A stretch of 64,000 nt of DNA from Myxococcales bacterium (lineage in GTDB: Bacteria; Myxococcota_A; Bradymonadia; REDH01), in NCBI GenBank assembly GCA_947496715.1, contig CANMDT010000002.1, positions 3,398 through 67,397 of the forward strand, given 5' to 3'. How positions within the stretch are numbered: the stretch's first letter is position 1; the number at the start of each line of letters is the position of its first letter. The notes under the pieces were generated by a model. The model saw only the letters and a program-made list of their open reading frames with translations, did not search any database and was not told the DNA's origin. Positions 1 to 64,000 of the stretch are shown one piece after another. Both the position numbers and the translations under genes were made by a program.

Positions 1-1279
<1,279 letters not shown>

Positions 1280-1308
1280 CTGAACGCCCATCCCATCGAG
1301 AGTCCCCC

Positions 1309-2081
<773 letters not shown>

Positions 2082-2085
<4 letters not shown>

Positions 2086-3293
2086 GCGCCCCCCTCTCTC
2101 CGCTCCTTGAGGCAGCCGCAGCACGCGTGGCCGACGGCGGCAACAGGCCAGCTGCGGCCGCCGCGCTCGAACGGCTCCTGGCCACCGGCCTGCCCACCCG
2201 CCGCGACGAAGACTGGCGCTACCTCCAGCTCGCGCCGCTTGCAGCGCTGGCACCCGTCGCCGGCAGCGAGGCTCCGCTCCCCGAGCTCCCCGCTCCGCTC
2301 GACGGCGAGCTCCGGCTCGTCTTCGTCGACGGCCAGCTTGCCACAGCGCTCTCCTCGCCCGAGACCGCCTGGTCTGGCTGGAGGTCCGACCGCTCCGTGG
2401 AACCGCTCACCGCCTTCGGTGAGCTCGCCGCAGCCATCGCGCCCGCAGCCGTCGGCCTTGCGCTCCCGGCCGGCCTGCAGCTTGCCGGTCCGCTCCACCT
2501 GCTCTTCCTCCACACCCGCGCGGGCGCCACGCTCAGCGGTGCCACCTTCGCCCTCTCGCTGGGCCGCGGCACCGAGGCGACGCTCGTCGAGAGCCACCTC
2601 TCCGCCGACGGCGCAAACGGCCTCGCCACGGTCGCCCTCGACCTTACGCTCGCCGACGGCGCAGCCCTCACCCATATGAAGTTCCAGGAGCTCGGCCGCG
2701 GCCTCTCCCACCTCGCCGACACCCGCGTCACAACCAGCCGCGACGCCCGCTACAAGAGCGTCTCGCTCACGGGCGGCGCCCTGCTCTCGCGCGACACGCT
2801 CGCCGTCACCGTGAACGGCACCGGCGCCCACACCGAGCTGCAGGCCCTCTTCCTCCCCGGCGAAGGGCAGACACACGACCACCACACCGCGCTCGACCAG
2901 ACGCAGCCCGACTGCACCGCGCGCCAGGTCTACAAGAGCATCCTCCGCGGCAACGGCCACGCCATCTTCAACGGCAAGGTCTTTGTCCGGCAGGCCGCAC
3001 AGCGCACCAACGCCGACCAGTCGAGCAAGAGCCTGCTCCTCGACAAGGCCTGCCGCGTCGACGCCAAGCCCCAGCTCGAGATCTTCGCTGACGATGTCCG
3101 CTGCACCCACGGTGCCACCGTCGGCCAGCTCGACCCGGCCGAGCTCTTCTACCTCATGTCGCGGGCCATCCCGCGGAGCCGCGCCGAAGAGCTGCTGCTC
3201 CACGGCTTCGCCGTGGACGTCCTCAACGAACTCGGCCAACCCGCACTGCTCGAGCGCGGACTGGCGCTCCTCACCCGTTTCTCGGAGGCGTAG
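2082..3293 (+). CDS. sufD: Fe-S cluster assembly protein SufD
   Basis: C-terminal SufB/SufD beta-helix core motif (…[39 protein letters not shown]…). Position directly after sufC; start overlaps the sufC stop. Confidence 0.85.
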
Positions 3294-3295
3294 TC

Positions 3296-3868
3296 ATGGG
3301 CTTCTACATTCACGTTCAGGAGACACCCAACCCCAACGCGGTGAAGTTCATCTCCTTCTACACCGTGAAGTCGCACGGGAAGAGCAACTACCGGAGCGCC
3401 GAAGAGGGCGAGCATGTGCCCGTGGCACGCGAGATCTTCGCGGTCGGCGGCGTCGAGCAGATCTACCTCTTCGACAACTACATCACGGTCACCAAGCGGA
3501 GCGACCTGCCCTGGGGCGAGCTCTCCAAGAGCATCCTCGACCTGCTCCAGATGGCGCTGCCTGTGCATGACCCCGACTTCACCGACCCCGAGCCGCCGGC
3601 CTCGGAGAACCAGGTCGAGAAGACCCCCGAGATCCTCGCCATCGAGGAGATCCTCGACCGCACCGTGAAGCCCTACCTTGCGGCAGACGGCGGCGGCATC
3701 GAGGTCATCGAGCGCCAGGGCGACAAGATCTTCATCAAGTATCAGGGCGCCTGCGGCACCTGCCCCAGCTCGGTGGGCGGCACCCTCATCGCCATCCGCG
3801 ACGTACTCCGCGACGAGCTCGGCCCCGACATCGAGGTCATCGAAGTGGGCGGCGCGATGTTCGGCTAG
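3296..3868 (+). CDS. nfuA: Nfu/NifU-like Fe-S cluster scaffold/carrier protein
   Basis: N-terminal Nfu_N-like segment plus C-terminal NifU domain with a CxxC motif (…YQGACGTCPSS…). Starts 2 bp after the sufD stop, so part of the suf operon. Confidence 0.78.
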   Translation: MGFYIHVQETPNPNAVKFISFYTVKSHGKSNYRSAEEGEHVPVAREIFAVGGVEQIYLFDNYITVTKRSDLPWGELSKSILDLLQMALPVHDPDFTDPEPPASENQVEKTPEILAIEEILDRTVKPYLAADGGGIEVIERQGDKIFIKYQGACGTCPSSVGGTLIAIRDVLRDELGPDIEVIEVGGAMFG

Positions 3869-4205
3869 TGAGCTGAGCAGACCTCCAAAACGGCGAAGGG
3901 CCGGTGAGCGTGCCCGTGGTGCCGTCAGTGCTGCTGTCGACCACCTTCACGAGGCGGTTGTTCGCCGTCTCCGTGGTGGTGGCGAAGAGCGTCGCGGTGT
4001 TGGCGGTACAGGAGCCCGAGAGGCCGCGCAGGCTCCGGCCGTTGGCAACGGTGCAGGCTCGGATGTCGGCCGCGTTATCCCGCGTCATCTGCATGACCAA
4101 CCCACCCGCCCCAGCCCCCATCTGCGCCTCTGCCTCGACAGCCCGACCGGCCCTGAGTAAGCCCGCACCTGCGCCAGGTCGGCGCCCGACAGACGGAGCA
4201 GGCAG

Positions 4206-4973
4206 ATGGAACGCAAGGGTCAGATCGCATTGGTGGTAGGTGGTGCTTCGGGTCTTGGCGCGGCAACGGTCCGCCGCCTCCATGCAGCCGGCGTCCAGGT
4301 CTTCATCGGTGACCGCAACGCAGAGGTGGGCAACGCCCTCGCCGCAGAGCTCGGCGAAGGCGCCTCGTTTGTGCCGGTGGATGTGACCGATGAGGCCAGC
4401 GTGAAGGCTGCCGTCGCCACCGCCGCCGCTGCCGGCCCGCTTCGCATCGCCGTCAACACCGCCGGTGTTGGCATGGCCGCCAAGCTCCTCGGACGCGACG
4501 GCTCGCCGCACGACCTCGGCGTTTTCGAGATGGTCATGAAGATCAACCTCTTCGGCACCTTCAACGTGCTCCGTTACGCGGCCGCCGCCATGGCCACCAA
4601 CGAGCAGCTCCCGAGCGGCGAGCGGGGCGTGGTCATCAACACCGCCTCCATCGCCGGGTACGACGGCCAGATCGGCCAGATCGCCTATGCCTCCTCCAAG
4701 GCCGGCGTCATCGGCATGACGCTGCCCGCTGCCCGCGACCTCATGAAGAACAACATCCGGGTGGTCACCATCGCCCCCGGCGTCTTCGACACCCCGCTGC
4801 TCGCCATGCTCCCCGCACCCGCCCGCGAGGCGCTCGAGGCCACGGTCCCCAACCCCAGCCGGCTCGGCAAGCCCGATGAGTATGCCAAGCTGGCCTGTGC
4901 CATCATCGACAACGGCTACCTCAACGGCGAGGTCATCCGCCTCGATGGCGCGCTCCGGATGCCGCCCCGCTGA
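4206..4973 (+). CDS. Short-chain dehydrogenase/reductase (3-hydroxyacyl-CoA dehydrogenase type-2-like SDR)
   Basis: N-terminal Rossmann motif [13 protein letters not shown] motif and catalytic YASSKAG (YxxxK). 255 aa. Confidence 0.85.
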
Positions 4974-5046
4974 AGCGGGCAGGCCGCGCGGGGCAAGCGG
5001 GAGGAGCGGCAGACAGAGGGCGGGTGAGGTCCTTCGCCCATTCCTG

Positions 5047-5269
5047 CCCCAACGGGGCAGAGCATACCAGTCCAGGGCAACGCCCTGGGGATCATGCGAC
5101 GCACATTTCCGGACTCTAACGGAACGCCGCAGATCATCGCATCACCCACCCGCGCCCGAACGATTCCCCGCGCCCGAACGATGCGGCGCTTCTTCAGAGC
5201 GCATCCACAACCTCCACCCATTTCCCAGGGTTGCACCCTGGGCTGGTATGCGTTGACCCTTTGGGTCAA
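5047..5269. mobile_element. MITE-like non-coding element, copy 1
   Basis: ~220 bp element with imperfect terminal inverted repeats: left ...gcataccagtccagggcaacgccctgggg, right cccagggttgcaccctgggctggtatgc. Small GC hairpins at both extremities: ccccaacgggg and ttgaccctttgggtcaa. Internal direct repeat ccgcgcccgaacgat x2. Near-identical copies at 5568-5814 and a partial copy at 14499-14578. Confidence 0.55.
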
Positions 5270-5308
5270 ATGGGAACGCGGTGCTCCTGGCTGCTCCACC
5301 TCGGCGCC

Positions 5309-5491
5309 GGCGCCTCCTTCGTGGCGTTCGATATGACCCACGAGGCCAGCGTGAAGACCAACGTCCCTAACCCCAGCCGGCTCGGCAAGCCCGATGAGTA
5401 TGCCCAGCTCGCCTGTGCCATCATCGAGAATGGCTACCTCAACGGCGAGGTCATCCGCGCAGGCGGCGCGCTCCGGATGCCGCCCCGCTGA
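5309..5491 (+). pseudogene. Internally deleted fragment of the upstream SDR gene. Codons ~60-72 are fused to the last ~43 codons including the stop.
   Basis: DNA and translation ([16 protein letters not shown]|[44 protein letters not shown]) match SDR gene segments 4357-4405 and 4843-4973. Same deletion junction as the copy at 14617-14798. Confidence 0.7.
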
Positions 5492-5567
5492 AGCTGGCCT
5501 GTGCGCGGGGCAAGCGGAGCAGATAGTCGCGGTAGGCAGAGGGCGAGTGAGGTCCGTGACCAATCCC

Positions 5568-5814
5568 TGCCCCAACGGGGCAGAGCATACCAGCCCAGGG
5601 CAACGCCCTGGGGATCATGCCACGCAAATTTCCGCATGCTATCGGAACGCCGCAGTTCGTCGCATCACCCTCCCGCGCCCGAACGATTCCCCGCGCCCGA
5701 ACGATGCGGCGCTCCTTCAGAGCGCATCCACACCCTCCATCCCATGCCCCGCGTGCATGCCCACCATTCCCAGGGTTGCACCCTGGGCTGGTATGCGTTG
5801 ACCCTTTGGGTCAA
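5568..5814. mobile_element. MITE-like element, copy 2 (contains a ~25-bp internal insertion relative to copy 1)
   Basis: Same terminal inverted repeats and terminal hairpins as copy 1. Preceded by the same ~70-bp spacer that follows the intact SDR gene. Confidence 0.55.
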
Positions 5815-5821
5815 ACGGATC

Positions 5822-5839
5822 GCAGCCCTGCAGGGCTGC
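5822..5839 (-). terminator. Perfect 18-nt GC-rich palindrome (gcagccctgcagggctgc), candidate terminator stem ~50 nt downstream of the giant gene stop
   Basis: Perfect inverted repeat seen directly in the sequence. On the minus strand the stem is followed by GAUCCGUUUG, a weak U tract. Could act bidirectionally. Confidence 0.35.
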
Positions 5840-5887
5840 GCTACCGATGGCCCGCTTACAAGGGTCAAGGGTTCACTGCACCGCCCT

Positions 5888-8800
5888 CTACGGCACGGTC
5901 CGCGCGAGGCGAAGGCCGAGGTTGCCGTAGCGAATGGTCGGCGCGCCAGAGTATCGACCCCCGGCACGCGCGTAGCGTGAGGGGTTGGACCACGACCCAC
6001 CGCGAAACGCCCGGGCGGAGCCTGTGCTGGCGCCGAGCGGGTCGGTCACCGTGCCAGGGTAGGTCACATTGTACCAGTCGCCCGTCCACTCCCACACATT
6101 GCCAAGCATGTCGAAGAGGCCAAAGCTGTTTGCAGTTTTGCCGCCAACCGTGCGCGACCGGTTTCCGCTGTTGATGCACCACCAGTCAATGCTTTCCAGA
6201 TTGGCCTGTGCTGTCGTGCAATCGGTAGTCGCACCGCTCAGGTTCCCCAGGTAGGTGGCCGTGGTTGTGCCGCCACGCGCCGCATACTCCCACTCGCTCT
6301 CGGTGGGCAGCCTGAAGCCCGTGCAGGTGAGGCCCGCGAAGGTGGCACCCGTGCAACCGCTGTGGATGCCATCCCTCCAGCCGTTGGCCGCGTCGGTGCA
6401 ACCTGTGAGCGTGTAGCAGGAGGCGTGCCCCTCTGCGGCGGACTTGGCGTTGGCAAAGGCCAAGGCTGCGTACCAATCCAGGTACTCCACAGGGCCGCTG
6501 TCGTTGGCGTTGGTGGTGGTCTGTACCGTGCCGGTGGTGGACTGGAAGAAGGAGGGGTTGGTGCCGCTGCTCAGCGCCTTCCACTGCCCCTGCGTCACCT
6601 CTGTCTGACCCATGAAGAAGCGACGAGAGATGGTCACGCTATGCTGCGTTTCGTCCGTGTAGCGGCCCACCTCGGTGGAGGGCGAACCCATGGTGAAGGT
6701 ACCGGCGGGGATGTAGTTCATGCCGATAGGCGCGCAGCGGTCGTTGGCCGTGCCCGTCGGGCCGGTGGCGCAGTTGCCGGAGGCACACTCGGTGTTGAGC
6801 GTGCAGGAGGTGCCTACGAATGAGCCAAAGGAGCATACCCCAACATTGACCTCGTACCCGCTCGCGCAGGCCGATGCGATGCAGCTGGCGTAGACGCTCC
6901 CCGTCCAGGTCTGCGTGCCGGCCGTCGTGTTGGCGGGCAGGGTCGAGCAGCTACGCGTGTTGCTCAGGCAGGCGCCGCCCTCCACATGGTAGGTCGCAGC
7001 GCACGTCGTCGCTGTGCAGCTGCCATAGACGCTGGTGCCGCTGTTCCACGTCTCAGTCGCCACTGTTGCGTTGGCGAGCGAGCAGCTCCGGGTGTCGCTC
7101 AGGCAGGCACCGCCCTCCACATGGTAGGAGGTGGCGCAGGTCGTCGCAGTGCAGCTCCCATAGGCGCTGGTGGCGCTGTTCCAGCTCTGGGTGCCAGCCG
7201 TCGTATTGGCAGGCATCGGAGAACAGGTGCGGGTGTCGCTCAGGCAGGCGCCGCCCTCCAGATGGTAGGAGGCAGCGCAGGCCGTAGCCTCGCAGCTGCG
7301 CCAGCCGGTCGCGTTGGCCGCCTCGACGGCCGCGGTCGCGTTCGCGGGCAACGCTGCGCAGCTACGCGTGACTGTCCTAGCGAGGCGCAGGCCGAGCGTG
7401 TTGACGCGGTTGCTCGGCGCGCCGCGGCTGCGAAACGCAGCGCGTTCTTGGTTTGCGCTGTAGAGCCACGCCCCACCGCGACGCAATCGCTCGGAGCCCG
7501 TCGAGGGACCCGTCGGGTCGGTCACCGTACCAGGGTAGGTGCCATACCAGTCGCCCGTCCACTCAAAGACGTTGCCCAGCATGTCGGAGAGGGCAAAGCT
7601 GTTCACAGCTTTAAGGCCCACCGCTTGGGTACGAGATCCACTGGTCTTGCACCACCAGGCGATGCCATCCAGATAGGTCTGTGATCTCGTGCAATTGGTA
7701 ACCGTACTGCTCAGGTTCCCCAGATAGGTGGCCGTGGCGGTACCGGCCCGCGCCGCACGCTCCCACTCGCTCTCGGTGGGCAGCCGGTAGCCCGTGCAGG
7801 TGAGGCCCGAGAAGGTGGCGCCTGAGCACCCGCTGTGGATACCGTCTTTCCAGCCGTTGGCTGCGTCGGTGCAGCCCGTGAGCGCGTAGCAGGCGGTGAG
7901 GCCCTCTGCCGCGGATCGGGCGTTGGCGAAGGCGGCTGCCGCATACCAGTCCATGTACTCCGCGGGGCCGCTGTCGTTGGCGTTGGCAGTGCTCTGTGTC
8001 CTGACGAGCGTAGACTGGAAGAAGGAGGGGTTGAGGCCGCCGGAGAGCGCCTTCCACTGCCCCTGCGTCACCTCTGTTTGATTCATGAAGTAGCTGCGAG
8101 AGAGGGTCACGCTGTGCTGCGTCTCGTCGGCAACGCGGCCTCGTTCCGTCGAAGGCGAACCCATGGTGAAGGTGCCGGCGGGGATGTAGTTCATGCCGGT
8201 CGGCGCGCACCGGTCGTTGGCCGTTCCCGTCGGGCCCGTGGCGCAGAAGCCCGAGGCGCACTGGGCGCTGAGCGTGCAGGCTGCGCCGAGGCTCCCAATG
8301 CAGGCGCCAGCGACAACGTTGTAACTGCTCGCACAGGTCGTCGCCGTGCAGCTCCCATAGGCGCTGCCCGTCCAGGTCTGGGTGCCGGCCGTCGTGTTGG
8401 CGGGCATGGGAGAGCAGGTGCGGGTGTCGCTCAGGCAGGCGCCGCCCTCCACATGGTAGGAGGTGGCGCAGGTCGTCGCGGTGCAGCTTCCATAGGCGCG
8501 GGTGGCGCTGTTCCACGTTTGCGTGGCGGCCGTCGTGTTGGCAGGCATCGGAGAACAGGTGCGGGTGTTGCTCAGGCAGGCACCACCCTCGAGGTGGTAG
8601 GAGGCCGCGCAGGCCGTGACCTCGCAGGCGCCCCAGCCAGTGGAATTGGCCGCCTCGACGGCAGTGGTCGCATTCGCAGGCAACACGGCGCAGCCGCGCG
8701 TGACAGTCCTCGCGAGGCGCAAGCCGACATCGCCGGTGCGGCCGCCTGGCGCACCATCGACGCGAAACGCAGCCCGCGCGTTGCTGGCGCTGTAGAAGTA

Positions 8801-11800
8801 TGACCCGCCGCGAGCCACCCGCCGGGTGCCCGTCGTGACGCCGAGCGGGTCGGTCACCGTGCCTGGGTAGGTGCCATTCCAGTCGCCCGTCCACTCCCAG
8901 ACATTGCCCAGCATGTCGGAGAGGCCAAAGCTGTTTGCCGTCTTGCCGCCTACCGCCTGCGTGCGACTTCCGGCGTTCTTGCACCACCAGGCGATGCCAT
9001 CCAGATTGGCCTGCGCAGTGGTGCATCCTGTGACAGTTCCGCTCAGGTTGCCAAGGTAGGTGGCGGTGGTCGTTCCGCCACGCGCCGCATACTCCCACTC
9101 GCTCTCGGTGGGCAGCCGGTAGCCCCTGCAGGTGAGGCCCGCGAAGCTGGCGGCCGTGCAGCCGGTGTGGATGCCGTCCTTCCAGCCGTTTGCTGCGTCG
9201 GTGCAGCCCGTCAGCGTGTAGCAGGCGGTGAGCCCCTCTGCCGCGGACTTGGCGTTGGCAAAAGCCAAGGCTGCGTACCAATCTAGGTACTCCGCAGGGC
9301 CGAGGTTGTTGGCGTTGCTGGTGGTGCAGGCTGTGCCCGTCGTTGACTGGAAGCAGGAGGAGTTTGTGCCCCCGGAGATCGCCTTCCACTGCCCCTGCGT
9401 CACCTCAGTCTGCCCCATGAAGAAGCTTCGGGTAAGCGTCACGCTGTGCTGCGTCTCGTTGATCGCTCGGCCCACCTCGGTGGAGGGCGAACCCATCGTG
9501 AAGGTGCCGGCGGGGATGTAGTTCATGCCGGTAGGTGCGCACCGGTCGTTCTCGGTTCCCGCTGGGCCGGTGGCACAGACACCGCTGGCGCACTCGGCGT
9601 TGGCGGTGCAGGAGGTGCCGACGGATGAGCCCAAGGAGCATACACCTAAGTTGACATCGTACCCGCTCGCGCAGGCGGTCGCCGTGCAGCTTCCATAGGC
9701 GATGCCCGTCCAGGTCTGGGTGCCGGACGTGGTGTTGGCGGGCAGGGGCGAGCAGCTCCGCGTGTCGCTGAGACAGGCGCCGCCCTCCACATGGTAGGTC
9801 GCATCGCAGGCCGTGGCGTTGCAGGTTCCGTAGCTGCTCGTGACGCTGTTCCAGCTCTGCGCGCTGGCCGTTGCATTGTCGGGCAGGGGTGTGCAGCTCA
9901 GGGTGTCGCTCAGGCAGGCGCCGTCCTCGACATGGTAGGTCGCAGCGCAGGTCGTGGCGTTGCAGCTCCCATAGGCGCTGGTGCCGCTGTTCCAGGTCTG
10001 CGTGCCGGCCGTCGTGTTGGCGGGCAGGGGCGAGCAGCTCCGGGTGTCGCTCAGGCAGGCGACGCCCTCCAGATGGTAGGAGGTGGCGCAGGTCGTCACC
10101 GTGCAGCTTCCATAGGCGCTGGTGGCGCTGTTCCACGCCTGGGTGGCCAATGTGGCGTTCGGGAGCGAGCAGTTCCGGGTATCGCTCAGGCAGGCGCCCC
10201 CCTCCAGATGGTAAGAGGCCGAACAGGCCGTAGCCTCGCAGGCGCCCCAATCGGTAGCGGTGGCCGCCTCGATGGCTGCGGTCGCATTCGCCGGCAACGC
10301 GGCGCAGCCGCGCGCGACGGTCCTCGAAAGGCGAAAGCCGAGCGTGTTGAAGCGATTGACCGGCGCGCCGTTGCCCCAGGCGCGAAACGCGGCCTTCTCC
10401 CCGGTGGCGATGTACTGCCACGACCCACCGCGATACACGCGGTAAACGCCCGTCGTGGCGCCGAGCGGATCGGTCACCGTGCCAGGGTAGGTGCCGTACC
10501 AGTCGGCCGTCCATTCCCAGAGATTGCCCAGCATGTCGTAGAGGCCAAAGCTGTTTGCCGTCTTGCCGCCTACCGCCTGCGTGCGACCGCCAGCGTTGAT
10601 GCACCACCAGGCGATGCCGGCCAGATTGGCCTGTGCCGTGGTGCAATTGGTAACCGTACCACTCAGGTTCCCACCGTAGGTTGCCGTCGCCGTACCGGCC
10701 CGCGCCGCATACTCCCACTCGCTCTCCGTGGGCAGCCGGTAGCCCGTGCAGGTGAGGCCCGAGAAGGTGGCCCCCGTGCACCCGCTGTGGATACCGTCTT
10801 TCCATCCGTTGGCTACGTCGGTGCAGCCCGCGAGCGTGTAGCAGGAGGCGAGCCCCTCTGCCGCGGAGCGGGCGTTGGCAAAGGCGACTGCCGCATACCA
10901 GTCCATGTTCTCCGCGGGGCCTGCATTGTTGGCGTTGGCAGTGCTCTGTGTCGTGACGGTCGTGGACTGGAACCAGGAGGGGTTGAGGCCGCCGGAGAGT
11001 GCCTTCCACTCCCCCTGCGTGACCTCTGTAAGATTCATGAAGAAGCTGCGCGAGATGGTCACGCTATGCTGCGTCTCGTCGGCAACGCGGCCTACCTCGG
11101 TTGCGGGCGACCCCATCGTGAACGTTTCGGCCGGGATAAAGTTCATGCCGGTAGGCGCGCAGCGGTCGTTGGCCGTACCCGCAGGGCCGGTGGCACAGAA
11201 GCCGGTGGCGCACTGGGCATTGGCCGTGCAGGAGTTGCCGATGATGGGTTGCAGGCCGCAGGCACCTGCGCTCAAGATGTAGCCGCTCGCGCAGGTCGTG
11301 GCCGTGCAGGCGCCATAGGCGCTGCCCGTCCACGTCTCGGTCGCGACTGACGCATTGGCGAGCGAGCAGTCGCGGCTGTTGCTCAGGCAGGCTCCCGACT
11401 CCACGTGGTAGCCCGAGTTACAAATCCCAGGGGTGCAGCTGCCGTAGCTGCTGGTATCGCTGTTCCATGTCTCCGTGGCTGTACCGTTGGCCAGCGTGCA
11501 GACCCGTACATTGGCCACGCAGGCGGCGCTCTCGAGGTGATAGGAGGCGGCACAGGCGGTCGCCGTGCAGCTGCCGTAGCTCTCTGTGTCGCTGTCCCAG
11601 CTCCGGGTTGCTGCGGTCGCGTTGGCGAGCGTGCAACTCAGCTCGTCGGCCTCGCAGCTGTCGACCGCGATGTGGTAGCCGTCGTTGCAGCTCTCAAGGG
11701 TGCAGATGCCGTTATAGGAGTTGCCGGTCCACTGCTCGGTGCCCTCGCCGTTGGCCAACAGGCAGCTCCGCGTGTCGCTTGTGCAGAGGCCACCCTCAAG

Positions 11801-14278
11801 GTGGACGCCGGTGCCGCAGGCGCAGGCATCGCTGCAGCTGTCTTCATTGTCTGTGTTTCCATCGTCGCAGACCTCGGAGGCATCGAGGATGCCGTCGCCG
11901 CAGATGTGGGTCGCGCCCGCCGCGATGGTGCAGGTCGCGCTGCAGACAGCGCAGGAGGCCGCGCCGTAGGCGCACTCCTCGGTCACCGTGTTGCCGTCGT
12001 CGCAGCCATCCACGCCCGCCTGCTCCACGCCGTCGCCGCAGGTGGCAATTGTGCAGACAGTGGTGCAGGCGTCGGTGGCGTCCAGGTTGCCATCATCGCA
12101 GGCCTCGCCGGCCTCCACTGCGCTGTTGCCGCAACCGGCTGCCACGCATGCCCCCGCGAGCAGGCTGTAACCCGCATCACAGCCCGTCGCCGCACAGGCG
12201 GTGTAGTCGCTGCCCGTCCAGCTCTGCGTTGCCGTCGTCGCATTCGCGACGGAGCAGCTCAGCGTGTCGCTGGCGCAGGCGCCCGCCTCCACATGGTAGG
12301 TGGCATCGCAGGCAGTCGCCGTGCAGGCGCCATAGGCGCCCCCGGTCCAGCTCTCGAAGGCTGCAGTAGCGTTCGCCGCCACGCAGCTGCGGGCGTTGCT
12401 GGTGCAGACGCCGCTCTCCACATGGTAGCCTGCCCCACAGAGGCAGCTGTTGGAGCAACTGTCGTCATTGTCTGTGTTGCCGTCGTCGCAGAACTCGGCT
12501 GCATCCAGGGTGCCGTCGCCGCAGAGGTCGGTCTCGCCCGCCGCGCTAACGCAGGTCGCATTGCAAATGGTGCAGGAGGCCGCGCCATAGTTGCACTCTT
12601 CGGTCAGCACATTCCCATCGTCGCAGCCCTCTACACCCGCCTGCACCAGGCCGTCGCCGCAGGCGGCCACCGCGCAGCTGGCCGTGCAGCCATCGGTCGC
12701 CACCAGGTTGCCGTCGTCGCAGGCCTCGCCAGCCTCCACCACGCTGTTGCCGCATCCGGCCGCAACGCAGGTTCCGTTGGAGAGGGTGAATGCACCGTAA
12801 CAGGCGCTGGCCACGCAGCTGTTCCAGCTGCTGCCGTTCCAAGTCTGGTCGCCCGCGCCGCCCGTCAGCAAGCAGCTCCGCGCGTCGCTCGCGCAGGCGC
12901 CGCTCTCTACATGGTAGCCCGTATCGCAGCTGCTGGGCGCGCAACTGCTCCAGGCCGAACCGAGCCAGGTCTGGCTCCCCGCGCCGTCGGCGAGGGTACA
13001 ACTCCGCGTGTCGAGCTCGCAGGCGCCGCTCTGCGCGTGGTAGCCGGCGTTGCAGCCCGTGAGGGAGCAGCTTCCCCAGGCACCGGCATTGTAGGTGCGG
13101 CTTCCCGTACCGTTCGCCACCGCGCAGGCGCCGGTGTTCGACACGCAGTCGCCACCCTCGAGGTGATGGGTGGGAAGGCAGCCCGACGCCGTGCAGGCGC
13201 CATACTCAGCGCCGGTCCATGTCTCCGTTGCGGCGGTAGCGTCGGCAGACGAGCAGGAGCGGGTGTCGCTCGCGCAGCTGCCGCTCTCCATGTGGTAGCC
13301 GCTGTTGCAGCTCACGATGGCACATGCCGCCCAGCTGCCCGCGGCGTAGCTCTGGCTGCCGATCCCGTTGGTGATGGAGCAGGCGCGCATGTCGCTCGCG
13401 CAGGCACCACTCTCCACATGTTCGCCGCTCGGGCAGCCACCGGGTGAGCAGAGGCCGGCCGTGCAGGCCAGGTCGGCGGCGCAGTCAGCCGTGGCCGCAC
13501 AGCTCTGCCCCTGGGTGCGGCAGCCGAGCGCTTCGTCGGTGGCGCCGTCGCAGTCGTTGTCGAGGCCGTCACAGAGCTCCGTCACGTTGGCCACAACGCG
13601 ACCGGTGAAGGTAAAGTTGCTGCCCGACCGGGCAAAGACCCAGTTGCGGACGCCGGCATTGGCGGGCGCAGACGAGGCTGGGCCTAGGTCGCCATAGGCC
13701 CAGGAGCCGAGGCCGCTCGAGGCACCAGGGATCACATCTCCGTTCTGCACGCCAAACCCTGTTGAGGGGACCAGCGCCTGGATCTGGGCAAAGACCTGCG
13801 TTTGCGGTGATGTGTAGAAGGAGCGGACCGTGACCGCGCCGCAGAAGAGGGGCGAGGCCAGATAGCCTTCGCATGCAGCGTCGAGCCCCGTGGTCCCCGT
13901 CACGAGCTCGAGCGAGTTGGCAGGCCCGGAGCCGGCCACACCGTCCTGCACGATGCTGAGGGTGCAGAGCCCCTGCGCCAGCCGACGGAGTCTCGGGTCG
14001 GACGAGGCCGCGGGATCGAGCTTCGTGAGGACCATCGCGCCATTGGCGGTTACGGTGCCGCGGAACTCCGCGAGCGTCAGCAGCCCAGACAGTGGCTCGG
14101 TAGCGGCCTCTGCAGAGGCGTCGCCCTGCCCGCCGTCTGGCAGCAGGATCGCCGCGTCGGGGATGAAGAGCCCACCATCGGGCGCCGTTGGCAGCGCGGC
14201 GGTAGGAGCCTCATCCTGAGCGCAGGCGCCGAGGAGGAGAGCAAAGGGCAGGAGGCGTGCAACAGAGCGCAGCAGCAT
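5888..14278 (-). CDS. Giant secreted lipoprotein (2796 aa). Four tandem FGE-sulfatase (SUMF1 / formylglycine-generating-enzyme family) domains are each preceded by Cys-rich ~35-aa repeats. N-terminal region carries Myxococcus-type cysteine-rich repeats.
   Basis: Signal peptide with lipobox LLGAC. Four copies of the FGE-family signature (…GYRLPTESEWEYAARGG… / …NSFGLxDMLGNVWEWTxDW… / …RGGSW…GFRL…). Many 'CxxGYHxExGACxSDTRSC' repeats. CGDGxxxxGxExCDDGN myxobacterial Cys-rich repeats. CDGLDNDCDGATDE motif. Confidence 0.85.
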   Translation of the reverse strand: MLLRSVARLLPFALLLGACAQDEAPTAALPTAPDGGLFIPDAAILLPDGGQGDASAEAATEPLSGLLTLAEFRGTVTANGAMVLTKLDPAASSDPRLRRLAQGLCTLSIVQDGVAGSGPANSLELVTGTTGLDAACEGYLASPLFCGAVTVRSFYTSPQTQVFAQIQALVPSTGFGVQNGDVIPGASSGLGSWAYGDLGPASSAPANAGVRNWVFARSGSNFTFTGRVVANVTELCDGLDNDCDGATDEALGCRTQGQSCAATADCAADLACTAGLCSPGGCPSGEHVESGACASDMRACSITNGIGSQSYAAGSWAACAIVSCNSGYHMESGSCASDTRSCSSADATAATETWTGAEYGACTASGCLPTHHLEGGDCVSNTGACAVANGTGSRTYNAGAWGSCSLTGCNAGYHAQSGACELDTRSCTLADGAGSQTWLGSAWSSCAPSSCDTGYHVESGACASDARSCLLTGGAGDQTWNGSSWNSCVASACYGAFTLSNGTCVAAGCGNSVVEAGEACDDGNLVATDGCTASCAVAACGDGLVQAGVEGCDDGNVLTEECNYGAASCTICNATCVSAAGETDLCGDGTLDAAEFCDDGNTDNDDSCSNSCLCGAGYHVESGVCTSNARSCVAANATAAFESWTGGAYGACTATACDATYHVEAGACASDTLSCSVANATTATQSWTGSDYTACAATGCDAGYSLLAGACVAAGCGNSAVEAGEACDDGNLDATDACTTVCTIATCGDGVEQAGVDGCDDGNTVTEECAYGAASCAVCSATCTIAAGATHICGDGILDASEVCDDGNTDNEDSCSDACACGTGVHLEGGLCTSDTRSCLLANGEGTEQWTGNSYNGICTLESCNDGYHIAVDSCEADELSCTLANATAATRSWDSDTESYGSCTATACAASYHLESAACVANVRVCTLANGTATETWNSDTSSYGSCTPGICNSGYHVESGACLSNSRDCSLANASVATETWTGSAYGACTATTCASGYILSAGACGLQPIIGNSCTANAQCATGFCATGPAGTANDRCAPTGMNFIPAETFTMGSPATEVGRVADETQHSVTISRSFFMNLTEVTQGEWKALSGGLNPSWFQSTTVTTQSTANANNAGPAENMDWYAAVAFANARSAAEGLASCYTLAGCTDVANGWKDGIHSGCTGATFSGLTCTGYRLPTESEWEYAARAGTATATYGGNLSGTVTNCTTAQANLAGIAWWCINAGGRTQAVGGKTANSFGLYDMLGNLWEWTADWYGTYPGTVTDPLGATTGVYRVYRGGSWQYIATGEKAAFRAWGNGAPVNRFNTLGFRLSRTVARGCAALPANATAAIEAATATDWGACEATACSASYHLEGGACLSDTRNCSLPNATLATQAWNSATSAYGSCTVTTCATSYHLEGVACLSDTRSCSPLPANTTAGTQTWNSGTSAYGSCNATTCAATYHVEDGACLSDTLSCTPLPDNATASAQSWNSVTSSYGTCNATACDATYHVEGGACLSDTRSCSPLPANTTSGTQTWTGIAYGSCTATACASGYDVNLGVCSLGSSVGTSCTANAECASGVCATGPAGTENDRCAPTGMNYIPAGTFTMGSPSTEVGRAINETQHSVTLTRSFFMGQTEVTQGQWKAISGGTNSSCFQSTTGTACTTSNANNLGPAEYLDWYAALAFANAKSAAEGLTACYTLTGCTDAANGWKDGIHTGCTAASFAGLTCRGYRLPTESEWEYAARGGTTTATYLGNLSGTVTGCTTAQANLDGIAWWCKNAGSRTQAVGGKTANSFGLSDMLGNVWEWTGDWNGTYPGTVTDPLGVTTGTRRVARGGSYFYSASNARAAFRVDGAPGGRTGDVGLRLARTVTRGCAVLPANATTAVEAANSTGWGACEVTACAASYHLEGGACLSNTRTCSPMPANTTAATQTWNSATRAYGSCTATTCATSYHVEGGACLSDTRTCSPMPANTTAGTQTWTGSAYGSCTATTCASSYNVVAGACIGSLGAACTLSAQCASGFCATGPTGTANDRCAPTGMNYIPAGTFTMGSPSTERGRVADETQHSVTLSRSYFMNQTEVTQGQWKALSGGLNPSFFQSTLVRTQSTANANDSGPAEYMDWYAAAAFANARSAAEGLTACYALTGCTDAANGWKDGIHSGCSGATFSGLTCTGYRLPTESEWERAARAGTATATYLGNLSSTVTNCTRSQTYLDGIAWWCKTSGSRTQAVGLKAVNSFALSDMLGNVFEWTGDWYGTYPGTVTDPTGPSTGSERLRRGGAWLYSANQERAAFRSRGAPSNRVNTLGLRLARTVTRSCAALPANATAAVEAANATGWRSCEATACAASYHLEGGACLSDTRTCSPMPANTTAGTQSWNSATSAYGSCTATTCATSYHVEGGACLSDTRSCSLANATVATETWNSGTSVYGSCTATTCAATYHVEGGACLSNTRSCSTLPANTTAGTQTWTGSVYASCIASACASGYEVNVGVCSFGSFVGTSCTLNTECASGNCATGPTGTANDRCAPIGMNYIPAGTFTMGSPSTEVGRYTDETQHSVTISRRFFMGQTEVTQGQWKALSSGTNPSFFQSTTGTVQTTTNANDSGPVEYLDWYAALAFANAKSAAEGHASCYTLTGCTDAANGWRDGIHSGCTGATFAGLTCTGFRLPTESEWEYAARGGTTTATYLGNLSGATTDCTTAQANLESIDWWCINSGNRSRTVGGKTANSFGLFDMLGNVWEWTGDWYNVTYPGTVTDPLGASTGSARAFRGGSWSNPSRYARAGGRYSGAPTIRYGNLGLRLARTVP
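5900..11400. repeat. Four imperfect tandem DNA repeats (~1.4-1.6 kb each) inside the giant gene, one per FGE-domain module
   Basis: Alternative-frame minus-strand ORFs beginning at ~6584, ~7950, ~9389 and ~11009 give near-identical translations (MEG…QPLLLPVH.RH.T.H.QRQ…). This shows nucleotide-level periodicity. The protein has four FGE modules. Confidence 0.75.
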
Positions 14279-14284
14279 GGGAGA

Positions 14285-14495
14285 TCTTCCAGAGGCATGG
14301 TCCTAGCGCGCGAGCGAAAGCCAGATTGTAAATGAGGATTGGCTTACAAACGTAACCGAAAGGTCATACGGAATCAAAAAAGGAGCGCCGAGATAGTTTG
14401 ATCGTCCGCAGTCTCGAATCAGATAAAATCTAGAATGACTCTCGAAATGTGTGTTCGAAAATCTAACAAATGTATGTAATTTTCCATTCTATCGT
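14285..14495 (-). promoter_or_regulatory. AT-rich island (GC far below the ~70% background), presumed promoter/leader of the giant gene. Contains inverted repeat TTGTAAatgaggattggcTTACAA (14326-14349).
   Basis: Lies directly upstream of the minus-strand start at 14278. The compositional contrast is visible by eye (…gtaaatgaggattggcttacaaacgtaaccgaaaggtcatacggaatcaaaaaagg…). Confidence 0.45.
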
Positions 14496-14498
14496 GGC

Positions 14499-14578
14499 TC
14501 CTTCAGAGCGCATCCATACCCAACATCCCATTCCCAGGGTTGCACCCCGGGCTGGTAGGCGTTGACCCTTTGGGTCAA
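14499..14578. mobile_element. MITE-like element, copy 3 (right-hand ~80 bp only; left part missing at the junction with the AT-rich island)
   Basis: …cttcagagcgcatcca…cccagggttgcaccccgggctggtaggcgttgaccctttgggtcaa matches the right half and right inverted repeat of copies 1 and 2. Confidence 0.5.
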
Positions 14579-14616
14579 ACGGGACCCGGCGCTCTTCGCA
14601 GCTCAGCCTAGGCGAC

Positions 14617-14798
14617 GGCGCCTCCTTCGTGGCAGTCGATGTGACCGACGAGGCCCGCATGAAAACCACCGTCCCCAACCCCAGCCGGCTCGGCAAGCCC
14701 GATGAGTATGCCCAGCTGGCCTGTGCCATCATCGACAACGGCTACCTCAACGGCGAGGTCATCCGCCTCGATGGCGCGCTCCGGATGCCGCCGCGGTA
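14617..14798 (+). pseudogene. Second copy of the internally deleted SDR gene fragment
   Basis: [17 protein letters not shown]|[43 protein letters not shown] shows the same internal deletion junction as 5309-5491. Confidence 0.7.
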
Positions 14799-14858
14799 GG
14801 GCAACGCGTACCGCAGTTCTTGCGAACCGCCGAGTTCGACAGGTAAACTGCGGGCGCC

Positions 14859-17800
14859 ATGACGACCCCTGTACATTTTGGACCCTTTCTGGTGCGCGAG
14901 CGGATCGGTGTAGGCGGCTTCGGCGAAATCTACCGCGCGGTGCATCAGGAGGCTGGCCTCGAAGTGGCGATCAAGGTTGTGACTGCGGAAGTAGCGCGTC
15001 ATCCATCATATCTGAATGATTTTCGTAGGGAAGTTCGTGCCGTGGCCGGGCTGGACCACCCGAATATCGTTCAGGTCTTTGACTACGGCACCATCCCTTC
15101 GAAGGCCGCCGCTGCACTCCCAAGACTGGTCGCTGGTAGCCCCTATCTCGTGATGGAGCTCGCTTCGGGTTCCGTAGCCGACCTGCCGATGCCAATGGCA
15201 TGGCAGACCTGCAGGATGCTCCTCCACGACCTGCTCTCTGCGCTCGGCCATGCCCATTCGAGGGGACTGGTTCACCGAGACATCAAGCCTGGAAACACGC
15301 TACTCGTCGATGGACGCGAAGGACGCATCGTCAGGCTCTCTGACTTTGGCATCGCCCAGAACTGGGGAGTCAAGGATGGCGGCGTTGAGCTGGACGCTGC
15401 GGTAGGCACCCCGTTTTACATGGCTCCGGAGCAGTTCGCCGCGCGCTGGCGCGACTTCGGCCCCTGGACCGACCTTTATCAGGTCGGAATCTTCGCCTTC
15501 GAGATGGCCTTTGGAGTGTACCCCTTTCAAGCTGACACCTTCATGGGTTTCGGGCTGCAGCACCTTCGCGCACCGCTGCCGCGCATGCCGGTTCCCGCCG
15601 GCTACCCGGCAGGTTTTGGTGACTGGCTCCAGACGATGTGCGCGAAGGAGACCCGAAGGCGCTTCGCCTCTGCGGCAGAAGCTGGTTGGGCGCTCGCAGC
15701 ACTGGAGGACATGGGGCGGCCCGAGCCAGACGCGGAAGGCCGCGGGCGCACGGAGTTTGGCGTGTTTCGCAGGAGACGCGCAGACTTGGGTGCCTTCGAG
15801 GCGACACTGGGAGGTAGGATCGACGGCGGCGGCCAAACGCTGATGTTCGATCCGTCACTCACCGACAGCCTTGCAGATCATCCTGTCCAACAGGAACCGA
15901 CGACCCATGGGATTCCGTGGCAGCCGGCGCCGATCGAGGGGCAGACGGGAAGCGCGGGCGCCCGTCTCGGCAGCGTCGGTGCGGGACTCTTCGGGCTGCG
16001 AACCATCCCCATTGTGGGTCGAGAGGCAATTCAACAGCAGTTGTGGGCGGCGCTGCGGAAGCGACACCTCAAGCGAGAGCCTGCCGCGGCGCTGCTTGGA
16101 GGCAGCGCGGGCGTTGGCAAGAGCAGACTCGCAGCGTGGCTCACCGACTCTGCCACGGAGCTGGGATTGGCATCATCCGTGGTCATCCGGAGCGGTCCCG
16201 AAGAGGGCAGCGGCCTGCTGGGCCGGACCGTGGCCGAACGCTACCGCTGCAATGGGTTGAAGCGGCTGGAGGCACGGCTTCGTTTGGAGCAAGTGCTCGC
16301 GGAAGAGGGTGTTACGGATCGTGCAGAGGTTGAGGGTCTGGTTGCTCTCGTGAGCGAGGGCCTTGCGGGAGTCGAACCGCCAGAAAGCAGCGCACGAACC
16401 ATCAGGTTCGGTAGCCCGCTCGAACGACAGGCGGTCTTTGAACAGCTGCTGAGACGAGCCGCTGCGCGACAGCCGGTTCTGGTCTGGCTGGATGATGCCC
16501 ACTTCGGCGGAGAAGCACTCGCAGCCATGGTTTCCATTGCGCGTCAGGCACGAGACCTTCCCCTGCTCACCCTGGTCACCTTCCGCGAAGACCTGCTCGA
16601 AGACCGACCGGTTGAACGGGCGCTGCTCGAGGAGCTGGCAGCGCACTCCGCGAGCACGACCATCATCGTGCCGCCTCTGGATGAAGAGGCGCAACATGAG
16701 CTGGTCGCTCGGATGCTGGGGCTGAGTGGAGCGCTGGCGGCGAGTATCCGAATGCGTGCAGCTGGCAACCCCCTGTTCGCGGTGCAGCTTGTCGGCGATC
16801 TCATCGCGCGAGGCGAGCTTGTTGGCAGGCCAGGCGGCTTCTCGCTGCGAACCGGGATAACGCTCCGACTCCCGAACGATGTTCGTTCACTTTGGCTCGG
16901 CCGCATCGAGCAGGTCGTGTCGGAATCGGGACCCGATGTGAAGGTTGCGCTGGAGCTTGCGGCCCTGCTCGGTGTCAGTGTCGACGGTCAGGCGTTCGCA
17001 GAGCTGAGCCGGCGTGTGGGGCTGATCGACGGTTCAGCGCTTCTGGGCTCGGTCGCGGGCACCGGTCTGATCGAACAGACCTCGGTCGGTTGGCGCCTCG
17101 CGCACCCGCTCCTGCGGGACACTCTCGAGCGCGAGGCGCGGACCCGGATCGACTGGATGGACTGGAACCACGCCTGCGCGGAGGCGCTCACTACCATCTA
17201 CGATCGGGGCATGCGTGGCCTATCCGCGCGGCGGGCAGGCTACCTCGCCGAGGCCCTTGCGTGGGACGAGGCACTAGAGGCGATCACAGAGGCCGTAGCA
17301 GAGGCACTTCACGCGGGTGAGACACTACCCATCCCGGAGCTGCTCGACCGGCAATCCGAGATTTTGGACGCGCTCCGAGTGCCGAGCTGTGATCCTCGTC
17401 GGGCAGAGGCGCTGTTGACGCGGGCAGAGGCCTACCGGCTGCAGTGGAACTTCGGTGCAGCGGCAGAGTGGGCTGACCTTGCGCTGGCGGCGGCAGACCG
17501 CGCAAGCAGCCCCCGGCTGCGGGGCGAAGCCTACCTTTGTCGAATGCACATCGCACGCCAGCAGGGTGACAGCGGGCAGGCAGAGGTTCTTGCCACGGAG
17601 GCGCTGACGACCTTCCGCACCTTGGACGACGGCCGCGGCCTCGGACGCACCTATCTCGGCTTGGCCATTCTGCTCCGGACGCAGGGCCGTATCACGGAGG
17701 CCTTGGGAAACTACGAGCGCGCCCTGGCAGAGTTTGTCGAGATTGGTGACGAAGTGAGCGCGGCGCGCTGCCGGCTCGGGGTGGCCCACCTGCATCGCGG

Positions 17801-18401
17801 TCAGGGCAGGCATCGACAAGCATTGGCACTCTATGAAACTGCGCTCGAGAGGTTTGAATGCGAAGGGGTCCGGAACGAGGTGATTCAGGCGCGGGTGGGG
17901 CTCGCAGAGGTCGCCCGCTTTGAAGGTCGCCTCGAGGAGGCTCGGCAGGCCTACGAAGAAGCGCTAGGGCTTCAGCGAGCGATTGGGGATCGGAGCCTTT
18001 CGATCACCCGCTGCAACCTTGCGCTGGTCGCACTTTCGCAGCGTCAGTTTGCTGTTGCTCGCCGGCAGCTCGAACTGGCGGAGACCGAGATGATTCAGGC
18101 CGGACAGCGCGGGACACTGGTCTATGTGCAGGTCTTGCTGCTGGCCTGCATCGCCGCAGCGGGTGAAAAGGCGCTCTGGGAGCGACAGCTTGCAGCGGCA
18201 GCGAAGGCGTTGGAAGAGACCGGAACGGTGGACCTGGACCTTGCAAAGGCGCTGGAACTGGCCGGCGCATTGATGATGGAGCGAGGTCTGAAGGCACGAG
18301 CCAGAGATGGCTGGCGGCTCGCGCTAGCCCAGTTCAAGAAGCTGGAGGACGAAAAGGGCGCGGCCCGGATCGGACTGCTGCTCGTCTCGACGGAAAGCTG
18401 A
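14859..18401 (+). CDS. Ser/Thr protein kinase fused to a STAND-type P-loop ATPase and C-terminal TPR repeats
   Basis: Kinase glycine loop GVGGFGEIY, catalytic HRDIKPGN, DFG. P-loop GGSAGVGKSRL near aa ~410. Multiple TPR-like repeats at the C-terminus (…ALGNYERALAEF… / …ALALYETALERF…). Confidence 0.9.
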   Translation: MTTPVHFGPFLVRERIGVGGFGEIYRAVHQEAGLEVAIKVVTAEVARHPSYLNDFRREVRAVAGLDHPNIVQVFDYGTIPSKAAAALPRLVAGSPYLVMELASGSVADLPMPMAWQTCRMLLHDLLSALGHAHSRGLVHRDIKPGNTLLVDGREGRIVRLSDFGIAQNWGVKDGGVELDAAVGTPFYMAPEQFAARWRDFGPWTDLYQVGIFAFEMAFGVYPFQADTFMGFGLQHLRAPLPRMPVPAGYPAGFGDWLQTMCAKETRRRFASAAEAGWALAALEDMGRPEPDAEGRGRTEFGVFRRRRADLGAFEATLGGRIDGGGQTLMFDPSLTDSLADHPVQQEPTTHGIPWQPAPIEGQTGSAGARLGSVGAGLFGLRTIPIVGREAIQQQLWAALRKRHLKREPAAALLGGSAGVGKSRLAAWLTDSATELGLASSVVIRSGPEEGSGLLGRTVAERYRCNGLKRLEARLRLEQVLAEEGVTDRAEVEGLVALVSEGLAGVEPPESSARTIRFGSPLERQAVFEQLLRRAAARQPVLVWLDDAHFGGEALAAMVSIARQARDLPLLTLVTFREDLLEDRPVERALLEELAAHSASTTIIVPPLDEEAQHELVARMLGLSGALAASIRMRAAGNPLFAVQLVGDLIARGELVGRPGGFSLRTGITLRLPNDVRSLWLGRIEQVVSESGPDVKVALELAALLGVSVDGQAFAELSRRVGLIDGSALLGSVAGTGLIEQTSVGWRLAHPLLRDTLEREARTRIDWMDWNHACAEALTTIYDRGMRGLSARRAGYLAEALAWDEALEAITEAVAEALHAGETLPIPELLDRQSEILDALRVPSCDPRRAEALLTRAEAYRLQWNFGAAAEWADLALAAADRASSPRLRGEAYLCRMHIARQQGDSGQAEVLATEALTTFRTLDDGRGLGRTYLGLAILLRTQGRITEALGNYERALAEFVEIGDEVSAARCRLGVAHLHRGQGRHRQALALYETALERFECEGVRNEVIQARVGLAEVARFEGRLEEARQAYEEALGLQRAIGDRSLSITRCNLALVALSQRQFAVARRQLELAETEMIQAGQRGTLVYVQVLLLACIAAAGEKALWERQLAAAAKALEETGTVDLDLAKALELAGALMMERGLKARARDGWRLALAQFKKLEDEKGAARIGLLLVSTES

Positions 18402-18470
18402 GGAGAAAGCTTGGCCACGCAGCGAACCGGCGTGCTAGAACCCCTCCAACAGGCTCTGCAGGTGAGGACG

Positions 18471-20558
18471 ATGAAGGGAACGAAGGCAATTGTTTCAATC
18501 TTCCTTGTGGCCGCTGCGGCTGGTTGTGCGGCACCTGACGATGGCCCTGCGGAAGTGGCAGGGGGTGGGCTGGCCGCGACGTGCACGAAGCCGTTCGAAG
18601 CGACAGACACAGTCTCGCCGGAAGCGCTCACCACGAGATTGGCGACCGCCGTCGCCGGCGAGGTGATTCGGGTCACACCGGGGACGCTGCAGGGGTCGAT
18701 CGTTGTCCCCGCGGGTGTGGTCCTGCTGGGCGATGGCGTGGAGGTTGTCGCCGAGGGGGGTGCTGGGCTGCGCTTAACGGGCGGTTCGGCGACGCAGCCA
18801 ACGGTGATTCGGGGCTTCACGGTGCGCACCATCGAAGGAGCGCCACCCGTAGCAGCCGTAGTCGCAGTCGGCGGCGACGCGCTGGTGCTCAGCGATCTCA
18901 AGTTAGCATTGAGCACCGGTGCAGGTATCATCAGCGAGGGGGTTCGAGATCTTCAGATCTGCGGCACAGAGATCGCTGGTGGGCTCGACGAGGCGAACTT
19001 TGCGGCACTGAGCGACCTCCCGACTGTTGCTGCAACAGACGCAGCCATTCTGGGGTTGGTAGTGACGGCGGGCGAGCGACTCACAAAGGCCGGGGTCGAT
19101 ATCCGCGATCTGGTCATCAGGAACATCGCCGGGTTCGGTGCCGCCTTTGTCGACACGGAGGCGGCGTGGGCACAGGGCCGCGTGGAGGGATGTGCGGGGA
19201 CCGGCATCTTCCTCTCCCGCTCGACCCACGGCTGGACAGACGTCGTGGTGACCGGAGGCCGCGCCAGCAGCACGGGCAGCGCTACCTTCCAGACCGGGTG
19301 GGGGGTGGTGAATACCGAGGCCTCTCGGCTCGACACCGATGGTCTGCAAGTTGTAGGCATTCCCGGCTTCGGCGTCTTCCAATCCGGGTCGCGCAGCCAG
19401 CATCTTGGAGCTCGCATCGTTGCGAACACGATGCGGGGCGTCCTCGTGCAGGAAAGCCTCTCCAACAGTATCGACGACCCGGAACTGCTCTTTGACCAGG
19501 CAGTGATTGCAGGCAACGGCGGAGCAGGCATCCAGGTCATCGACGGCGGCGGCGTGGTCTTTCAGAATGGCATCATCGCGGAGAGCAGATCGCTGCCGAC
19601 GCTGAACGGCGGATTCGGCGATCTCGTGGGCACGATCAGCGACGGAATCCAGCTCAATAGCGTCAGCGCGACGTCGGTCGGCACGCAGCTTCGGGCGGAC
19701 CGAGCCGTCATCTACGGAAACGGCAAGGCCGGGATCAACGCGGCAGGGACGGGAACACAACTGCTCTCGGAGGGGAGCGCCGGACTGTCGGTCTGCGGTA
19801 CCACCGAGCTCGACACGGCGCGCTGGACCTGCAACCTAACTGCCGAGGAAGGCTGGGACTGCCTCCGCGAAAGAGGGCCCTCGGTTTCAGAGGGTTGGCA
19901 GTGCAGCGACACAGGTGGCGCGACGGTCTGCAGCAGCAGCGACCCGGCACAGGCGGTGGCACAGACACCCGGCTTTGCTGTGGTTAGCCCGTCGGATGGC
20001 CTGCCCTCCTTCTGCCGGTCGGCGGCAGAGTCGATCGTGGGCGAAAACGGGCTGGTCGTCTCGACTGGTGTGGCAGCGGCCGGCAGCGCGACTGGGTTTC
20101 AGAAGGCTACGCCGGGAGCCGTAGGCGTTGGTTACGACTGGCGTTGCCGCAGCGAAGCCGGAGTTCGCATCTGTACGATGCAAGAGTTGGATCGTCTCGC
20201 GGTGGACGATGCCGACAACCCATCGCTCACCCAGGGATCGGGCTGGAGCTGCTCCTACACCGAGACCGGGCGCCGGTGTCTGTGGGGAGGTTTCGGGATT
20301 GTCACAGGGGGAGATGTCGTCGGGAGCGCCGGGTTTTTGGCCAATGTAGAGCCTCGGATCATTGATCGTGACCAGCTGGTGAGATCCGGCCTGATCGCGC
20401 CACCGGGCATGGAGTTGCGGCGCGATCCGACGACCGTTCCGGCGCTCCGCGGTGGCGCCCGCTCCATCGTCGGCGAGAATGGACTTGTAAATCCGGACGG
20501 GTCACTCGGCAGCCGTGCGATCGTCGGAGAGAACGGGGTGGTGGGAGAAGACGGCTGA
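18471..20558 (+). CDS. Secreted right-handed parallel beta-helix lipoprotein, short paralog. C-terminal Cys-rich region and Gly-rich tail.
   Basis: Start at MKGTKAIVSIFLVAAAAGC (lipobox) with GGTGAGGA RBS. Beta-helix repeat signatures (…NGGAGIQVIDGGGVVFQNGIIA…). C-terminal W/C-rich segment then …IVGENGLVNPDG…IVGENGVVGEDG. Paralog of 61809-63809. Confidence 0.8.
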   Translation: MKGTKAIVSIFLVAAAAGCAAPDDGPAEVAGGGLAATCTKPFEATDTVSPEALTTRLATAVAGEVIRVTPGTLQGSIVVPAGVVLLGDGVEVVAEGGAGLRLTGGSATQPTVIRGFTVRTIEGAPPVAAVVAVGGDALVLSDLKLALSTGAGIISEGVRDLQICGTEIAGGLDEANFAALSDLPTVAATDAAILGLVVTAGERLTKAGVDIRDLVIRNIAGFGAAFVDTEAAWAQGRVEGCAGTGIFLSRSTHGWTDVVVTGGRASSTGSATFQTGWGVVNTEASRLDTDGLQVVGIPGFGVFQSGSRSQHLGARIVANTMRGVLVQESLSNSIDDPELLFDQAVIAGNGGAGIQVIDGGGVVFQNGIIAESRSLPTLNGGFGDLVGTISDGIQLNSVSATSVGTQLRADRAVIYGNGKAGINAAGTGTQLLSEGSAGLSVCGTTELDTARWTCNLTAEEGWDCLRERGPSVSEGWQCSDTGGATVCSSSDPAQAVAQTPGFAVVSPSDGLPSFCRSAAESIVGENGLVVSTGVAAAGSATGFQKATPGAVGVGYDWRCRSEAGVRICTMQELDRLAVDDADNPSLTQGSGWSCSYTETGRRCLWGGFGIVTGGDVVGSAGFLANVEPRIIDRDQLVRSGLIAPPGMELRRDPTTVPALRGGARSIVGENGLVNPDGSLGSRAIVGENGVVGEDG

Positions 20559-20565
20559 GAGCTGC

Positions 20566-23500
20566 TCAGGGCTGCGTGATGCAGAACGGGCGAGGGGAGC
20601 ACTGCTCGTCTTGGCAGTCGATCGTCCCGTCCCCGTTGTCGTCTTCTCCATTCGAGCAGTCTTCCCGCTGGCTCGCGAGCGGCTCTGCCTCACTCGGGTC
20701 TGCCGTCTGCAGTTCTGCAAGCGCTGCTTCGATGTCGGGAATCTCGAGTTCGCTCACACCGAGGTCGAGGCCGTTCTGCTCGTATCGCTCGTTGCGAAGG
20801 GCCACCGCGAGTTCGGTCCGGGAGAAATCACTCCCCATGACGTTGATGCCGATGAGATTGCCTCGAATCAGTGCATCACGAAGCTGGATCGAAAGTCCAT
20901 TGCCATAGAGCTGCAAACCGCAGCGGGGATTCTCGCGCAGACGGAGCTGCGTGCCGTCGAGCGTCGCCCCATCGCCAAGGACCAGTCCGTCGCCGTAGCG
21001 GAGCTGGCGCTGCTCGTCTTCGACAGGGAGAGTAGCGTCGATGTCCAGGTGATCGAAACGAAGGGTCGCCTGGGCTCCGCGGACATGAAGCGCCGTCGCT
21101 CGGTTCCCGCGCAGGCTAGCCCCCTGAAGCGAGATGGAGGCATCTTCAGCGCGGATGCCTGCGGCACGACCGCGCTCGTCCGCGGAGAGGAGGTTCGCGC
21201 GCGAATCGACCGGGCCGATATCCTTCACCACGAGCCGTTCCCCGGCCAACGACGAGAGAGGGTCTGCAACGATCAGTCCTGACCGATCAAACCCGCGCAC
21301 CAAGACATCTTCAAGCGAGAGACTGCTCCCTCGTTCAACCACAATCCCGTCTGCGAGCAGCTGGGTCTGCTCTTCGCGCCAGCCCCCCGTTCCGTCGACC
21401 AGCAGCCGCTCTCCGACCCCTACTGCCGGCAGGCCATCCGCTCCTTGCAGACGCCAGGCCCCGGCCGAGGAGCGGAAGACGACATCACGGAGCGTCAGGT
21501 CACTGCCCACTGTCTGCGCCGCTGAGGCCCTGTCGAAGCGGGCCGTATCCACAGTGGCCACCGCATCACCATCGAGCAGCAGCAGTGGAAGCTCAGGCAA
21601 AGAGGGCGCATTTCGGAGGAACAGACCGTCGATCGAGGCGCGCGCACCCAGGGTGAGCTGAAGCGGTGCCTCGCTCTGCAGCGAGCTCGCCGTCAGGTTG
21701 GCTCCCTCGAAGTAGAGGCGACCGAAACCTTCACCTAGAACTGCTTCGGCATCGGGTGTTGCAGCAAACAGGGCACGGCCGACAGAAACGTCGGTGAGCT
21801 GGACGGTACCGCCCATGGCAACGAGGGAGTCACGATTGTCTCCGAGGCGCGAACGTGTGAGTTCGAGGCTGCTCTCCGCATCCACAAACAGCGCCACCTC
21901 ATCGTTTCGTGTAATGAAGGCATCGTAGAGGCGGAGGTGCGACCCGGTTTCGATGCTCACTCCACGGCCAGCAGAGCTTGCTCCTGCATCAGCGGCGAGG
22001 TGGTCGACCCTCGCCCCGGTTATGGTGACCTCACTGTCGTAGAAGATCGCCGCCGGCCGAGCATTTTGGAGCAGCGTGAGTCGCTCGAAGACTGCTGAGC
22101 TTAGCGAGAGATCGAGCAGGCTCTGGGTGTTTGGTGATTCACCCGCGCCGCCCTCCGTGATGGCAATCCCCGCTCCATCGGCGTTGCTGCTCCAGAGGCT
22201 CAGGGCCGCCCCTTCGCTCCCGCTCACGACCAGATCGAAGAGGTGCAACGAAGATCTGTATGCGTAGAGTGCCACAGCCTGCTGCCCACGCAGGAGAGCG
22301 GTCTGCAGCGTGACGTCAGGGCCAGCGAATTCGCTGCCCCACGGAAGGAAGAGATGGAGTCCGTCGGCGCCACCAAGGACGGTTAGGTTCTGAGCGGTCA
22401 TGATGATCGGCAACAGCGACGGTTGCACGTAGATCGCAGCCTGCCCCGCGCCGGCCATGAGCAGGTTCTCAAAGCGAGTCACACCGCCCGAGATCTGCAA
22501 TCCAAACCACTGGCTCGCCACCACTGCAACCTCGGTCACCGGCGCTTCAAGGTCGATATCGATGACAACCCCGTAGGCGGTCTCTGCAACAAAAATCTGC
22601 GTGAGTGAAACCTGCGCCGCGAGCTCCGCTGCGTCTGCCACAACCACCGCCGTGCCGTCTGTTTGCCGGACCACCGCTCGGCGCAGGCTCGCCTCAACAC
22701 CATCAAGCGCGAGACAGGTAGATGCCGATGGATCGGTTGCGCAGCGCTCCGCCGCGAATTGGTTGAGCTCGAGCTGACCCCAGACGGCTGAAAGGGCTGC
22801 ACCTTCGACGTCTCGCACGACAAGGTCGTCGATGGTCGCACTCACATCGCTCAGCGAGAGGCCGTCAAGCCGGTAGGGACTCGGGCCAGCGCCACGCACT
22901 TCACAGCGCTCCAGCGTCAGGTTCATCGGAGCCGCAACCAGCCCGAAAACGGTGTCGTTGGCGGTTGCGGAGAAGCCCGCGTCGAAGAGCGCCAGATCGC
23001 GCAGCGCGACCTCCGTTCCCCCCATCAGGCCTACGCCTATCGACCACGGAAAGGTTGGATGAAGCGATGGGCTGTCGACCACCAACCGCGAAAGATCAAC
23101 GCGCGTCACCCTCCCGTCGGGCGCGTCGACCCACAGACCAGCATGCTCCAGGCGATCAATCAGGATACCTTCGCCCGTCACAGTTGCACCATAGCTTGCA
23201 ACCAAGCCACCTCCGGAGAGCACGCCGGACTCGAGATAGACCGGATTCAGATCCAATGTGACGCCGGAAACGCGGATGTTCGTGAGGTGCAGTCGGCCTG
23301 CATCAGTCACAGCGATACCACGCTGAAAGGCGCGCGTGACCTGCAGATCGTGGAGACGATGAACGACTCCCTCTTCGGGAGACCCACGCACAACAACACC
23401 GTTGGTGGCTGCATCGATGGCGAGGTTGGCCACAAGCGACCCGAGCGCGCCGGTCATCGAGACCGCACCAACATCGACGTAGTCTCCTTCGGGCACAAGG

Positions 23501-24423
23501 CGCGTGCCGCCCACACAGGCACCCACGAGCGCCACTCCGTCGTCGAGCTCCACAATGTCAGGATAGTCACCGAGCGCCATCGCAATGATGGCACCTGGAG
23601 GGACCTCATTGAACAGGTAGGTAGCTCGGTTGAGGCTCATGGGATCGAGCCGGCTGCCGTCGCCCGAGCCATCGGGGGAGACGAAGACGATGGGACCATC
23701 GAAGCCGGGGGCCATCGCTCGTAGGGCTTCATCCGTGGGCCAGCGCTCGGCTGCCGTCGGACAGGGTTGGCCGAGGGGGAGGCAGGCAGTGTCGCCGGGG
23801 AGGGCGATGGTCCCGGGAGGGCAGTCGCGAGGTACATCGGGAGGCTCACAGCGACGAAACGAGATTCGCTCGGCTCCGGCCACCGGCAGCCCGGAGTCGT
23901 CGAGGGTTGCGTCGATGGGCCGCCAGCCAACCGGGCAATCCCAGTCCTCGAGGTTGGGGAGACAGGTGCCAGTACCCGGCGCGAAGCCCGAATCTTCGAA
24001 AATCTGACCGCTGCTGCAATCTTCGGGTCGACTGCCCGTCGGGCGGAGATCACAATCGTCAGTGGCGCAGCTCGATGGTGGTACGGGCAGGCAGAGTCCG
24101 GTTCCAGGTTCGAAGCCCGATCCATCGTCAATCTCGCCGCTCGCGCACTCATCGGGCCTGAGCCCCTTCGGTCGCGCGGGGCAGGCCGCCGCCGCGACTC
24201 CGTCAATCCAGCAGGAGCCCTCGTCCACCTCCTCGCCGGAATCAATCTGCGAGTCGCCAAGGTCAGTATCGGCCGTCTCGGTCGGACCGGTATCAACCGT
24301 TGCCCCGGTATCAGCTTCGACGCGGTTCGATACCGGCTCATCACAGGCCGACAGCAGCAGGCCAAGGATCGTCGCGGTGAAGCGGAGTGAGGCGGAGCAG
24401 AACGCAGTTCGCTTAAACATCAT
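20566..24423 (-). CDS. Large parallel beta-helix lipoprotein (1285 aa), long paralog. Conserved Cys-rich N-terminal module. C-terminal CxxGxDDxGDGxxDC metal-binding-like motif.
   Basis: Lipobox LLLSAC. N-terminal module (…C.SG.I.D.SGF.PGTG.C.P…DWDCP.GW…RCEPP…DCP…) is shared with 43394-45973 and 46072-48846. Long run of ~45-aa beta-helix-like repeats. Ends …CSNGEDDNGDGTIDCQDEQC…. Confidence 0.8.
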   Translation of the reverse strand: MMFKRTAFCSASLRFTATILGLLLSACDEPVSNRVEADTGATVDTGPTETADTDLGDSQIDSGEEVDEGSCWIDGVAAAACPARPKGLRPDECASGEIDDGSGFEPGTGLCLPVPPSSCATDDCDLRPTGSRPEDCSSGQIFEDSGFAPGTGTCLPNLEDWDCPVGWRPIDATLDDSGLPVAGAERISFRRCEPPDVPRDCPPGTIALPGDTACLPLGQPCPTAAERWPTDEALRAMAPGFDGPIVFVSPDGSGDGSRLDPMSLNRATYLFNEVPPGAIIAMALGDYPDIVELDDGVALVGACVGGTRLVPEGDYVDVGAVSMTGALGSLVANLAIDAATNGVVVRGSPEEGVVHRLHDLQVTRAFQRGIAVTDAGRLHLTNIRVSGVTLDLNPVYLESGVLSGGGLVASYGATVTGEGILIDRLEHAGLWVDAPDGRVTRVDLSRLVVDSPSLHPTFPWSIGVGLMGGTEVALRDLALFDAGFSATANDTVFGLVAAPMNLTLERCEVRGAGPSPYRLDGLSLSDVSATIDDLVVRDVEGAALSAVWGQLELNQFAAERCATDPSASTCLALDGVEASLRRAVVRQTDGTAVVVADAAELAAQVSLTQIFVAETAYGVVIDIDLEAPVTEVAVVASQWFGLQISGGVTRFENLLMAGAGQAAIYVQPSLLPIIMTAQNLTVLGGADGLHLFLPWGSEFAGPDVTLQTALLRGQQAVALYAYRSSLHLFDLVVSGSEGAALSLWSSNADGAGIAITEGGAGESPNTQSLLDLSLSSAVFERLTLLQNARPAAIFYDSEVTITGARVDHLAADAGASSAGRGVSIETGSHLRLYDAFITRNDEVALFVDAESSLELTRSRLGDNRDSLVAMGGTVQLTDVSVGRALFAATPDAEAVLGEGFGRLYFEGANLTASSLQSEAPLQLTLGARASIDGLFLRNAPSLPELPLLLLDGDAVATVDTARFDRASAAQTVGSDLTLRDVVFRSSAGAWRLQGADGLPAVGVGERLLVDGTGGWREEQTQLLADGIVVERGSSLSLEDVLVRGFDRSGLIVADPLSSLAGERLVVKDIGPVDSRANLLSADERGRAAGIRAEDASISLQGASLRGNRATALHVRGAQATLRFDHLDIDATLPVEDEQRQLRYGDGLVLGDGATLDGTQLRLRENPRCGLQLYGNGLSIQLRDALIRGNLIGINVMGSDFSRTELAVALRNERYEQNGLDLGVSELEIPDIEAALAELQTADPSEAEPLASQREDCSNGEDDNGDGTIDCQDEQCSPRPFCITQP

Positions 24424-24586
24424 GCGGCTCGGGCTGAGATGCGGGAGGGATGCAGGAGACCACAGCCCACGCGCCGAGGCAAGCGCCCTGCTCCTATCTC
24501 TGCGCTCGGCCCCGATCCAAAGGCGAGACGGGTTTGCCCAACCTCCACCGTTGCCCCGCGACGCGCCTTCCGACTAGGCAGGGCGC

Positions 24587-25462
24587 ATGGCCGCTCCCAT
24601 TGCCCGCGATCTGCTCAAGACCACCGCCGACTTCCTGCAGTCGCGCGGCTCCCGCTCGTCGCGGCTCGATGCCGACCTGCTCCTCTGCCAGGTGCTCGGC
24701 CTCTCACGCACCCAGCTCTACATGGACCTCATGCGCCCCCTCACCACCGCAGAGGTGGATGGCTACCGGGCGCTGGTGAAGCGGCGGGCCAAGCTGGAGC
24801 CAATCGCCTACATCGCCGGCACCAAGGGGTTCTGGAAGCATGACTTCGCCGTGGACAAGCGGGTGCTCATCCCACGCCCCGAGACGGAGCGGATTGTCGA
24901 AGAGGCGGCGAAGTCGCTGGCGGCCCGCAAGGAGGAGCCGCTGCGGATCGTCGATGTGGGGACGGGTTCGGGCTGCATCGCCTGCTCGCTGGCGGCAGAG
25001 TTCCCGCAGGCCACCGTGGTGGCCATCGATGCCTCGGCCGATGCGCTGGAGGTGGCCGCAGCCAACGCGACCACGCTGGGCCTGCGCGAACGGGTGAAGC
25101 TGGTGCGGGGCGACCTGCTCGCGCCGCTGCTCGCGCGGGGCTCCAAGGTAGATCTCATTGTCTCCAACCCGCCCTACATCGGCACCGGTGAGCGGGAGCG
25201 GATGGATGAGGATGTGAAGCTGCACGAGCCCGAGCTGGCGCTCTTTGCGGGGCGCGACGGGCTCGACCTCATTCGGCGGCTGGTGGTCGAGGCGGCACAG
25301 CTGCTCGAGCCCGAGGGCTACCTCTTTGTGGAGCATGGCGATCTGCAGGGGCCGGCGACCCGCGCGCTGGCCGAAGCGGCGGGGCTCGAACAGGTGACGA
25401 CGCTCAAGGATTACAGCCACCTCGACAGGCTGCTGGTGGCCCGCAAGCCGCCCGCCGCCTGA
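24587..25462 (+). CDS. prmC: Release factor glutamine N5-methyltransferase PrmC (HemK)
   Basis: SAM motif VDVGTGSGCIA and catalytic NPPY (IVSNPPYIG). 291 aa. Confidence 0.9.
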   Translation: MAAPIARDLLKTTADFLQSRGSRSSRLDADLLLCQVLGLSRTQLYMDLMRPLTTAEVDGYRALVKRRAKLEPIAYIAGTKGFWKHDFAVDKRVLIPRPETERIVEEAAKSLAARKEEPLRIVDVGTGSGCIACSLAAEFPQATVVAIDASADALEVAAANATTLGLRERVKLVRGDLLAPLLARGSKVDLIVSNPPYIGTGERERMDEDVKLHEPELALFAGRDGLDLIRRLVVEAAQLLEPEGYLFVEHGDLQGPATRALAEAAGLEQVTTLKDYSHLDRLLVARKPPAA

Positions 25463-25500
25463 GCCAAACGCAACGACTTCAGCCCACCCCGGATGCTGCG

Positions 25501-26499
25501 ATGAGACCCCCTCGTCTTGCCCTGCTCATGCTGCTCACCACCGCCTGCGGCGCCCCCTGCAAGCCCGCGCAGGGCAGCACGGTGGTTGCAGCACCAGCAC
25601 CAGCCGCGACGACGCCCGCGCCCGAGGTTCGTGGGGAGGCGAGCGGCGACGCCGACGGCAGCGGCGATGGCAGCGGCGACGGCAGCGGAGCCTGCGGCCA
25701 CTACGCCGATCCCATCCGGCGGGGCGAGCTGCCTGCGGTGCTCGACGAGGCCTCGGGGCTTACGAGCAGCCGCTGGTCCGGCGACCGCATCTGGGCCCAC
25801 AACGACTCGGGCGACAGCGCCCGCCTCTTTGCCCTCGACCGCTCCGGCAAGCTGCTCGCCACCGTCTCGCTCGAAGGGGCCAAGTCGAAGGACTGGGAAG
25901 ACATCGCGCGCGGCCCCTGCGCCCCCGGAGAAGCGGCTCGCAGCTGCCTCTATGTGGCCGACATGGGCGACAACAAAGAGAAGCGGGATGAGGTGCGCTT
26001 CTACCGCTTCGCGGAGCCCGAGAAGCTATCTGCGGAGATGACGGTGAGCGCCTTCGAGACGATGGAGCTCCGCTACCCCGGCGGGCCGGTCAACGCAGAG
26101 GCAATGTTTGTGGATGAGCAGGCGCGGGTGGTCATCCTGAGCAAGGAGGAGGACCAGACCAGCATCTTTGTGGCCCCCTTCGCAGCCGGAGGTCCGGTGA
26201 CAGCAACCAAGGTTGGCGAGCGGAAGCTGGCTGGGGGGAACCTCTTTGTGCGGGAGCTGGTGACGGCTGCCGATTACGATGCATCGCGGCGCCGGGTGGC
26301 CTTCCGAACCTACCACCACGCCTACGAGTGGCGGCTGCCTGCAGGGGCTGGCGCAGAGGCGCTCGGCGCGCTTACACCCGAGGCGCTGCCGCTGGCGCTG
26401 GAGCCACAGGGCGAGGCCATCGCCTACCTGCCTGGCGGGCTGGTGACGACCTCGGAGACGGCCGGTTCGCCGCTCTTCTACTACGACTGCCGGCCCTAG
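25501..26499 (+). CDS. Secreted hypothetical protein (signal peptide; possible lipoprotein)
   Basis: N-terminal MRPPRLALLMLLTTACGAPC, then a low-complexity linker and a globular domain with no motif I can name confidently. Coding-like composition. Confidence 0.65.
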   Translation: MRPPRLALLMLLTTACGAPCKPAQGSTVVAAPAPAATTPAPEVRGEASGDADGSGDGSGDGSGACGHYADPIRRGELPAVLDEASGLTSSRWSGDRIWAHNDSGDSARLFALDRSGKLLATVSLEGAKSKDWEDIARGPCAPGEAARSCLYVADMGDNKEKRDEVRFYRFAEPEKLSAEMTVSAFETMELRYPGGPVNAEAMFVDEQARVVILSKEEDQTSIFVAPFAAGGPVTATKVGERKLAGGNLFVRELVTAADYDASRRRVAFRTYHHAYEWRLPAGAGAEALGALTPEALPLALEPQGEAIAYLPGGLVTTSETAGSPLFYYDCRP

Positions 26500-26508
26500 C
26501 CGTCGGGG

Positions 26509-29500
26509 CTAGTAGCCCGACTTCCAGGAGAGCAGCGCCATGGGGGTTCCGTCGACCACCTCGGCGCGGAAGCGGAGGGTGCGGCTGCGCTCGATCATGG
26601 CGAGGCAGGCGAGCGGCATGACCTCGTCGCCAAAGGCAGCGAGTCGGTCTGCAGAGGTCCCCTTCTCGCCGAGCGCGCGGGTGAGGAGCTTGACGAGGGG
26701 GCGGCCGGAGAGGGGGCCGGAGGGGCGCTCCTCCTTGGACTCGGCCTCGGGCGCGGCGCTCTCTTCGGTCTCCGTGATGGCGGATTCGTCGCCCTCGGGG
26801 AGTTCGCCGGCCTGAGCCTCGACGGCTTCGGCCGCGGGCTCTTCGCCTGTGACGAGCGTGGGTGCCGGCTTGGGCTTGCTGGCCCGGAGCAGCGGCATGC
26901 AGATGGCGTTGCGGCGGAGCTCCATCTTGGGCTGCAGCTCGTGCTTCTGCTGCACGGCGACGAGCAGCGAGATCCAGACGGCGAGGTCGGTGCGGTCGAG
27001 CTCCACCCACTCCTGCTCGAGGTAGTCAGTGGTGAGGAGGTGGTGGGGGTCTGCGAGCCGCATGCCGGCCGTTGCGGCGGTGGACTCGATGACGGGGATG
27101 ATCTCGCGGCGGAGGTCGAAGCTACCGGGCGCAAAGTCGCGCACGCGGCGGAGCATGGGCAGGGTGGCCCAGACGATGGTCGGGTCGACCTCGCGGAGGA
27201 GCGAGAGGGCGAGCGCGACACCCTTGGCGAGCTCCTTGCGGGCGCTCTTGCGGGTGCTGCGGGCCAGCTTCTCGTCAACGGTGACGGCCTCGTTGCGGCG
27301 TCCGCGCGGGGCGCGCTGTGCAGCAGCGGGAGCAGCTGCATCGGTGGTCTCTTCGGCGGGTGCGTCGGAGGCAAAGGATGGCTCGTCCGTGGAGGCTTCT
27401 GCGGTCTCGGCGGAGGCCTCGACAGAGGATTCCTCGGCGGGTGCGTCGGAGGCAAAGGATGGCTCGTCCGTGGAGGCTTCTGCGGCCTCTGCAGCGATTG
27501 CTTCGGCAGAGGCGGCGCGCTCCTCTTCGACCTCTTCGGCCGTCTGATGGGCAACAGGCGCGTTCGCAAGCGCCCGCTCGAGCGCCTCCAGACGAGCGAT
27601 GAGCGGAGCCACCTCGGCGGCCGGCTCTGCGGCATGCTGGAGTACGGCGGTGACCGCCTTCACAACGGCACGCTCAAGGGTTGCAAAGCTGCCGGCGCCG
27701 GTGATGGCCGAGGCCACCAGGCGGGTCCCGGCGCGCTTGCCCTGCGGGCCCTCGAAGTCGGCGTAGGGGAAGCTCTCGGAGGCCAGCGCAAAGGGGAGTG
27801 CTTCGAGCGCAGCGAGCAGCTCCGACTCGGCGTTCCCAGCGGTGAGCTGCTGCTCGAGGAGCGGAGCGATGGTCGCGGCCGTGCGCTCATCGGTGAGCCA
27901 GGCGAGGAAGCCGACGAAGTGGCGAGAGCCGTTGTCGAGCGACCAGCGGAGCGCCTGCGATGCGAAGCTCTCGACCGTCTTTCCGGAGGTTCCGAGCTGG
28001 GCGAGGCGCCAGCCGTCGAGCGCCTGCGCGAAGCCCTCGGGCAGGTAGCGGGCGGGGCGGTAGCGGGCGAAGGCCTGCTCGAGCGCGGCGCGGGGGGCGT
28101 CGAAGCGGTCGCCCATGCGGCCTTCGAGATCGCGGAGGGCGACGGCGGAGGTACGAAGAGCGGCGCCGCCCTGTGCGGTGGCGAGGGCAGAGGTCCAGAG
28201 AGCGAGCGCAGCGTCGCGTTCGCCGAGCGCGTGGCGCTGCATGAAGCCGACGGCGGCGGCGGGCTGGTTGCCCTCGAGGAGCAGGTTGAGCCGCTCGGAT
28301 GCGGGCCACTGTGTGTGGGCCGCGATCTGGTTCATGACGAGGTCGCGCTGGGGCTCGGAGAGGCTCTTTGCGGCGAGCTCCAGGAGCATGATGACGGCGG
28401 CCTCGGGGGCGGCGATGCACTCGCCGCGGGAGCTGTCGAAGAAGCCTGCGAAGGCGGCGCCGCAGGACCAGTTCTGGTCGCCGGCGGGCTCGAGGAGCCA
28501 GCGGACGCTGACAGCATTCTTGGCTCGGTCGATGGCGCAACGGACCCACTCAACGCGGGCGCGGGCAGCAGCCAGCGAGGTGGCTGGGGCGAGGGTGTGG
28601 CCGAGCTCGGCGAAGGCTTCGCTGCGGACCATCTGGCCTCGGGCAGGGCTGCGGCGGATGCTCTCGAGGAGGCGGGGGAGTTCGTCGACCGGCGTGCGGG
28701 CGATGAGCTGCGGGAGCCGTGCGGCGAGGGCGTCGCCATCGAGCTCGGCGAGGTTGATGACGAGGTCGTGGTAGCGCTCCGCGCCGGGCGTTCCCGGTGC
28801 TTCGGCGAGCAGGCCGTCGAGCGCGGTGGCGGTGGCGGTGCCCCAGACGGGCGAGCCCTTCACCTCGGTCTGCGCCTTGCGGGAGACCTGGCGGGCGAGC
28901 GAGCCGACCTCGATGAGCTGCTTGACGGAGAGGTCGCCGGCGCTGGGTGCGAGCCGCTCGAGGAAGTCGAGGTAGCGGGCGCTGTCGCTGGGGTCGATGG
29001 AGCGGCAGAAGGCGCGCCAGTAGAGGAAGTGGCGGAGCAGCGGCGAGCTGCCGGCGAGTTCGGGTGCGCGGAGCGGGAGCCCGATGATGGGGTTGCCGGC
29101 GGCCGCGCGTGCGACGGCGTGGTCGACGATGGCGGAGGAGAAGGCGAGCGACTCGCGGGAGATGGCCTTGGCGGCGACGGCGGCCTCGAGGCGCTGGCTG
29201 ACTGCCGCATCGGAGGCGGCGGCATCACCGGTGGCGGTGAAGAGCTCGCCGAGCTGACGCATCATGGGATGGTCGGCGTGGAGCAGCGCCTCGCAGAGGC
29301 TGGCAGCGGCCGGGTGGGCGCCGCCGGCGACGCGACCGTAGGCGCGGCAGATGCCGATGGTGGGCATGTCGGTGATGAGGTTGGCCGCGAGGTGGCGCGC
29401 ATCGGCGCGACGGTCGCGGAGCTCGGCGCCGCGGTAGCTCCAGGCGGTGAGGAGGTGCTCATAGCGGGCGAGCCAGGTGCGCGCGGCAACGGGGAAGCCC

Positions 29501-30804
29501 TTGAGCCGGGGGATCATCACCTTGAAGGCGCGGAGATGGTCGAGCTTGGGGCGGGGGAGATCGCTGGCGACCTCCGCTGCCGCGAGGGCGCGGAAGACCC
29601 GCTCGAGATCGCTCTCTTCCTGCGGGAAAAAGCCGAGCTCGCGGAGCGCCCGCTTGAAGCCGGCGCGGGTGAAGGGGAGCTCGGGGAGCGGCGCGTCGGG
29701 GTGGCCGTAGAGCTCCTGGCGACGGGAGATGTCGCGGAGGTAGCGGGCCGCCGCAAAGAGGGTCAGCGCAGGCCACTGGCCCATGCGATCGGGGCGGGGT
29801 CCGAAGAGGCCGACGAGCCAGGTGATGAGGGTGCCGAGGTGGGGACCGGTCTTGAGGGGCGACTCGGCGCGAAGGAGCGGGTGGAGGGCGTCGAGCAGGG
29901 TGCGGGTTGCGGCGCTGGTGGCGGCCCGGTCGGCGGGCGGCGTGTGCAGCAGCGCGAAGAGGGCCTGCAGGAGCGGCGCGACCTCGGGGACGAGGTTCAG
30001 GACGGTGCCGGCGAGGTGGCTGCGCTCGGCGTGGGTGGCATGCATGAGGCCGATGCCGGCGCGGTGCAGGCCGTGTCCGTTCTCAACGAGGGCGCGGCGG
30101 GCGAGCTGGTTGGGCGCGCTCTGATCGTCGGCGACCTTGGCGAGGTAGAGGAGGGTCTCGGTGATGGCGCTGGAGCCGTGCTCCTCTTCGGCAGCCTTGG
30201 AGCTGGCGACCATCATGCGGTCGTTGCCGGGCTGCAGCGTGGCCTTGAAATGGATGCTGGTGACGGGGTCGAGGAAGGGGGCAAGGAGCCCCTGGTCGAG
30301 CTCGGCGGCGGTAGCTGCGATACCGGCAGTCATGGGCAGCCAGGGCGGCCCCTCGGCGAGCGGCGACTTGACGAGGAAGGCGGCATGGAGGCCGGGCTGC
30401 ACGAAGTTGTCGGGGCCTGCGCGGAAGAAGGCGGCCGGGTCGTCCCAGAGGGCGTAGAGCGAGGCCTCGTTGAAGACGAGGTCGCGTCCGATGAGGTGGA
30501 GGCTCCCTGCGTGGCGCAGGTAGAGACCGGGCCGGAAGAGGGCGACGTCGCGGTGGGGCTGCCAGCGGAGGGGGAAGTAGCCGAGGGTCACGGGTGCGAC
30601 GAGGCAGGCACCGGGCCGGATGAGGAGGAACTCGAGGTCGGGCGGCGGCGGCTGGCGCTCTTCGCGCTGCGGGGGACGGCCGCCGTTGCGGTTGTCGCCG
30701 TTGCGGGGGCCACGCTGCTGGTTGCCCTGCTGCTGGCCGCCGGGTGCACCCTGGCGGGGGGAGTTCGAGGCGGGGCGATCGGAGCGGTCGGTGGGCTTTG
30801 CCAT
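26509..30804 (-). CDS. Large cytoplasmic orphan protein (~1432 aa) with acidic repeat region
   Basis: Long minus-strand ORF with protein-like composition. The overlapping plus-strand 1306-aa ORF is G/A/E/R-rich antisense junk. Start chosen at MAKPTDR (30804); an upstream in-frame ATG at 30924 is possible. Contains an 81-bp in-frame tandem duplication (…EASTDEPSFASDAPAEE… x2). Confidence 0.6.
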   Translation of the reverse strand: MAKPTDRSDRPASNSPRQGAPGGQQQGNQQRGPRNGDNRNGGRPPQREERQPPPPDLEFLLIRPGACLVAPVTLGYFPLRWQPHRDVALFRPGLYLRHAGSLHLIGRDLVFNEASLYALWDDPAAFFRAGPDNFVQPGLHAAFLVKSPLAEGPPWLPMTAGIAATAAELDQGLLAPFLDPVTSIHFKATLQPGNDRMMVASSKAAEEEHGSSAITETLLYLAKVADDQSAPNQLARRALVENGHGLHRAGIGLMHATHAERSHLAGTVLNLVPEVAPLLQALFALLHTPPADRAATSAATRTLLDALHPLLRAESPLKTGPHLGTLITWLVGLFGPRPDRMGQWPALTLFAAARYLRDISRRQELYGHPDAPLPELPFTRAGFKRALRELGFFPQEESDLERVFRALAAAEVASDLPRPKLDHLRAFKVMIPRLKGFPVAARTWLARYEHLLTAWSYRGAELRDRRADARHLAANLITDMPTIGICRAYGRVAGGAHPAAASLCEALLHADHPMMRQLGELFTATGDAAASDAAVSQRLEAAVAAKAISRESLAFSSAIVDHAVARAAAGNPIIGLPLRAPELAGSSPLLRHFLYWRAFCRSIDPSDSARYLDFLERLAPSAGDLSVKQLIEVGSLARQVSRKAQTEVKGSPVWGTATATALDGLLAEAPGTPGAERYHDLVINLAELDGDALAARLPQLIARTPVDELPRLLESIRRSPARGQMVRSEAFAELGHTLAPATSLAAARARVEWVRCAIDRAKNAVSVRWLLEPAGDQNWSCGAAFAGFFDSSRGECIAAPEAAVIMLLELAAKSLSEPQRDLVMNQIAAHTQWPASERLNLLLEGNQPAAAVGFMQRHALGERDAALALWTSALATAQGGAALRTSAVALRDLEGRMGDRFDAPRAALEQAFARYRPARYLPEGFAQALDGWRLAQLGTSGKTVESFASQALRWSLDNGSRHFVGFLAWLTDERTAATIAPLLEQQLTAGNAESELLAALEALPFALASESFPYADFEGPQGKRAGTRLVASAITGAGSFATLERAVVKAVTAVLQHAAEPAAEVAPLIARLEALERALANAPVAHQTAEEVEEERAASAEAIAAEAAEASTDEPSFASDAPAEESSVEASAETAEASTDEPSFASDAPAEETTDAAAPAAAQRAPRGRRNEAVTVDEKLARSTRKSARKELAKGVALALSLLREVDPTIVWATLPMLRRVRDFAPGSFDLRREIIPVIESTAATAGMRLADPHHLLTTDYLEQEWVELDRTDLAVWISLLVAVQQKHELQPKMELRRNAICMPLLRASKPKPAPTLVTGEEPAAEAVEAQAGELPEGDESAITETEESAAPEAESKEERPSGPLSGRPLVKLLTRALGEKGTSADRLAAFGDEVMPLACLAMIERSRTLRFRAEVVDGTPMALLSWKSGY
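27340..27500. repeat. 81-bp perfect-core tandem duplication inside the orphan-protein gene (27-aa acidic repeat)
   Basis: gggtgcgtcggaggcaaaggatggctcgtccgtggaggcttctgcgg occurs at 27358-27404 and 27439-27485. Confidence 0.8.
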
Positions 30805-30960
30805 GAGACTGCGTCTGCTGGTTCGGGTGTGTGCGCGCGGCACGGGAGCGGCGGTTGCTAGCACGAAGGGTGGGAGGTTGCGAGAGCGGCGGTTCTGCTT
30901 GCGGTTGGCGAGGCAAGCGATCATGCACGCAAGACTCTTTCACCCCGTGCGTCCTCCCCG

Positions 30961-31743
30961 ATGCCAGCCACCTTTTCACACCCGGCGGCCATCCTTCCGC
31001 TGCGTCGCTGGGCGCCCCGCTGGTTCGACACCGTAGGACTCGTCATCGGCAGCATGGCGCCCGATCTGGGCTACTTTTTGTTGCTCTTCGACGGTGCCTC
31101 GAAGGCCCATACGCTTGCGGGACTCTTCTTCATCACCCTGCCCTCTGCGCTGGTTCTTTGGGGGCTGCTGCAGCTGTCGTGGCCAACGCTCAGCCGGGTC
31201 TTTCCACCGGCCCACGCCGGCTTCCTGACGGAGTCGCTGCTGGCGCAGGGGCCAGTGCGTGGGCGGCAGTTTGGACGGCTCGCGCTGTCGATGCTCACGG
31301 GCGGTGCGACACACCTGGTGTGGGACTCCTTCACCCACAAGCAGGACTGGTTTGTGGCGGCCGTTCCGGCGCTCCGGACGCAGGTTCCGCTGGCCTTCGG
31401 CTTCGAAGCACCGGGCTACTATCTGCTGCAGCACGGCTGCTCGCTGCTGGGGCTGGTGGCCTTGGTGGTGGCCTATTGGCGGGCGATTGCGGCAAGCGCA
31501 TGGCGGCCTAAAGCGGGGCTCCGCGCCTGGCAGCCGCTGCTGCTGGTTGTGCTCGTGGCGGTGGTCTTTGGGAGCGTGAGCGCGGTGCCGATGGCTGCCG
31601 GTTATGAGGGGTCTCGGGCGGTGCGGGCGTTTGCCTTCCGGACCGTGATTCACAGCATGGCGCTGGCGCTGCTGTTTGCCTGGCTATGGGGCTGGAAAGT
31701 GGGTCACCGTGAGCGGCAGCGGCGGGCGGAATCAAACGGTTGA
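30961..31743 (+). CDS. DUF4184-family integral membrane protein
   Basis: N-terminus MPATFSHPAAILPL… is characteristic of the DUF4184 family as I recall it. Several hydrophobic segments. 260 aa. Confidence 0.55.
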   Translation: MPATFSHPAAILPLRRWAPRWFDTVGLVIGSMAPDLGYFLLLFDGASKAHTLAGLFFITLPSALVLWGLLQLSWPTLSRVFPPAHAGFLTESLLAQGPVRGRQFGRLALSMLTGGATHLVWDSFTHKQDWFVAAVPALRTQVPLAFGFEAPGYYLLQHGCSLLGLVALVVAYWRAIAASAWRPKAGLRAWQPLLLVVLVAVVFGSVSAVPMAAGYEGSRAVRAFAFRTVIHSMALALLFAWLWGWKVGHRERQRRAESNG

Positions 31744-32011
31744 TGGACCGGATTGCCCTGCAAAAGGCCTCGTTGAAGCGGCGTCACAGGGCATGATCTG
31801 GCGCGAGGGGAGCAGCCACAGGCCTGTGCAGCAGGAGACCTATCAGGTCTCTGGCGAGTAGGTTTCGGAGATGCTTCAAATTTCTTCACCTCGCGCGCTC
31901 GGCGTGGTAGAGGGCGACAGGTTTGCATTTAAGAAAGCTGTGCGCGTGGGCGAGTTGGTTGCTCCCGAAGTGCAGTGGTGATTGTGATTCCCCTACCCCT
32001 TTGAGGTAACC

Positions 32012-32620
32012 ATGAACCGGTCGACTGCTCGTTTCTCGTTCTCGATTCTGACCGCTGCTGTCCTCGGCATCTCCGCGCTCAGCGCCGGTTGCCAGCCCCC
32101 CGCGCCGCCCGCTGAGGCCGTAAAGGAGGAGTTCGACGCCCGCGCCTGGTACGAGAAGTACTCGAAGGAGGTCGTTGAGGGCCGCAACCTCGACAAGGCC
32201 GTTACGGACTACTGGACCGAGAATGTTGTCTATCACAACATCGACAAGACGCAGGGTGGCGCGGCGGTCAAGGCTGCCCTTACCCCCTACTACGACGCCT
32301 TCTCGGACGTGAAGATCACGATCGACGACGTCATCTACCAGGGCAACACCGTTGCGGCGCGCGTGACCTTCGAGGGCAAGCACACCGGCAAGGTTGGCGA
32401 CATCGCCCCGACCGGCGCGACGGTCAAGCAGCAGATCACCAACTGGTATGTCCTCAAGGAAGGGAAGATCAGCGACATCTGGTCGCTGGCCGACTCGGCG
32501 CAGGTCCTTTCGGCGATTGGCGCGAAGGCGGCTCCGGCCCCCGCTGCTGAGGCTTCGGGTTCGGGCGCTGTCCCGGCCCCCGCTGCTCCGGCTGCTCCCG
32601 CCGCTCCGACCGGAAAGTAA
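32012..32620 (+). CDS. Secreted NTF2/SnoaL-like (ester-cyclase-like) protein, probable lipoprotein, with Ala/Pro-rich C-terminal tail
   Basis: Signal peptide …ISALSAGC. Fold-type assignment is from size and pattern only (…WTENVVYHNID…TFEGKHTG…). Weak. Confidence 0.6.
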   Translation: MNRSTARFSFSILTAAVLGISALSAGCQPPAPPAEAVKEEFDARAWYEKYSKEVVEGRNLDKAVTDYWTENVVYHNIDKTQGGAAVKAALTPYYDAFSDVKITIDDVIYQGNTVAARVTFEGKHTGKVGDIAPTGATVKQQITNWYVLKEGKISDIWSLADSAQVLSAIGAKAAPAPAAEASGSGAVPAPAAPAAPAAPTGK

Positions 32621-32636
32621 GAACAGAACAGAGCTC

Positions 32637-33527
32637 ATGATTCGACTCCTCGACCACTTGGTGGCGGGCGGGCTCTCCGCCGCAGACGCCAAGCGGGCGT
32701 TGTCCTCCGGCAAAGTTTTCTACCGCGGTATCCCCGTGGGAGATCCTGTTCGGATGGTCGAGGGGCCGAGGGTGAAGCTCAACATGAGTGCGCCCAAGAC
32801 GCGCCCCGGCAGTGAGCCCCACATCGTCTTCTCCGATGACCACCTGGCGGTCATCATGAAGCCGTCGGGCATGCTCTCCGTGGCCGCTCCTGGTCGCCGC
32901 GGCGAGCCCGAGCTTCTCGGCTGGGCCCGTCAACGGCTCGGCGAGGTGCACCGCGTGCACCGGCTCGACGAAGACACCTCCGGGCTCATCCTGGTGGCGC
33001 GGAGCGAGCGGGTGCGATCCTTCCTCATCACGCTCGTGTCGCTGCACCGCATGGAGCGGGGTTACCTCGCCTTTGTGGCGGGCAACGTGCCCAACAAGCC
33101 GCGCAAGATCGTCTCGGTGATTGCGCGTGATCGGGGCGACGGCATCCGAGGCGCCAACGAAGAAGAGGAAGGCAAAGAGGCGGTGACCCACCTCTTGCGG
33201 TCGCAGCCCTTCGGCATGGCGAGCCTGGTCGAGCTCCGGCTCGAGACTGGGCGGCAGCACCAGATCCGAATCCACATGTCGGAGGAGGGCCACCCCGTGC
33301 TCGCCGACAAGCTCTATGGCCGGCCCATGCCGCGCGCCCCGCGGCTTGCGCTGCACGCCTTCAAGCTGGGCTTCCGCCACCCCGTGACCACAGACGACGT
33401 CCGGTTCGAGGTTCCGCTTCCTGATGATCTCGAGCGTCTCAAGTGCCAGCTCATGGCGCAGGCCGAAGAGAAGGCGGCGGAGCGTGCTGCCCGGGCCGAG
33501 CGGTTCTCCAAGCCGCCGCAGGGCTAG
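32637..33527 (+). CDS. RluA-family 23S/tRNA pseudouridine synthase
   Basis: Catalytic motif HRLDEDTSGLILVARS. Start set at MIRLLDHLV (ATG 32637). The longer ORF from 32394 overlaps the preceding gene in another frame and looks artefactual. Confidence 0.85.
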   Translation: MIRLLDHLVAGGLSAADAKRALSSGKVFYRGIPVGDPVRMVEGPRVKLNMSAPKTRPGSEPHIVFSDDHLAVIMKPSGMLSVAAPGRRGEPELLGWARQRLGEVHRVHRLDEDTSGLILVARSERVRSFLITLVSLHRMERGYLAFVAGNVPNKPRKIVSVIARDRGDGIRGANEEEEGKEAVTHLLRSQPFGMASLVELRLETGRQHQIRIHMSEEGHPVLADKLYGRPMPRAPRLALHAFKLGFRHPVTTDDVRFEVPLPDDLERLKCQLMAQAEEKAAERAARAERFSKPPQG

Positions 33528-33554
33528 GCGCGAGCCAGCGGCCTTGCGCTGTTG

Positions 33555-34931
33555 TTACTCGCCGCCCGCAAGGCCGAGCGCAGCCTCGGAGGCGAAGATG
33601 GTCTCGCCGTGCTGGCTGCGGTCGAGGCCCTCCTCTTCGTCGTCGGCCGTGACACGCATGGGGGTGATGAGGTCGACCAGCTTGAAGATGCCGTAGGAGA
33701 CCACGAAGACGTAGGTCGAGACGACGACCAGCGCGAGCAGGTGCACGAGGAAGAGCTTGGTGTTGCCTAGCAGCAGGCCATCGGCGCCAGCGCCGTTGAC
33801 GGCCTTGGTGGCGAAGACCGCGGTAGCCAACATGCCGACCATGCCGCCTACGCCGTGGCAGGGGAAGACGTCGAGGGTGTCGTCGAGCGCGGAGTTGCTG
33901 CGCCAGTGGGCGATGGCGTTGCAGGCGATGGCAGCGATGGTGCCGATGGCCATCGCGCTACCGACGGAGACGAAGCCGGCGGCGGGGGTGACCGCCACGA
34001 GGCCTACGACCGCACCGATGCAGGCGCCGAGCGCGCTGATGCGGCGGCCGCGGACAGCGTCGAAGAAGACCCAGGCGAGGGCGGCGGCGGCGGCGGCGGT
34101 GTTGGTGGTGAGAAAGGCCGAGACGGCGAGGTCGTTGGCGGCGAGCGCGCTGCCGGCGTTGAAGCCGAACCAACCGAACCAGAGCAGGCCCGTGCCGATG
34201 AGCACATAGGGGATGTTGGCGGGCGGGTGGCTCTGGCCCTTGGCGTAGTCCTTGCGCTTGCCGAGTGCGATGGCACCGGCGAGGGCGGCAACGCCAGCCG
34301 ACATGTGGACGACGGTTCCGCCGGCGAAGTCGAGCACGCCCCACTGGCGGAGGAAGCCGTTGGGGTGCCAGGTCCAGTGACAGACGGGGGCGTAGACCAG
34401 GAGCGAGAAGAGGATCATGAAGAGGAGGTAGCTGGAGAACTTGACCCGCTCTGCGAAGGAGCCGGTGACGAGCGCCGGCGTGATGATGGCGAACTTCATC
34501 TGGAAGAGGGCGAAGAGGGCGAAGGGGATCGTGGCCGCGAAGGCGGGGTTGGGGGTGCCGCCGACGCCGCGGAAGAAGGCGAAGGTGGCGGGGTTGCCGA
34601 TAAGGCCCATGCCCTCACCGCCGAGGCTGTCTCCGAAGGCGAGCGAGAAGCCGACAGCGACCCAGAGGATGGCGACGATGGCCATGGCGATGAAGCTCTG
34701 GAGCATGGTCGAGATGACATTCTTCGGGCGGACCATGCCGCCGTAGAAGAAGGAGAGTCCCGGGGTCATGAGCAGGACCATGGCGGAGGACATGAGCATC
34801 CAGGCGGTGTCGCCTGCGCTGATGGCGCTGAGGTCGGTGGCGGTGGCGCCGGGCGGGGTGATGGCGCCGGCGATGGAGAGGAGGACAAGGAGAGCGAGGG
34901 CAAAGGTCCAAGGCTTCATCGGCGACTCCAC
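33555..34931 (-). CDS. amt: Ammonium transporter Amt
   Basis: Signal peptide followed by the Amt/MEP signature (…AWMLMSSAMVLLMTPGLSFFYGGMVRPKN…). Multiple TM helices. 458 aa. Confidence 0.92.
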   Translation of the reverse strand: MESPMKPWTFALALLVLLSIAGAITPPGATATDLSAISAGDTAWMLMSSAMVLLMTPGLSFFYGGMVRPKNVISTMLQSFIAMAIVAILWVAVGFSLAFGDSLGGEGMGLIGNPATFAFFRGVGGTPNPAFAATIPFALFALFQMKFAIITPALVTGSFAERVKFSSYLLFMILFSLLVYAPVCHWTWHPNGFLRQWGVLDFAGGTVVHMSAGVAALAGAIALGKRKDYAKGQSHPPANIPYVLIGTGLLWFGWFGFNAGSALAANDLAVSAFLTTNTAAAAAALAWVFFDAVRGRRISALGACIGAVVGLVAVTPAAGFVSVGSAMAIGTIAAIACNAIAHWRSNSALDDTLDVFPCHGVGGMVGMLATAVFATKAVNGAGADGLLLGNTKLFLVHLLALVVVSTYVFVVSYGIFKLVDLITPMRVTADDEEEGLDRSQHGETIFASEAALGLAGGE

Positions 34932-35049
34932 GGCGAGAGGATCTACTCCCGCCGTTTATGACGCAACCTCGCTATCTGGTCAAACGTTTTGTGACGCAGC
35001 GCACTATTTGGATCACTTTGACGCAGACTGATGCGTCAAAGCGTAAAAA

Positions 35050-36213
35050 TCAATCTCCGTAGGCCACCGCGACCGCCGAAACGCGCCAGCCGCCCGACTG
35101 CGCCACTGCCTCGATGAAGAAGCCAAAGCTGTGCTCGCCCGCCGTCGGCATGGCCACCTCGAAGAGGCGGGGCGGGGTCACGCTGCCCGGGCACCAGTTG
35201 GCCCGGGGCGCTCGCACGCTGCTCATGGAGCCCATGGGGTTCTCGAGGCAGAAGGTGATGGGCTGGCCGAGGTCGCTGTTGGTGGTCTCGGTGCAGAGGG
35301 TGTCGCAGTCCTGGCGCCAGGGGCGGTAGACGGTCTCGTCGCCGTCGACCAGGACATGGTGGTAGCGTTTGCAGAACTCCTCGGCGGGCCCGATGCAGGT
35401 GGAGGAGGAGTCGGCCGTGCCGCCGTGGCCGGTGACCCGATACTGGACCTCGGCGCGGGTGGTGCCCTCGGGGAGGGTGAAGGGGAAGTCGAGCTGGTCG
35501 TAGGGCTCGGGGTAGGTGGCGTTGTAGAGGGGGAAGACGCCGAGCACCTTGCGGGGGGCGGGGCCGTCCTGGATTTCGAGGCGGCCGGTGACGTTCCAGC
35601 CGCCGTTGCTGCCGCTCACCTGCCCTGCGCCGTCGGCGTAGGTGGTGATGTGGGTGCGGAAGCGGTGGCTGCCGGGCAGACCGTTGGCGATGTCGGTGAC
35701 GTCGATCTCGAAGCGCAAGGGGCCGCCGAAGGGGGTGATGGCGCGAACGAGCTCGATGGCGGGGGGCGCCTCGGGGTTCTCCGGGTCATCCATGGTGACC
35801 TCGTAGTTGCGGTCGAAGGCGTCGCAGAGCGGGGGCCAGTTCTGGCCTGCGGGCGGGCGGTCGTCGAGCCAACGGGAGAAGGGGAAGCAGGTGGTTTCGA
35901 GCTCCATGACGAGGGTGACCCGCTCGAAGGGGCCGGTGCCCCAGTCGGCGGTGGCGACCACATTCTGGAAGTTGGGCTGGGAGCCGTCGCTGGTGATGCG
36001 GGCGCTGTCCCAGAGGGTGAGGGTGCGGGGGGCGACGGTGGTGTCGGCCTGCGCGGAGCCCTCGGTGTCGGCGGTGGTGTCGGCGGCCGAGCCCTCGGTG
36101 TCGACGGTGGTGTCGGCCGCGGTATCGGTTGTGCTGGCGGTTGTGTTGGTCGCTTCTTTGGTGTCGCCGCAGGCGGCGAGGAGCAGGAGGGGCAGGACGA
36201 GCAGACGACGCAT
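35050..36213 (-). CDS. Secreted lipoprotein of unknown function
   Basis: Start chosen at MRRLLVLPLLLLAACGD (lipobox LAAC). Acidic Thr/Asp linker then a ~300-aa domain. The overlapping plus-strand ORF (35131-36705) is antisense-like junk. A faint resemblance to PNGase-F-type beta-sandwich proteins is an impression only. Confidence 0.6.
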   Translation of the reverse strand: MRRLLVLPLLLLAACGDTKEATNTTASTTDTAADTTVDTEGSAADTTADTEGSAQADTTVAPRTLTLWDSARITSDGSQPNFQNVVATADWGTGPFERVTLVMELETTCFPFSRWLDDRPPAGQNWPPLCDAFDRNYEVTMDDPENPEAPPAIELVRAITPFGGPLRFEIDVTDIANGLPGSHRFRTHITTYADGAGQVSGSNGGWNVTGRLEIQDGPAPRKVLGVFPLYNATYPEPYDQLDFPFTLPEGTTRAEVQYRVTGHGGTADSSSTCIGPAEEFCKRYHHVLVDGDETVYRPWRQDCDTLCTETTNSDLGQPITFCLENPMGSMSSVRAPRANWCPGSVTPPRLFEVAMPTAGEHSFGFFIEAVAQSGGWRVSAVAVAYGD

Positions 36214-36289
36214 GAGTGGCTCCGCAGGGAGTGGGTGGGCGTGCAAAGATGGGGCGAGCGTGGCCGCATGGCAAGGCTGGCAGAGAGCG

Positions 36290-36345
36290 ATGCCATGTTT
36301 CGGGGCAGGCCAAAAGTTTGCTCCGATCGGCAGGCGCGGGCGGCG
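36290..36345 (+). promoter_or_regulatory. ~56-bp conserved motif, copy A (cagagagcgatgccatgtttcggggcaggccaaaagtttgctccgatcggcagg)
   Basis: Near-identical copy at 37397-37452 in the same orientation. Each lies ~60-100 bp upstream of a plus-strand gene start. Contains the 8-bp palindrome ccgatcgg. Confidence 0.4.
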
Positions 36346-36445
36346 CTGCGACCGTTCCGCCGCCCCGCTCCAAAAATCTGCAGGCCCATCCGCAACAACG
36401 GGCCGCAGACGCCGATAACCGACCATCACAACTTCGTGAGGTCAC

Positions 36446-37360
36446 ATGTCGCGTCCACCCTTCCCCCCGTTTCCAGCTCCACCTCCATCTCCGCCGCCGC
36501 CGCCGTCTCGCGCCGAACGCAACCCGCACGAGCGGCGGAGCGTCACCGTCACGCGTGCAGCTCTGCCGGCCGGCGCGCTGCACGAGCAGTATGTGGTGCC
36601 CCGCAACAGCCTCTTCATCGACCTCGTCGTCTGGGGCAGAGCGGCCAACTCGCCCGTTTGGGGCCCCTTCCGCCCCTTCTTTGCGGGGCGGCGGGTGGCA
36701 GTTGAGTTCTGTAGCGGCCACCTGAGCCTCGAGATGTTCAACAGCTACCTCGGCGAGGCGCAGTTCGTGCGCCCCAAGCGTACCCTGCCAGGCGAGGCCC
36801 GACTCTTCATCCTCTGCAACAGGCGGCCAAAGGCCCGACTCAAAGAACTCGCGCGCTTTGTGACCCCCGGCCCCGTCGCCGGCTCCTGGTTTCTCGACCT
36901 CGGCCCGGCCGGCCAGGTCATCATCGCGGTGGCCACCGAACTGCCCGTCCAGCCCGGCACAACCGCGCTCCGCTTCACCGCCCCAAAAACCTCGCAAGCC
37001 GAGTATTTTCAACGTTATGATGACCTCTTGAACGATCCGACATTGTCGGTCAAACTACGCAACACCATCTTGATGGAGGAACACATGTTGAGCAGCGATC
37101 GCACCGATCCAACCGTTGACAGCAAAGCCCGCCGCGAGGCCCGCAGCTTGCTGGACCAGTTCAAAACCTGGAAAGCGAAAGAGACGAAACGGTTGAAGGC
37201 GGAGAGCAAGGCCGAGGGCAAGGCCGAGGGCAAGGCCGAGGGCGTGGAGGACCTCCTCGCAGCGGCCGCAGCCTACCTGCCGCCCGAGACGATCGAGGCG
37301 CTCCGCAAGCAGCGCGATCCCGTCGCGATCGCCTTGGCGATGGCAGGGGCGGCGCGGTAG
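36446..37360 (+). CDS. Hypothetical protein (N-terminal Pro-rich stretch may not be translated; true start uncertain)
   Basis: ORF with coding-like composition in the central and C-terminal part (…LFIDLVVWGRAANSPVWGPF…). KAEG x3 repeat near the C-terminus. No recognisable domain. Confidence 0.4.
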   Translation: MSRPPFPPFPAPPPSPPPPPSRAERNPHERRSVTVTRAALPAGALHEQYVVPRNSLFIDLVVWGRAANSPVWGPFRPFFAGRRVAVEFCSGHLSLEMFNSYLGEAQFVRPKRTLPGEARLFILCNRRPKARLKELARFVTPGPVAGSWFLDLGPAGQVIIAVATELPVQPGTTALRFTAPKTSQAEYFQRYDDLLNDPTLSVKLRNTILMEEHMLSSDRTDPTVDSKARREARSLLDQFKTWKAKETKRLKAESKAEGKAEGKAEGVEDLLAAAAAYLPPETIEALRKQRDPVAIALAMAGAAR

Positions 37361-37396
37361 GTCTCAATCGCACCGCTCCCTCGTGCTCCGCCTCCC

Positions 37397-37452
37397 ACGG
37401 GGCCAGCAGAGAGCGATGCCATGTTTCGGGGCGGGCCAAAAGTTTGCGCCGA
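37397..37452 (+). promoter_or_regulatory. ~56-bp conserved motif, copy B
   Basis: cagagagcgatgccatgtttcggggcgggccaaaagtttgcgccgatcggcagg, 61 bp upstream of the AMIN/coiled-coil gene start. Confidence 0.4.
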
Positions 37453-37512
37453 TCGGCAGGATCCGTAGAAGTTGGCAGACCGATTTCTATCCCCGCACCG
37501 TTCCGCTGCCGC

Positions 37513-40500
37513 ATGCGATCCAACCTCACCCGACTGCTGCGCGCCGGTACGCTCTCCCTCACGCTGCTCGCCGGCGCCTCGCCTGCGGCCGCCGCGGAGG
37601 TGAACGACCTGACAGCGGTGGAGCTGCGGCATGCGCCGGACGAGACGGTTATCCGGGTTCGGGGCGACGAGGCGCCGACCTATTCGGTCTTTGCGCTGCG
37701 GAGCCCGCTGCGGCTCTTTGTGGACATCTCGCGGAGCACGGCGGCCGGTGCGTTGGCGCTTCCGAAGCCCGACGGCATCCGGGTTTCGGCGCTGGAGCTG
37801 GAGCGTGAGCCCGACGGGCAGCGCGACACGCAGCGTCTGGTGCTGACGCTGGGCGCGGGCGTGCTGTATGATGTGACCGGCGCGGGGAACGACCTCATCA
37901 TCAAGCTGGTGGGCGGGCCGGTCGCGGGAGGCTCAGAGCAGTCGGCGGCGGCGCGCGAGGCGGCGGAGCGTGTTCGGGCGCTGGAGCAGAAGCTCGATGG
38001 CGAGCAGCGCGAGCTCGCCGAGCGTCGGGCGGAGCTGGCCGCGCGGGAGCGCGACCTGGAGGCTGCGCTGACGGCCAGCCGCGAGAAGGAGAAGTCGGCG
38101 AGCGCGAGCGCCGGGTCGAACGCAGAGGAGCTGGCTCGTCTGGCGAAGGAGCGCGAAGCCTTGGCAGCTCGGCAGCAGGCGCTGGAGGCGGAGCGGAAAC
38201 AGACGCAAGAGCGGGCCTCGGGGCTGGCGCGCGACAACGACGAGCTGGCGCGGCTCAAGGGCGACCTAGAGAAACAGCGGGCGGAGCTGGCCGCGCGCGA
38301 CCGTGAGCTCAAGACGGCGTCTGCCGCGCTGGAGAGCCGGAACGACGAGTTGACGCGGCAGCAGGAGACGGTTCGGGCGCAGCAGGCGGAGCTGGAGCAG
38401 CAGAGGCGGGCCCAGGCTGCCGGCGACCAGAAGCGGACGGCGGAGCTCGCGCAGGAGCGCGACCGGCTGGCGGCCCAGTTGGCGGCGCGCGATGCGCAGA
38501 TTGCTGACCTGGAGGCGGCACGTTCGCGGCTCGAGGGTGAGCGGAACGCGCTGGTGGTTCGCTCGAAGCAGGATCAGGCGACAATGGCTCGTCTGGGGAC
38601 ACTGCAGAACGAGCTGGCGAACCGCGACGCGGAGCTCCGGAAGCAGGGCGAGGCGCGCGACGCGCTGGCGAAGCAGTCTGCGGAGGCGGAGCGGAGCGGC
38701 AAGCAGGCCTCTGCGAGCCTGATGGAGGAGCTGAAGCAGCGCGACGAGGCGATCGCCAAGCTGCGCGAGGAGCGTGAGTCGCTCGCGGGTGCACGGGCCG
38801 AACGGGATGCGCTGGCGGGACAGCTGACGGCGCTTCGGTCGGAGGTGGAGTCGCTGCAGGGCGAGGTGAAGCGGCGCGAGGAGCAGCTTGGTTCGATGGA
38901 CCGGGCGCGGTCGGAGGTTGCGGCGGAGCGTGAGCGGCTGGTGGCGGCGCAACAGTCGCAGACGACGCAGGACACGGCCGCGAAGCAGAGGGCCGACGAG
39001 GCGCTGGCGAAGCTGACAGCCGACCTCAAGCGGCGCGACGCGGAGATGGTGTCGCTGCGGAACGAGCAGACGGTGCTGCGCGACTCGATCGCGACGCGGG
39101 ATGCCGACCGAACTCGGCTGGCACAGCTCGAGGCGGCGCTGAACTCGGAGCGGGCGCTGCAGGCGGAGCGGCAGAAGGCCGACGAGGCTGCGAAGCAGGA
39201 GAGCGAGCGGGCGAAGACCGAGGCGGAAGAGAACCGCCGGTTGCTGGAGCAGGCGCGGCGCGATGCAGCGCAGGCACAGGCGGAGCGGCAGAAGGCCGAA
39301 GAGGCTGCAGCGGCGGCGCGGCGCGATGCGGAGCGGGCCCGGCAGGAGGCTGGCGCGGGCGTCAAGGAGCGCGACGCGCGGGTTGCCGAGGTGGAGCGGA
39401 GGCTCGGCGAACAGCAGGCGGCTGCGCTGACGGCGGAGGCCGAGCGGGCAAAGGAGCGTGAGCGTGCGGCGCAAGAGCAGGCACGGTTGACGGAGGAGGC
39501 GCGGAAGGCACGCGAGCAGGCCGATGCGGCTCTTGCAGATGCAGCGCGGCAGCGGTCTGGCGCGCTGGCAGCGAAGGAGCAGGCGGAGGCGACGCTGGCG
39601 GCGCGCCGGAGCGACGAGGCAAAGGCGAAGGCCGAGGCCGAACGGGCCCAGGCGGAGGCCGAGCGGGTGCTAGTGGAGGCCGAGACGACGCGGCGTACCG
39701 CGAAGAACTCGGCCGACGAGGCAACCAAGGTGCGCGAGGCCGGCGAGCGCGAGCGGCTTGCGACCGAGGCGACGCGCAAGGCTGCCGAGACGCTAGCGAA
39801 CGCTGCAAAGGCGCGTGATGAGGCGGAGCGTGCACAGCGTGATGCGGCCGAAGCGCTGGCGCGGCGTACCGATGCCGAGGCGACGGCGGCGCGCGAGGTA
39901 GCCGCGAGCCGCGCTGAGGTAGAGCGGCTGCGTCGCGAGCTGGAGGTGTTGCGGGCAGGACGAGCAGCGGCAGAGGCTGCGTCGGCGCAGCAGATGGCGG
40001 AGGCCAAGGCGGAGGCGGAGCGGGCCAAGGCGGAGCTCTCCGCGGCGAAGTCGGCGCAGGCCGAGGCAGAGCGCCGGGCCGCAGCGCAGGCGGAGCAGTC
40101 GAAACAGGAGGCGGCGGAGGCCAGGGCGGAGGCAGAGCGGGCCAAGCGGGAGACCGAGGCACTCCGCGCACAGCAGGCGCAGGGCAGCTCGAGCAGCCAG
40201 GCGCAGAACAGCGCTGCGAAGGCCGAGACCGAGCGGGCAAAGGCCGATGCCGACAAGGCGCGCAGAGAGGCTGCAGCGGCACAGGCGGAGCTCGAGAAGG
40301 CACGCAAAGAGGCCGAGGCGCTCCGCGCACAGCAGGCGCAGGGCAGCTCGAGCAGCCAGGCGCAGAACAGCGCAGCGCAGGCCGAGACTGAGCGGGCAAA
40401 GGCCGACGCCGAAAAGGCGCGCAGAGAGGCTGCAGCAGCGCAGGCTGAGCTCGAGAAGGCGCGCAAGGAAGCCGAGGCGCTCCGCGCACAGCAGGCTGAG

Positions 40501-41610
40501 CTCGAGAAGGCACGCAAAGCGGACGAGGCACTCCGCGCACAGCAGGCGCAGGGCAGCTCGAGCAGCCAGGCGCAGAACAGCGCTGCGAAGGCCGAGACCG
40601 AGCGGGCAAAGGCCGATGCTGACAAGGCGCGGAAGGAGGCCGCAGAGGCGCAGGCTGAGCTCGAGAAGGCACGCAAAGAGGCCGAGGCGCTTCGGGCGCA
40701 GCAGGCGCAGGGCAGCTCCAACAGCCAGGCGCAGAGCAGCGCTGCGAAGGCCGAGACCGAGCGGGCGAAGGCCGACGCAGACAAGGCGCGGAGGGAGGCT
40801 ACAGAGGCACAGGCGGAGCTCGAGAAGGCACGCAAAGAGGCCGAGGCGCTCCGCGCACAGCAGACGCAGGGAAGCTCCAACAGCCAGGCACAGAACAGCG
40901 CTGCAAAGGCCGAGACCGAGCGGGCAAAGGCCGACGCCGACAAGGCGCGCAGAGAGGCTGCAGCGGCACAGGCGGAGCTCGAGAAGGCGCGCAAAGAGAC
41001 CGAGGCGCTTCGGGCGCAGCAGGCGCAGGGCAGCTCCAACAGCCAGGCGCAGAGCAGCGCCGCGCAGGCCGAGACTGAGCGGGCAAAGGCCGACGCCGAC
41101 AAGGCGCGCAGCGAGGCTACCGCGGCACAGGCCGAGCTCGAGAAGGCACGCAAGGAGACAGAGGCGCTCCGCGCACAGCAGGCTGAGCTCGAGAAGGCAC
41201 GCAAAGAGACAGAGGCGCTCCGCGCACAGCAGGCTGAGCTCGAGAAGGCACGCAAAGCGGACGAGCAGGCGCGGGCAGCAGAGCAGCGGTTTGCACGGGA
41301 GCAAGAGGCCAGCAGGCTGGAGCAGGAGCGGGCAGCGCGCGCAGCGGAGGCGAGCAGGCTCGAGCAGCAGAAGTCCTCGAACGGTCAGATGAGCGCTAGG
41401 GAGCAGTATGAACTTGAGGTCCGGGCGCGGATCGAGGCGGAGGAGCGGGCCGGTGAGGCAGATCGCAGGGCACGCGATGTAGGCGGTGCAGCGCCCGCGG
41501 CCGGTGGCCAGCAGGCGGCGCCGCTCTACCCCACAGGCGGGCGGCGGCGGACCTGCAAGGCGGTCTCGTCGGACGGCACCGAGCGTCGGATTCCCTGTCC
41601 GCGTAACTGA
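37513..41610 (+). CDS. Secreted AMIN-domain protein with ~1200-aa coiled-coil of Ala/Glu/Arg/Lys/Gln-rich repeats
   Basis: Signal peptide MRSNLTRLLRAGTLSLTLLAGASPAAAAEV. AMIN-like N-terminal beta domain (…PLRLFVDISRST…). Then heptad-rich sequence including six 53-aa repeats (…ALRAQQAQGSSSSQAQNSAAKAETERAKADADKARREAAAAQAELEKARKEAE…). Confidence 0.8.
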   Translation: MRSNLTRLLRAGTLSLTLLAGASPAAAAEVNDLTAVELRHAPDETVIRVRGDEAPTYSVFALRSPLRLFVDISRSTAAGALALPKPDGIRVSALELEREPDGQRDTQRLVLTLGAGVLYDVTGAGNDLIIKLVGGPVAGGSEQSAAAREAAERVRALEQKLDGEQRELAERRAELAARERDLEAALTASREKEKSASASAGSNAEELARLAKEREALAARQQALEAERKQTQERASGLARDNDELARLKGDLEKQRAELAARDRELKTASAALESRNDELTRQQETVRAQQAELEQQRRAQAAGDQKRTAELAQERDRLAAQLAARDAQIADLEAARSRLEGERNALVVRSKQDQATMARLGTLQNELANRDAELRKQGEARDALAKQSAEAERSGKQASASLMEELKQRDEAIAKLREERESLAGARAERDALAGQLTALRSEVESLQGEVKRREEQLGSMDRARSEVAAERERLVAAQQSQTTQDTAAKQRADEALAKLTADLKRRDAEMVSLRNEQTVLRDSIATRDADRTRLAQLEAALNSERALQAERQKADEAAKQESERAKTEAEENRRLLEQARRDAAQAQAERQKAEEAAAAARRDAERARQEAGAGVKERDARVAEVERRLGEQQAAALTAEAERAKERERAAQEQARLTEEARKAREQADAALADAARQRSGALAAKEQAEATLAARRSDEAKAKAEAERAQAEAERVLVEAETTRRTAKNSADEATKVREAGERERLATEATRKAAETLANAAKARDEAERAQRDAAEALARRTDAEATAAREVAASRAEVERLRRELEVLRAGRAAAEAASAQQMAEAKAEAERAKAELSAAKSAQAEAERRAAAQAEQSKQEAAEARAEAERAKRETEALRAQQAQGSSSSQAQNSAAKAETERAKADADKARREAAAAQAELEKARKEAEALRAQQAQGSSSSQAQNSAAQAETERAKADAEKARREAAAAQAELEKARKEAEALRAQQAELEKARKADEALRAQQAQGSSSSQAQNSAAKAETERAKADADKARKEAAEAQAELEKARKEAEALRAQQAQGSSNSQAQSSAAKAETERAKADADKARREATEAQAELEKARKEAEALRAQQTQGSSNSQAQNSAAKAETERAKADADKARREAAAAQAELEKARKETEALRAQQAQGSSNSQAQSSAAQAETERAKADADKARSEATAAQAELEKARKETEALRAQQAELEKARKETEALRAQQAELEKARKADEQARAAEQRFAREQEASRLEQERAARAAEASRLEQQKSSNGQMSAREQYELEVRARIEAEERAGEADRRARDVGGAAPAAGGQQAAPLYPTGGRRRTCKAVSSDGTERRIPCPRN
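40140..41270. repeat. In-frame 159-bp tandem DNA repeats (~6 copies, >90% identical) within the coiled-coil gene
   Basis: ctccgcgcacagcaggcgcagggcagctcgagcagccaggcgcagaacagcgc recurs at 40162, 40321 and ~40540 onward with 159-bp period. Confidence 0.8.
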
Positions 41611-41708
41611 TGGGCAGCAGCCTGTAACCCGACTCCGTGGGAAGGGTGTCTCCCTCACACGAAACCCGCGGCGCACTCGTGCTGAACCCGCGGTAGGATG
41701 GGCGACCC

Positions 41709-42215
41709 ATGGCAGCACCCCACAACGCAGATGAGACCTTCACGCAGTTTGTCGCAGCCCATGGCGCGATGGCGCGGCGGGTTGCCTGGCGGCTGATGGG
41801 TGGCGACGGCGCGGCGGCCGACGATGTGGTGCAGAACGCCTTTGTGAAGGCGCACGCCAAGTTCCACACGGTGTTGCAGGAGGGGGCGCGCGAGGCCTGG
41901 TTCCGGCAGATCGTGGTGCGCGAGGCGCTGAACCAGCTCCGGTGGCTCGGGGTGCGGCGACGGGTCGCGCAGCTGGCGGGATTCGAGGATCGGGCGCAGC
42001 CGGCTGTGGCGCGCGACAGCGGCGCGGTGGCCCGGATCGAGGCGGCGGTGGCGGCGCTCTCGCCGCAGCAGCGGGCCATCTTTGTGCTCGTCCATCTTGA
42101 AGAACAGACCGTCGCCGAGGCTGCGGCCCAGCTCGGCATCGCGGAGGGGACGGCGAAGAGCCACCTGCACCGCGCCCTCACCTCTCTGCGAACCCAACTC
42201 GAGGATCTCCGATGA
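41709..42215 (+). CDS. ECF-family RNA polymerase sigma factor (sigma-70 regions 2 and 4)
   Basis: Region 2 …DDVVQNAFVKAHAKF… and region 4 HTH …QTVAEAAAQLGIAEGTAKSHLHRA… 168 aa. Confidence 0.85.
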   Translation: MAAPHNADETFTQFVAAHGAMARRVAWRLMGGDGAAADDVVQNAFVKAHAKFHTVLQEGAREAWFRQIVVREALNQLRWLGVRRRVAQLAGFEDRAQPAVARDSGAVARIEAAVAALSPQQRAIFVLVHLEEQTVAEAAAQLGIAEGTAKSHLHRALTSLRTQLEDLR

Positions 42216-42715
42216 AGCGAAACGAAGACGAGGCAGTGACTGCAGCGCAGCTCCGGCAGCTGCGTGATGGCTGGCAGCCGGCAGGCGAACTTCCCGCCGA
42301 CTATGCTGCGCAGGTGGTGGCGGTTTCGATGCGGCGGCGGCGGGTGCAGCGCATCTCGCTCTCGGTGCTGCTTGCGCTCGTCGCAGTGGTCCCGGTGGCC
42401 TGGCAGCTCCGTGATGCGCCCGAGGTAGTCGCGGAGGCATCGGCGCCGGAGATCGCGCCGATGGTGGTGACAGGGGAGGTTCTCGAGGGGCCAGAGGTTG
42501 TTTCGCCGGTGATCGCAGCGGTTGCTCCGCAGCCACCGGAGCCGGCCGCGCAGGAGCCTGCCCGCAGCCAGGAGCCCGACCTGGTGGCAGAGGCGGTGGT
42601 GCTGCGCCCGGAGCGGTTGCTGACGTCGCGCCGGAGCTACCGCGACTCGTTCCGCGAGCTGGGCGAAGAGTATGACGGGATCGCCGATATCTATTTTGAT
42701 GACACAGCGAGGTAA
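42212..42715 (+). CDS. Putative membrane-spanning anti-sigma factor
   Basis: Start overlaps the sigma stop (ATGA). One TM segment (ISLSVLLALVAVVPVAW) after a ~45-aa cytoplasmic N-terminus. Classic sigma/anti-sigma gene order. No sequence motif beyond topology. Confidence 0.55.
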   Translation: MKRNEDEAVTAAQLRQLRDGWQPAGELPADYAAQVVAVSMRRRRVQRISLSVLLALVAVVPVAWQLRDAPEVVAEASAPEIAPMVVTGEVLEGPEVVSPVIAAVAPQPPEPAAQEPARSQEPDLVAEAVVLRPERLLTSRRSYRDSFRELGEEYDGIADIYFDDTAR

Positions 42716-42794
42716 CCCGAAAGGGTACCGAGCGTTGTCTTCCTGTTGTTCAACGAATTCCGGGCCGATGGCCCACACTGCTCGAGGAGGAATC

Positions 42795-43397
42795 ATGCGT
42801 CACGCCACTTTCCGTACTGCTTCGCACCTGCTGCTGGGTGCCCTGCTCTTTTCGGCTGCAGGTATCTCGACGGCCGAGGCCGGCCAGCGCCGCGGGCCGC
42901 CCCCCGCTCCGATGGGGCCTCCGCCCGGCCAGGCTGAAGGTCGTGGCCAGGGTGAGATGAACCCGCGCGAAGGGCTCCGTCTGCTCAAGGAGCATGCGAA
43001 GGAGCTGGGCATCAGCGAGGCGACGCTGAACCAGATCAAGGAGCTGGCGCGGAAGGGTCGCGACAGCCGCGGCGCGCTCGACGACAGGCTCGACGATGCG
43101 CGCGACAAGATGCGCGACCTCATGCAGAGCGACAGCCCGGATCGGGCGAAGGTGATGGCAGCCATCGAGGAGGCGGGCCGCGCAGAGATTGCGCTGCGCC
43201 AGCACGATGTGGAGGTGCTGCTTCAGATCCGCGCGCTGCTGACGCCGGCGCAGCGGGAGGCGATGAAGAAGCTGATGCAGGAGGAGCGGGGCGGACGGGG
43301 CCCGCGCGAAGGCCGAGTCGATGGGCCGGGACGGGGCGAAGGGCGCGGTGATGGACCGGGACGGGGCGAAGGGCCGCGCGGAGAGGACGACAACTAG
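42795..43397 (+). CDS. Periplasmic LTXXQ-motif protein (Spy/CpxP/ZraP family)
   Basis: Start at MRHATF with GAGGAGG RBS. Signal peptide. LTXXQ motif (…IRALLTPAQREAMKKLM…). Gly/Arg-rich tail. Confidence 0.7.
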   Translation: MRHATFRTASHLLLGALLFSAAGISTAEAGQRRGPPPAPMGPPPGQAEGRGQGEMNPREGLRLLKEHAKELGISEATLNQIKELARKGRDSRGALDDRLDDARDKMRDLMQSDSPDRAKVMAAIEEAGRAEIALRQHDVEVLLQIRALLTPAQREAMKKLMQEERGGRGPREGRVDGPGRGEGRGDGPGRGEGPRGEDDN

Positions 43398-45973
43398 CGG
43401 AGGTCGAGGACCGGCTCCGGGAGCGCGAGCTGCTCGGTCGAGATGTCGGTTCCGTTGCCTTCGAACTGCTCGTCGCGGAGTGATGACCGGAGTTCGGTGA
43501 GGCCGAAGCCGGGCCCTTGAATGGCAATGCCCACGGCGTTGCCTGAGATGGTGGCGCGGTCGACGTCGAGGTAGAGGGCGTCGCCCGCGAGCTGCAGCCC
43601 GCAGAGGCTGTTGCCGGTAAGGGTGAGGTCGGCGCCGACCGCTGCACCTCCGCCCGTGAGTGCGAGGCCGGTGCCGAAGCCGCCAAGGGGTTCGGCGCGG
43701 GGCCTCGTTGCCTCGATGGCGAGCGCGGTGAAGCTGAGTCGGCTGCGGGCGTCGGTGACGAGCAGCCCGACGCCCCTGTTGCGCTGCAGCAGCGCCCGCT
43801 CGAGCCGCAAGGTGGCGCCGGTCTGGACCTCCGAGCCGCCGCCGTGGAGGCCGTTCGCGCGGGGCTGGGTGTCTGCAACGACCGCGTCGCGGAGCGTTGC
43901 GGTGGCGCGGCCGCTGACGAGCAGTCCGAGCTCGTGGTTGGCGAGCAGCGCGGCTGCATCGAGCTCTGCGGTAGCGCCCTCTGTGACGAAGAGGCCCATG
44001 CCGCCGCGGCCGTCGCCTGCCTGCGGGAGGGTTCCGCTGACGACCAACTGGCTCACGCGCGCGGTGGTGCCGGCGCCGGTTGCGTAGAGGCCGGCGAAGC
44101 GGTTGCCGCGGAGCAGGAGGCGGTCTGCGACGAAGGCGGCGCCCTCCTGGAGCCAGATGCCGAGCCCGGCGCGGCCGTCGGAGGGGTTGGAGCGGGTGGC
44201 GGTCGCGGTGAGGTCGTCGAGCTCGACGCGGCTGCTGCCGGTCGCAAAGAGGGCTGCCTCGGTGTTGCCCGACAGCAGGGTGCGGTGGAGGTCTGCGATG
44301 GCGCCCGACTCGACAGCAATGCCGTTGCCTGCGCCGTCGCTGTCGGGCTCGGTGCTGTCGACGAGGCTGTCTGCGAGGGTAAGGCGGGTGCGGAGGCCTG
44401 AGGCGAGGAGGCCTGCGCTGTGGCTGCCCGTGATGAGGGTGGAGGAGGCCTCGAGCGCGGCGCCGGCGGTGATGCTGACGCCGTAGCCGCTTTCGCCCGT
44501 GCTGAGCGCGCCGCGGGTGTTGCGCACCACCACCTTCTGCAGTGTCGCGCGGGTGCCCGCGCCGTCGACCGAGAGGGCGAGGTCGAGGTGGTCTGCGAAG
44601 GTGGCGCGGGTGAGCGTGGCGGCCGCGCCGTCGGTGAGCTGGAGGCCGCAGCCTGCTGCGCTGTCGCGAGCACGGGCACGGGTGGAGGAGACAAAGAGGT
44701 CTTCAGCGGTGAGCGTGGTGGCGGTGCCGGCCGCGGCAATGGCGACCTCGCGATTGTCGAGCAGGGCGGCCTCGCTCAATACCACGCTGGCGCCGCCGCG
44801 GAGGTCGATGGCGCGGCCGAAGAGGCCGTCGGTGAGCCGCTCGATGGTGGCTCCGACGAGGAGCCGGCTGGCGGTGATGTTGGTGCCGGCGCCGTCGAGC
44901 GAGAGGGCGATGTCGCGGTTGCCGAGCAGCGTGAGGTCCGAGGCCGTTACGGTGGCGCCATCTGTGAGCGCGATGGCCCGTCCGAAGGTGCGGGCTTCGG
45001 CAGCGCGGGTGCCCTCGATGCGGAGCTGTGCGAGCGTGACGGCCTGTGCGCCGTTGACCAGGAGGCCGACGGTTCGGGTGCCGACAATGGCGAGGGCAGT
45101 GAGGGTGTGGGGGGCATCGGCGCCAGGGGCGGTTGTCACGCCGGGCCGCTCGCCCGTGATGGAGAGGTTGGCGAGGGCGACGGGTGCGCCGGAGGCGATG
45201 TCGACGACGCCGGCGCTGTCGGAGGGTTGGTCGGTGGAGAGGGTGGTACCGGCGGCACAGGCGCCGACGAGCGCGACGCTGCGGTCGAGTCGGACGGGCG
45301 TGTTGTAGGTGCCGAGCGCGAGCGCGACGAGGCCGGTCTGGGCGGCACGGATGGCTGCCGCGCCGAGCGGACGGGGGCTCTGGCGGGTGCCGGCGCCGTC
45401 TGCTGCAGCGTCTGCGGCGGCGTAGACGATGGGGCCTGTGAAGGCCGGCGCGTGGGCTCGGAGGGTAGCCTCATCGGGCCACCGATCAGCTGCAGCGGGG
45501 CAGGCGGTTCCGAGCGGCTGGCAGGTTGCGGAACCCAGGCGGGCGAAGGTGCCGGCGGGGCAGTCGGCGGGGAGCGGAGGGGGCTCGCAGCGGTTGAACT
45601 GCGGCAGCCCTTCGGGCGGGTTTTCAGCGCCGGAGCCGTCGGTCAGGGCCGGCACCGCGGTCCACCCTGCAGGGCAGTCCCAGTCGGGGAGGTGGGGCTG
45701 GCAGGTGCCGGTGGCCGGCGCGAAGCCGGAGCCTTCAAAGATGCGGCCGCTCGGGCAGTCTTCGGGGCTGCTGCCGCGGGGCTGCGCAGGGCAGAGGCCG
45801 GAGCGGCTGGCGACCCAGCAGGTGGCGCTTCCGGAGCCTTCGCCGGAGCCGCTGCCTGTGCCGCTTCCAGCCTCGTCGACAAGGGCCTGTTCGGGGCTGT
45901 CGCAGCCTGAACAATGAAGCGCCACAATCAGCGCACAGATGGTGCTCAGCCTGCTGCGGTTTCCGCGCCTCAT
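43394..45973 (-). CDS. Parallel beta-helix lipoprotein, long paralog with the conserved Cys-rich N-terminal module
   Basis: Start at MRRGNRSRLSTICALIVALHCSGC preceded by GGAGGA. N-terminal module aligns with 20566-24423 and 46072-48846 (…CP.QPRGSSPEDCPSGRIFEGSGFAPATGTCQP.LPDWDCPAGW…RCEPP…). Then beta-helix repeats. Confidence 0.8.
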   Translation of the reverse strand: MRRGNRSRLSTICALIVALHCSGCDSPEQALVDEAGSGTGSGSGEGSGSATCWVASRSGLCPAQPRGSSPEDCPSGRIFEGSGFAPATGTCQPHLPDWDCPAGWTAVPALTDGSGAENPPEGLPQFNRCEPPPLPADCPAGTFARLGSATCQPLGTACPAAADRWPDEATLRAHAPAFTGPIVYAAADAAADGAGTRQSPRPLGAAAIRAAQTGLVALALGTYNTPVRLDRSVALVGACAAGTTLSTDQPSDSAGVVDIASGAPVALANLSITGERPGVTTAPGADAPHTLTALAIVGTRTVGLLVNGAQAVTLAQLRIEGTRAAEARTFGRAIALTDGATVTASDLTLLGNRDIALSLDGAGTNITASRLLVGATIERLTDGLFGRAIDLRGGASVVLSEAALLDNREVAIAAAGTATTLTAEDLFVSSTRARARDSAAGCGLQLTDGAAATLTRATFADHLDLALSVDGAGTRATLQKVVVRNTRGALSTGESGYGVSITAGAALEASSTLITGSHSAGLLASGLRTRLTLADSLVDSTEPDSDGAGNGIAVESGAIADLHRTLLSGNTEAALFATGSSRVELDDLTATATRSNPSDGRAGLGIWLQEGAAFVADRLLLRGNRFAGLYATGAGTTARVSQLVVSGTLPQAGDGRGGMGLFVTEGATAELDAAALLANHELGLLVSGRATATLRDAVVADTQPRANGLHGGGSEVQTGATLRLERALLQRNRGVGLLVTDARSRLSFTALAIEATRPRAEPLGGFGTGLALTGGGAAVGADLTLTGNSLCGLQLAGDALYLDVDRATISGNAVGIAIQGPGFGLTELRSSLRDEQFEGNGTDISTEQLALPEPVLDLR

Positions 45974-46071
45974 TCCGTCCTCCAGTCGGCCTCGTAGGGG
46001 TTCGTGTAGGGCGCGGTTTTGCCGCGGCGGCGGCGGCGCTGTCAAGCCTCAGGTGGCGGGGGCGTTCGACG

Positions 46072-48846
46072 TCACGGAGAGGCACCTGGGTCGCCGCCCT
46101 CGGGGACAGGCAGATCGAGGAAGAGGAGGTCTTGGGCGTTATCGACGAAGCGCTCGTTGCGGAGGGCGGCACTCAGCCGGTCTCCGACGAGGCCGGCGAC
46201 CTGGAGGTTGGCGCCCACCTGGTTGCGGGCGATGAGGGCGCCATCGATGTCGAATGAGGTCAGGTCGCTCACCGCCTGGAGACCGCAGAGGGCGTTGTCT
46301 TGGAGCGTCAGGTTGGTGGCCGTGGTCTGCGAGCCTCGGTAGAGGACGAGGCCGCTGCCGAACCTGCCATCCCGCGCTGAGGGGAGCGTGCCTTCGATGG
46401 TGATGGAGCGCAGGTCGGCCACCGTCCCCTCGGACTGGATGAGCAGGCCGTGGGCGTGATTGCTGCGGAAGAGGGTCTCGCTGAGCGAGAGTGCTGCGCC
46501 CTGCTGCGCGGTCATGCCCACGCCGTAGGCACTGTCTGCGGCTCTGGGCGCGGTCTCTTGGATGCGGAGCCGGCTGCCGGTGAAGCGGGTGCCGGCGCCA
46601 TCAGCAAAGAGGCCCAGGTCGTGGTTTCGCCAGATGAGCGCATCTGTGACCGTGAGTTGCGCGCCCTCCTGCACATTGATGCCGCGCCCGAACTGGCTGT
46701 CCGACGTGCGCGGGAGGGTGCGAGCAATCACGGCGCGGGCAAGGTCGAGCCGGGTGCCAGCGCCTGCGACGAAGAGGCCCATGTCTCTGTTGTCGGTAAC
46801 CCAGAGGTCGCTCAGGTCGGCGGTGGCGCCGCCCTGAATGGCGAGGCCGCGCCCCCCCAGCCCGTTTGCTTCGGGGGCACCCGTGCCAACGACAAGCAGG
46901 CGGTCGCCGGTGACGGTGGTCTCGGCTGCGTCTGCGACGATGCCATGCTCAAGGTTGGAGCGGATGGCGAGATCGCGGAAGGTCAGATGCGAACCAAACA
47001 GCACCGCGAGCCCCGCGCCGAGGAGTCCGTTGCTGAGCGAAGCACGGGTGGATTCGATGGTGGTCGTGTCGAGGTCGAGGGTTGCCTCCTCGGCGGCAAC
47101 GATCCCGTACTCTCGGTTTCGCAGCAGGAGCGACTGGGCGAGCGTGGCGCTGCCGCCGAACTGAACGGATACCCCGCGGCCGTAGTTGCGTGTGACGGGG
47201 CTGGCTTGCGTATCGGCAACGAGGAGCTCTGAGGCCGTGACGGAGCTGCCGTCGCCATCTACCGAGACGCCAAACTCGTGCGCGTGGAGGATCTGCGCCT
47301 TGTCGAGTTTGACGGCTGCGCCGGCCTCGATGCTCAGTCCCCATCCCATCGTGCCATCGCCGGGCCGCGGGGCCACGCGCTCGACGGCGAGCTGGTGCGC
47401 ATCGAGCTGGCTGCCGGCGCCGGCGACGCGGATGCCCCGCTCGGTGCAGTCGCGCATCAGCACCGTGTCGAGCGTGGCTATGGCTCCCAGCTCCACGCCT
47501 AGACCCCACCCTGTGGGGGGCTGAGAGGAGGAGATCGCGACGCGGTCGACCAGGATTCTGGCTCCGTCGAAGGTAGCGCCGCGACTGAAGAAGAGCGCGG
47601 AGTCATTGACGCGCCGGACCAGCGCATCGCGCAGCGTGAGGGAGGCGCCAACTTCGGCGGCAACCCCCATCGCAACACCTGAACCGGTGGCAGATGGCTG
47701 GGTATCTTCGACAAGCAGGTCTTCGATGGTGAGCTGGGTGCCAGCATCGGCGACCACGAGGGCTAGCCCCATGGAGCGACGGATGACGGCTCCCGTGATC
47801 GTGAGCTGGCTGCCGGCGTTGACCTGCAGCGCGCGGCCACGCTTTCGGTCGGAGGGGGTGGCCTGCATGTCGGTCGCGAAGAGGTCGCGGAGCTCCGCGC
47901 GGGTGCCCTCGGTGACGAAGAGACCGCGGCCCTGCAGGGTGTGGAGGCGGAGCGCGTGGAGGCTGTGGAGGGCCTCGGTGATGCCGGACAGCGGCGCGCC
48001 GATGACCATGCCCATGCGCTCGCCTTCGAGCCGGATCTGGGCGACCGTGACGGGCGCCTCCGAGCGAATCTCAACGATCGCGGTGGTCTCGCTCGTCGTG
48101 GGTGCGTGGAGCAGGGTGGCGGAGGCGCAGGCGCCGACCAGTGCGACCGCTCGGTCGAGCAGCAGTGCTGTCTCGTAACGGCCGACAGCGGCGGCGATGA
48201 TGCCGCCCTCCGCGCGGGCGACCAGCGCATCGTCGAGCAGGCAGGGCTCCGCGCGGGTGCAGGGGGCCGCTGCGAGGCCGTCGGGTGCGGCGTAGAAGAT
48301 GGGGCCCGCCAGGCCGGGTGCTTCGCTGCGAATCGTGGCCTCGTCGTGCCAGCGGTCGGCGAGCGAGGGGCAGCTGGCGCCGAAAGGAGCACATGCTGGG
48401 TGGAGCGGTGAGGCGACCTCTTCGGGGCCGCAGTCGTTGGCCACGGCGGGGGGCTCGCAGCGGTCGAAGTCGTCGATGTCGGCCGGGGCTCCGCTGCCCA
48501 TCGTGGGCACCGCAGACCAGCCTTCGGGGCAGTCCCAGTCGCGCAACGCAGGCAGGCAGACGCCGGAGGTGCCGGGGAGGTCGGGCGGGCGGGCGATGCG
48601 CCCGCTGGCGCAGTCTGCGGCGACGCTGCCGCGCGGCTCGTCGGGGCAGAGGCCGCTGCCCTCTTCGAACCAGCAGGCGGGCGATGCTGAGCCCTCTGCG
48701 CCGCTGCCCTCTGCGCCGCTGCCCTCTGCGCCAGAGCCCTGGCCGGAACCGGCGTCAGCCTGCGGCTCGCCACCGCCCTCATCGCAGCCCATCGAGAAAA
48801 ACAGTGCGAGCGAAAAGGCTGTCTGAAAAATCCTCTGACGGCCCAT
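46072..48846 (-). CDS. Parallel beta-helix lipoprotein, long paralog; tandem neighbour of 43394-45973
   Basis: Start at MGRQRIFQTAFSLALFFSMGC. Same Cys-rich module (…CPDEPRGSVAADCASGRIA…GVCLPALRDWDCPEGW…RCEPP…). Beta-helix repeats. Overlapping plus-strand ORFs are antisense-like. Confidence 0.8.
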   Translation of the reverse strand: MGRQRIFQTAFSLALFFSMGCDEGGGEPQADAGSGQGSGAEGSGAEGSGAEGSASPACWFEEGSGLCPDEPRGSVAADCASGRIARPPDLPGTSGVCLPALRDWDCPEGWSAVPTMGSGAPADIDDFDRCEPPAVANDCGPEEVASPLHPACAPFGASCPSLADRWHDEATIRSEAPGLAGPIFYAAPDGLAAAPCTRAEPCLLDDALVARAEGGIIAAAVGRYETALLLDRAVALVGACASATLLHAPTTSETTAIVEIRSEAPVTVAQIRLEGERMGMVIGAPLSGITEALHSLHALRLHTLQGRGLFVTEGTRAELRDLFATDMQATPSDRKRGRALQVNAGSQLTITGAVIRRSMGLALVVADAGTQLTIEDLLVEDTQPSATGSGVAMGVAAEVGASLTLRDALVRRVNDSALFFSRGATFDGARILVDRVAISSSQPPTGWGLGVELGAIATLDTVLMRDCTERGIRVAGAGSQLDAHQLAVERVAPRPGDGTMGWGLSIEAGAAVKLDKAQILHAHEFGVSVDGDGSSVTASELLVADTQASPVTRNYGRGVSVQFGGSATLAQSLLLRNREYGIVAAEEATLDLDTTTIESTRASLSNGLLGAGLAVLFGSHLTFRDLAIRSNLEHGIVADAAETTVTGDRLLVVGTGAPEANGLGGRGLAIQGGATADLSDLWVTDNRDMGLFVAGAGTRLDLARAVIARTLPRTSDSQFGRGINVQEGAQLTVTDALIWRNHDLGLFADGAGTRFTGSRLRIQETAPRAADSAYGVGMTAQQGAALSLSETLFRSNHAHGLLIQSEGTVADLRSITIEGTLPSARDGRFGSGLVLYRGSQTTATNLTLQDNALCGLQAVSDLTSFDIDGALIARNQVGANLQVAGLVGDRLSAALRNERFVDNAQDLLFLDLPVPEGGDPGASP

Positions 48847-49105
48847 GCGTCCCCCCTGCAGCCCGATGTCTGCTCTGGGCCACAGTGGGCTCGAGATCTC
48901 AAGCAATTTGAGGCAGCCGGAGCGATTTTGTGGCGCTTCCGACGTATCGCGTTACCATGCGCGCAAGCCGACGGCGGGGTGTCTGATGATGCAAAGCCCG
49001 CCGCAGGTCGCACAGATGGGAGGGACGATGGGTCAGCGATGTGGTGCACTGATAAACGGGCGACCTGAGCTAAAGCATGGCTCGAGCGGGGCGCTCGCGC
49101 GCCTG

Positions 49106-50224
49106 ATGGCGCGGCTTTCACTGGCCCTGATGTTTGCCAGCTCGCTCGGCGGTTGCTCTGGCGACGCACGCTCGGAGACGCCTGCGCCGGTTGCGGCCAT
49201 CGAGGCCAACGATGGCTCTGCAGCGCCCGTTGCGCCGCCGGTCGCTCCGCCCCCAACGCCCGCGCCCATCTGGACCGAGAGCGGGCCGCTGACGCCGGAG
49301 GCCAAGGAGATTCTCCGCTCCATTGTCGCCGATCCGGCGCCGCCGGCGCTCGTGCTAGGCTCCCACTACTGGGTCTCCAACGAGTCGGCCCACGATGTGT
49401 GGCGAGAGACCATCGGCAAGCTCGGCGGTGCACTCGCCGGCGTGGGCACAGACCAGCTCTACCTGCTCGCAGGCTGGCAGGAGACGTCGCTGCTCCTCGC
49501 GCTCGACTTCGATGCCGAGGTGGTGCGGGTGCATGAGCTCTACGGTATCGCCTTTGCGAAGGCCGAGACGCCGGAGGCCTTCCTCCAGCTCTGGCGGGAT
49601 GCGGCGCGGGATGCGGGGTCGTGGGACGAGCTGCTGGCCGCTGCCGATAGCGCCGAAGCGGTGCGGAAGCGGCAGCACCGCACGCTCGACGTCGCGGGGA
49701 CCATCATCTCTGCCCGGTTGGGTCAGGTGAAGCGCCGGTATGCGAAGCTCGGAATCCCCTGCTTCCTCACCGATGCGGCGCAGTATGCGAAGGTGCGGAC
49801 GCTCTGGCAGGAGGGCCGCGTGGTCGCCCTCCGAGGAGACCTCACGGCAACCTCGGCCATGCTGACGGCTGCGGCAGCGATGCGGAAGCTGGGCGTGCCC
49901 CTCCGCACCCTCTACCTCTCCAACGCGGAGAAATACTTCGACTACAGCCCGGACTTCCGCGCCAACATCATCGCCCAGCCCTTCGACGAAAAGTCGCTCA
50001 TCCTGCGCACCCGCCACTCGCCGCGGATGGGCGCCGTGGAGGGCGATGTCTATCACTACAACACCCAGACGGGCGCCAACTTCGTCGCCTGGATGAGGGA
50101 CTCGACCATCCCAACCTCCTTTGCGCTCCTCAAGCGGCGGGTAGAAGAGACGCCGCCCGGCAAGAGCCGTATCGATGCACTCCCCACAGCGCCCGCCTCT
50201 CCTGCAACACCGACCAAACCATGA
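49106..50224 (+). CDS. Hypothetical lipoprotein (first gene of a two-gene operon with the FGE lipoprotein)
   Basis: Start chosen at MARLSLALMFASSLGGC (lipobox). No recognisable catalytic motif. Stop overlaps the next start (ATGA). Confidence 0.5.
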   Translation: MARLSLALMFASSLGGCSGDARSETPAPVAAIEANDGSAAPVAPPVAPPPTPAPIWTESGPLTPEAKEILRSIVADPAPPALVLGSHYWVSNESAHDVWRETIGKLGGALAGVGTDQLYLLAGWQETSLLLALDFDAEVVRVHELYGIAFAKAETPEAFLQLWRDAARDAGSWDELLAAADSAEAVRKRQHRTLDVAGTIISARLGQVKRRYAKLGIPCFLTDAAQYAKVRTLWQEGRVVALRGDLTATSAMLTAAAAMRKLGVPLRTLYLSNAEKYFDYSPDFRANIIAQPFDEKSLILRTRHSPRMGAVEGDVYHYNTQTGANFVAWMRDSTIPTSFALLKRRVEETPPGKSRIDALPTAPASPATPTKP

Positions 50225-51300
50225 CCCAGCGCCCGCTTCGAATGACCGCACGCACCATCGTCCCTTCGTGCGCCGCCTGGGGGACGCTGCTGCTGATCAC
50301 GCTCGCGGCAGGCTGCGCGTCGAGCGTCGGAGAGACACCGCCACCCGCTGCCCAACAAGCGCCGGAGGCGCAGCCGACCGTTGCAACAGGTACAGGCTCG
50401 GGAGCCTCCGTTGCGCCACCCGCTGAGAAGCCGTTGGAGGGCCCGCCCGGCGTTGCGGCGCCCGCGGTTGTCGACTGTGGCGCTACGCCTGCAGACATGG
50501 CCTGCGTGCCAGGTGGTTGGCACCCGCGCGGCGTCGACGAAGATCGCGACGGCTGCAAACAGGCAGACGAGCCGAGGTCGGGGCCTGCCTCGATGCCCAA
50601 GGCGTTGGTCTGGAACCAGAGCTTCTGGATGGACAGGTATGAGGTGACCATCGGCGACTACGGCCAGTGCATGCGCGCGGGCAAATGCCCCAAGGCAGCT
50701 CCGCTCTATCAGGACTTCAGTGACCCCAAGCAGCCCATGACCGGCGGCAACTGGTACGACGCAGCAGCCTACTGCACATGGCGTGGCAAGCGGCTCCCGA
50801 CCGAAGCGGAGTTCGAGCTGGCGGCACGGGGACCGGAGGGTGAGAAGACGCCCTTTGGAAACGAGCTGGTGAGTTGTGAGAACGCCGTCATCAAGGACGA
50901 GCGCGGACGCAGCTGTGGCATCACGAAGCGCGGCTCTCAGCCCGAGAAGGGGAAGGTGCTTCCGGTCGGCTCACGCGCGGCGGGCCGCTACGGCATCTTC
51001 GACCTCGTCGGAAATGCGGAGGAGTGGGTCGCCGACTGGTGGAGCCCCTCGTGGGAGTCGTGTGGCGAGGCCTGTCTGGGCATCAACCCCACGGGGCCCT
51101 GCGGCGGCGGTGCGGCGCCCTGCAAGGGTCACTCGAACAAGACGGTCCGAGGAGGGTCGTGGTACTGGGGATCGGAGTGCGCAACCGGCATCCGGCGGCG
51201 GCGTCATGTGGCCTCCAACAGCCCTCCGCATCACTTTGGCTTCCGCTGCGCGGCAGACCAGGGCAGCGCGGTGCGGCTGCCGAACGGCGGGACGAACTAG
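50221..51300 (+). CDS. FGE-sulfatase (SUMF1 / formylglycine-generating-enzyme family) domain lipoprotein
   Basis: Signal/lipobox …ITLAAGCAS. Family signatures WYDAAAYCTWRGKRLPTEAEFELAARG, GIFDLVGNAEEWVADWW and RGGSWYWG…HFGFRCAAD. Confidence 0.85.
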   Translation: MTQRPLRMTARTIVPSCAAWGTLLLITLAAGCASSVGETPPPAAQQAPEAQPTVATGTGSGASVAPPAEKPLEGPPGVAAPAVVDCGATPADMACVPGGWHPRGVDEDRDGCKQADEPRSGPASMPKALVWNQSFWMDRYEVTIGDYGQCMRAGKCPKAAPLYQDFSDPKQPMTGGNWYDAAAYCTWRGKRLPTEAEFELAARGPEGEKTPFGNELVSCENAVIKDERGRSCGITKRGSQPEKGKVLPVGSRAAGRYGIFDLVGNAEEWVADWWSPSWESCGEACLGINPTGPCGGGAAPCKGHSNKTVRGGSWYWGSECATGIRRRRHVASNSPPHHFGFRCAADQGSAVRLPNGGTN

Positions 51301-51305
51301 GCCTT

Positions 51306-52805
51306 CTACGCGGCGCGGGCGCGGAGGCGCTCGAGCAGGGCGTGGCCGCCCCAGGCGCCGGCAAAAAGCAGCAGCCCGAGCATGGGCAGCAGCCGCTGCG
51401 CCAGGCCGGCCTCGGCATCGGTCGCGGCCTGGTAGAGTGAGATCACGACCACAATGAGGCTGGCTGCAAGATAGGCGATGGGAAGCCAGGGGAAGCCGAT
51501 GAGGACCAGCCCGGTGCGGGCCTGTTCGGGCCTTCGCAGGAGGCGGAAGAGGCCGATGACGGAGAGCGAGCCGAGGAGCATCATCGCCAGGCTGGTGAGC
51601 GCGACCAGGTCTTCGAAGCGGCCCGAAAGAACGAGGATGGAGGCTGCAAAGAACTGGACGACCAAGGCACGGACGGGGGTTCCGAGTTTGGGGTCGAACT
51701 TCGCCAGCCAGCGGGGCGCGAGGCCATCTGCGGCTGCGGCTGCGGCGACGCGGGCACCGGCGAGCACACAGCCGTTCAGCGAGCCGATCAGGGCGGTGGC
51801 GATGAGGGCGGCCATGAGCATCCGAGAGCCGTCGCCGAAGAGGGCGGCCGAGACGGCGGTGCCGGCCTCGGAGGTGGTGCGGAGCCCCTCGATGCCGAGC
51901 ACCGAGACGAAGCCGGCGCACATGAGGAGGTATAGGAGCGTGATGACCAGCGTGCCGACGATGAGGCTGAAGGGGATGTTGCGCTTGGGGTCCTGAATCT
52001 CGCCGCCGACATAGGCCACGGCGTTCCAGCCAGAGTAGGCAAAATAGACCGCAGAGGCGGCCTTCACATAGCCGGCCATGGAGTCGGAGCGGGTGAGGTG
52101 GGCCGGCGAAACAGGGGCAGACCAGAGGTCGCCGGAAAAGACCGCGTAGAGCGCGCCGAGGAAGAGGAAGGCGAAGGGGACGACGGTGAGGAGCACCTGC
52201 ACACGGGAGGATAGCGTGGTTCCGACTGCGTTGATGATGGTGAGCGCGCCGATGAGGCTGATGGCGCCGAGCGACCGCCAGGAGGGCGACCAGGCGAGGT
52301 GGGAAAAGATGGGTTCGGCAGAGATATTGAGGCCCGAATGGGAGGCGATCTCGGCGAACTGAAACTCAAAGAGCGGGACGGCGGTGGTGGCGATGGAGCC
52401 CACGAAGACCCCGAAAAACAGGAGCAGGCTGGCGGAGAATGAGATGGAGGGGCCGAACGACTCGCGGAGAAAGACATAGTCTCCGCCTGCGCGCGGAAAG
52501 AGGGAGCCGAGGGCCGCGTAGACGGAGCCGCCGGCGAGCGCGACAGCGCCACCGAAGAGCCAGACCGCGAAGAATCCCGTGAGGCTCCCCACATGAGAGG
52601 CCACAAGCCCCGGCATCAGGAAGATGCCGATGCCGAGCATCGAACCGACCACGATCGATAGCGCGCCCGTAGCGCCGATCACTCTGGACGAATGCTCTGT
52701 TTCAGGAGCCTGCTGCACGCTGTTCTCTTCCCCCGGACACTGCCGCGCCGCGCAACCAGATCGGGCGGCCGGAGAGCCATAATTCCACGGATCGAATTGC
52801 GCCAA
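51306..52805 (-). CDS. APC-superfamily amino acid/polyamine permease
   Basis: 12-TM-like hydrophobic profile with the APC N-terminal pattern (…VIGATGALSIVVGSMLGIGIFLMPG…). The plus-strand overlapping ORFs are junk. Confidence 0.82.
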   Translation of the reverse strand: MAQFDPWNYGSPAARSGCAARQCPGEENSVQQAPETEHSSRVIGATGALSIVVGSMLGIGIFLMPGLVASHVGSLTGFFAVWLFGGAVALAGGSVYAALGSLFPRAGGDYVFLRESFGPSISFSASLLLFFGVFVGSIATTAVPLFEFQFAEIASHSGLNISAEPIFSHLAWSPSWRSLGAISLIGALTIINAVGTTLSSRVQVLLTVVPFAFLFLGALYAVFSGDLWSAPVSPAHLTRSDSMAGYVKAASAVYFAYSGWNAVAYVGGEIQDPKRNIPFSLIVGTLVITLLYLLMCAGFVSVLGIEGLRTTSEAGTAVSAALFGDGSRMLMAALIATALIGSLNGCVLAGARVAAAAAADGLAPRWLAKFDPKLGTPVRALVVQFFAASILVLSGRFEDLVALTSLAMMLLGSLSVIGLFRLLRRPEQARTGLVLIGFPWLPIAYLAASLIVVVISLYQAATDAEAGLAQRLLPMLGLLLFAGAWGGHALLERLRARAA

Positions 52806-52829
52806 TTCTCTGTGGAGCGACCGACGGCG

Positions 52830-54089
52830 CTACGGAGCTGGTACCGGTTTCAAACCGAAGAGTTTCGAACCGACCATCGCACCCAGCGCGCGGAGCGCGG
52901 GAAAGGAGAGTGCGTCGTAATCGTAGCGGTCGTCGTTGAAGACGCCGTCGCTGTTGGCGAGCATCCCCACGGTCACATAGGCGATACGGTCGCCGATGCG
53001 GATGCGGGCGTTGTCGAGGTGGAAGCCGTAGGCCCGACCAGCCTTGTTGGTGTAGTCGATCTGGGCGCGCGCGAGGCCGAATCCGAGCAGCCCGGGCAGC
53101 ATGGGTTTGAAGCGGGCCTCGCGGCTCTCCGCAGACACGCCATCCTTGTCTGAGAGCGGCCCGCGCATGAGGCTGAGCATGAGGCTGGTGGCCTCGGCCG
53201 TGAGCGCGGGGAGGCGGGCGGTGTCGGTCTCGGGGAGTTCGTGGAAGAGCGTGGCAAGCAGCCGCTGGAGGTCGGCGAGCGTCACCCCGTTCTTCATGCC
53301 GAAGGGCATCGGAGCCTCCACCCGAAGGCCGGAGTTGGCCTCGAGGTAGCCGATGCCAATCTCTTCGCCTGGCAGGCGGATCGTGGAGGTCGGCAGCGAA
53401 GTGACAGCACGCTCCGGCAGCCAGACAACCCGCTCGCCACCACGCATCCAGGCGACGCTGGGCAGATAGGCAGCGAGCTCACGCGGGAGGTTGTAGCCGG
53501 AGAGGCGGTGGATCACGCGAATGCTCGGAAAGCCGCCGCGATGAAAGGGCTCGTTCTGCGCCAAGGGCCCGGCCAATTCGTAGAGCGCGTTGAAAGAGCC
53601 ATTCGAAGACTCGACGAGCATCGCCTCGAGGTGCTCGGCGAGGGACTGCGGCTGGTAACCCCCGACGCGGAGGGTGTGGCCGAAGGCGTCGTCGGCCCGC
53701 CTGTCGGAGAAGAGCAGCGGCGCATCGAGCGGCGGGGTTCCCGCGCCACCCTCCGACCAGTGCGAGAGCACCGCGATGGCGGGTACGATTTTGATCGCGC
53801 TCGCCGGGTAGAGATACTCGGCATCTTCGCGATAGGTCATGAGCCGGCCGCAGGGCGCCTCGTCGGAGGGCGGCAGATAGATGCGGAGCTGCAGCCGCGT
53901 GGCACTCGCCTGCGCCGCGACCGGTCCGAGCACAGCATCCTCCTCCACCCAGCGCTTGAGCAGCGCGTCGCTCCGCTCGGGGCCATCGGCGCAGGGTGAC
54001 GGCGGTGGCGCCGCTGCTGCGGGCTGTGCGCCCATCGCCAGCGCGACGGCGCATGCTGCGATCGCGCTCCATTTCCACTCTCTCGGCAT
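52830..54089 (-). CDS. Secreted serine hydrolase, class-A beta-lactamase-like fold (tentative)
   Basis: Signal peptide. S-x-x-K element in YPASAIKIV. Size and layout compatible with Beta-lactamase2-type hydrolases. Weak assignment. Confidence 0.5.
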   Translation of the reverse strand: MPREWKWSAIAACAVALAMGAQPAAAAPPPSPCADGPERSDALLKRWVEEDAVLGPVAAQASATRLQLRIYLPPSDEAPCGRLMTYREDAEYLYPASAIKIVPAIAVLSHWSEGGAGTPPLDAPLLFSDRRADDAFGHTLRVGGYQPQSLAEHLEAMLVESSNGSFNALYELAGPLAQNEPFHRGGFPSIRVIHRLSGYNLPRELAAYLPSVAWMRGGERVVWLPERAVTSLPTSTIRLPGEEIGIGYLEANSGLRVEAPMPFGMKNGVTLADLQRLLATLFHELPETDTARLPALTAEATSLMLSLMRGPLSDKDGVSAESREARFKPMLPGLLGFGLARAQIDYTNKAGRAYGFHLDNARIRIGDRIAYVTVGMLANSDGVFNDDRYDYDALSFPALRALGAMVGSKLFGLKPVPAP

Positions 54090-54265
54090 CGCACCCTCCG
54101 GCCAATCAAATCTCCGCGGCGACGAGATGCGATCTCGCGGCAGATGTCCAATCTCTCGCCGCGTGGCTTCTCATTGGCATTCGCGCGGGCGGAGGGTATT
54201 CGCTCCAGCAGCTCGGGGGGTCCTCGGCGGCGGCACCATCACAGGGAGAGTTCGTGAATCTGCGC

Positions 54266-57200
54266 ATGAATCGTTTCAGGCGGTCGGTTTTGGCGATGGC
54301 TGCGGCGCTGGCGTGGGTCGCCATCGTCGCGACGGGCTGCACCCACATCACCCAGGGGATGCGCGAGGCGATCGACGCCGACCAGTCGGAGCAGGCCATC
54401 GTGATGGGCGAAGCCTGGATCGCCGGTGCGGCGGCGGAGACGACGAGCGACGAGCGGCTCGCGGTGATGCTGCTCATCGCAGAGGCCCGCTTCCGCGAGG
54501 CGGCGAAGGCCGACACCGACGACGCCTACCGCGAGTTTCAGCTCCGCTACCGCAATGAGGGCTGGGCGAAACAGCTCCGTGATCGGGCCTACGAGGCCGA
54601 GGCGGCCGCGACCCTTCGCGACGCGGTGATGCCGAGACCAACGCCCGAAATCCTGCTCAAGTTTGCCGCCTTCTATCCGTCGACCTCGGCGGCAGGGCAG
54701 GCGCGCGTGTTGGCGGCAGCGAAGGCGCTCGATGAGGTGGCGGCCAACCCGTCGGTGGAGGCGCTGCGGGACTATCGGGCGCAGTATGCCAGCTTCCCGG
54801 GGACGGAGCGATTCGTCGCGGAGGCCGGGGTGATGGAGTTCAAGCTGGCGCTCCGCGATGCGCTCGAAAGCCGGCGTGTGGCCAACCTGCGCGCCTTCCG
54901 TGAGCGGTACCGCCCGGTCGACGGCTCTGAGGCCGATCTGGCGACGCGGAAGCTCGAGCTCGAGCTGGCCTATGACGAGGCGCTGCAGTCGCCAACGGAG
55001 ACGAGGTGGGTGCGGTTCATCGCCACCTACCGCGGCTGGCCGGGTGCAGCGCAGAAGGTGGCGGCGGCCGAGGAGGCAATCCTCGAACTGAACTTCACAG
55101 AGGCCGTGCGGGCCGGCATCGAAGCGCTCGAACGCTTCGGCGCGGCGCACCCGAGCGAGCCCTGGCCCACGCGGGTGATGACCGCCATCAACACGATCCT
55201 GCTGGTGCCCATCGGCGGCTACCTCTCCGGTCACCCGCTGAGCCACGAAGACGTGCTCGAGCTCTGGAGCTCGTTCGCCCATCGGCCCGGGCTGCCCGAG
55301 GCCTTCGCGGCAAAGCGAGAGGCCTTTGTTGCGGCGGCCAGCGAGCGGAAAGACTCCGGCGGTCTGCTCCTGCTCTACCTGCTCGCCTCGCCCTGCCCGC
55401 TCGACGCCACCGAGGCGACCGACCTCGAGACGGCGCTCTGGAACGAGGCGATGGAGGCCGACACGGTTCCGGCCTGGGAGAGCTATCTCACGCTCGCGCC
55501 GCCGCAGCCGCGCCGCGGAGAGGCAGAGGACCGCTTCATTGCGCTGCGCGACATCGCCCGCGCCAGCAAGCGGGGGATGAGTGCGCAGGTGACCCACACC
55601 GTGGTGCGGCGCGACAGCGTCGACCTCTACGTGAACGTGACCGACTGCCACCAGGAGCGGGTCTCCGGCCTGAGCAAAGAGGCCTTCCGCCTCTATGAGG
55701 GCTCGGTCGCGCGGCCCATCAGCGCCTTCCTTGGCGTGAACGACGACAGGCCCCTCGACATCATGTTCGCCATCGATCTCTCGGGCTCCATGTCGACCGA
55801 ACAGGACGCTGTCCGTAGCTCGGTGCAGCAGTTCGCAGACCAGTTTAGCTTCCGCTGGCGGAACCTCTCGCTGGGCCTCATCACCTTCAACGAGGAGCTG
55901 GTTTCCAAGCAGCGGCCGCAGCCGAGCGCTGCAACCTTTCAGAACTGGCTGAGCGGCATGACCCGCACCTCCGGCGGCAACGGCGAAGACAGCGTTGGCG
56001 CGCTGGTCGAGTCGAGCAACCTGTTTGGAGGCCGGGCGGAGCGGGTGGTGATCGTGATGACCGACGAGGCGCTGCAGGCCAACCGCACCGGGCGGGCGCT
56101 GCTCAAGCACAAGCCGGCGGCCGACCCCTGCCTGACGCTGCAACAGGCCTCGAGCTGCTTTCAGAAGGCGACCTCTGCGGGCGGCATGAGCCGCTGCGCT
56201 GCGCAGGTGGATCGCGCCGATCCGGGCCACAAGATGGAGCGTGCGGTGCAGCAGTGCATGGCGCGCGCCGGTGTGCGCCAGTGTCAGTCGGCCGTCGCGA
56301 ATGAACTGGCACAGGCCGCCCAGCAGTGCGCTGTGCCCACGCCTGCCTGGTCGCCCGTCGTCGACGAGATTTCCGAGGAGCTCAACAAGCGAGGCACCCG
56401 CGCCTTCTTCATCGTTTCGGAGGGTCCCGAGACCTTTCACCGGCTCGGCGCAGAGCTCGGCGGGAAGGCCTACGAGGTGCCCGACGACACCACCAGCGAG
56501 GCGCCCTACACGGCCGCACTCCTCGACATCGCAGACCGGCTCAGCTCACAGTATGTCATCACCTTCAAGCGGAGCTCGCCCGACCCGGTTGACCTCTCGA
56601 AGCTGAACGTCGTGGTGCACCCGGAGAGCCTGCTCCGGACGGTCGCGACGCTCGCTGCCGAGCGCACCCGCGCCCTCCATGTGGGCGGCGATCTCACCTG
56701 CCCCGCAGCCACCGCGATCGCCGGCAACGCCACCCGCTACCGCACCACCCAGTGCGGCGCGCAGTGGGAGGCGGTGGAGGAGCTTTCAGAGGCAGGCGCC
56801 AACATCGACAGCGTCGTCCTCACCGACAGCGCCGAGTTTCACCTCTCGAGCGACCACCTGCTCACCATCCGTGGCTGGCCCTCGGATACGGTTATGGCGA
56901 CGGTCGCCGACCACAACATCACCGCCATCTACGCCGATGGCGAGGGTGGCGTCTGGGCGGAGGGGAGCTTCGAGGGTGTGCAGGCCTTTGCCTCGATCGA
57001 CAGCAGTGGGGTTGTCGGAGCCCTGCTCCCGCTCGACGCCGGAGCCGCAGCGCCCATGCTCGTCCTCAACCTCCCGAAAGGGCCCGGTTCGCGGCTCTGC
57101 TACACCGCCGATGGCCTCTCGCGGCGCTGCCGCAGCCCCAAGGAGACGGCCTGGGTGACGGAGCCCGTGCAGGGGCTGGCGACCGGCGCAGGCGTCGCGC

Positions 57201-57913
57201 GGACCCGGTTTGCCGGCATGGGCAGCGGGCGGCCGCTCCAGCTGCTGACGACGGAGGAGGGCGCCCTGCTGCGGAGCATCGATGGCGGGCGGAGCTGGGC
57301 CACCACGCTCCGGCTCCCAGGCGCAGGCCATCCGATGGTGGTGCTCTCGGACGACGGCATTGTCTGCGCCAGCACCATGAGCCAGATGAGCTGCTCCGAG
57401 GATGACGGCATGAGCTGGGCAGAGGTCGGCGGGCTGGCCGGCGCCTCTGCGACCCATCCGGCGATCTACCGCGGCAAACTCTTCGCGCTGGCCGGAAGTC
57501 AGTTCCTGCGCGCCGACCGTGTGGAGGCCCGCGAGGTCCCCTCGACCAAGGCCTTCTTCGACACCGCGTCGGCGACGCCGAACAACCGGATCATGCCCTT
57601 CCTCTCGGAGATCGCAGAGCGGGCGAAGGGCGACCCTGCGCTCATGATTCGGGTCGAAGGTCACGCCGACAAACGGGGCGACGCCGACAAGAACCTGACC
57701 CTCTCCGCAGACCGCGCCGAGGGCGTCGCCGCCCTCCTCCAACGGCTCGGCGTGCCCGACGCACAGATCGAGACGGTGGCGCTCGGCGAGACCAAGCCGA
57801 TCCGCGACTCGCGGGGCAACATCCAGGACGAGCGGAGCCGGCGGGTGGAGCTCATGCTGCTCCGCTCCGCGCCCACGCAGACCTGGTTCACGAGCCAGTG
57901 CGACGACGAGTGA
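54266..57913 (+). CDS. Large lipoprotein with vWA (MIDAS) domain, BNR/sialidase-type repeats and C-terminal OmpA-like peptidoglycan-binding domain
   Basis: Start at MNRFRRSVLAMAAALAWVAIVATGC. vWA MIDAS DIMFAIDLSGSMS. BNR-like SIDGGRSWAT and SEDDGMSWAEV. OmpA-like …IRVEGHADKRGDADKNLTLSADRAEGVAALL…RRVELMLL. Confidence 0.8.
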   Translation: MNRFRRSVLAMAAALAWVAIVATGCTHITQGMREAIDADQSEQAIVMGEAWIAGAAAETTSDERLAVMLLIAEARFREAAKADTDDAYREFQLRYRNEGWAKQLRDRAYEAEAAATLRDAVMPRPTPEILLKFAAFYPSTSAAGQARVLAAAKALDEVAANPSVEALRDYRAQYASFPGTERFVAEAGVMEFKLALRDALESRRVANLRAFRERYRPVDGSEADLATRKLELELAYDEALQSPTETRWVRFIATYRGWPGAAQKVAAAEEAILELNFTEAVRAGIEALERFGAAHPSEPWPTRVMTAINTILLVPIGGYLSGHPLSHEDVLELWSSFAHRPGLPEAFAAKREAFVAAASERKDSGGLLLLYLLASPCPLDATEATDLETALWNEAMEADTVPAWESYLTLAPPQPRRGEAEDRFIALRDIARASKRGMSAQVTHTVVRRDSVDLYVNVTDCHQERVSGLSKEAFRLYEGSVARPISAFLGVNDDRPLDIMFAIDLSGSMSTEQDAVRSSVQQFADQFSFRWRNLSLGLITFNEELVSKQRPQPSAATFQNWLSGMTRTSGGNGEDSVGALVESSNLFGGRAERVVIVMTDEALQANRTGRALLKHKPAADPCLTLQQASSCFQKATSAGGMSRCAAQVDRADPGHKMERAVQQCMARAGVRQCQSAVANELAQAAQQCAVPTPAWSPVVDEISEELNKRGTRAFFIVSEGPETFHRLGAELGGKAYEVPDDTTSEAPYTAALLDIADRLSSQYVITFKRSSPDPVDLSKLNVVVHPESLLRTVATLAAERTRALHVGGDLTCPAATAIAGNATRYRTTQCGAQWEAVEELSEAGANIDSVVLTDSAEFHLSSDHLLTIRGWPSDTVMATVADHNITAIYADGEGGVWAEGSFEGVQAFASIDSSGVVGALLPLDAGAAAPMLVLNLPKGPGSRLCYTADGLSRRCRSPKETAWVTEPVQGLATGAGVARTRFAGMGSGRPLQLLTTEEGALLRSIDGGRSWATTLRLPGAGHPMVVLSDDGIVCASTMSQMSCSEDDGMSWAEVGGLAGASATHPAIYRGKLFALAGSQFLRADRVEAREVPSTKAFFDTASATPNNRIMPFLSEIAERAKGDPALMIRVEGHADKRGDADKNLTLSADRAEGVAALLQRLGVPDAQIETVALGETKPIRDSRGNIQDERSRRVELMLLRSAPTQTWFTSQCDDE

Positions 57914-58032
57914 GACGCGCCGCAGCGGGATGATGTAGCGGCATGATGTAGCGGCCGCGACACAGAGCGGATCGGGGTTGACAGCAGCCCCCTCGCGCCG
58001 CTCCGTTGCCGCCACCCTTTGCCGGAGTTCTC

Positions 58033-59397
58033 ATGCGCCAGTTTCCCCTCCTCCTCCTGCTCGCAGCCTGCAGCGCCGACACCTCCAAGACGGTCGAGGC
58101 CACAGACAGTTCGGATGAAGGGAGCTCGGATGGATCGGGCGCCACAGACGCCGGTGCAGATGCTTCGGCGGACGCCTCGGCAGACGCAGACGATGCCACA
58201 GACGGGAGCGGAAGCGGCGAGCCGGTCCTCACCGAAGAGGAGCGGCTCCGGGCCCTGCTCGACCCTGCGCCATGTGTGGTCGCGGAGCCTCTGAGCTGGA
58301 GCCCGCTGCCGCCCACCGAGGCCTTTGCTGGCGAGCGGCGCTACAGCCCGCTCTCGGCCCTCCGCGTCGACCGCGGCGTGGCGTCGCTCTTCGCTACGCC
58401 CGAGCATGAAGCGCTGCTGGCCGACCGGCGTGCCCGCAGAGCCACAGCGCTCGAGAGCTGCGGCGTCGACATCGACTGTCTGCGTACCGGGCTCTCCTGG
58501 TCGGTCGAAGAGAGCGACCGGCTTGCCGCCATCATCGCACCCGCGCAGGCCGCCGTTGCCTCGCTCCGCAACGAGGCGCTGGCGACGGGCTACCCCTTCG
58601 GCCTCGCGGTTCCGCCGGAGGAGAGCTTCCTCGACGAGCTGGTCGCGCTGCAGGTCTTTTTGCAGAACCAGGCCATCTCTCGCGCGGTGGGCGAGGCCGA
58701 TCCAGCGGCGATCGCAGCGGTGATGGCCGAGATCTCGGGCGTTGGAGCCACAGTCGATGCAGACAGCGGACTGGTCACCACGGCCCTGCTTCAGGCGGCC
58801 GGCCGCGACGAGGCCTTCCGCTACGGTCCGGATGGATCGAACGAGAACCCGGCGGCCATCGCGGCCATCGCCAGCATCGACTTTGCAGCCTACCCCTACA
58901 CCGCCATCCTGGTGCCGGGTCAGGGCCCGACCGACGACACCACTGCGCTGAACCCGGCCGGCATCAACCGGATCAACACCGCCGTCGCCCGCTGGCGCGC
59001 CGGCCTCGCGCCGCTGCTGCTCGTGTCGGGCGGCCATGTGCATCCCGACAAGACCCCCTTCTGCGAGGCCATCGAGATGCGCCGATACCTCATCGACACG
59101 CTCGGCGTCCCGGCCGCCGCCATCGTGGTCGACCCCTACGCCCGCCACACCACGACCAACCTCCGCAACGCAGCCCGTATCCTGCAGGGCGTGGGCGTGC
59201 CGATGGACCGCCCCATCCTGGTCACCTCCGACCTCCTCCAGCTCGCCGGCATCGTCTTCGGGCTCGCTCCACGCTGCGAAGAGGAGCTGGGCTTTGTGCC
59301 CTGGCAGTCGCTCGAGCGGCTCGACGCCACCGATGCCTGCGCGGTGCTCACGCCCGACTCGCAGCGGCTCGACCGGGGCGACAGCCTCGACCCCTAG
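58033..59397 (+). CDS. Lipoprotein with acidic N-terminal linker and C-terminal DUF218 (YdcF/SanA/ElyC-like) domain
   Basis: Start MRQFPLLLLLAACS. C-terminal …ILVPGQG…LLLVSGGHVHPDKTPFCEAIEMRRYLIDTLGVPAAAIVVDPYARHTTTNLRNAARIL… resembles the DUF218 family. Confidence 0.65.
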   Translation: MRQFPLLLLLAACSADTSKTVEATDSSDEGSSDGSGATDAGADASADASADADDATDGSGSGEPVLTEEERLRALLDPAPCVVAEPLSWSPLPPTEAFAGERRYSPLSALRVDRGVASLFATPEHEALLADRRARRATALESCGVDIDCLRTGLSWSVEESDRLAAIIAPAQAAVASLRNEALATGYPFGLAVPPEESFLDELVALQVFLQNQAISRAVGEADPAAIAAVMAEISGVGATVDADSGLVTTALLQAAGRDEAFRYGPDGSNENPAAIAAIASIDFAAYPYTAILVPGQGPTDDTTALNPAGINRINTAVARWRAGLAPLLLVSGGHVHPDKTPFCEAIEMRRYLIDTLGVPAAAIVVDPYARHTTTNLRNAARILQGVGVPMDRPILVTSDLLQLAGIVFGLAPRCEEELGFVPWQSLERLDATDACAVLTPDSQRLDRGDSLDP

Positions 59398-59549
59398 TCA
59401 GCGTGATGCAGCGAGCCTGCGCCGTGGCGGCCATCGAAGACCACCCGCCGAACACCCAACCGGCAGCGTAGCGGCGGCGATCTGATGAGAAGGTGGAAGG
59501 GGGCGGGCCGCTGTGCGATAGACTGGCAGCACGACCTCGGGAGAGAACC

Positions 59550-61697
59550 ATGACCACCGCTCGCTTTGCCCTCGCTGCTCTGCTCACCGCGCTCGCAGCC
59601 GGTTGCGGAGAGAGCCAACACAACACGACCGTGGCAGACGGCAGCGGCAGCGGAGATACCGCAGCAGACACGGGCGCCGGAAGCGCAGACACGGGCGACG
59701 ACACGAGCCTGGCAGACACCCTCGACGACAGCGGAAGCGGAAGCGCAGACACCGGCGCAGACACCGCGGTCGACACGGTCGATGACGACGCATGGATGGC
59801 CGACTGCCCCGAGCCGCCACAGGGCGACCAGCCGCTCGCGGGCCGCTGGAGCCTGAGCCTCTTCCACTTCAACATCCAGTATGTGGCCGGCGGCACGACA
59901 GGCTTTGCCGATATCGCCGCCAATGCGCCGGCCTCGTCGCGGCTGCTCGACATGACCGAGCAGGAGACCGAGGACCGCATCGTAACCGAGTCGATCGTGC
60001 CGCTGCTGGAGATCCTGGAGCGCCACCCCACGCTCGCGCTCACCTTCGAGCTTCAGGGCTACGCGGTCGACGTCATCCGTGAGCGCCACCCCGCCGTGCT
60101 CGACCGGATGCGCGCGCTCGTCGAATCGGGCCAGCTCGAGCTCGCCTCCATCCACTGGAGCGACCAATTCTTCCTCGCCTTCGGGCGGCGCGACATGGAG
60201 CGCTCGTGGGAGATGACGCAGGCCAGCTTCGCGGCCGCCAACCTGCCGCTTTCGCCCGTCGTCTTCACCCAGGAGGGGCAGTTCGGCCCCGGCTTTGCGG
60301 CCTGGCTGGCGGAGCGGCGCCCCGACGCCATCATGGTCATCCCGAGCAACCTCTCCCGCTTCTACGCGCAGTCCTTCGCAGACGCGCCGCTGCTCTCCTA
60401 CGGCGCGCTCACCGCCATCCTGCCACGCGGTTACGGCAGCGCGATCGTGCAGCGCGACTTCTCCTTCTTCGACGACGGCGAGCTGCTCGCGACCGCCAAC
60501 CTCAACCCCTATGTGGGCCGCGCCTTTGCCCGCAACGCAGCCTCGATTCGCACCTACGAGAACGAGCTGCGCTGCGCAGAGCGGAACGGCGCCCGCGTAG
60601 GCCGCATCGCCGACTATGTGGCGGCGGTCCGCGAGGCCGGCGTAACGCCCGTCGAACACCCGCCGCTGCTCGACGGCACCTGGCAGCCCAACTCCACCCG
60701 CGGGCCACTCCGCTGGATGGGGGGCGCGGGCGACCTCTGGAGCAAGCATGAGCGCGACCTCGAGGTACTGCGGGCCTGCATCGGCGGGCGCTACAAGGTG
60801 CTCGAGCTCGAGACGCTCCTGGGGCAGCCCGGCGGCGCCACCGAAGCGCAGACTGCTGAGGCGGCAGCTGCGCTGAACCAGGGCTGGCGCGACCTGCTCT
60901 GGGGCGAGGTCTCCGACGCACGCGGCGTCAATCCGTGGCACGGCGAGGTCAACTACGGCCTCGACCACTGCAACGCCGCAGCAAGCGGCGCCGACGCAGC
61001 CACCGCCCTCCTCGCGCGGGTCGGCTACCCCGGCGAGACTGGGCTGGAGATCGACACCGACGCCGGCACCGTCACCGTGAGCGCCGCACCGGAGCCTCCA
61101 GCGAAGTCGAGCGTCGAACCACCCTTCGCCATCGAGCTGGACGACAACGGCCGCGGTGCGAGCGCCGCCTGGAGCAGCTGGCGCGACGAGGCGGGCGACG
61201 AGCTCTTCGAACTCACCGTGGCTTGGCCCGCGCTGCCCGACGCGTTGGCCCGCTTCGACAGCTGCATCGGCGGCGACCCGACCCGCCGCTGGCGCTGCGT
61301 CCAGAGCCCGCTCCCCATGGAGCTTCGGCTGCCGCGCGCGCCCGGTTTCGTCGGCCTCCGCCCGGCGCTCTCCACCACCATCCTCCGCGCCACCGAGGCC
61401 AGCTTCGACCTCCAGCCCAACGCCAGCGCCGACGCAGCCTGGGTCCCCGTCGCCAGCGGCCTCATCGACCTGGGCAATGGCTGGTTCGCCATCAAGGAGG
61501 TCGCCACCACCCATGTCGCCGTCGGCTGGACCGCCGGTGCGCCCGCCAACAGCTGGGTCCGCCTCCGCGATGAGACTCGTCAGGCCAGCGAGGCAACCAG
61601 CTGGCGCATCTGGCTCACACAGTCCGAGGCGGCTGCCATCCGGCGCGCCGACGCCAACGAGTCGCCCCGCCTCTGGCGGGCGGTGACGGGTCGCTAA
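59550..61697 (+). CDS. Secreted lipoprotein, possibly glycoside-hydrolase-57-like / polysaccharide-processing (tentative)
   Basis: Start MTTARFALAALLTALAAGC with GGGAGAGA RBS. Asp/Thr/Gly-rich linker. N-terminal catalytic-like region (…LSLFHFNIQYVAGG…LELASIHWSDQFFLAF…) loosely GH57/NodB-like. The overlapping 1530-aa minus ORF was rejected. Confidence 0.5.
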   Translation: MTTARFALAALLTALAAGCGESQHNTTVADGSGSGDTAADTGAGSADTGDDTSLADTLDDSGSGSADTGADTAVDTVDDDAWMADCPEPPQGDQPLAGRWSLSLFHFNIQYVAGGTTGFADIAANAPASSRLLDMTEQETEDRIVTESIVPLLEILERHPTLALTFELQGYAVDVIRERHPAVLDRMRALVESGQLELASIHWSDQFFLAFGRRDMERSWEMTQASFAAANLPLSPVVFTQEGQFGPGFAAWLAERRPDAIMVIPSNLSRFYAQSFADAPLLSYGALTAILPRGYGSAIVQRDFSFFDDGELLATANLNPYVGRAFARNAASIRTYENELRCAERNGARVGRIADYVAAVREAGVTPVEHPPLLDGTWQPNSTRGPLRWMGGAGDLWSKHERDLEVLRACIGGRYKVLELETLLGQPGGATEAQTAEAAAALNQGWRDLLWGEVSDARGVNPWHGEVNYGLDHCNAAASGADAATALLARVGYPGETGLEIDTDAGTVTVSAAPEPPAKSSVEPPFAIELDDNGRGASAAWSSWRDEAGDELFELTVAWPALPDALARFDSCIGGDPTRRWRCVQSPLPMELRLPRAPGFVGLRPALSTTILRATEASFDLQPNASADAAWVPVASGLIDLGNGWFAIKEVATTHVAVGWTAGAPANSWVRLRDETRQASEATSWRIWLTQSEAAAIRRADANESPRLWRAVTGR

Positions 61698-61808
61698 CCG
61701 GGCCGTTGCTGGTTCGCGCCAAAGGTGTCGCATATTGCACAATTGATTGTCGCCATCTGTCGAATCGTCTGCTACCTGACGCGCAGTCTTCCGCTCGGAG
61801 CCCCGCCG

Positions 61809-63809
61809 ATGTCTCTCGTCGCCAGCCGTTCGATGCTCATCCGACTCTCCCTCCTCACCCTCCTCGCATCGTCGGGCTGCGTGGTTGATGCCGCCGGTTC
61901 GCTGACCAGCGAGCAGCTCGTCTCGGAGCTCTCCACGCTCCAGCCCGGCGACACCCTCACGCTCCCCGCCGGCACCTTCGCGGGCAGCTTCACCGTGCCC
62001 GCCGGCGTCACCCTGCGTGGCAACTCCACCATCCTCGTCGCAGAGGGCGGTGCAGCCCTCCTCGTTGCCGGCGGAAGCGCCACCCAGCCCACCCGCATCG
62101 AGGGGCTCACCCTCCTCACGCCGGCCGTCACCGAAAAGGCCGTAGCCGCACTCACCGCCGTCGGCGGCGAGGCCCTCGAGCTCCGCGACCTCACCGTCAT
62201 CGCACCCACGGGCGCAGGCATCATCGTCCAGGGCGTCGCCAACCTCACCGTCGAGCGGGTCACCATCGACGGACAGCTCACCGACGCCTCCTTCGCGGAG
62301 CTGGCCGCCCAGTCCACCCCCGTGAGCGCCAACGAGGTCTCCATCGCCGGCCTCATCGTCGCGGCGGGCGACGGCATCGTCCGCACCAACGCGACCGTCA
62401 CCGACCTCACCGTGCGCAACGTCGCCGGCTTCGGTGCCACCTTCATCGACAGCATCACCAACTGGACCCGCGGCCGCGTCGAGGGCTGCGCCGGAACCGG
62501 CATCTACCTCTCCCGGTCGGCCCACAGCTGGCAGGGCGTGACCGTCGCGAACGGCCGCTCCGCCTCCAACAGCGGAGCCTTCGTCACCGGCTTCGGCGTC
62601 ATCGCCACCGAGAGCAGCAGCCTCGATACGACCGACCTCGAGATCGCCTCCATCAAGGGCATCGGCCTCTTCCAGTCGGCCTCCCGGTCGCAGCACCTCG
62701 GCGCCCGCATCGTGGGCAACGACAGCCGCGGCATCTGGGTGCAGGACAGCCTCGCCACAGACAGCATCGACCCGGAGCTCCTGCTCGACCAGTCGGTCAT
62801 CATGGGCAACCGCGGCGCAGGCATCCAGGTGCTCGACGGCGGCGGCCTGGTCTTCCAGAACGGCCTCATCGCCGGCACCCGCACCGCACCCGTGTTCGGC
62901 GGACTCGGCGGCTCCGGTGTGGTCGGCGACGCCATCCAGCTCGGCGGCGCAGGCGGTATCGGCAACCAGCTCACCACGGCCGGCTCGGTCTTCCTCGGCA
63001 ACGGTCGCGCAGGCATCGCGGCAGAGAATGCCAACAGCTCGCTCGAAGCTTTGGGCAGCGACTCGCTCTTCATCTGCGGCCAGGGCGAGACGCTCCCGAA
63101 CTGGAGCTGCAGCGAGACGGCGGAGGGCGAGCAGCAGTGCATCCGCACCAGCGGTCCGCTTGTGGAAGCGGGCTGGAGCTGCGCAGACGGCGCCTCCGGA
63201 ACAACCTGCACCACCACCGAGGCGGCGCTCCTCGCGGCAACGCCGCAGCGCATCGCCAACAGCGCCACCGGTATTTCCGATTTCTGCGGCGACGCCCTCA
63301 CACAGGTGATCGATGCCAACCGGCTCGTGGCCTCCGCCGGCCTCGCCACAGCGGGCGCAACGCCGGGTTGGACGCCGCCTGTGGCCGCCGCCTACGACTG
63401 GAGCTGCACCACCAGCGCAGCCACCCGCACCTGCACCGAAAACGCCAGCGACTTCGATGGCCAGTCGCTCGACAACCCGACGGCCGTCGGTGGAACAGGC
63501 TGGAGCTGCGAGGCCACAGACGAGGGCCGGCGCTGCACCTGGAGCGGCTTCGGCGTCGCGGCGGGCGCAGAGGTGGGTGGCGTGGCCGACTTTGCGCCCA
63601 AGCTCGAGCCCCGCATCGTGAGCCGCGACAACCTGCTCCGGCAGGGTGTGATCAACAGCGTGACCTTCGATGTCGCGCCCACCCGGCTCCCCTCGCTGCT
63701 CGGCGGCGCCCGCTCGGTGGTCGGCGAAGATGGGCTGGTCGGAAACGACGGCGCGCTCGGCACCCGTGCGGTGGTCGGCGAAGATGGCGTGGTCGGCGAA
63801 GACGGATAG
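61809..63809 (+). CDS. Secreted parallel beta-helix lipoprotein, short paralog (partner of 18471-20558)
   Basis: Start MSLVASRSMLIRLSLLTLLASSGC. Long blocks of identity with 18471-20558 (…SRSQHLGARIV…DPELL.DQ.VI.GN.GAGIQVLDGGG.VFQNG.IA…). C-terminal W/C-rich segment. Tail …VVGEDGLVGNDGALGTRAVVGEDGVVGEDG*. Confidence 0.8.
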   Translation: MSLVASRSMLIRLSLLTLLASSGCVVDAAGSLTSEQLVSELSTLQPGDTLTLPAGTFAGSFTVPAGVTLRGNSTILVAEGGAALLVAGGSATQPTRIEGLTLLTPAVTEKAVAALTAVGGEALELRDLTVIAPTGAGIIVQGVANLTVERVTIDGQLTDASFAELAAQSTPVSANEVSIAGLIVAAGDGIVRTNATVTDLTVRNVAGFGATFIDSITNWTRGRVEGCAGTGIYLSRSAHSWQGVTVANGRSASNSGAFVTGFGVIATESSSLDTTDLEIASIKGIGLFQSASRSQHLGARIVGNDSRGIWVQDSLATDSIDPELLLDQSVIMGNRGAGIQVLDGGGLVFQNGLIAGTRTAPVFGGLGGSGVVGDAIQLGGAGGIGNQLTTAGSVFLGNGRAGIAAENANSSLEALGSDSLFICGQGETLPNWSCSETAEGEQQCIRTSGPLVEAGWSCADGASGTTCTTTEAALLAATPQRIANSATGISDFCGDALTQVIDANRLVASAGLATAGATPGWTPPVAAAYDWSCTTSAATRTCTENASDFDGQSLDNPTAVGGTGWSCEATDEGRRCTWSGFGVAAGAEVGGVADFAPKLEPRIVSRDNLLRQGVINSVTFDVAPTRLPSLLGGARSVVGEDGLVGNDGALGTRAVVGEDGVVGEDG

Positions 63810-63927
63810 AAGTCCTTCAAAATCATCGCTTCGTGATGCACAAGAAGGGGTGGTGTAAACCGAACAGGGATCTGCGGTGTCACAGGAATACTGCGCCACG
63901 AACGGCCCATGCACCAGGACCCTTGCC

Positions 63928-64000
63928 ATGACGAACCGCCTCACGCTGCTGCCCCTTCTCATCCTCGCCGCCTGCTCCAGCGACACCGCCGCGCGGAGCG
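63928..64000 (+). CDS. 5' end of another lipoprotein gene (runs off the window)
   Basis: MTNRLTLLPLLILAACSSD… signal peptide plus lipobox. Truncated by the window edge. Confidence 0.4.
   Translation, partial: MTNRLTLLPLLILAACSSDTAARS

Follow-up and report, generated by a model that had tools for sequence, protein, structure and literature searches.

A giant-gene cassette that is present or exactly absent next to an SDR gene in a freshwater Myxococcota/Bradymonadia-like bacterium is bounded by a duplication of the SDR 3' end

Within a 64-kb window (the whole 64,000-nucleotide stretch of DNA analysed here) from an uncultured freshwater Myxococcota/Bradymonadia-like bacterium, a block of 9826 nt (9.8 kb; positions 4840-14665 or, equivalently, 4974-14798) is present or exactly absent among strains, and the population carries both allele states. 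This indel has as its edges two direct copies of 127-134 nt from the 3' end of a short-chain dehydrogenase (SDR) gene, 4840-4966 being equal to 14666-14792, rather than the ends of the MITE-like elements inside the block, which points to homologous recombination rather than transposition. The accessory-cassette polymorphism is real and recent, and its mechanism is ordinary. The first-pass annotation of the window had read the giant gene in the block, G2, as an accessory insertion with a clean footprint, and the exact filled and empty pair bears this out.

Upstream of the cassette, on the minus strand at 3903..4079, lies what is left of a second giant gene, G1 (RCC1_2 and DUF4215), a C-terminal relic with 78.5% nucleotide identity to positions 2372-2548 of contig L015. 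Its translation aligns with the G1 C-terminus (e.g. ...ATLFATTTETANNRLVKVVDSS...), and in the sister clade G1 is positioned between NifU and the SDR. The intact SDR gene (4206..4973, plus strand; 255 aa, 3-hydroxyacyl-CoA dehydrogenase-like; PF00106, 146 bits) ends in the left copy of the bounding direct repeat (4840..4973, plus strand; 97.7% identical to 14666-14795). It is followed by a first repeat doublet, consisting of a left-arm module u1 (5040..5151, plus strand; hairpins H1-H2-H3; covariance model R1, 80.0 bits, E 1.6e-17) and a right-arm module u2 (5162..5273, minus strand; R1, 94.8 bits); with its ends set from related genomes, the full element spans approximately 5020-5309. SDR fragment 1 (about 5300..5491, plus strand) leads into the second doublet, formed by u3 (left arm, 5563..5674, plus strand; R1, 86.5 bits) and u4 (right arm, 5685..5818, minus strand; R1, 88.9 bits), the spacer of u4 carrying a 22-nt insertion. 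About 70 nt separate the end of u4 from the stop codon of G2 (5888..14278, minus strand; 2796 aa; PF03781 with 533 bits in 4 stretches, and PF13948). Beyond G2 are an AT-rich island (14279..14498; GC 0.44 and 0.38 in its core versus 0.68 for the window), a single module u5 (14471..14582, minus strand; hairpins within 14498-14578) and SDR fragment 2 (about 14608..14798, plus strand), which combines an old 5' piece with a 3' piece at 14671-14798 and is the right copy of the bounding repeat. The right flank (14799..18401, plus strand) comprises the original SDR-kinase spacer of 59-60 nt and a Ser/Thr kinase-AAA-TPR gene assigned by Pfam. The SDR gene, both fragments, the repeat copies, the giant gene and the AT-rich island had all been placed nearly base-exactly by the first reading.

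In the empty alleles (contigs L227, L229 and L230), the SDR gene is followed by 59 nt and the kinase gene; window sequence up to 4966 is joined to that from 14666 onward, so that the right flank directly adjoins the SDR. Both flanks of these contigs are 98.4-99.9% identical to those of the filled contigs (L223-L226 and L228), with an identical kinase protein. A more distant relative, L222, whose kinase protein is 86% identical, is likewise empty. None of the four empty contigs contains repeat modules, SDR fragments or the giant gene, and the empty-site contigs align to both copies of the duplicated SDR 3' end. In the filled allele, the SDR open reading frame remains intact and the insert sits between the SDR body and the original last ~43 codons of the SDR. 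From left to right, it begins with a new SDR terminus; two stretches of spacer and doublet follow, separated by SDR fragment 1, and lead to the minus-strand gene G2 with its AT-rich upstream region, to the single module and, last, to the 5' piece of fragment 2. Since the empty alleles lack both the array and the giant gene and differ by one indel, the two were gained or lost together at this site. An empty site had been predicted and does exist; it was expected to read SDR, MITE array, kinase, whereas the observed site holds neither array nor fragments. The footprint had also been called dated, which holds loosely: filled and empty flanks differ by 0.1-1.6%, making the polymorphism recent, but the repeats inside the block are old (85-88% identity).

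An assembly chimera was ruled out, as both junctions are spanned in several independent assemblies. Three of these (ERZ27280213, ERZ27280329 and ERZ27280245) align from 4859 across the cassette to beyond the kinase at 99.4-99.97% identity, and the ERZ27280213 contig (L001) extends over the entire SDR gene and its upstream neighbours. In ERZ27280234, both junctions are covered on two separate contigs, L002 and L226. A search of metagenome contigs with the kinase as query returned only distant kinases (at most 41% identity) and no syntenic loci. The surroundings of an SDR relative with 80% identity (P0002) are unrelated and uninformative for the locus.

The two SDR fragments carry much of the history of the block. 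Each fuses SDR nucleotides 4350-4406 in frame to SDR nucleotides 4840-4973; in local alignments of fragment 1, this corresponds to codons ~49-67 joined to codons 212-255, correcting an earlier estimate of codons ~60-72 for the 5' piece. The junction reads GTGAAG followed by ACCAACGTC in fragment 1 and ATGAAA followed by ACCACCGTC in fragment 2, and the same junction occurs in the relative L021 as GTGAAG followed by ACCACCGTC. Both window fragments have derived bases in common relative to the junction expected from the SDR sequence. The alignment thus upholds the claim that they share one internal deletion breakpoint, and because the junction is identical, both fragments descend from a single event. 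Their ends have different affinities. In fragment 1, the 5' piece is 82.5% identical to the SDR and the 3' piece 92.6% identical to the empty-allele SDR. In fragment 2, the 5' piece is about 80% identical to the SDR, while its 3' piece has 0 mismatches over 128 nt to the 3' end and stop context of the empty-allele SDR; the sole mismatch of the 3' segment to L230 is position 14670. Such a step in identity is expected if a crossover took place at that point. Two SDR termini can also be distinguished. Terminus T1, formed by the filled SDR end and spacer (…CCGCCCCGCTGA AGCGGGC…), matches fragment 1 and the SDRs of the sister clade. Terminus T2, that of fragment 2 (…CCGCCGCGGTAG GGCAACGCG), is exactly the one with which the functional SDR of the empty alleles ends. 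The SDRs of the outgroup L014 and of L222 end in T2 as well, which there directly adjoins the gene downstream, so the adjacency of SDR(T2) and its neighbour is primary in any case. The arrangement NifU-SDR-59 nt-kinase is ancestral in the clade of the window, and we infer that the event itself was a gain; deletion between the 130-nt repeats would lead to the same empty allele, possibly independently in L222.

Related genomes offer a plausible source. In two sister-clade contigs, L020 and L021, the SDR is followed by spacer, doublet and extra modules; L021 continues with a fragment bearing the same junction and then PrmC, and the L020 contig ends within the array. In L017, the SDR and a doublet are followed by the 3' flank of a G2-like gene. 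The left edge of the insert resembles the native sequence downstream of the SDR in the sister clade. The block is probably a recent accessory acquisition, built in the sister lineage and brought in by homologous recombination via its SDR fragment. Assembly would have occurred where the SDR natively carries this terminus and is followed by this spacer and repeat array, an SDR fragment lying next to PrmC. Entry would then have proceeded by RecA-type homologous recombination, with the left crossover in the SDR and the right crossover between the SDR-3' homology of the fragment and the recipient's own SDR 3' end, the fragment serving as the right homology arm. The route could have been a double crossover with linear DNA, or a circle that had been excised between the two fragments and integrated in Campbell fashion. 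The same SDR repeat would permit precise loss, and ordinary allelic exchange could spread either state.

Several features constrain the donor. None of the sampled sister-clade contigs spans G2, fragment and PrmC, so the donor arrangement is pieced together from the partial contigs L017 and L021. Identity between the insert and the sampled sister-clade copies is only 77-90% for the repeats and spacer, and the actual donor is therefore not among the sampled genomes. Since the filled SDR has no sister-clade SNPs upstream of 4887, the donor tract in the SDR was very short or the donor was a closer relative. The composition of G2 is native-like (GC 0.677, GC3 0.836, RSCU r 0.935), which argues for a close relative rather than a foreign source. 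It is tempting, if doubtful, to go further and regard the SDR fragment as a working "portable homology arm" of a giant-gene cassette bounded by REPIN-like modules rather than as debris. Such a cassette might, on an equally speculative footing, integrate at a gene end while sparing the gene, excise as a circle, and retarget via another captured gene end. A parallel in the Erken MAG contig L038, from a related species, suggests this reading: there, the modules upstream of the G2 ortholog are followed by the 3' fragment of a different gene, a homolog of window 36446-37360, of which the same MAG holds an intact copy elsewhere (L078).

G2, the single gene of the block, combines Cys-rich repeats (DUF4215, MopE-like) with four FGE-sulfatase (SUMF1-type) domains arranged in tandem modules of ~1.3-1.6 kb. 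Its N-terminus carries a putative lipoprotein-type signal (…LLLGAC) as judged by eye, and a 1860-aa allele, P0256, is missing the last two modules. The AT-rich island, confirmed at 14279-14498, presumably holds the G2 promoter and 5' region, although a consensus scan of the island returned no sigma-70 consensus; the segment 14220-14330 is conserved beside the repeat unit in the related MAGs L027 and L088. Open reading frames and Pfam matches inside the block revealed only FGE-sulfatase and DUF4215 domains and no integrase, recombinase or transposase. A genomic island inserted by site-specific recombination would be expected to have an integrase or recombinase gene and short terminal att repeats, whereas this block holds G2 alone and its bounding repeat is 127-134 nt of coding sequence. 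The FGE-sulfatase domains prompted a reading of G2 as a DGR target, which was dropped because no RT was found among the 15 window proteins scanned and G2 is near-invariant, differing at only 3 positions between two assemblies. A general link between modules and FGE-sulfatase genes was also rejected: clear homologs near modules occur in four loci only, three from close-relative MAGs (L038, L066 and L082) and one from a Myxococcales MAG (L044), with weak partial matches in two Verrucomicrobiota loci (L047 and L086).

The elements first described as MITE-like (5047-5269 and 5568-5814) are 88% identical and have imperfect terminal inverted repeats of 45-48 nt that are 75-78% complementary. Each is an inverted doublet of ~95-nt three-hairpin modules in the order H1 - GCATACCAG - H2 - spacer - H3 - CGCAT. 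The third copy (14499-14578) is 88% identical to the right arm; it had been described as left-truncated, and its left arm is indeed absent, but the remainder is one complete module (R1 positions 1-112, 78.4 bits). What appears to be a linker after the right arm (5270-5309 and 14579-14614) is part of the repeat element and is conserved with it in related genomes, the extension 14579-14614 being present in L027, L057, L066, L082 and L110. A 28-nt repeat probe occurs 3 times against 0 expected by chance, and all 5 modules that the covariance model R1 detects in the window lie inside the block. Covariation supports the three hairpins: 95% of cells are paired, with 124 double-change cells versus 36.5 in shuffles (0/500), and slid controls reach at most 52.7% paired. 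In the consensus of 87 units, neither a GTAG nor a CGTC tag adjoins any of the hairpins. Scans for consensus promoter-like or terminator-like sites were negative for the repeats, their surroundings and the AT-rich island, leaving a terminator role of the modules unsupported, and wobble pairs show no clear strand bias. In this locus, the modules appear to act as dispersed homology and substrates for rearrangement, not as the agent that moved the cassette.

Beyond this locus, the repeat is a genuine dispersed element, as had been supposed. The module core is present in more than 117 genome stretches from many phyla, its 28-nt core is identical across at least 8 phyla, doublets are found in many phyla, and individual MAGs hold several module-bearing contigs (at least 14 in JBEIJP01). 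Among 117 loci with units, 12 have modules adjoined by an IS200-like Y1 transposase gene (PF01797, 89.8 bits); these 12 come from Verrucomicrobiota, Lentisphaerota, Chlorobiota and Desulfobacteraceae. The gene is flanked by doublets in L077, L083 and L084 and lies inside a doublet in L104 and L112. Its protein matches PF01797 and NF033573, and its closest solved relatives are ISDra2-type TnpA (E about 3e-4). By virtue of this association elsewhere, the modules are better termed REPIN-like than MITE-like. A cognate Y1 transposase was not found in the window or in the fetched contigs of close relatives. The repeat matched nothing among phage records and a single plasmid, Thiodictyon pTs485, in which two doublets flank an integrase and IS91 transposase pair. 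IS91 was rejected as the cognate transposase, as neither pTs485 protein is near units in the 117 loci, the window or its relatives. At gathering thresholds, Rfam has no match in the window; in E-value mode, the H2+H1 part of u2 matches RF01687 (Acido-Lenti-1) at 5224-5268 with 27.9 bits against a gathering score of 37. This alignment covers model positions 1-46, and the covariation of H1 and H2 is supported. In other genomes, homologous units reach 37.1-40.3 bits and thus exceed that threshold. Acido-Lenti-1 was originally described from Acidobacteria and Lentisphaerae (Weinberg et al. 2010, PMC2864571), and the present data suggest that it is the hairpin signal of a Y1-transposase-associated repeat family, not a small RNA.

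Other histories of the block can be weighed against entry from the sister lineage. The first-pass annotation had proposed that a tandem array of MITE and fragment pre-existed downstream of the SDR and that the giant gene with its promoter was inserted into it or mobilised with it. Later insertion into a standing array is rather unlikely. It would account for the sister-clade arrays without a giant gene, which were found in that clade only, between SDR and PrmC (L020 and L021), for the G2-like 3' flank directly after the first doublet in L017, and for the recurrence of the fragment-spacer-doublet unit with a 523-nt period. The empty alleles of this lineage, however, have no array whatever at the site, and the module junctions of L021 resemble deletion scars at an 11-nt microhomology (GCGGYGCTCCT), so that L021 may be a derivative that lost G2. 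Moreover, the unit adjoins a G2-like 5' region in the related MAGs L027, L038 and L088, suggesting that gene and flanking units travel together. Of the original proposal, joint mobilisation survives in the form of the single indel, and insertion into a pre-existing array does not hold here. It is also unlikely that the filled state is ancestral to the clade, with the empty L227, L229 and L230 and, independently, L222 as precise deletions. This would require at least two independent identical deletions, and it fits poorly with a fragment 2 whose 3' piece is undecayed while its 5' piece is ~20% diverged, or with the T2 terminus shared by L014 and L222. In its favour, deletion proceeds readily between direct repeats that are 127-134 nt long and 98% identical, and its product would be the one observed, and the filled and empty alleles have one private SNP each in the SDR 3' half (4887 and 4760, respectively).

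The repeats themselves invite two further explanations. Movement of the cassette by their own transposase, whether through Y1/HUH "peel and paste" or as a MITE-type composite with u4 and u5 as ends, is extremely improbable, even though these modules flank G2 and its promoter in the same orientation (5685-5818 and 14471-14582, both minus), the family is tied to IS200-like Y1 transposases elsewhere, and G2-like genes adjoin units in several related MAGs. The boundaries between filled and empty states fall in the SDR repeat and not at module ends, neither the window nor the loci of its relatives encodes such a transposase, and an 8.7-kb single-stranded intermediate would be unusually large for IS200/IS605 transposases. 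Alternatively, the modules could be genes for trans-acting small RNAs of the Acido-Lenti-1 type with a regulatory role around the giant gene. The RF01687 matches and the strong covariation in three hairpins speak for such a role, as does the rating of the motif as a probable RNA (Weinberg et al. 2010, PMC2864571). It is nonetheless very unlikely for elements found in either orientation, arranged as inverted doublets or as tandem arrays of 49 nt, present in many copies per genome and even within a coding region (L138), with Y1 transposase genes adjoining copies in 12 loci, no clear strand bias and no promoter-like or terminator-like signals found.

The filled and empty alleles document, base for base, the states before and after an uncultured bacterium gained or lost a giant surface-protein gene. 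They also indicate how a fragment of a neighbouring gene can guide insertion while keeping that gene intact. The repeat family is a more interesting by-product than the cassette mechanism. If Acido-Lenti-1, catalogued since 2010 as a candidate small RNA, is a Y1-associated repeat, annotations of the motif should change, and the family would make a good model for the movement of REPIN-like elements from phylum to phylum and for their part in seeding genome rearrangements.

The closest parallel to the modules is provided by REP/REPIN sequences and their REP-associated Y1 tyrosine transposases (RAYTs), together termed a "REPtron", with a TIR-flanked variant termed "TIRtron/TIRYT" (Di Nocera et al. 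2013, PMC3733652). Shared features are hairpin repeat units with compensatory stem changes, inverted doublets as the commonest form, many copies per genome that lie mostly between genes, no obvious target-site duplication and, in the other genomes named above, a small IS200-like Y1 (HUH) gene flanked by or inside doublets. Unlike the single 20-40-nt palindrome of a REP, the present unit has ~95 nt and three hairpins and is without the GTAG/CGTC tag; its 28-nt core is identical in at least 8 phyla while REPs are usually species-specific, and no transposase was found in the window or close relatives. Acido-Lenti-1 (RF01687) resembles the module in its two hairpins, conserved linker (…GCUGGUAUGC…) and multi-copy nature, and Acidobacteria and Lentisphaerae are both among the phyla found here. 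Window copies score below its threshold, however, and the third hairpin, conserved tail, inverted doublets and Y1 link of the present element favour a DNA-level mobile repeat over a small RNA gene. Classical MITEs have similar terminal inverted repeats (45-48 nt) and small size (~230-290 nt here), but no direct repeats are visible by eye at the doublet flanks, and the only associated transposase is Y1 rather than DDE. With IS200/IS605 elements and PATEs, the family shares the PF01797/NF033573 protein and hairpin-rich ends; its arms are symmetrical and inverted instead of forming distinct left and right ends, and a single transposase gene is flanked by whole doublets.

At the level of the cassette, a circle that carries a gene fragment and integrates by a single, Campbell-type crossover produces the topology of an insertion-duplication construct. 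The filled allele likewise presents an intact gene, an insert and a partial duplicate, with precise reversion by recombination between the duplicates, although a linear double crossover yields the same product here. In Neisseria, minimal mobile elements occupy sites between conserved genes as cassettes, often with Correia repeats at their borders, and are swapped by homologous recombination. The present cassette is similar in having no mobility genes, conserved flanks, alternative states including an empty one, and small bordering repeats, and it may similarly spread by flanking homology. It differs in carrying one boundary homology internally, as a piece of the flanking gene, an arrangement that results in a 130-nt duplication and leaves the gene intact.

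The SDR (short-chain dehydrogenase) gene and the giant gene G2 lie in a window of ~68% GC. Exact matches to its proteins identify the window as a contig assembled from a metagenome (ENA samples ERZ272802xx). The arrangement described in the first-pass annotation, namely an intact SDR gene, repeat elements, two SDR fragments with the same junction, a giant gene and an AT-rich island, is borne out at its coordinates with two small corrections. The intact SDR gene (4206-4973, plus strand) encodes 255 aa and matches PF00106 at 146 bits. Downstream are two repeat elements (5047-5269 and 5568-5814), each preceded by a related spacer, that possess imperfect inverted ends of 45-48 nt and are 88% identical to one another; SDR fragment 1 (5300-5491) follows the first. 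G2 occupies 5888-14278 on the minus strand, and upstream of its start are an AT-rich island (14279-14498, GC 0.44), an 80-nt copy of the element's right arm (14499-14578) and SDR fragment 2 (14608-14798). Sixty nt past fragment 2, a Ser/Thr kinase-AAA-TPR gene begins (14859-18401). No integrase or transposase is present within the block. In both fragments, SDR nt 4350-4406 run in frame into the last 44 codons of the gene (nt 4840-4973), and the junctions are identical down to the same derived bases; the junction also recurs in a fragment of a relative, L021. While the shared deletion junction had been recognized correctly, the 5' piece corresponds to codons ~49-67 rather than ~60-72.

The G2 open reading frame specifies 2796 aa with four FGE-sulfatase domains and DUF4215/MopE-type Cys-rich repeats, and its N-terminus (MLLRSVARLLPFALLLGAC…) looks by eye like a lipoprotein-like signal. 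Four tandem modules of ~1.3-1.6 kb each make up G2, with a mutual identity of 76-87%. Since an allele of 1860 aa from another sample (P0256) is 97% identical over its length and is missing the last two FGE modules, the number of G2 modules varies in the population. A comparison of G2 with its neighbours, as had been proposed, revealed a native-like composition (GC 0.677, GC3 0.836, RSCU r 0.935) that fits a closely related donor. More large genes, with right-handed beta-helix domains, occur at 43394-48906 and 20566-24423, and the rest of the window also holds several ORFs of 1300-1500 aa without a Pfam match; giant proteins, probably exposed at the surface, abound in this region.

With the kinase protein as a query, further contigs were found in which the locus is either filled or empty. 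Where they overlap the window, the filled contigs, from five ENA assemblies (L223-L226, L228), match it at 99.4-99.97% identity; L223-L225 start at the SDR 3' end, span the cassette and extend past the kinase, and L226 and L228 begin within G2. Three empty contigs (L227, L229, L230) have the order SufBD-NifU-SDR-59 nt-kinase and a kinase protein identical to that of the window. They align to window positions 1-4966 and then from 14666 onward at 98.4-99.9% identity. Since a 127-nt overlap in these contigs fits both 4840-4966 and 14666-14792, the indel measures 9826 nt, and the SDR 3' end, duplicated in direct orientation, bounds it on both sides. A more distant empty contig, L222 (kinase 86% identical in aa), reads NifU-SDR-kinase-715 aa-1281 aa(-)-PrmC. 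No repeat modules were detected when every empty contig was searched with a covariance model of the repeat. The empty site had been expected to read SDR-MITE array-kinase; a site free of the giant gene does exist in L227, L229 and L230, but the array is not part of it. The array, the fragments and G2 were gained or lost as a single piece.

Two types of sequence context, T1 and T2, surround the SDR stop codon. T2 (…CCGCCGCGGTAG GGCAACGCG…) is identical in the empty alleles and fragment 2, and a diverged form of it precedes the kinase in L222 and PrmC in the outgroup L014. T1 (…CCGCCCCGCTGA AGCGGGC… plus a spacer) is found in the full-length SDR of the window, in fragment 1 and in the SDRs of a sister clade, which was found via an SDR variant (P0122) with ~94% nt identity to the window SDR. 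In the sister-clade contigs L017, L020, L021 and L024, the same spacer and a repeat doublet natively follow T1. The two halves of fragment 2 also differ, the 5' piece being only ~80% identical to SDR whereas the 3' piece (14671-14798) matches the end of the functional SDR in the empty allele without a mismatch. Taken together, the terminus types and these unequal halves suggest insertion by homologous recombination. The primary state would be a T2-type SDR adjacent to the kinase. The block would have been assembled in a lineage resembling the sister clade and may have entered the window's lineage via homologous recombination, with the right crossover joining the old fragment to the 3' end of the recipient's SDR, within 42 nt that are identical in both copies (4845-4886 = 14671-14712). 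The same product would come from a linear double crossover or, if a circle had first been excised between the two fragments, from its Campbell-type integration. Alternatively, the empty contigs could have arisen by deletion between the SDR direct repeats, a process that yields exactly the empty allele; however, since the site is empty in L222 as well and fragment 2 shows no decay in its 3' piece, deletion is the less likely explanation and insertion, judging from these sequences, the more likely origin of the difference between filled and empty alleles.

The cassette is a real accessory insertion, recent and cleanly bounded, and to this extent the original interpretation stands, as does the idea that the cassette moved together with its array. 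Its insertion into a resident array does not stand, and in place of transposition by MITEs, homologous recombination at the duplicated end of a gene is the probable route. The repeats were also considered as the agent of this indel and rejected, as its boundaries fall in the SDR repeat and not at module ends. As an event, the insertion is of a known kind and of moderate interest.

The window's SDR groups with others in a cluster of 80 sequences at 90% identity. In the sister clade, the gene order is SufBD-NifU-G1(-)-SDR-[0.6-1.1 kb variable]-PrmC. G1, present upstream of SDR in the sister clade and L014, is a giant gene unlike G2 that encodes 2431 aa with RCC1_2 and DUF4215 domains; the two are ~70% identical in nt over the N-terminal and Cys-rich parts and differ in their C-terminal domain arrays. 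The window retains a relic of the G1 C-terminus (3903-4079, minus strand, ~60 codons) and the rest of G1 is absent, with about 7.3 kb of the G1 region lost in the window's clade between NifU and SDR. The interval from SDR to PrmC (window 24587) is 19.5 kb longer in the window than in the sister clade, an excess consisting of the block and a kinase-715 aa-1285 aa segment (14859-24423) whose 1285-aa protein is a beta-helix. This segment is missing from the sister clade and L014, where PrmC follows SDR within 0.06-1.1 kb, and its GC3 is 0.70-0.73 versus 0.83-0.93 in adjoining genes. It resembles an older insertion into the junction where the block lies. The SDR neighbourhood is a hotspot, with G1 deleted in the window's clade, the kinase segment present or absent, and G2 polymorphic downstream. 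Within the SDR gene itself, a cluster of seven SNPs (4430-4469) sets the window apart from most near-identical contigs, both filled and empty. Two of the seven also occur in one filled contig, L002, and at several of these positions the window has the sister-clade base; a short tract of recombination could explain the cluster, as could a consensus of mixed strains.

The more novel by-product is the repeat family: its three-hairpin element, apparently REPIN-like, is spread across phyla, coincides in part with an 'sRNA' motif already in the catalogues and is linked to a Y1 transposase. An alignment of 87 copies defines a module of ~95 nt comprising H1, GCATACCAG, H2, a ~20-nt spacer, H3 (GCGTTC-TGAAG-GAACGC) and a CGCAT tail. 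Covariation backs all three stems: 95% of cells are paired versus at most 52.7% in slid controls, and 124 double-change cells were observed versus 36.5 in shuffles (0 of 500). By covariance model, the 64 kb contain exactly five modules, all within the block, arranged as two inverted doublets, 5040-5151(+)/5162-5273(-) and 5563-5674(+)/5685-5818(-), and a single complete module, 14471-14582(-). The last of these had been read as a truncated third copy; it is a whole module, and the 'linker' adjoining it is a conserved extension of the repeat element. When one genome per species was searched with the arm core GCATACCAGYCCAGGG-N5-CCCTGGG, more than 117 stretches matched, a lower bound. Among the matches listed, the core occurs in MAGs or genomes of Acidobacteriota, Verrucomicrobiota, Planctomycetota, Lentisphaerota, Myxococcota/Bradymonadia, Chlorobiota, Desulfobacterota and beta/gamma-Proteobacteria, usually on several contigs of each. 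In Bradymonadia-like MAGs, the H1-H2 part also forms tandem arrays without H3 at a period of 49-59 nt (L057 988-1207; L066 2801-3010; L082 588-748).

Modules again adjoin G2-like genes in related MAGs. In the ErkenSummer_bin-2361 MAG, contig L038 carries a G2 ortholog (80.7% nt identity) and, upstream of it at 5850-6260, two modules followed by a short 3' fragment of a homolog of window gene 36446-37360. The same MAG has this homolog intact, with a module before it, on a different contig (L078, 230-1483). The L038 layout parallels the modules and SDR fragments of the window, and because of this parallel one may entertain, as an unlikely idea, that a host-gene 3' fragment acts as a 'portable homology arm'. 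In another MAG, Ki3-D3_bin-0810, a module lies in the N-terminal, Pro-rich region of an ortholog of the same window gene (L138, 1037-1209) and is missing at the corresponding window positions 36498-36547. This is a second-locus presence/absence polymorphism of the repeat, possibly inside coding sequence. On the Thiodictyon syntrophicum plasmid pTs485 (L234, 400997-409042), two complete doublets, each side with about 30 nt of identical flank, bracket an integrase and IS91-family transposase pair. A large gene of the SUMF1/FGE family ends 31 nt before the first doublet, with another of this kind nearby.

A gene for a 150-aa IS200-like Y1 (HUH) transposase adjoins a doublet, at a distance of 18-250 nt, in 12 of the 117 loci listed (L029, L046, L051, L074, L077, L079, L083, L084, L098, L104, L112, L120). 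The protein matches PF01797 at 89.8 bits and NF033573 at 68 bits with a clear HVH…Y motif. In L077, L083 and L084 the gene has doublets on both sides, and in L104 and L112 it sits within a doublet. The hosts are Verrucomicrobiota, Lentisphaerota, Chlorobiota and Desulfobacteraceae; no Y1 transposase was found in the window or in contigs of close relatives. H2, linker and H1, read on the opposite strand, are the Rfam family RF01687 (Acido-Lenti-1), a motif that a 2010 study (PMC2864571) described from Acidobacteria and Lentisphaerae and took to be probably an sRNA, its function unknown. Against a threshold of 37 bits, the copies in the window score 27.9 bits and those elsewhere reach 37.1-40.3 bits. 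The Y1 genes beside or inside doublets suggest that what Rfam lists as Acido-Lenti-1 'RNA' is instead the hairpin signal, at the DNA level, of a system akin to the REPtron. The REPtron/TIRtron layout is known for REP elements and RAYT/TIRYT transposases (PMC3733652), and the present loci show it, with a Y1 gene flanked by, or within, doublets. The unit itself is unusual in its three hairpins; it lacks a GTAG tag, and its core is conserved from phylum to phylum. From these sequence features, we conclude that the repeats of the block appear to be REPIN-like.

Follow-up and report, generated by a model that had tools for sequence, protein, structure and literature searches.

Organization of the repeat locus

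The window, by which we mean the whole 64-kb stretch of DNA that was analysed, carries at 4206-4973 (+ strand) an intact SDR / 3-hydroxyacyl-CoA dehydrogenase-like gene, recognised by its translation, a Pfam adh_short match and its homologues. A non-coding element of about 225 bp, made of two inverted hairpin modules, lies 3' of this gene and begins 72 nt after its stop codon. The window contains two full copies of the element (E1, 5045-5270, and E2, 5568-5815) and one lone 88-nt module (14497-14584). The first-pass annotation of this DNA had placed the sequence correctly, and its count of 2.4 copies is borne out, the 88-nt piece being exactly one right-hand module. The repeated unit is not of ~220 bp as it had proposed; the actual period is ~523 bp and takes in SDR-gene sequence.

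E1 is a complete doublet of a left module (+), a centre and a right module (-), and corresponds to inverted repeat I5. The terminal inverted repeats reported earlier are present, as the definition of a classical MITE demands: the arms measure 45-48 nt, are 75-78% complementary and pair 5045-5089 with 5224-5268 in E1 and 5568-5615 with 5766-5813 in E2, with a 16-bp stem, GCATACCAG(Y)CCAGGG / CCCTGGGCTGGTATGC, as their core. The hairpins at the tips (TGCCCC-AAC-GGGGCA and TTGACCC-TTT-GGGTCAA) were confirmed, and so was the internal direct repeat, CCGCGCCCGAACGAT, which occurs exactly twice per copy and matches four times in the window versus 0.53 expected. Arm probes matched three and two times in the 64 kb, with 0 expected, and a covariance model of the module core (R1) found only five cores there, all at the E1/E2/14497 locus. 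The suggested folding of the unit gave RNA z-scores of -6.5 for E1 and -7.4 for E2 against shuffles; folded as ssDNA, E1 had z = -5.6 against shuffles.

Modules are ~100 nt each and share a general layout: tip hairpin, CATACCAG linker, 7-bp hairpin, ~22 nt, inner hairpin and CAT(A). The left core of E1 (5041-5091, +; R1 59.5 bits, E = 5e-15) runs from the tip hairpin TGCCCC-AAC-GGGGCA through the linker GAGCATACCAG to the hairpin (T)CCAGGG-CAACG-CCCTGGG, and the right core (5222-5272, -; 59.0 bits) reads TTGACCC-AAA-GGGTCAA, CGCATACCAG, CCCAGGG-TGCAA-CCCTGGG on the reverse strand. The inner hairpin of the left module (5107-5124, +) is degenerate (TTCCG...CGGAA), is followed by CGCCGCA and lines up with GCGTTCTGAAGGAACGCCGCA, the inner hairpin seen in other doublets. 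That of the right module (5186-5202, -; GCGCT-TCTTCAG-AGCGC) aligns with the inner hairpins of two doublets from other genomes, L051 (a Myxococcales MAG) and L029 (Verrucomicrobia), and corresponds to the point where the single module at 14497 begins. Between them, the two CCGCGCCCGAACGAT repeats of the centre (5150-5182, +) form an 18-nt tandem duplication specific to the lineage; L051 and L029 have a single copy-equivalent, and locus L081 bears a related centre repeat, GCGCTCGGACGATGCG, also twice. The flank of the right module (5271-5308, +) is common to loci L012 and L081 and to the copy at 14582-14617 (alignment A5).

The cores of E2 lie at 5564-5614 (+) and 5767-5817 (-), with R1 scores of 67.7 and 58.2 bits, and E2 is 94.7% identical to E1 outside a gap that the alignment measures at 22 nt, not the 25 bp given previously. 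The 22-nt segment (approximately 5741-5762, +) is missing in E1 and in the 14497 copy; as it is also found in both L081 modules, the longer form is probably ancestral. The single right-type module (14497-14584, -) extends from inner to tip hairpin, scores 45 bits with R1 at 14531-14581 and matches the right modules of E1 and E2 at 87.5-92% identity. One copy had been placed upstream of a kinase gene; in fact this partial copy lies 219 nt upstream of the start of a minus-strand giant gene, and an SDR remnant stands between it and the kinase start, 275 nt away. The giant gene carries FGE-sulfatase domains. The idea of a DGR, raised by these domains, yielded no link to the element; the association is positional, in L081 and L012 as in the window. 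Right modules occupy the matching position relative to the giant-gene orthologue in L081 and L012, and the relative L209 has a giant-gene homologue beside an intact SDR gene, without a module.

Local duplication with fragments of the dehydrogenase gene

The intact SDR gene is the source of fragments duplicated together with the element. Remnant 2 (5309-5491, +) fuses codons roughly 50-72 to ~213-255 and the stop codon: its N-part maps to SDR nt ~121-216, the match then jumps to ~nt 637, and its 3' end is 90.9% identical to the SDR gene. The alignment continues without a break through the spacer between SDR stop and element, duplicated at 5492-5567 (+) and 78.6% identical to 4974-5044. Remnant 3 (14618-14799, +) is 95.5% identical to the SDR 3' end and has the internal deletion of remnant 2, with an identical junction (SDR nt ~216 to ~637). 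The junction of right module and SDR sequence is likewise common to remnants 2 and 3, and the ~40 nt past the hairpin are the flank common to L012 and L081. The 523-nt period is supported by the direct repeats D19, D12 and D20.

Similarity therefore runs beyond the arms and the element edges into adjacent SDR remnants that share one internal deletion and common junctions, and the E1, E2 and 14497 copies are products of tandem or segmental duplication, not independent insertions. In the window the element did not spread by transposition. An artefact of assembly is ruled out by colinear contigs from two other samples, which are 99.9% (window 2574-14973) and 99.8% (2683-6024) identical, making three assemblies in all. 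The number of copies, taken previously as a sign of mobility, loses that meaning given their common flanks with one deletion. Of the description as MITE-like, the anatomy stands (inverted arms, terminal hairpins, non-coding sequence) and the use of the local copies as evidence of mobility does not.

A MITE in the classical sense, derived from a DDE transposon and moved by cut and paste, with the local 2.4 copies as separate insertions, would fit the inverted arms and the small non-coding size. For the local copies this reading is largely refuted by the shared SDR-derived flanks and deletion; flanks are SDR-derived throughout the window, and the independent, unrelated flanks of a MITE are seen only across other genomes. 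No direct repeat indicating a target-site duplication was found at the boundaries of E1, E2, L051 or L029. The earlier text had held that such an absence, together with a lack of further copies in the genome, would speak against a mobile element. The absence is real at E1 and E2, but the test is invalid against Y1/HUH mobility, since elements of the Y1/HUH type make no target-site duplication.

One ancestral copy beside the SDR gene was multiplied with SDR fragments, onto both sides of the giant gene. Most likely the element is an inactive relic here. Its sole visible effect is its position at the junctions of the local rearrangement. The supply of promoters or terminators, raised earlier as a possibility, found no counterpart, no sigma-70-like or intrinsic-terminator-like site being seen in 4800-6000. 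With no sign of a regulatory function, this relic at duplication junctions is of very little importance within the window itself.

A widespread two-hairpin module and an associated transposase

The element had been called previously uncatalogued. A scan of the whole window with Rfam at the gathering threshold indeed returned nothing, but a permissive scan brought up RF01687, Acido-Lenti-1, to which the arms belong, each as a homologous module of two hairpins. The arms at 5224-5268 (+) and 5769-5813 scored 27.9 bits (E = 4e-4), below the gathering score of 37 bits and unlike members above the threshold. Homologous arms at L060, L027, L054 and L105 pass it, with 52.9-38.3 bits. The cmscan alignment, the Rfam seed alignment and our family alignments A3 and A4 agree on the RF01687 architecture, a 7-8-bp hairpin, GCU, a ~12-nt linker with UAUG, and a 5-bp hairpin with a 3-nt loop. 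As here, the seed has multiple copies, spaced in tandem by about 70-200 nt. Rfam lists Acido-Lenti-1 as an sRNA of Acidobacteria and Lentisphaerae of unknown function. In its passages on the motif, Weinberg 2010 (PMC2864571) classes it as a probable RNA and mentions only its proximity to group II introns, connecting it neither with a transposase nor with inverted doublets.

The arm 27-mer has exact matches in over 10 phylum-level groups and in more than 119 stretches of their genomes, among them at least 15 converging pairs 118-181 nt apart (161 in E1). Several loci come from one genome: among the matches listed, at least 10 are from one Lentisphaeria bin and at least seven from one Thiodictyon bin, where L021, L031, L056, L063 and L083 are dispersed and have unrelated flanks. 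Both module orientations are found, in inverted pairs and in tandem arrays, and doublets lie 3' of rpoC in seven Verrucomicrobia loci. The doublets of L051 and L029 align end to end with E1 and E2, have unrelated flanks, and are similar no further than the outer foot of each tip hairpin. Among the matches listed, the relatives L081 and L012 have one locus each, and the element is probably low-copy in this lineage. The 68-nt arrays in L060 were not accepted as CRISPR-like, their "spacers" being identical, and a viral origin was likewise rejected, with only three matches in 2.9 million viral contigs. We found no bacterial paper containing the motif strings, and the TnpAY1, TnpAREP and REPtron literature holds no description of the family.

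Covariation indicates selection on the structure: in the pattern-selected set it involves all five tip-hairpin pairs, and in the protein-selected set 10 of 12 pairs, with 99% of cells paired. At the pair that closes the loop of the tip hairpin, T:G occurs 20 times and A:C once; this near absence of A:C suggests a strand-specific structure. Two single-stranded stretches are conserved, CAT(A)CC and, ahead of the long hairpin, an invariant AG. The family would be an unusually conserved ssDNA-hairpin signal among very distant bacteria.

A cognate transposase, which the first-pass annotation had advised looking for, was found in other genomes and not in the window. It is a Y1, IS200-like gene flanked by inverted modules. 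Starting from the motif, a Y1 protein was present in seven selected loci and adjoined the motif in six of them, and in L072, L008 and L091 the gene lies between inverted modules. Starting from the protein, 63 of 80 loci had a module (a + core upstream in 42, a - core downstream in 43, both in 25), with a median gap between gene and module of 54 nt on each side. The association thus held in both search directions. The protein has 150 aa and matches Y1_Tnp (PF01797, 80.7 bits; NF033573, 59.7 bits), and its closest structures are the TnpA proteins of IS608 and ISDra2. All seven proteins carry DHVH, WQ and YI(D/N/E)xQxxHH, the signature of class 1 / subclass 1.2, and lack the class 2 signature Y---NP. 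Carriers belong to the PVC group, Acidobacteriota, Proteobacteria and other groups, and among motif-selected loci gene-less copies outnumber gene-bearing ones ~20 to 1. Apart from this transposase, the recurrent neighbour families at 119 loci reflected housekeeping or lineage synteny (rpoC, permeases, FGE-sulfatase proteins), and none makes a credible partner. In the 64-kb window tblastn detected no Y1 transposase gene, and the element has no ORF of Y1 similarity, so it lacks the encoded transposase of an IS200/IS605 member.

Interpretation of the element and comparison with known systems

The element looks like a gene-less REPIN/MITE-like derivative, by analogy with the same modules found beside a cognate transposase elsewhere. 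We consider it reasonably probable that it is a gene-less doublet of cross-phylum Acido-Lenti-1 modules, REPIN/MITE-like in kind and surviving here as a locally duplicated relic. In other genomes a small Y1/HUH (IS200-like) transposase gene has the modules as its inverted ends. The mechanisms established for IS200/IS605 and REP/RAYT (PMC6006769, PMC3116915) suggest by analogy that the hairpins of the modules may be recognised as ssDNA by the Y1 transposase, and that the doublet may be a non-autonomous derivative which is moved or amplified in trans and makes no target-site duplication.

The likeness to REPIN and REP/RAYT systems (Bertels & Rainey 2011, PMC3116915; Nunvar 2010, PMC2817692) lies in two short palindromic units, inverted and forming one long hairpin (here inverted repeats I1 and I5, fold z -5.6 to -7.4), in copies that are dispersed and clustered, tandem arrays included, and in the lack of target-site duplication. 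Dispersal in the host itself amounts to one locus in 64 kb, and one each in L081 and L012 among the matches listed. The REPtron layout, a Y1/HUH gene between inverted units, is seen in L072, L008, L091 and the 63 of 80 protein-selected loci and has no instance in the window. Unlike REPs, window and family modules have no GT[AG]G foot (no GTAG or GTGG was found at the palindrome in the family alignments), and each end is a two- or three-hairpin module of ~100 nt instead of one 20-40-nt palindrome. REPs are usually lineage-specific, whereas an identical 27-mer is found here across phyla. The transposase also differs from RAYT, having DHVH / WQ / YIxNQxxHH (class 1) in place of Y...NP, and it matches IS608 TnpA, not the E. 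coli RAYT structure. The missing foot, the class-1 signature, the lack of a Y1 gene in the window and the probable low copy number weigh against reading the element as a REPIN/MITE-like derivative.

Its nearest described relatives are the TnpAY1 proteins of subclass 1.2 (Quentin 2018, PMC6006769), with a median of 148 aa, DH[IV]H, WQ, YIKNQKEHH and low copy number. That subclass is described without REP-like flanks, chiefly in Cyanobacteria and Bacteroidetes, whereas inverted structured modules flank the genes seen here, which occur in PVC, Acidobacteriota, Proteobacteria and other groups. A repeat family would thereby be attached to a TnpA-Y1 subclass reported without one. With IS200/IS605 (IS608, ISDra2) the system shares the small Y1/HUH transposase, the nearest solved structures and subterminal hairpins near both gene ends, but the ends of IS608 are not inverted repeats of each other and have both hairpins on one strand, whereas the ends here are mirror images. 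TIRYT genes (Di Nocera 2013, PMC3733652) are likewise Y1 genes flanked by long inverted repeats that are not canonical REPs, and some of these repeats form moderately abundant dimers or clusters, e.g., Koribacter versatilis ORF1552. Most TIRYT proteins belong to Quentin's subclass 2.1, of about 238 aa with a C-terminal HTH and GGGGWSAS, unlike the 150-aa, subclass-1.2 proteins without GGGGWSAS seen here.

A bolder reading, which we advance tentatively as quite possible, is that Acido-Lenti-1 is not an RNA gene, and that small class-1 (subclass-1.2-like) Y1/HUH transposases, forming one clade across phyla, would have it as their structured terminal repeat. Alongside REP/RAYT there would then be a second system of that type, independent of the first, whose ends have two hairpins, with a CATACCAG linker replacing GTAG and a 27-mer found across more than 10 phylum-level groups; the window would hold a gene-less doublet whose hairpin ends would have marked the breakpoints of a local gene-fragment duplication. 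The orphan Rfam motif would gain a concrete, testable function as ends or partners of a Y1 transposase.

The modules could instead be a functional RNA, either an sRNA or, co-transcribed with the SDR gene, a stabiliser or attenuator in the 3' UTR or intergenic region, and kept for the benefit of the host. The strong hairpin covariation fits an RNA function as well as it fits the doublet reading. The T:G over A:C bias, the start of E1 72 nt past the SDR stop, the doublets 3' of rpoC in Verrucomicrobia and the class given by Weinberg 2010 also agree with it. Nevertheless, an RNA gene fails to explain why modules flank a transposase gene in mirror orientation at a fixed 54 nt on either side, and their occurrence in both orientations, as inverted pairs and tandem arrays, and the lack of an evident promoter or terminator in 4800-6000 also count against it. 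Strand-specific hairpins are read by Y1 transposases too. We regard a functional RNA as rather unlikely.

We think it quite unlikely that the modules are a domesticated structural DNA element, mobile nowhere and serving protein binding, supercoiling or replication signalling, or recombination, with the Y1 protein as a domesticated partner. Host-serving roles have been proposed for E. coli REP/BIME. Long-term conservation of position would suit such a role, as seen 3' of rpoC (seven loci) and ahead of the giant gene (the window, L081 and L012), and so would the extreme conservation of the 27-mer across phyla and the local duplication junctions adjoining the right module. Dispersed copies with unrelated flanks in the single genome of the Thiodictyon bin, frequent positions at contig ends and absence from close relatives point to gain and loss instead.

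That the element is a MITE derived from a DDE transposon is very improbable. The one Verrucomicrobia-lineage doublet that lends it support comes from the one clean filled/empty pair, L097 and L099, in which the doublet sits within a larger insert that is itself bounded by 23-bp terminal inverted repeats and has a direct repeat of 12 bp. Those outer repeats were not found in the window, and the only recurrent transposase neighbour is Y1/HUH, none being DDE. The insert does indicate that at least some spread took place by another mechanism, which counts against the Y1/HUH doublet reading. That the element is ordinary intergenic sequence, locally duplicated and with chance inverted repeats but no family, agrees with the local origin of the copies and is refuted by the exact occurrences of the 27-mer in unrelated genomes, which number more than 119, the model scores of 45-68 bits and the end-to-end alignment with doublets of other phyla.

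The modules break metagenome assemblies, as many of the 27-mer matches lie at contig ends; they also yield spurious small ORFs.

Structure of element E and its local copies

E is a non-coding doublet of about 225 bp made of a left hairpin module (+), a centre and a right module (-), and every sequence feature listed for it in the first-pass annotation was found in the window and is non-random. Its inverted arms are 45-48 nt long and 75-78% complementary; arm probes gave 3 and 2 matches in the 64 kb against 0 expected, and the internal direct repeat gave 4 against 0.53 expected. The fold z-scores of the two full copies, E1 (5045-5270) and E2 (5568-5815), were -6.5 and -7.4 as RNA, and -5.6 for E1 as ssDNA. 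The indel of the second copy, described as 25 nt, measured 22 nt. The repeats are not an assembly artefact, since the window is matched colinearly through them by contigs of two further samples (99.9% and 99.8% identity). E1 and E2 align tip hairpin to tip hairpin with doublets of a Myxococcales MAG (L051) and a Verrucomicrobia locus (L029) whose flanks are unrelated to theirs; the boundaries of E were therefore set at 5045 and 5270, and the CCGCGCCCGAACGAT repeat in the centre is an 18-nt duplication particular to this lineage. No target-site duplication was visible at any of these four doublets.

With filters off, a covariance model of the module found exactly five cores in the 64 kb (G+C ~67%), all at the E locus. 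There, an SDR gene (3-hydroxyacyl-CoA dehydrogenase-like; 4206-4973, +) is followed by a 71-nt spacer (4974-5044), E1, a shared flank (5271-5308), SDR remnant 2 (5309-5491, +), a spacer copy (5492-5567) and E2. Beyond a giant gene (5888-14278, -) and an AT-rich patch (14280-14496) lie a single 88-nt module (14497-14584, -), SDR remnant 3 (14618-14799, +) and a kinase/AAA_16/TPR gene (14859-18401, +). The copies had been taken for separate insertions, a reading contradicted by similarity that continues past the arms into SDR-derived sequence with a 523-nt period; they are a segmental duplication. E1 and E2 are 94.7% identical and the spacer copies 78.6% identical to each other. Remnants 2 and 3 are one and the same internally deleted SDR copy, with SDR nt ~121-216 (encoding ...GASFV.DxTxEASVK) fused to nt ~637 through the stop (deletion of nt ~216 to ~637), and each follows a right-hand module with an identical junction. 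Over the final 132 nt of the SDR gene, identity is 90.9% with remnant 2 and 95.5% with remnant 3. Remnant 3 is nearer to the intact gene than to remnant 2 (89.4%), which may reflect gene conversion or unequal rates; the remnants were annotated by one gene caller as 73-aa and 46-aa ORFs (locus L001).

The Acido-Lenti-1 repeat family

Described at first as previously uncatalogued, the arms of E belong to a family already in Rfam. In a permissive Rfam scan the right arms scored 27.9 bits (E = 4e-4) against RF01687 (Acido-Lenti-1), below the gathering score of 37 bits, and are clearly homologous to members that pass it: homologous arms at four other loci scored 38-53 bits. The published RF01687 seed has the same design as the E modules.

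A degenerate 27-mer matching both arms, CATACCAGNCCAGGGNNNNNCCCTGGG, was searched against 185,579 species genomes and matched at least 119 genomic stretches; by our own estimate, its 22 specified bases should give ~0.07 matches by chance. Among the matches listed, carriers belong to Acidobacteriota, Verrucomicrobiota, Planctomycetota (including Brocadiia), Lentisphaeria/Kiritimatiellia, delta-, gamma- and beta-proteobacterial lineages, Myxococcales, Armatimonadetes and Chloroflexota. Among the same matches, many lie <100 nt from a contig end, several genomes have many loci with unrelated flanks, and at least 15 loci have converging +/- pairs at a distance of 118-181 nt (161 nt in E1). The common unit consists of a 5-bp tip hairpin (3-nt loop), 3-4 nt, CATACCAG, a 7-bp hairpin, ~22 variable nt, a second small hairpin, 3-4 nt and CAT(A). 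Since the unit is also found in tandem arrays (period 68-71 nt), the inner hairpin is simply where the next unit, a truncated one, begins.

These head-to-tail arrays were seen at L060 (2403-2590), L086 (44-164) and L136 (2620-2955); the inter-unit sequence is identical or nearly so in the first two, and the third has five units directly upstream of a Y1 transposase gene. In one Lentisphaeria bin (L019, L023, L036, L040, L042, L046, L047, L052, L057, L074) the repeat reaches at least 27 nt farther outward (…atcggtcggatcggcgatgttggaatc…) and a permease-like ORF adjoins it in eight of those loci, so that the repeated unit there is longer and includes the module. In a Thiodictyon MAG (L027; 3-90 and 292-488) a tRNA gene lies ~200 nt from the doublet.

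A Y1 transposase between the modules

A transposase with matching inverted repeats, which the first-pass annotation proposed to look for, was found in other genomes. Clustering of all ORFs in the 119 listed motif-selected loci gave one recurrent neighbour plausibly acting on DNA, a 150-aa protein present in 7 loci (PF01797 Y1_Tnp, 80.7 bits; NF033573, 59.7 bits). At L072, L008 and L091 its gene stands between two modules that mirror each other and turn their inner hairpins towards it; L029, L113 and L010 have a complete doublet close upstream. In the protein-first test, a search with the aligned seven proteins gave >587 relatives in metagenome contigs; the module model was then run over the best 80 loci, counting only the 150 strongest matches. 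A module was present in 63 of the 80, with a + core within 250 nt upstream of the Y1 gene in 42, a - core within 250 nt downstream in 43 and both in 25; the median gap was 54 nt on each side. In the alignment of this set, which was fitted to the model, both hairpins covary (compensatory changes at 10/12 pairs, 99% of cells paired) and the AG preceding the long hairpin is invariant. The modules are structured, multi-copy and selected for pairing; they form the two ends, in mirror image, of a Y1/HUH transposase gene, and E carries such ends without the gene. No Y1 gene was found in the 64-kb window.

The motifs of the seven proteins (DHVH, WQ, YI(D/N/E)xQxxHH) are the signature of subclass 1.2, described as a low-copy subclass that lacks REP-like flanks and comes mostly from Cyanobacteria and Bacteroidetes (Quentin et al. 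2018, PMC6006769). The closest solved structures are the IS608 and ISDra2 TnpA, and the E. coli RAYT structure gave no match in the comparison. E resembles a REPIN and, just as well, a MITE descended from a Y1 transposase unit, although the GT[AG]G foot that defines REP/RAYT is missing and the module-associated transposase is of class 1, whereas that of REP/RAYT is of class 2. The closest published concepts are REPtrons/REPINs, 'TIRtrons' (Di Nocera 2013, PMC3733652) and orphan subclass 1.2 (Quentin 2018, PMC6006769); in the literature searched, no paper linked Acido-Lenti-1 and subclass 1.2 to each other. This family-level link, to a subclass-1.2-like transposase, is more interesting than the window's own copy of E.

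By analogy with IS200/IS605 and REP-RAYT biology (PMC6006769, PMC3116915), the hairpins would be read as single-stranded DNA and gene-less doublets mobilised in trans, without target-site duplication. Speculatively, cleavage or joining could occur just past CAT(A), where the resemblance of inner and outer units ends. The original description of Acido-Lenti-1, from Acidobacteria and Lentisphaerae, took it for a probable sRNA (Weinberg et al. 2010, PMC2864571), and the motif note in that report adds only that it is sometimes close to group II introns. That the modules act as a functional RNA seems unlikely to us; such a role and the transposase reading need not exclude each other.

No Y1-mediated transposition event was observed among the loci examined. 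The one clean filled/empty pair, L097 and L099, has the doublet inside a ~400-nt insert (L097 6138-6543; empty site in L099 near 6000; also L102, L101, L048), restricted to a few related Verrucomicrobia. The insert sits in a hairpin (CCCGGCGTTGAAACGCCGGG) downstream of rpoC. It has terminal inverted repeats of 23 bp that match perfectly (TTGTCATTACCCACATCTTTTCC) and a direct repeat of 12 bp (GCGTTGAAACGC), and is a separate MITE that captured the doublet.

History of the region

The related contig L209, whose SDR is 94% identical to the window's at protein level, has a giant-gene homologue (~70% nt identity), a 413-nt AT-rich intergenic region, an intact SDR and then prmC, with no modules anywhere on the contig. 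Two other relatives, L081 and L012, have right-type modules directly upstream of the giant gene; in L081 (80.7% identity to the window's giant gene over 4.4 kb) there are two in tandem, both with the 22-nt segment known from E2. Since L209 lacks modules and L081 and L012 have them, E was gained in the window's lineage and later rearranged together with its neighbours; the window's giant gene now has a right module on each side, the two in direct orientation. E appears low-copy in this lineage, and the window's E is an ordinary, locally duplicated and probably inactive family member.

While prmC lies directly 3' of the SDR in L209 (4611-5515), in the window (24545-25446) it is ~10 kb farther on, with the kinase gene and two more large ORFs in between, which indicates a putative ~9.7 kb insertion or rearrangement between remnant 3 and prmC. 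The AT-rich patch between the giant-gene start and the single module (55.5% G+C in the 200-nt bin 14200-14399, 50% in 14400-14599) is probably a promoter region; comparable stretches lie upstream of giant-gene homologues in L209 (3465-3620) and L081 (5770-5830). The giant gene encodes a 2796-aa repeat protein with FGE-sulfatase domains and a faint Pfam match to DUF4215, and its ORF has four internal ~1.3-1.6-kb repeats (81-84% nt identity) and many 126-141-nt Cys-rich sub-repeats. Diversity-generating retroelements often target the FGE-sulfatase fold. Elsewhere in the window, a 1388-aa ORF (37444-41610) carries long in-frame tandem repeats at 40150-41257 (periods of 51, 159, 210, 318 and 369 nt; 88-97% matches), with a unit rich in Ala, Glu, Lys and Gln that has a coiled-coil look.

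Follow-up and report, generated by a model that had tools for sequence, protein, structure and literature searches.

FGE-type C-type-lectin domains are the commonest scaffold on which DGRs generate new binding specificities, and to our knowledge ligands are known for almost none of these domains. A non-catalytic FGE-sulfatase domain is also present in GldK/PorK and GldJ, lipoproteins that belong to the machinery for type IX secretion and gliding. The DGR protein TvpA is a variable, non-enzymatic binding protein, and the last 45 amino acids form its variable region (PMC5758913; PMC6328139). [quoted passage not shown] TraA of Myxococcus xanthus has a lectin-like head and a lipid-type anchor, its stalk consists of Cys-rich tandem repeats, and it is polymorphic between strains (PMC3325183). 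Here we describe a gene whose product carries four FGE-type heads on putative Cys-rich stalks. Homology and variability suggest, and we consider it probable with some reserve, that the product is a giant secreted, lipid-anchored and multivalent binding protein (an adhesin or receptor) and not an enzyme.

The gene lies on the reverse strand of the window, the 64-kb stretch of DNA that was analysed (Table 1). Its GC3 of 0.84 matches that of the high-GC3 neighbouring genes. An identical protein (P0001) is found in the ENA metagenomes, and full-length orthologs of 2794-2797 residues are present as well (P0150, P0152, P0155, P0158 and P0162). Promoter and terminator scans of both gene flanks returned no match, and an Rfam search of the 64-kb window gave no family. 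The N-terminus, MLLRSVARLLPFALLLGAC, starts with a positive n-region, followed by a hydrophobic core and a lipobox-like LGAC, with LLLGAC spanning residues 14-19. All orthologs retain the lipobox Cys (LLLSAC, LFLAGC), and it is conserved in homologs too. The protein thus carries a signal peptide that ends in a lipobox Cys, as expected of a lipoprotein, and is probably lipidated. The preliminary description had spoken of a lipoprotein and of adhesion; both terms are still read from the sequence. The N-terminal domain that follows (residues ~60-231) gave zero matches in Pfam and NCBIfam and zero sequence matches in the PDB.

Table 1. Features of the giant gene and its product, with positions in the 64-kb window.
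Feature	Residues	Position	Strand	Basis
Whole gene	2796 aa + stop codon	5888..14278	(-)	ORF, ATG start
Predicted signal peptide and lipobox, MLLRSVARLLPFALLLGAC	1-19	14222..14278	(-)	sequence reading; Cys conserved in orthologs
N-terminal domain	~60-231	13586..14101	(-)	common to P0010 and P0160
MopE-like CDGxDNDCDG motif	232-249	13532..13585	(-)	PF11617, 23.3 bits against a cutoff of 27 (sub-threshold)
Cys-rich ~45-aa repeats, block 1	281-500	12779..13438	(-)	repeat motifs
Three myxo-type CGDG...CDDGN repeats	506-613	12440..12763	(-)	TIGR02232, DUF4215, C-x-DGN motifs
Cys-rich repeats, block 2	614-711	12146..12439	(-)	repeat motifs
Three myxo-type CGDG...CDDGN repeats	712-820	11819..12145	(-)	TIGR02232, C-x-DGN motifs
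Cys-rich repeats, block 3 (stalk of head 1)	821-1009	11252..11818	(-)	repeat motifs
FGE-type C-type-lectin-fold head 1, including the 4-Cys linker before RCAP	1010-1322	10313..11251	(-)	Pfam, domain profile
Hypervariable tail of head 1 (TvpA variable-region equivalent)	1273-1318	10325..10462	(-)	19/43 residues differ between the window and P0155
Cys-rich repeats, block 4	1323-1549	9632..10312	(-)	repeat motifs; model
FGE-type head 2	1550-1861	8696..9631	(-)	Pfam, domain profile
Hypervariable tail of head 2	1813-1856	8711..8842	(-)	22/44 residues differ in P0002, 19/42 in P0152
Cys-rich repeats, block 5	1862-1993	8300..8695	(-)	repeat motifs
FGE-type head 3	1994-2304	7367..8299	(-)	Pfam, domain profile; AF2 model
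Hypervariable tail of head 3	2257-2300	7379..7510	(-)	23/44 residues differ from P0155
Cys-rich repeats, block 6	2305-2484	6827..7366	(-)	repeat motifs
FGE-type head 4	2485-2796	5891..6826	(-)	Pfam, domain profile
Tail of head 4	2749-2792	5903..6034	(-)	unlike the other three heads; nearly constant between strains

The Pfam FGE-sulfatase profile PF03781 matched the protein in four stretches with a total of 533 bits (E 1.5e-160), far over the cutoff of 23.3 bits, in agreement with the four FGE-sulfatase domains of the preliminary description. The domain profile set the heads at residues 1010-1322, 1550-1860, 1994-2304 and 2485-2796. The true FGEs (human SUMF1 and those of Streptomyces coelicolor and Thermomonospora curvata) share PF03781 and the overall fold with the heads, and the Foldseek probability of the head model against FGE structures is 1.00; identity to them is 20-22%, however, and the TM score is about 0.65. 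Absence of the active-site Cys pair, already suspected from the letters, was borne out by alignment to human and Streptomyces FGE: the Cu(I)-binding catalytic pair (human C336/C341) is missing from all four heads. The C336 position is occupied by Tyr, Tyr, Tyr and Asn in heads 1 to 4, respectively, and the C341 loop is absent in all of them. In the alignment of head 3, human Cys336 lies opposite Tyr and the Cys341 loop is deleted; in that of head 4, SWSNPSRYA stands opposite SYLCHDSYC of the Streptomyces enzyme. No Cys occurs across the catalytic-pair stretch of the four-head alignment, and 78 of 83 family domains have at most one Cys in their last 95 residues. Neither finding that would have spoken against the preliminary description was made: the HMM scores are not sub-threshold, and the heads do not retain the catalytic pair.

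The best PDB relative by sequence is not an FGE but TvpA (E 2.6e-35 and 3.5e-28, compared with 1e-13 to 1e-18 for the true FGEs). An AF2 model of head 3 (pLDDT 90) also found TvpA as its best fold match in the PDB (E 2.3e-21, TM 0.80, 31% identity). By sequence and by model, the heads are predicted to adopt the C-type-lectin fold in its FGE subtype with TvpA as the nearest relative, as in TvpA-class DGR variable proteins. TvpA has no FGE activity and displays a variable ligand-binding surface in its last ~45 residues within the same RGGSW...GFRLA frame as the heads; it differs in being a single-domain protein varied by a reverse transcriptase and a template repeat, whereas the present protein bears four heads in one 2796-residue putative lipoprotein with Cys-rich stalks between them. 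The proposal that the domains are co-opted binding modules gains support from this relationship and from the variable active-site region described below. The highest NCBIfam score of the protein went to GldK/PorK (TIGR03525), but the 317 bits were spread over eight stretches and fell under the cutoff of 350, and the TM score was 0.36; the 38 largest ORFs of the window include no por/gld (type IX secretion) gene.

The fold is also common to FGE, EgtB and PvdO, and the heads might instead form a multi-enzyme that acts on an extracellular substrate and catalyses an oxidative reaction other than formylglycine formation, in the manner of PvdO or EgtB. PvdO lacks the Cys pair and is nevertheless named a dehydrogenase in NCBIfam, so loss of the pair does not exclude every catalytic role. 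The NCBIfam scores, even summed over the four domains, stay below the cutoffs (PvdO 279 of 500, EgtB 181 of 360 and OvoA 52 of 400), and no DinB-type iron-binding domain is present. Membership in the PvdO and SenA families was rejected on the curated NCBIfam cutoffs, and a sulfoxide synthase of the EgtB or OvoA type (TIGR03440 and TIGR04344) was rejected as well, only the C-terminal part of the models being matched. The 38 largest ORFs of the window contain no sulfatase gene (PF00884). The residues equivalent to the active site show the lowest conservation within the family and vary from head to head in the protein; the FGE active-site region is occupied by the family's most variable positions, which is incompatible with a conserved catalytic site. 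We regard a multi-enzyme as highly improbable.

The hypervariable positions of the domain all fall within its C-terminal ~45 residues, as in TvpA-class DGR variable proteins. Invariant columns among the four heads make up 25% of the tails versus 55-80% elsewhere. Across 83 domains of the subfamily, about 16 tail positions reach an entropy of 3.3-3.6 bits and are rich in Y, S, N, D, G and F; around them runs a conserved frame, RGGSW...AR.A.R...P..R...LGFRLAR. In the tails, but not in the core, variation is as frequent at codon positions 1 and 2 as at position 3, and 31% of tail codons, against 6% of core codons, carry two or three nucleotide changes. Compared with the ortholog L159, the window gave a dN/dS of 1.17 for the head 1 and head 3 tails and of 0.22 for the cores, dS being similar in both; for the tails of heads 2 and 4 the ratio in this pair, the two strains with DNA, was not elevated (0.39). 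Differences between strains are all-or-none: a tail differs at 0 of 44 positions or at 19-25 of 44. P0002 and P0152, which carry another tail on head 2, are only 2-7% divergent from the window protein outside it.

This variability sits exactly at the site of the TvpA variable region, and an alternative is that the four tails are variable regions of a DGR elsewhere in the genome, whose reverse transcriptase would copy a template repeat, erring specifically at its adenines, and replace the tails with the copies. Such a remote element would fit the nearness of the heads to TvpA, the many variable codons of the form NNC or NNT and the all-or-none tail differences. Distant single-domain relatives do have true template/variable pairs at the tail position, with a reverse transcriptase beside the template. 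A DGR at the window locus itself was rejected: RVT_1 had no match in the 38 largest ORFs of the window, no tail-like copy outside the gene came up when the tails were compared by blastn with the remainder of the 64 kb, and a home-made template/variable scan, which searches for repeat pairs with A-biased mismatches, returned no pair involving the gene. No DGR reverse transcriptase was found in a 15-kb ortholog contig either. Applied to the ortholog L159 and to close relatives (L001, L002, L160, L161 and L162), the template/variable scan was also negative; it was positive in L012, L039, L040, L045, L072, L094, L100 and L120, where true positives were verified by Pfam. About 55% of the tail nucleotide columns differ among the four heads, too many to stem from the adenines of a single template. 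Synonymous differences are present in the scaffold codons, and the tails have the same dS as the background. In eight proteins or fragments from different assemblies, which are 1.5-3.5% divergent elsewhere from the window protein, the unswapped tails are identical, which argues against ongoing hypermutation. We hold a remote DGR to be distinctly unlikely. If one did serve all four tails, the protein would have four separately diversified binding sites and would be the largest multi-site DGR target known.

Most of the remaining chain consists of Cys-rich repeats, and Cys accounts for 179 of the 2796 residues. About 20 units of ~45 residues share four invariant Cys together with a YH-x-E hairpin and the motif N-x-[ST]. 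As had been noted from the letters, the heads are preceded by two to four of these disulfide-type repeats (runs of 4, 4, 2 and 3 full units), and myxobacterial CGDG...CDDGN repeats occupy the N-terminal region. The latter were recovered by TIGR02232 (myxo_disulf_rpt) at 87 bits against a cutoff of 20.8, DUF4215 matching as well, and contribute six C-x-DGN motifs in two blocks of three, the first at residues 520, 552 and 597. A model of three repeats from block 4 (residues 1370-1508; pLDDT 95) is predicted to be all β-hairpins. Foldseek found nothing significant for it in the PDB; the best E value was 0.5, with faint matches to fibronectin type I. The ~45-residue four-Cys repeat has neither a Pfam model nor a PDB match and is found in about 1000 protein clusters. 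It accompanies many unrelated extracellular head domains (FGE, Ig, RCC1, CBM60, Laminin_G and esterases), which points to a general stalk module that deserves a family definition of its own.

The layout, with a secretion signal, a head of lectin fold, a stalk of Cys-rich tandem repeats and a membrane anchor, recalls TraA (PMC3325183). By analogy, the protein might be a polymorphic receptor for self- or kin recognition, with heads that bind identical heads on neighbouring cells and tail alleles that set the groups. The repeats are of the myxobacterial type, and discrete tail alleles do occur in otherwise nearly identical strains. The defining TraA features, a PA14 head, TIGR04201 repeats and a MYXO-CTERM tag, were nevertheless not detected with Pfam and NCBIfam, no traB-like partner adjoins the gene, and TraA has one head, the present protein four. 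Homotypic binding is not known for FGE-type lectin folds, and the source, a freshwater organism resembling delta-proteobacteria, is uncultured. Kin recognition therefore appears to us an improbable role.

As a multivalent binding protein, the product would be exported, probably lipidated at the lipobox Cys and putatively exposed at the surface. Most of the chain may form an extended, disulfide-stapled array of small β-hairpin modules, built from the four-Cys and CGDG/CDDGN repeats, that would serve as a stiff stalk and spacer for four globular heads. Each head would present a distinct ligand-binding face formed by about 16 variable positions of the C-terminal ~45 residues; that these positions are exposed is carried over from the TvpA literature. 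Four faces per molecule could allow multi-specific binding, or binding of high avidity, to a target that is itself heterogeneous, for instance the surface of another cell, a polysaccharide or a particle. The faces do not appear to be changed by a retroelement at this locus; between strains, diversifying selection and the exchange of entire tails or domains may alter them. The more specific proposal of a multi-headed recognition repertoire, in which a DGR-type scaffold is varied without a retroelement by positive selection and by swaps of tails or heads, possibly also of head number, we consider rather unlikely. With or without a DGR, the protein, if correctly read, would be a surface receptor with four independently evolvable specificities. 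The same scaffold and variable face, apparently varied here by ordinary evolution through selection and recombination, offer a natural comparison of retroelement-driven and selection-driven variation, and the four related yet distinct heads could be expressed singly for ligand discovery.

The common WEWTGDWY pattern saturated a metagenome scan, in which the matches listed were all distant relatives. The variants with two or three heads, P0002 and P0163, stem from contigs of short-read metagenomes, and their lower head number could reflect collapse during assembly. Tandem FGE-sulfatase proteins with two to seven copies recur in metagenomes and in several phyla (P0003, P0004, P0008, P0009, P0013, P0016 and P0018; loci L001, L007 and L017). 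These giants, all uncharacterised, frequently share the Cys-rich repeats, the myxo-type repeats and the lipobox with the present protein; they differ in the number of heads, in their spacers (thrombospondin-like or MopE-like) and in extra domains (VWA, PPC and LTD). Together with the three-domain DGR target in the literature (PMC5758913), they indicate that the architecture is less unusual than the preliminary description had held.

The ORF of the giant gene is real and encodes 2796 amino acids; its GC3 (0.84) is similar to that of the neighbouring high-GC3 genes. Independent assemblies of ENA, JGI and NCBI metagenomes contain one identical protein and five more full-length orthologs (2794-2797 aa); the four-module layout is therefore no single-assembly artefact. 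Pfam profile search identified FGE-sulfatase in four stretches (E 1.5e-160), hereafter heads 1-4, and the NCBIfam model of the myxo-type cysteine-rich acidic repeat, TIGR02232, scored 87 bits against a cutoff of 20.8. Six C-x-DGN motifs form two groups of three. Elsewhere, the Cys-rich sequence is built from ~20 units of ~45 aa; every unit has four invariant cysteines, a C-x3-YH-x-E-x-G-x-C hairpin, S-D-T-R, an N-x-[ST] motif and a tryptophan. The N-terminus carries a signal peptide ending in a lipobox cysteine, which is kept in the orthologs and in more distant homologs. The architecture given in the preliminary description, four FGE-type domains alternating with Cys-rich repeats and preceded by a lipoprotein signal and myxo-type repeats, is thus confirmed.

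Features of the window (nucleotides, or residues where marked aa) and of related loci
Feature	Position	Strand	Remarks
Giant gene	5888..14278	minus	
Heads 1, 2, 3, 4	aa 1010-1322, 1550-1860, 1994-2304, 2485-2796	minus	domain profile
SDR gene	4206-4973		
SDR mini-copies, internally deleted	5258-5491 and 14566-14799	plus	one per side of giant gene
~88-nt elements	5188-5275, 5733-5820, 14497-14584		two hairpins each, CCCAGGGTTGCACCCTGGG and TTGACCCTTTGGGTCAA
5'-side trio	14859-24423		1180-aa kinase (AAA_16, TPR), 715-aa protein, 1285-aa beta-helix protein
Peptide-N-glycosidase F C-terminal domain protein	35050-36429	minus	21 kb from giant gene
ORF without Pfam match	37444-41610	plus	1388 aa; eight tandem 159-nt units at 39991-41295
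DUF7790 gene	48845-50224	plus	
Second FGE-sulfatase protein, single-domain	50221-51300	plus	359 aa; own lipobox LAAGCASS
Large secreted-type proteins	20566-24423, 43394-46045, 46072-48906, 61725-63809, 26509-30924, 53996-57913		
L120 DGR cassette	2051-10420		template 9306-9443 directly 3' of RVT_1 gene 8170-9306; matches three FGE-sulfatase genes
L100 DGR cassette	93-3160		targets include caspase-FGE fusion proteins
L045 DGR cassette	3-5255		targets include caspase-FGE fusion proteins
L161, single-head relative with its neighbours	9086-15500		
L162, gene row	139-15928		

No Pfam or NCBIfam model covers the ~45-aa unit, which would form the stalk that carries the heads. A predicted structure of three repeats (pLDDT 95) contains short β-hairpins only and had no significant match in the PDB (best E 0.5); the faint matches include fibronectin type I modules, which resemble the stalk repeat in length (~45 aa) and have two disulfides. 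A stalk-repeat profile retrieved 984 proteins at E <= 1e-3, and 557 at E <= 1e-10, from 1.84 billion cluster representatives. Partner domains in 45 sampled proteins were FGE-sulfatase (7), Ig-like, esterases, RCC1, CBM60, Laminin_G and BNR; RCC1, LTD and VWA partners were also present in the initial homolog search. Judged from this diversity of partners, the repeat is probably a general extracellular spacer and not specific to FGE heads. Its N-x-[ST] motif (NAT, NGT or NTT; for example at aa 1374, 1421 and 1468) is kept in at least 90% of stalk repeats across homologs and could act either as a structural Asn turn or as a sequon for N-glycosylation. The window also encodes a peptide-N-glycosidase F C-terminal domain protein, to which we draw no link.

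An alignment of all four heads has no cysteine in the region of the FGE catalytic pair. SWSNPSRYA of head 4 lies opposite SYLCHDSYC of Streptomyces FGE; in head 3, a tyrosine lies opposite Cys336 of human FGE and the three-residue Cys341 loop is missing. At most one cysteine occurs in the last 95 residues of 78 of the 83 subfamily domains. The suspected lack of the pair is borne out by these alignments, and on sequence grounds the heads are not formylglycine-generating enzymes. Residues of the FGE active-site region are the least conserved of the family, which speaks against any catalysis being conserved and in favour of a variable face for binding. The NCBIfam models specific to the enzymes PvdO, EgtB, SenA and OvoA, as well as those for GldK and GldJ, all scored under their curated cutoffs despite four domains adding to the score.

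The best solved relative by sequence is TvpA, a variable protein of Treponema denticola (E 2.6e-35 for head 4 and 3.5e-28 for head 3, versus 1e-13 to 1e-18 for true FGEs). Module 3 was modelled with AlphaFold over two and a half stalk repeats, the linker and the head; the mean pLDDT was 90, and the 4-Cys linker before the head was the only uncertain part. Foldseek against the PDB ranked TvpA first (E 2.3e-21, TM 0.80 on target, 31% identity), followed by PvdO and FGEs (TM ~0.65, 20-24% identity). TvpA, which lacks FGE activity, is considered a ligand-binding protein; the last 45 residues form its variable region, diversified by a diversity-generating retroelement (DGR) (PMC5758913; PMC6328139). 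In alignments of heads 4 and 3, this region pairs with the final ~45 residues of the heads, here called the tail.

In the alignment of the four heads, invariant columns make up 55-80% over most of the domain but only 25% in the tail. Variation at codon positions 1, 2 and 3 was 0.57, 0.55 and 0.52 in the tails and 0.23, 0.22 and 0.46 in the cores. Across the 83 subfamily domains, ~16 tail positions reach an entropy of 3.3-3.6 bits, with Y, S, N, D, G and F prominent, within a fixed frame of RGGSW, AR.A.R, P, R and LGFRLAR. When the window was compared with the locus of ortholog P0155 (L159), residues differed by 44-52% in the tails of heads 1 and 3 and by 16-19% in their cores. The dN/dS ratio was 1.17 in these tails and 0.22-0.24 in cores, stalk repeats and N-terminus, dS being similar in tails and other regions; codons with two or three nucleotide changes made up 31% in tails and 6% in cores. 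The inter-head, subfamily and inter-strain comparisons all place the variability in one and the same stretch, the tail. With the Cys pair absent, TvpA the best match by sequence and fold, and the tail variable, the earlier reading of the heads as probable non-catalytic binding modules is supported and made more specific.

Diversification of the tails by a DGR was the main alternative; one located elsewhere in the genome appears improbable. We scanned for template/variable repeat pairs with at least 75% of mismatches on adenines of one copy. Eight loci of distant relatives (30-38% identity; L012, L039, L040, L045, L072, L094, L100 and L120) were positive, and in all three checked (L045, L100 and L120) the variable region formed the extreme terminus of an FGE-sulfatase protein; in L120, the template is immediately preceded by an RVT_1 gene. 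The scan can thus detect such pairs, and in other members of the family the tail is a true target of DGRs. For the giant gene, however, no A-biased pair was found in the window, L159 or the close relatives L001, L002, L160, L161 and L162. Reverse transcriptase had no match among the 38 largest ORFs of the window, and a blastn search with the four tails returned nothing but noise in the remainder of the window. Three further observations speak against current retrohoming at this locus. The four heads differ from one another in ~55% of tail nucleotide columns, exceeding what the adenines of one template allow; frame codons vary at synonymous sites, with tail dS at background. Outside the tails, eight proteins or fragments taken from separate assemblies diverge by 1.5-3.5% from the window protein; their tails showed either 0 or 19-25 differences in 44 residues. 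This all-or-none pattern indicates occasional replacement of a tail or whole head between strains and not continuous hypermutation.

We propose that the protein would be a lipid-anchored, multivalent binding protein, whose rigid disulfide-rich stalk would display four lectin-fold heads of the TvpA type. Every head would have a separate binding face, and the faces would be under diversifying selection and exchanged between strains. TraA of Myxococcus is an architectural analogue (lectin-like head, Cys-rich stalk, lipid-type anchor, polymorphic), but none of its defining domains was found in the window protein.

Within the species collection, the closest genome is that of an uncultured delta-proteobacterium, a MAG from Lake Erken (70% identity). 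FGE-sulfatase is an expanded family in some myxobacteria. Among 138 profile-matching proteins, 23 have two tandem FGE-type copies, four have three, and one each has four, five and seven; tandem matches include Bryobacterales, Oligoflexales and Nitrospinales MAGs. [quoted passage not shown] Of the orthologs, P0163 (2352 aa) has three heads, module 3 missing, and P0002 (1860 aa) has two, the head 2 core being joined to a head-4-type tail that is unlike all other head-4 tails at ~20 positions. This pattern is either real copy-number variation by inter-module recombination or short-read assembly collapse. Relative locus L162 carries four large Cys-rich-repeat or FGE protein genes in a row, an RCC1 protein with DUF4215 (1638 aa) followed by FGE proteins of 932, 513 and 1975 aa. 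In L161, the gene of a close relative with one head is bordered by an SDR gene on one side and a gene for a 714-aa DsbA and thioredoxin-domain protein on the other; this second neighbour is in keeping with a demand for disulfide formation.

The giant gene is flanked on its 3' side by the SDR gene and a SUF iron-sulfur operon, and on its 5' side by a Ser/Thr kinase with AAA_16 and TPR regions, a function-unassigned protein and a beta-helix protein; none suggests a pathway. The SDR neighbour is retained in ortholog P0152, and the 5' neighbours differ in P0155. GC3 of the 5'-side trio is 0.70-0.73 versus 0.83-0.94 in the rest of the window, and synteny on this side is absent in ortholog contig L159. 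In each SDR mini-copy, which is preceded by an ~88-nt two-hairpin element, ...GASFV.VD.T.EA..K is joined to a 40-letter protein stretch; their presence on both sides points to a past duplication or rearrangement around the giant gene. The second FGE-sulfatase gene is directly downstream of the DUF7790 gene, and its product's tail, RGGSWYWGSECATG, has one cysteine and no FGE pair. The region of the 1388-aa ORF has an extreme AT skew (0.37-0.52) at 71-73% GC. Very large proteins of secreted type are unusually frequent in the window, which encodes four right-handed beta-helix proteins, one 1471-aa protein (no Pfam match) and one 1305-aa VWA-OmpA protein.

Follow-up and report, generated by a model that had tools for sequence, protein, structure and literature searches.

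Five beta-helix genes in two families

The window, as we call the whole 64,000-nucleotide stretch of DNA that was analysed, carries five genes for proteins with a lipoprotein-like N-terminus, and all five open reading frames are present as claimed in an earlier, sequence-only reading. Two are short-family genes on the plus strand, shortA (positions 18471–20558, 695 amino acids by translation) and shortB (61809–63809, 666 amino acids). Three are long-family genes on the minus strand, long1 (20566–24423, 1285 amino acids), long2 (43394–45973, 859 amino acids) and long3 (46072–48846, 924 amino acids). ShortA and long1 are convergent, with stop codons 7 bp apart, and long3 and long2 lie in tandem with a spacer of 98 bp.

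A signal-like N-terminal segment with a terminal cysteine was found in all five proteins, in agreement with the lipoprotein-type signals proposed for them. Tested against the pattern [LVI][ASTVI][GAS]C closing the signal peptide, the lipobox is canonical in long1 (LSAC, Cys27) and acceptable in shortA (AAGC, Cys19), and position -3 is non-canonical in three of the five (CSGC in long2, SMGC in long3, SSGC with Cys24 in shortB). Among 31 homologs, many of them with canonical boxes, the lipobox cysteine hardly ever varies. Both families are probably Sec-exported and lipid-anchored; the three non-canonical boxes count against this reading.

All five are right-handed beta-helix proteins, as had been suspected. 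The Pfam Beta_helix model (PF13229, gathering cut-off 25.9 bits) scored at or above its cut-off for four of them (long1 26.3, long2 47.5, long3 55.6 and shortB 38.7 bits); shortA scored a sub-threshold 17.2 bits, and is 47% identical over 657 residues to shortB, which passes. The structure predicted is a three-stranded right-handed solenoid, which places the proteins in the beta-helix fold. The long2 model (pLDDT 90.9, residues 50–180 included) terminates in a capped helix.

On sequence comparison, the five genes form two distinct families, which appear only remotely related to each other, and not the single paralogous family of five that had been described. No short protein matched a long one in BLASTP at E<1e-3, and the short forms lack the N-terminal module of the long ones. 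The families are linked by profile–profile comparison alone (hhalign 92%, E=5e-7, 174 beta-helix columns). Mutual identity of long1, long2 and long3 is 28–33%. The long identical blocks attributed to the short pair are visible in their alignment.

Proteins of the long family consist, in this order, of the lipobox cysteine, an acidic Gly/Ser tether of about 25–45 amino acids, a Cys-rich head, a DUF1565-like cap, a repeat rod and a conserved C-terminal cap. In long2, the signal peptide, acidic Gly/Ser tether, Cys module and N-cap are followed by a rod of ten aligned double-coil repeats of about 54 amino acids and the C-cap. The Cys-rich module with its linker occupies residues 71–247 of long1 (23683–24213, minus strand), residues 52–184 of long2 (45422–45820, minus strand) and residues 58–185 of long3 (48292–48675, minus strand). 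Module and linker (RWPDEA..R..AP..GPI.Y) are conserved position by position, and the similarity is not merely one of composition, as local alignment scores lie 21–37 SD above those of composition-preserving shuffles (z=21–37). The length of about 150 amino acids given for the module fits long1 (151 residues), though only because the first half, i.e. the first sub-domain, is duplicated there (two module domains were reported by hmmsearch); it is too long for long2 and long3 (103–109 residues). The proximal head sub-domain is universal in the long family, and the distal one can be absent or occur twice. The head would be a disulfide-rich structure of two sub-domains with 9 cysteines, plus one more in the first helix coil. 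Regional identity among the long genes is 44–54% in the module, 43–52% in the N-cap and 22–32% in the body.

A profile search with the module found 439 protein clusters at E<=1e-3, and the module was N-terminal in 149 of 150 among the matches listed. The idea of one head on diverse bodies was not borne out: in a Pfam scan, 51 of 55 sampled module-bearing proteins carried Beta_helix, and no unrelated domain type was seen among the 55. The long family is one fixed architecture, and its module is not shuffled among bodies of other kinds. It is also lineage-restricted. In a search with a 14-sequence profile, the closest MAG contigs came from Lakes Mendota and Erken and from a Ki3 sample and were labelled Bradymonadia bacterium or delta proteobacterium, which bears out the myxobacterial host proposed before; the DNA belongs to an uncultured, Bradymonadia-like freshwater bacterium of the Myxococcota. 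The exact long2 protein was not on record, and a 92% relative (P0001) was used as a stand-in; long1 has an ortholog of 79% identity (P0048). A fourth long member of 771 amino acids lies 2.3 kb past the end of the window, near shortB. A scan of viral contigs found no relatives.

That the proteins are undescribed holds as well, since the sources give members no name beyond "hypothetical protein" or "right-handed parallel beta-helix repeat-containing protein". A literature search on Bradymonadales and beta-helix found no paper, and for the N-module, sequence searches of Pfam, NCBIfam and PDB gave no meaningful match. Near its C-terminus, long1 contains a single copy of an acidic double-disulfide repeat-like motif (residues 1251–1281; 20581–20673, minus strand), which matched NCBIfam NF033662 with E=1e-6 and 28.3 bits, under the 41-bit cut-off.

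Binding stalks or enzymes

Conservation in the long family is concentrated at both ends and at structural Gly, Asn and hydrophobic repeat positions, and the invariant columns of the body are mostly Gly/Asn. From this pattern we infer envelope-anchored rigid binding stalks rather than enzymes. Binding stalks are our best guess from the sequences, and a glycan or a cell surface would most likely be the ligand. For the complete proposal, i.e. two remotely related beta-helix lipoprotein families of which the long one comprises anchored stalks with a recombining 5' cassette, we see about an even chance. Many of the top structural matches are enzymes, and some relatives match DUF1565, Pel9A-like or NosD models; both were counted against stalks.

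Alternatively, the long proteins, the short proteins or both could be envelope-anchored polysaccharide-active enzymes (lyase, hydrolase or epimerase), which we regard as possible but rather doubtful. Their targets would be the envelopes of prey, the biofilm matrix or exopolysaccharide made by the cell itself, and the bodies would have diverged with their substrate specificities. Carbohydrate-active enzymes and phage depolymerases predominate in this fold class, and the DUF1565, Pel9A-like and NosD-type matches of relatives point the same way. A secreted protein with a PNGase-F C-terminal domain and FGE-sulfatase-domain proteins are encoded nearby. In the short family, polar blocks (SRSQHLGARIV, DPELLFDQ and VFQNG) are strongly conserved and could form an active site.

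The search for catalytic motifs speaks against enzymes. DPHD is the catalytic motif of the alginate C5-epimerases AlgG and AlgE, and GH28 polygalacturonases and pectate lyases are marked by NTD, G/QDD and RIK or by vWiDH. The expression [DN]PH[DE] was absent from all five proteins, as were NTD, G[DQ]D, R[IV]K and W[IV]DH; only trivial GSG/GHG-type matches were found, in low-complexity tethers. The earlier idea of polysaccharide-lyase-like proteins thus found no lyase or other catalytic signature in the motif search. In addition, the invariant residues of the long bodies are almost all Gly or Asn, the body is built of regular tandem repeats and lacks the irregular loops and groove typical of active sites, and the adhesins Vag8, PfbA and pertactin, which are not enzymes, are matched equally well in structure. 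The argument from a lack of conserved catalytic residues is weak, however, because the repeat register is unreliable at 25–35% identity and only a few motifs were tested.

Compared with other PF13229/PbH1 beta-helix proteins, the long family adds a lineage-specific disulfide-rich head without a counterpart in Pfam, NCBIfam or PDB, a body built as a very regular tandem double-coil repeat of 54 amino acids, and a lipobox anchor with acidic tether. Identity to AlgE4, AlgG and phage capsule depolymerases or tailspikes is 10–14%, and the window proteins differ from these in the missing DPHD. Unlike Vag8, pertactin and PfbA, they have neither a C-terminal beta-barrel translocator nor LPXTG (autotransporter domains had no Pfam match at E<=1 in the five proteins) and their anchor, should they have one, would be a lipid at the N-terminus, i.e. 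with reversed membrane polarity.

Mosaic genes and arrays

Relatives of long2 are 75–97% identical to it up to residue ~278 and about 30% identical beyond, so that the conserved head and variable body noted previously are even more pronounced than they had seemed. The DNA breakpoint, at nucleotide ~1160, is common to several contigs. The conserved part corresponds to a 5' cassette of long2 (codons ~40–278; 45138–45854, minus strand), which occurs twice in the three-gene array L030. There, positions 7067–10836 correspond to 48910–45138 of the window, and positions 12770–17415 to 45854–41227. Between the two L030 copies, identity is 92% over 714 nt, as against 65% to long3.

Array structures, as read from metagenome assemblies, comprise two long genes (the window, L008, L028), three (L030, and L011 with L007 from Erken) or at least four (L010, where a single contig holds three 5' copies of differing identity). 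The two-gene layout was found repeatedly in independent assemblies. Tandem paralogs would recombine by homology within the cassette, giving rise to mosaic genes and to arrays of two, three or at least four genes. The two-gene array of the window may accordingly be explained by unequal crossover within the shared 714–716-nt cassette, and long2 would be the fusion that a crossover in a three-gene array should yield.

Polymorphism between genomes had been anticipated. Tandem copy number does differ, but a 93%-identical genome is uniformly 93% identical over array and flanks, and the genes are not hypervariable between close relatives. A bolder proposal, which we consider unlikely, casts the long family as a surface-variation system of the cassette type in predatory, uncultured Myxococcota, with the clade-specific short family as a dedicated partner of the long stalks. 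The head, an invariant, disulfide-rich and lipid-tethered anchoring or assembly domain of about 240 residues, would then serve both as anchor and as a DNA homology handle for swapping, duplicating or deleting ancient bodies that are about 30% identical, in tandem arrays. Conserved N-termini with variable C-termini are known from the myxobacterial SitA lipoprotein toxins and from CDI/Rhs. Like these, the long family joins a conserved N-terminal export/anchor cassette to a divergent C-terminal part at a sharp junction, and its genes lie in tandem arrays with copy number altered by recombination. Unlike them, the long family varies in a homologous beta-helix body and not in a toxin domain, and close relatives of the window genes are not hypervariable. 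Neither a toxin domain (Pfam, NCBIfam) nor an adjacent immunity gene was found for the window genes, whose neighbours include an LTXXQ protein, DUF7790 and prmC.

Stronger purifying selection on a critical head, with no recombination, could also produce a step in identity, and the head is indeed the most conserved part family-wide. We give this explanation little chance. Several relatives show, at one common position, a fall in identity from about 90% to about 30% inside some 30 residues, and two uniform orthologs (P0010, P0012) show no step at all. High DNA identity also runs upstream of the start codon, over 327 nt in L011 (92% identity) and from about 100 nt in the third paralog of L010. 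Finally, the L030 genes that share the cassette have different signal peptides, and long2 of the window joins the signal peptide of one to the body of the other.

The short family and its association with long genes

The shortB model is confident for residues ~30–250 and poor beyond ~250, and we therefore draw no conclusion on the fold of the C-terminal region. This region contains four W-x-C-x8-9-C motifs (63075–63536, plus strand), modelled as beta-hairpins with modest confidence for the strand pairs; their cysteine pairs (434/444, 458/467, 533/542, 567/576) are invariant in the family alignment. The C-terminus consists of octapeptide motifs, (I/V)VGE(N/D)G in shortA (20460–20555, plus strand; the protein ends in VVGEDG) and VVGEDG in shortB (63711–63806, plus strand), amplified to about 13 tandem copies in a homolog at L013. 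A PDB sequence search with the octapeptide repeat gave non-significant matches only (E>=0.038), phage tailspike chaperone domains among them. A short protein would consist of a beta-helix unlike the long one, the four hairpin motifs and, at its end, the VVGE(N/D)G octapeptide motif.

The short family looks narrow, being confined in the searches to this clade and one soda-lake MAG. The exact shortB protein is found on 16 contigs, NCBI GCA_947443225.1 among them. Further searches yielded only near-identical shortB orthologs, at limited sensitivity, as the L013 homolog escaped the word-based search.

Short and long genes are close to each other in three arrangements: shortA with long1, shortB with the 771-residue long member (two genes between), and the L013 tandem. 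Around shortA orthologs (60–86% identity), the order kinase, short, long1, prmC is kept. This recurrent proximity suggests a shared role, or short and long genes could be neighbours merely as a leftover of tandem duplication. At four distant long-family genes, the neighbourhoods share no partner gene and contain no short-type neighbour, and an operon-level system is therefore rejected for the wider family.

The short genes do flank about 41 kb, but unrelated genes fill the interval and there is no bracketed locus as had been supposed. It holds prmC, rluA, amt, an ECF sigma factor, permeases and other unrelated genes, and since housekeeping genes lie between the short genes, the bracket is coincidental and not an island. 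That all five genes form one surface-protein system delimiting a 41-kb genomic island is very improbable and already largely refuted. All five are beta-helix and lipoprotein-like, and the remote profile-level link and the recurrent short–long proximity would fit such a system, but short and long forms share neither BLASTP similarity nor the N-module, the fourth long member is located outside the bracket, and in L030 the interval is rearranged with both families retained. Periplasmic NosD-like accessory proteins for metalloenzyme maturation can practically be dismissed, as scores are far too low for TIGR04247 (17–22 bits versus a 300-bit cut-off) and below cut-off for PF05048 (15.5 versus 23.6), nos genes are absent from the window, no ABC partner adjoins, and NosD has neither a Cys-rich head nor 54-amino-acid tandem repeats.

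At present, the long family is best regarded as a well-described uncharacterised family that merits a domain-database entry, and not as a new kind of system. If the reading as recombining, anchored stalks holds, the head would be a new N-terminal domain family, so far seen only in MAGs of Myxococcota type and in every case joined to a beta-helix rod. The arrays would be a concrete case of a conserved 5' cassette driving copy-number change and body exchange in envelope proteins. Cultured relatives of Bradymonadia are predators, and the family would offer a handle on cell-surface diversity in the uncultured freshwater Bradymonadia.

Two families of beta-helix genes

The coordinates and strands proposed earlier for five beta-helix genes are correct: shortA (18471-20558, +, 695 aa), shortB (61809-63809, +, 666 aa), long1 (20566-24423, -), long2 (43394-45973, -) and long3 (46072-48846, -). 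Third-position GC favours coding in all five frames. It is 0.70-0.73 in the block 14859-24423, formed by a Ser/Thr kinase gene (AAA_16/TPR type), shortA and long1, versus 0.83-0.89 in long2, long3 and shortB. Overall GC in this block (0.62-0.66) is below the remaining window, where GC3 is mostly 0.83-0.94, and both drops suggest that the block differs in history or in level of expression. The proposed long3 start (48846, -) abuts that of the longest DUF7790 ORF (48845, +), leaving zero intergenic space. As gene calls on the related contig L028 give DUF7790 398 aa and not 459, the gene probably begins ~180 bp further downstream.

The sequence-only reading had treated the genes as one paralogous family of five; they fall into two families. 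ShortA and shortB are 47% identical (E~1e-177) and the long proteins 28-33% pairwise, and no short protein matched any long one by BLASTP at E<1e-3. A profile of the Cys-rich N-terminal module, searched against the six-frame translation of the window, found exactly three ORFs, long1, long2 and long3. Profile comparison by hhalign matched short with long (92% probability, E=5e-7, 174 helix columns), pairing shortB residues 231-412 with long2 residues 628-825.

The proposed beta-helix fold was borne out, but the fold cannot tell enzyme from adhesin. Pfam gave Beta_helix alone, besides sub-threshold NosD, and NCBIfam added one sub-threshold match only (an acidic double-disulfide repeat at the long1 C-terminus). 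Structural matches were AlgE4 epimerase (30.9), Vag8 autotransporter (30.8), K1 capsule depolymerase (29.3), PfbA adhesin (27.3) and NosD (27.1); the shortB structure model is trustworthy for residues ~30-250 only.

All five N-termini are basic, followed by a hydrophobic segment with a Cys at its end. Long1 has LSAC as its lipobox and shortA has AAGC; the boxes of long2 (CSGC), long3 (SMGC) and shortB (SSGC) are non-canonical at position -3. Among 31 homologs the Cys is nearly invariant, and many have a canonical box. Given both the non-canonical boxes and the near-invariant Cys, we infer that the five proteins are likely lipoproteins. After the Cys comes an acidic tether rich in Gly, Ser and Asp. 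At least five further window proteins and a YHYH protein just past the window end are laid out alike; the arrangement is a trait of the secreted proteins of this genome, not of the short and long families.

The short proteins also contain an octapeptide, (I/V)VGE(N/D)G(I/L/V)x, about three times each in the window (20460-20555; 63711-63806). A VVGE(D/N)G terminus is present in all full-length family members except the homolog on contig L013 (gene 398-2668, +), where the octapeptide recurs about 13 times in tandem (~2000-2400). It had no Pfam match and no significant PDB match; it may form a novel beta-roll or solenoid, or bind Ca2+.

A disulfide-rich head on beta-helix bodies

The architecture is fixed across the long family. 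The N-terminal module, or head, has two sub-domains: a distal one (CW..CP.QPRGS..DCPSG..F..GTG.C.P), absent from distant relatives and doubled in long1, and a universal proximal one (DWDCP.GW...C[ED]PP..DCP.G...PG..C.P.G..CP). Nine Cys in the module and an invariant first-coil Cys (LVGAC) make ten. In the long2 body, ten ~54-aa units, each with two coils, follow one another in tandem, and invariant body positions in a 14-sequence alignment are nearly all Gly or Asn. Among the window paralogs, identity is 44-54% in the Cys module, 43-52% in the N-cap, 22-32% in the body and ~40% in the C-cap. Because module similarity exceeds composition-keeping shuffles by 21-37 SD, it is not merely compositional, and the conserved Cys-rich module claimed earlier stands. 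The head is real, undescribed and disulfide-rich.

A word-based search identified 40 long2 homologs, every one from metagenomes or MAGs. An exhaustive search with the module profile gave 439 representative clusters at E<=1e-3 (108 at E<=1e-10). Among the matches listed, the module lay within about the first 300 residues in 149 of 150, and most proteins had 600-1200 residues. As 51 of 55 sampled module proteins contained Beta_helix (DUF1565 in 11, NosD-type in 8) and none of the 55 an unrelated domain type, the head appears always to be joined to a beta-helix. The module had no sequence relative in PDB and no viral relative. In their sources, Deltaproteobacteria or Myxococcales MAGs, the proteins are named 'right-handed parallel beta-helix repeat-containing protein' or 'hypothetical protein'. 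Freshwater MAGs from Lakes Erken and Mendota and from a Ki3 sample are the nearest genomes, and one is titled Bradymonadia bacterium. The short family is a very narrow one. A protein identical to shortB is encoded by contig CANEWW010000007.1 of GCA_947443225.1.

Recombination in the head-coding cassette

Two homologs, P0010 and P0012, are uniform orthologs with ~70% identity to long2 end to end. Five others (P0015, P0017, P0019, P0020, P0021) are 75-97% identical to long2 up to residue ~275, then abruptly ~30%. With the long2 5' region (327 nt upstream plus 278 codons) as DNA query, similarity stops at query nt ~1160 on several contigs. Identity to the query is 92% for an additional Erken MAG paralog (L011), from the first upstream base on, and 88% for the third paralog on contig L010, where it begins about 100 nt before the start codon. 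The third and fourth L010 copies are identical over 102 comparable nt.

The array of contig L030, 90-94% identical to the window in shared segments, comprises a long3 ortholog, P0015 and a long2 ortholog, and window positions 45138-45854 align to this contig twice. Over 714 nt its two cassette copies share 92% identity (65% with long3), and the signal peptides of the two genes sharing them differ. Window long2 joins a P0015-type signal peptide and tether to a long2-type body, the composition that would be expected from unequal crossover within the shared cassette. Arrays contain two genes in the window, L008 and L028, three in L030 and the Erken MAG (L011 and L007), and at least four in L010. 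Identity is a uniform 93% through the L028 array and flanks, and the exact shortA and shortB proteins occur on 14 and 16 contigs, respectively. These genes show no hypervariability. The tandem arrays are remodelled by recombination within the cassette that encodes the head.

Genomic setting and function

The window carries sufBCD, nfu, SDR, prmC, rluA, amt, permeases, an ECF sigma factor, an LTXXQ protein and many large secreted proteins. It is ordinary chromosome, and the 41 kb said to be bracketed by the short genes are therefore no island. Short-long proximity recurs in three arrangements. ShortA and long1 are convergent with stop codons 7 bp apart, a layout conserved in orthologs of 60-86% identity. 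ShortB is convergent with a fourth long member (771 aa, P0031; contig L022, 14128-16443, -), which has a reduced module and lies 2.3 kb beyond shortB, about 2.3 kb past position 64000, with a YHYH-domain lipoprotein gene and a 248-aa ORF between. In the soda-lake MAG contig L013, a short homolog (36-38% identical) is directly upstream of a long member. Neither a short-type neighbour nor a conserved neighbourhood was found for distant long-family genes.

Compared with window 48910-57801, L030 (3094-7067) lacks DUF7790 and FGE-sulfatase through an amino-acid permease, a beta-lactamase-like gene and most of a VWA/OmpA gene. In their place stand a BNR sialidase-like gene and TerC, so that the long array lies no more than ~4 kb from shortB and the gene upstream of it. 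A ~9.7-kb segment (4967-14665) is missing in the strain contigs L002 and L005 (98-99.5% identical) and present in L001 (99.99% identical). Its single gene (5888-14278, -) encodes a 2796-aa lipoprotein with 179 Cys, four FGE-sulfatase-like domains, DUF4215 and MopE-like motifs, and it is bounded by a ~125-bp direct repeat (~4845-4970 and ~14671-14796) duplicating the SDR gene 3' end. A 1388-aa protein with no Pfam match (37444-41610, +) has about 4-7 tandem 159-bp (53-aa) repeats at 40150-41260 (88-93% identity), Ala/Glu/Lys/Gln-rich and coiled-coil-like in appearance; copy number probably differs in L030. Further ORFs without a Pfam family (304-1471 aa) are 26509-30924 (-), 25501-26499 (+), 59550-61697 (+) and 36446-37360 (+). 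Two such ORFs (332 and 715 aa) have a lipobox, and the 715-aa one is directly upstream of shortB, as in L030.

The short and long proteins would be lipid-tethered rods in the cell envelope. Because both ends are conserved, the repeats are regular and catalytic signatures are absent, a binding or spacer role seems likelier than catalysis; the signatures sought, in a crude test, were those of AlgG/AlgE, GH28 and pectate lyase. That the proteins are enzymes is less likely, the short family, which carries conserved polar blocks, being the better candidate. The sequence-only reading is partly confirmed as an observation, in its module and fold and not in its single family, and partly supported as an interpretation. 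We regard the genes as encoding repeat proteins of the beta-helix type, whose head is specific to the lineage and whose arrays change by way of the cassette.
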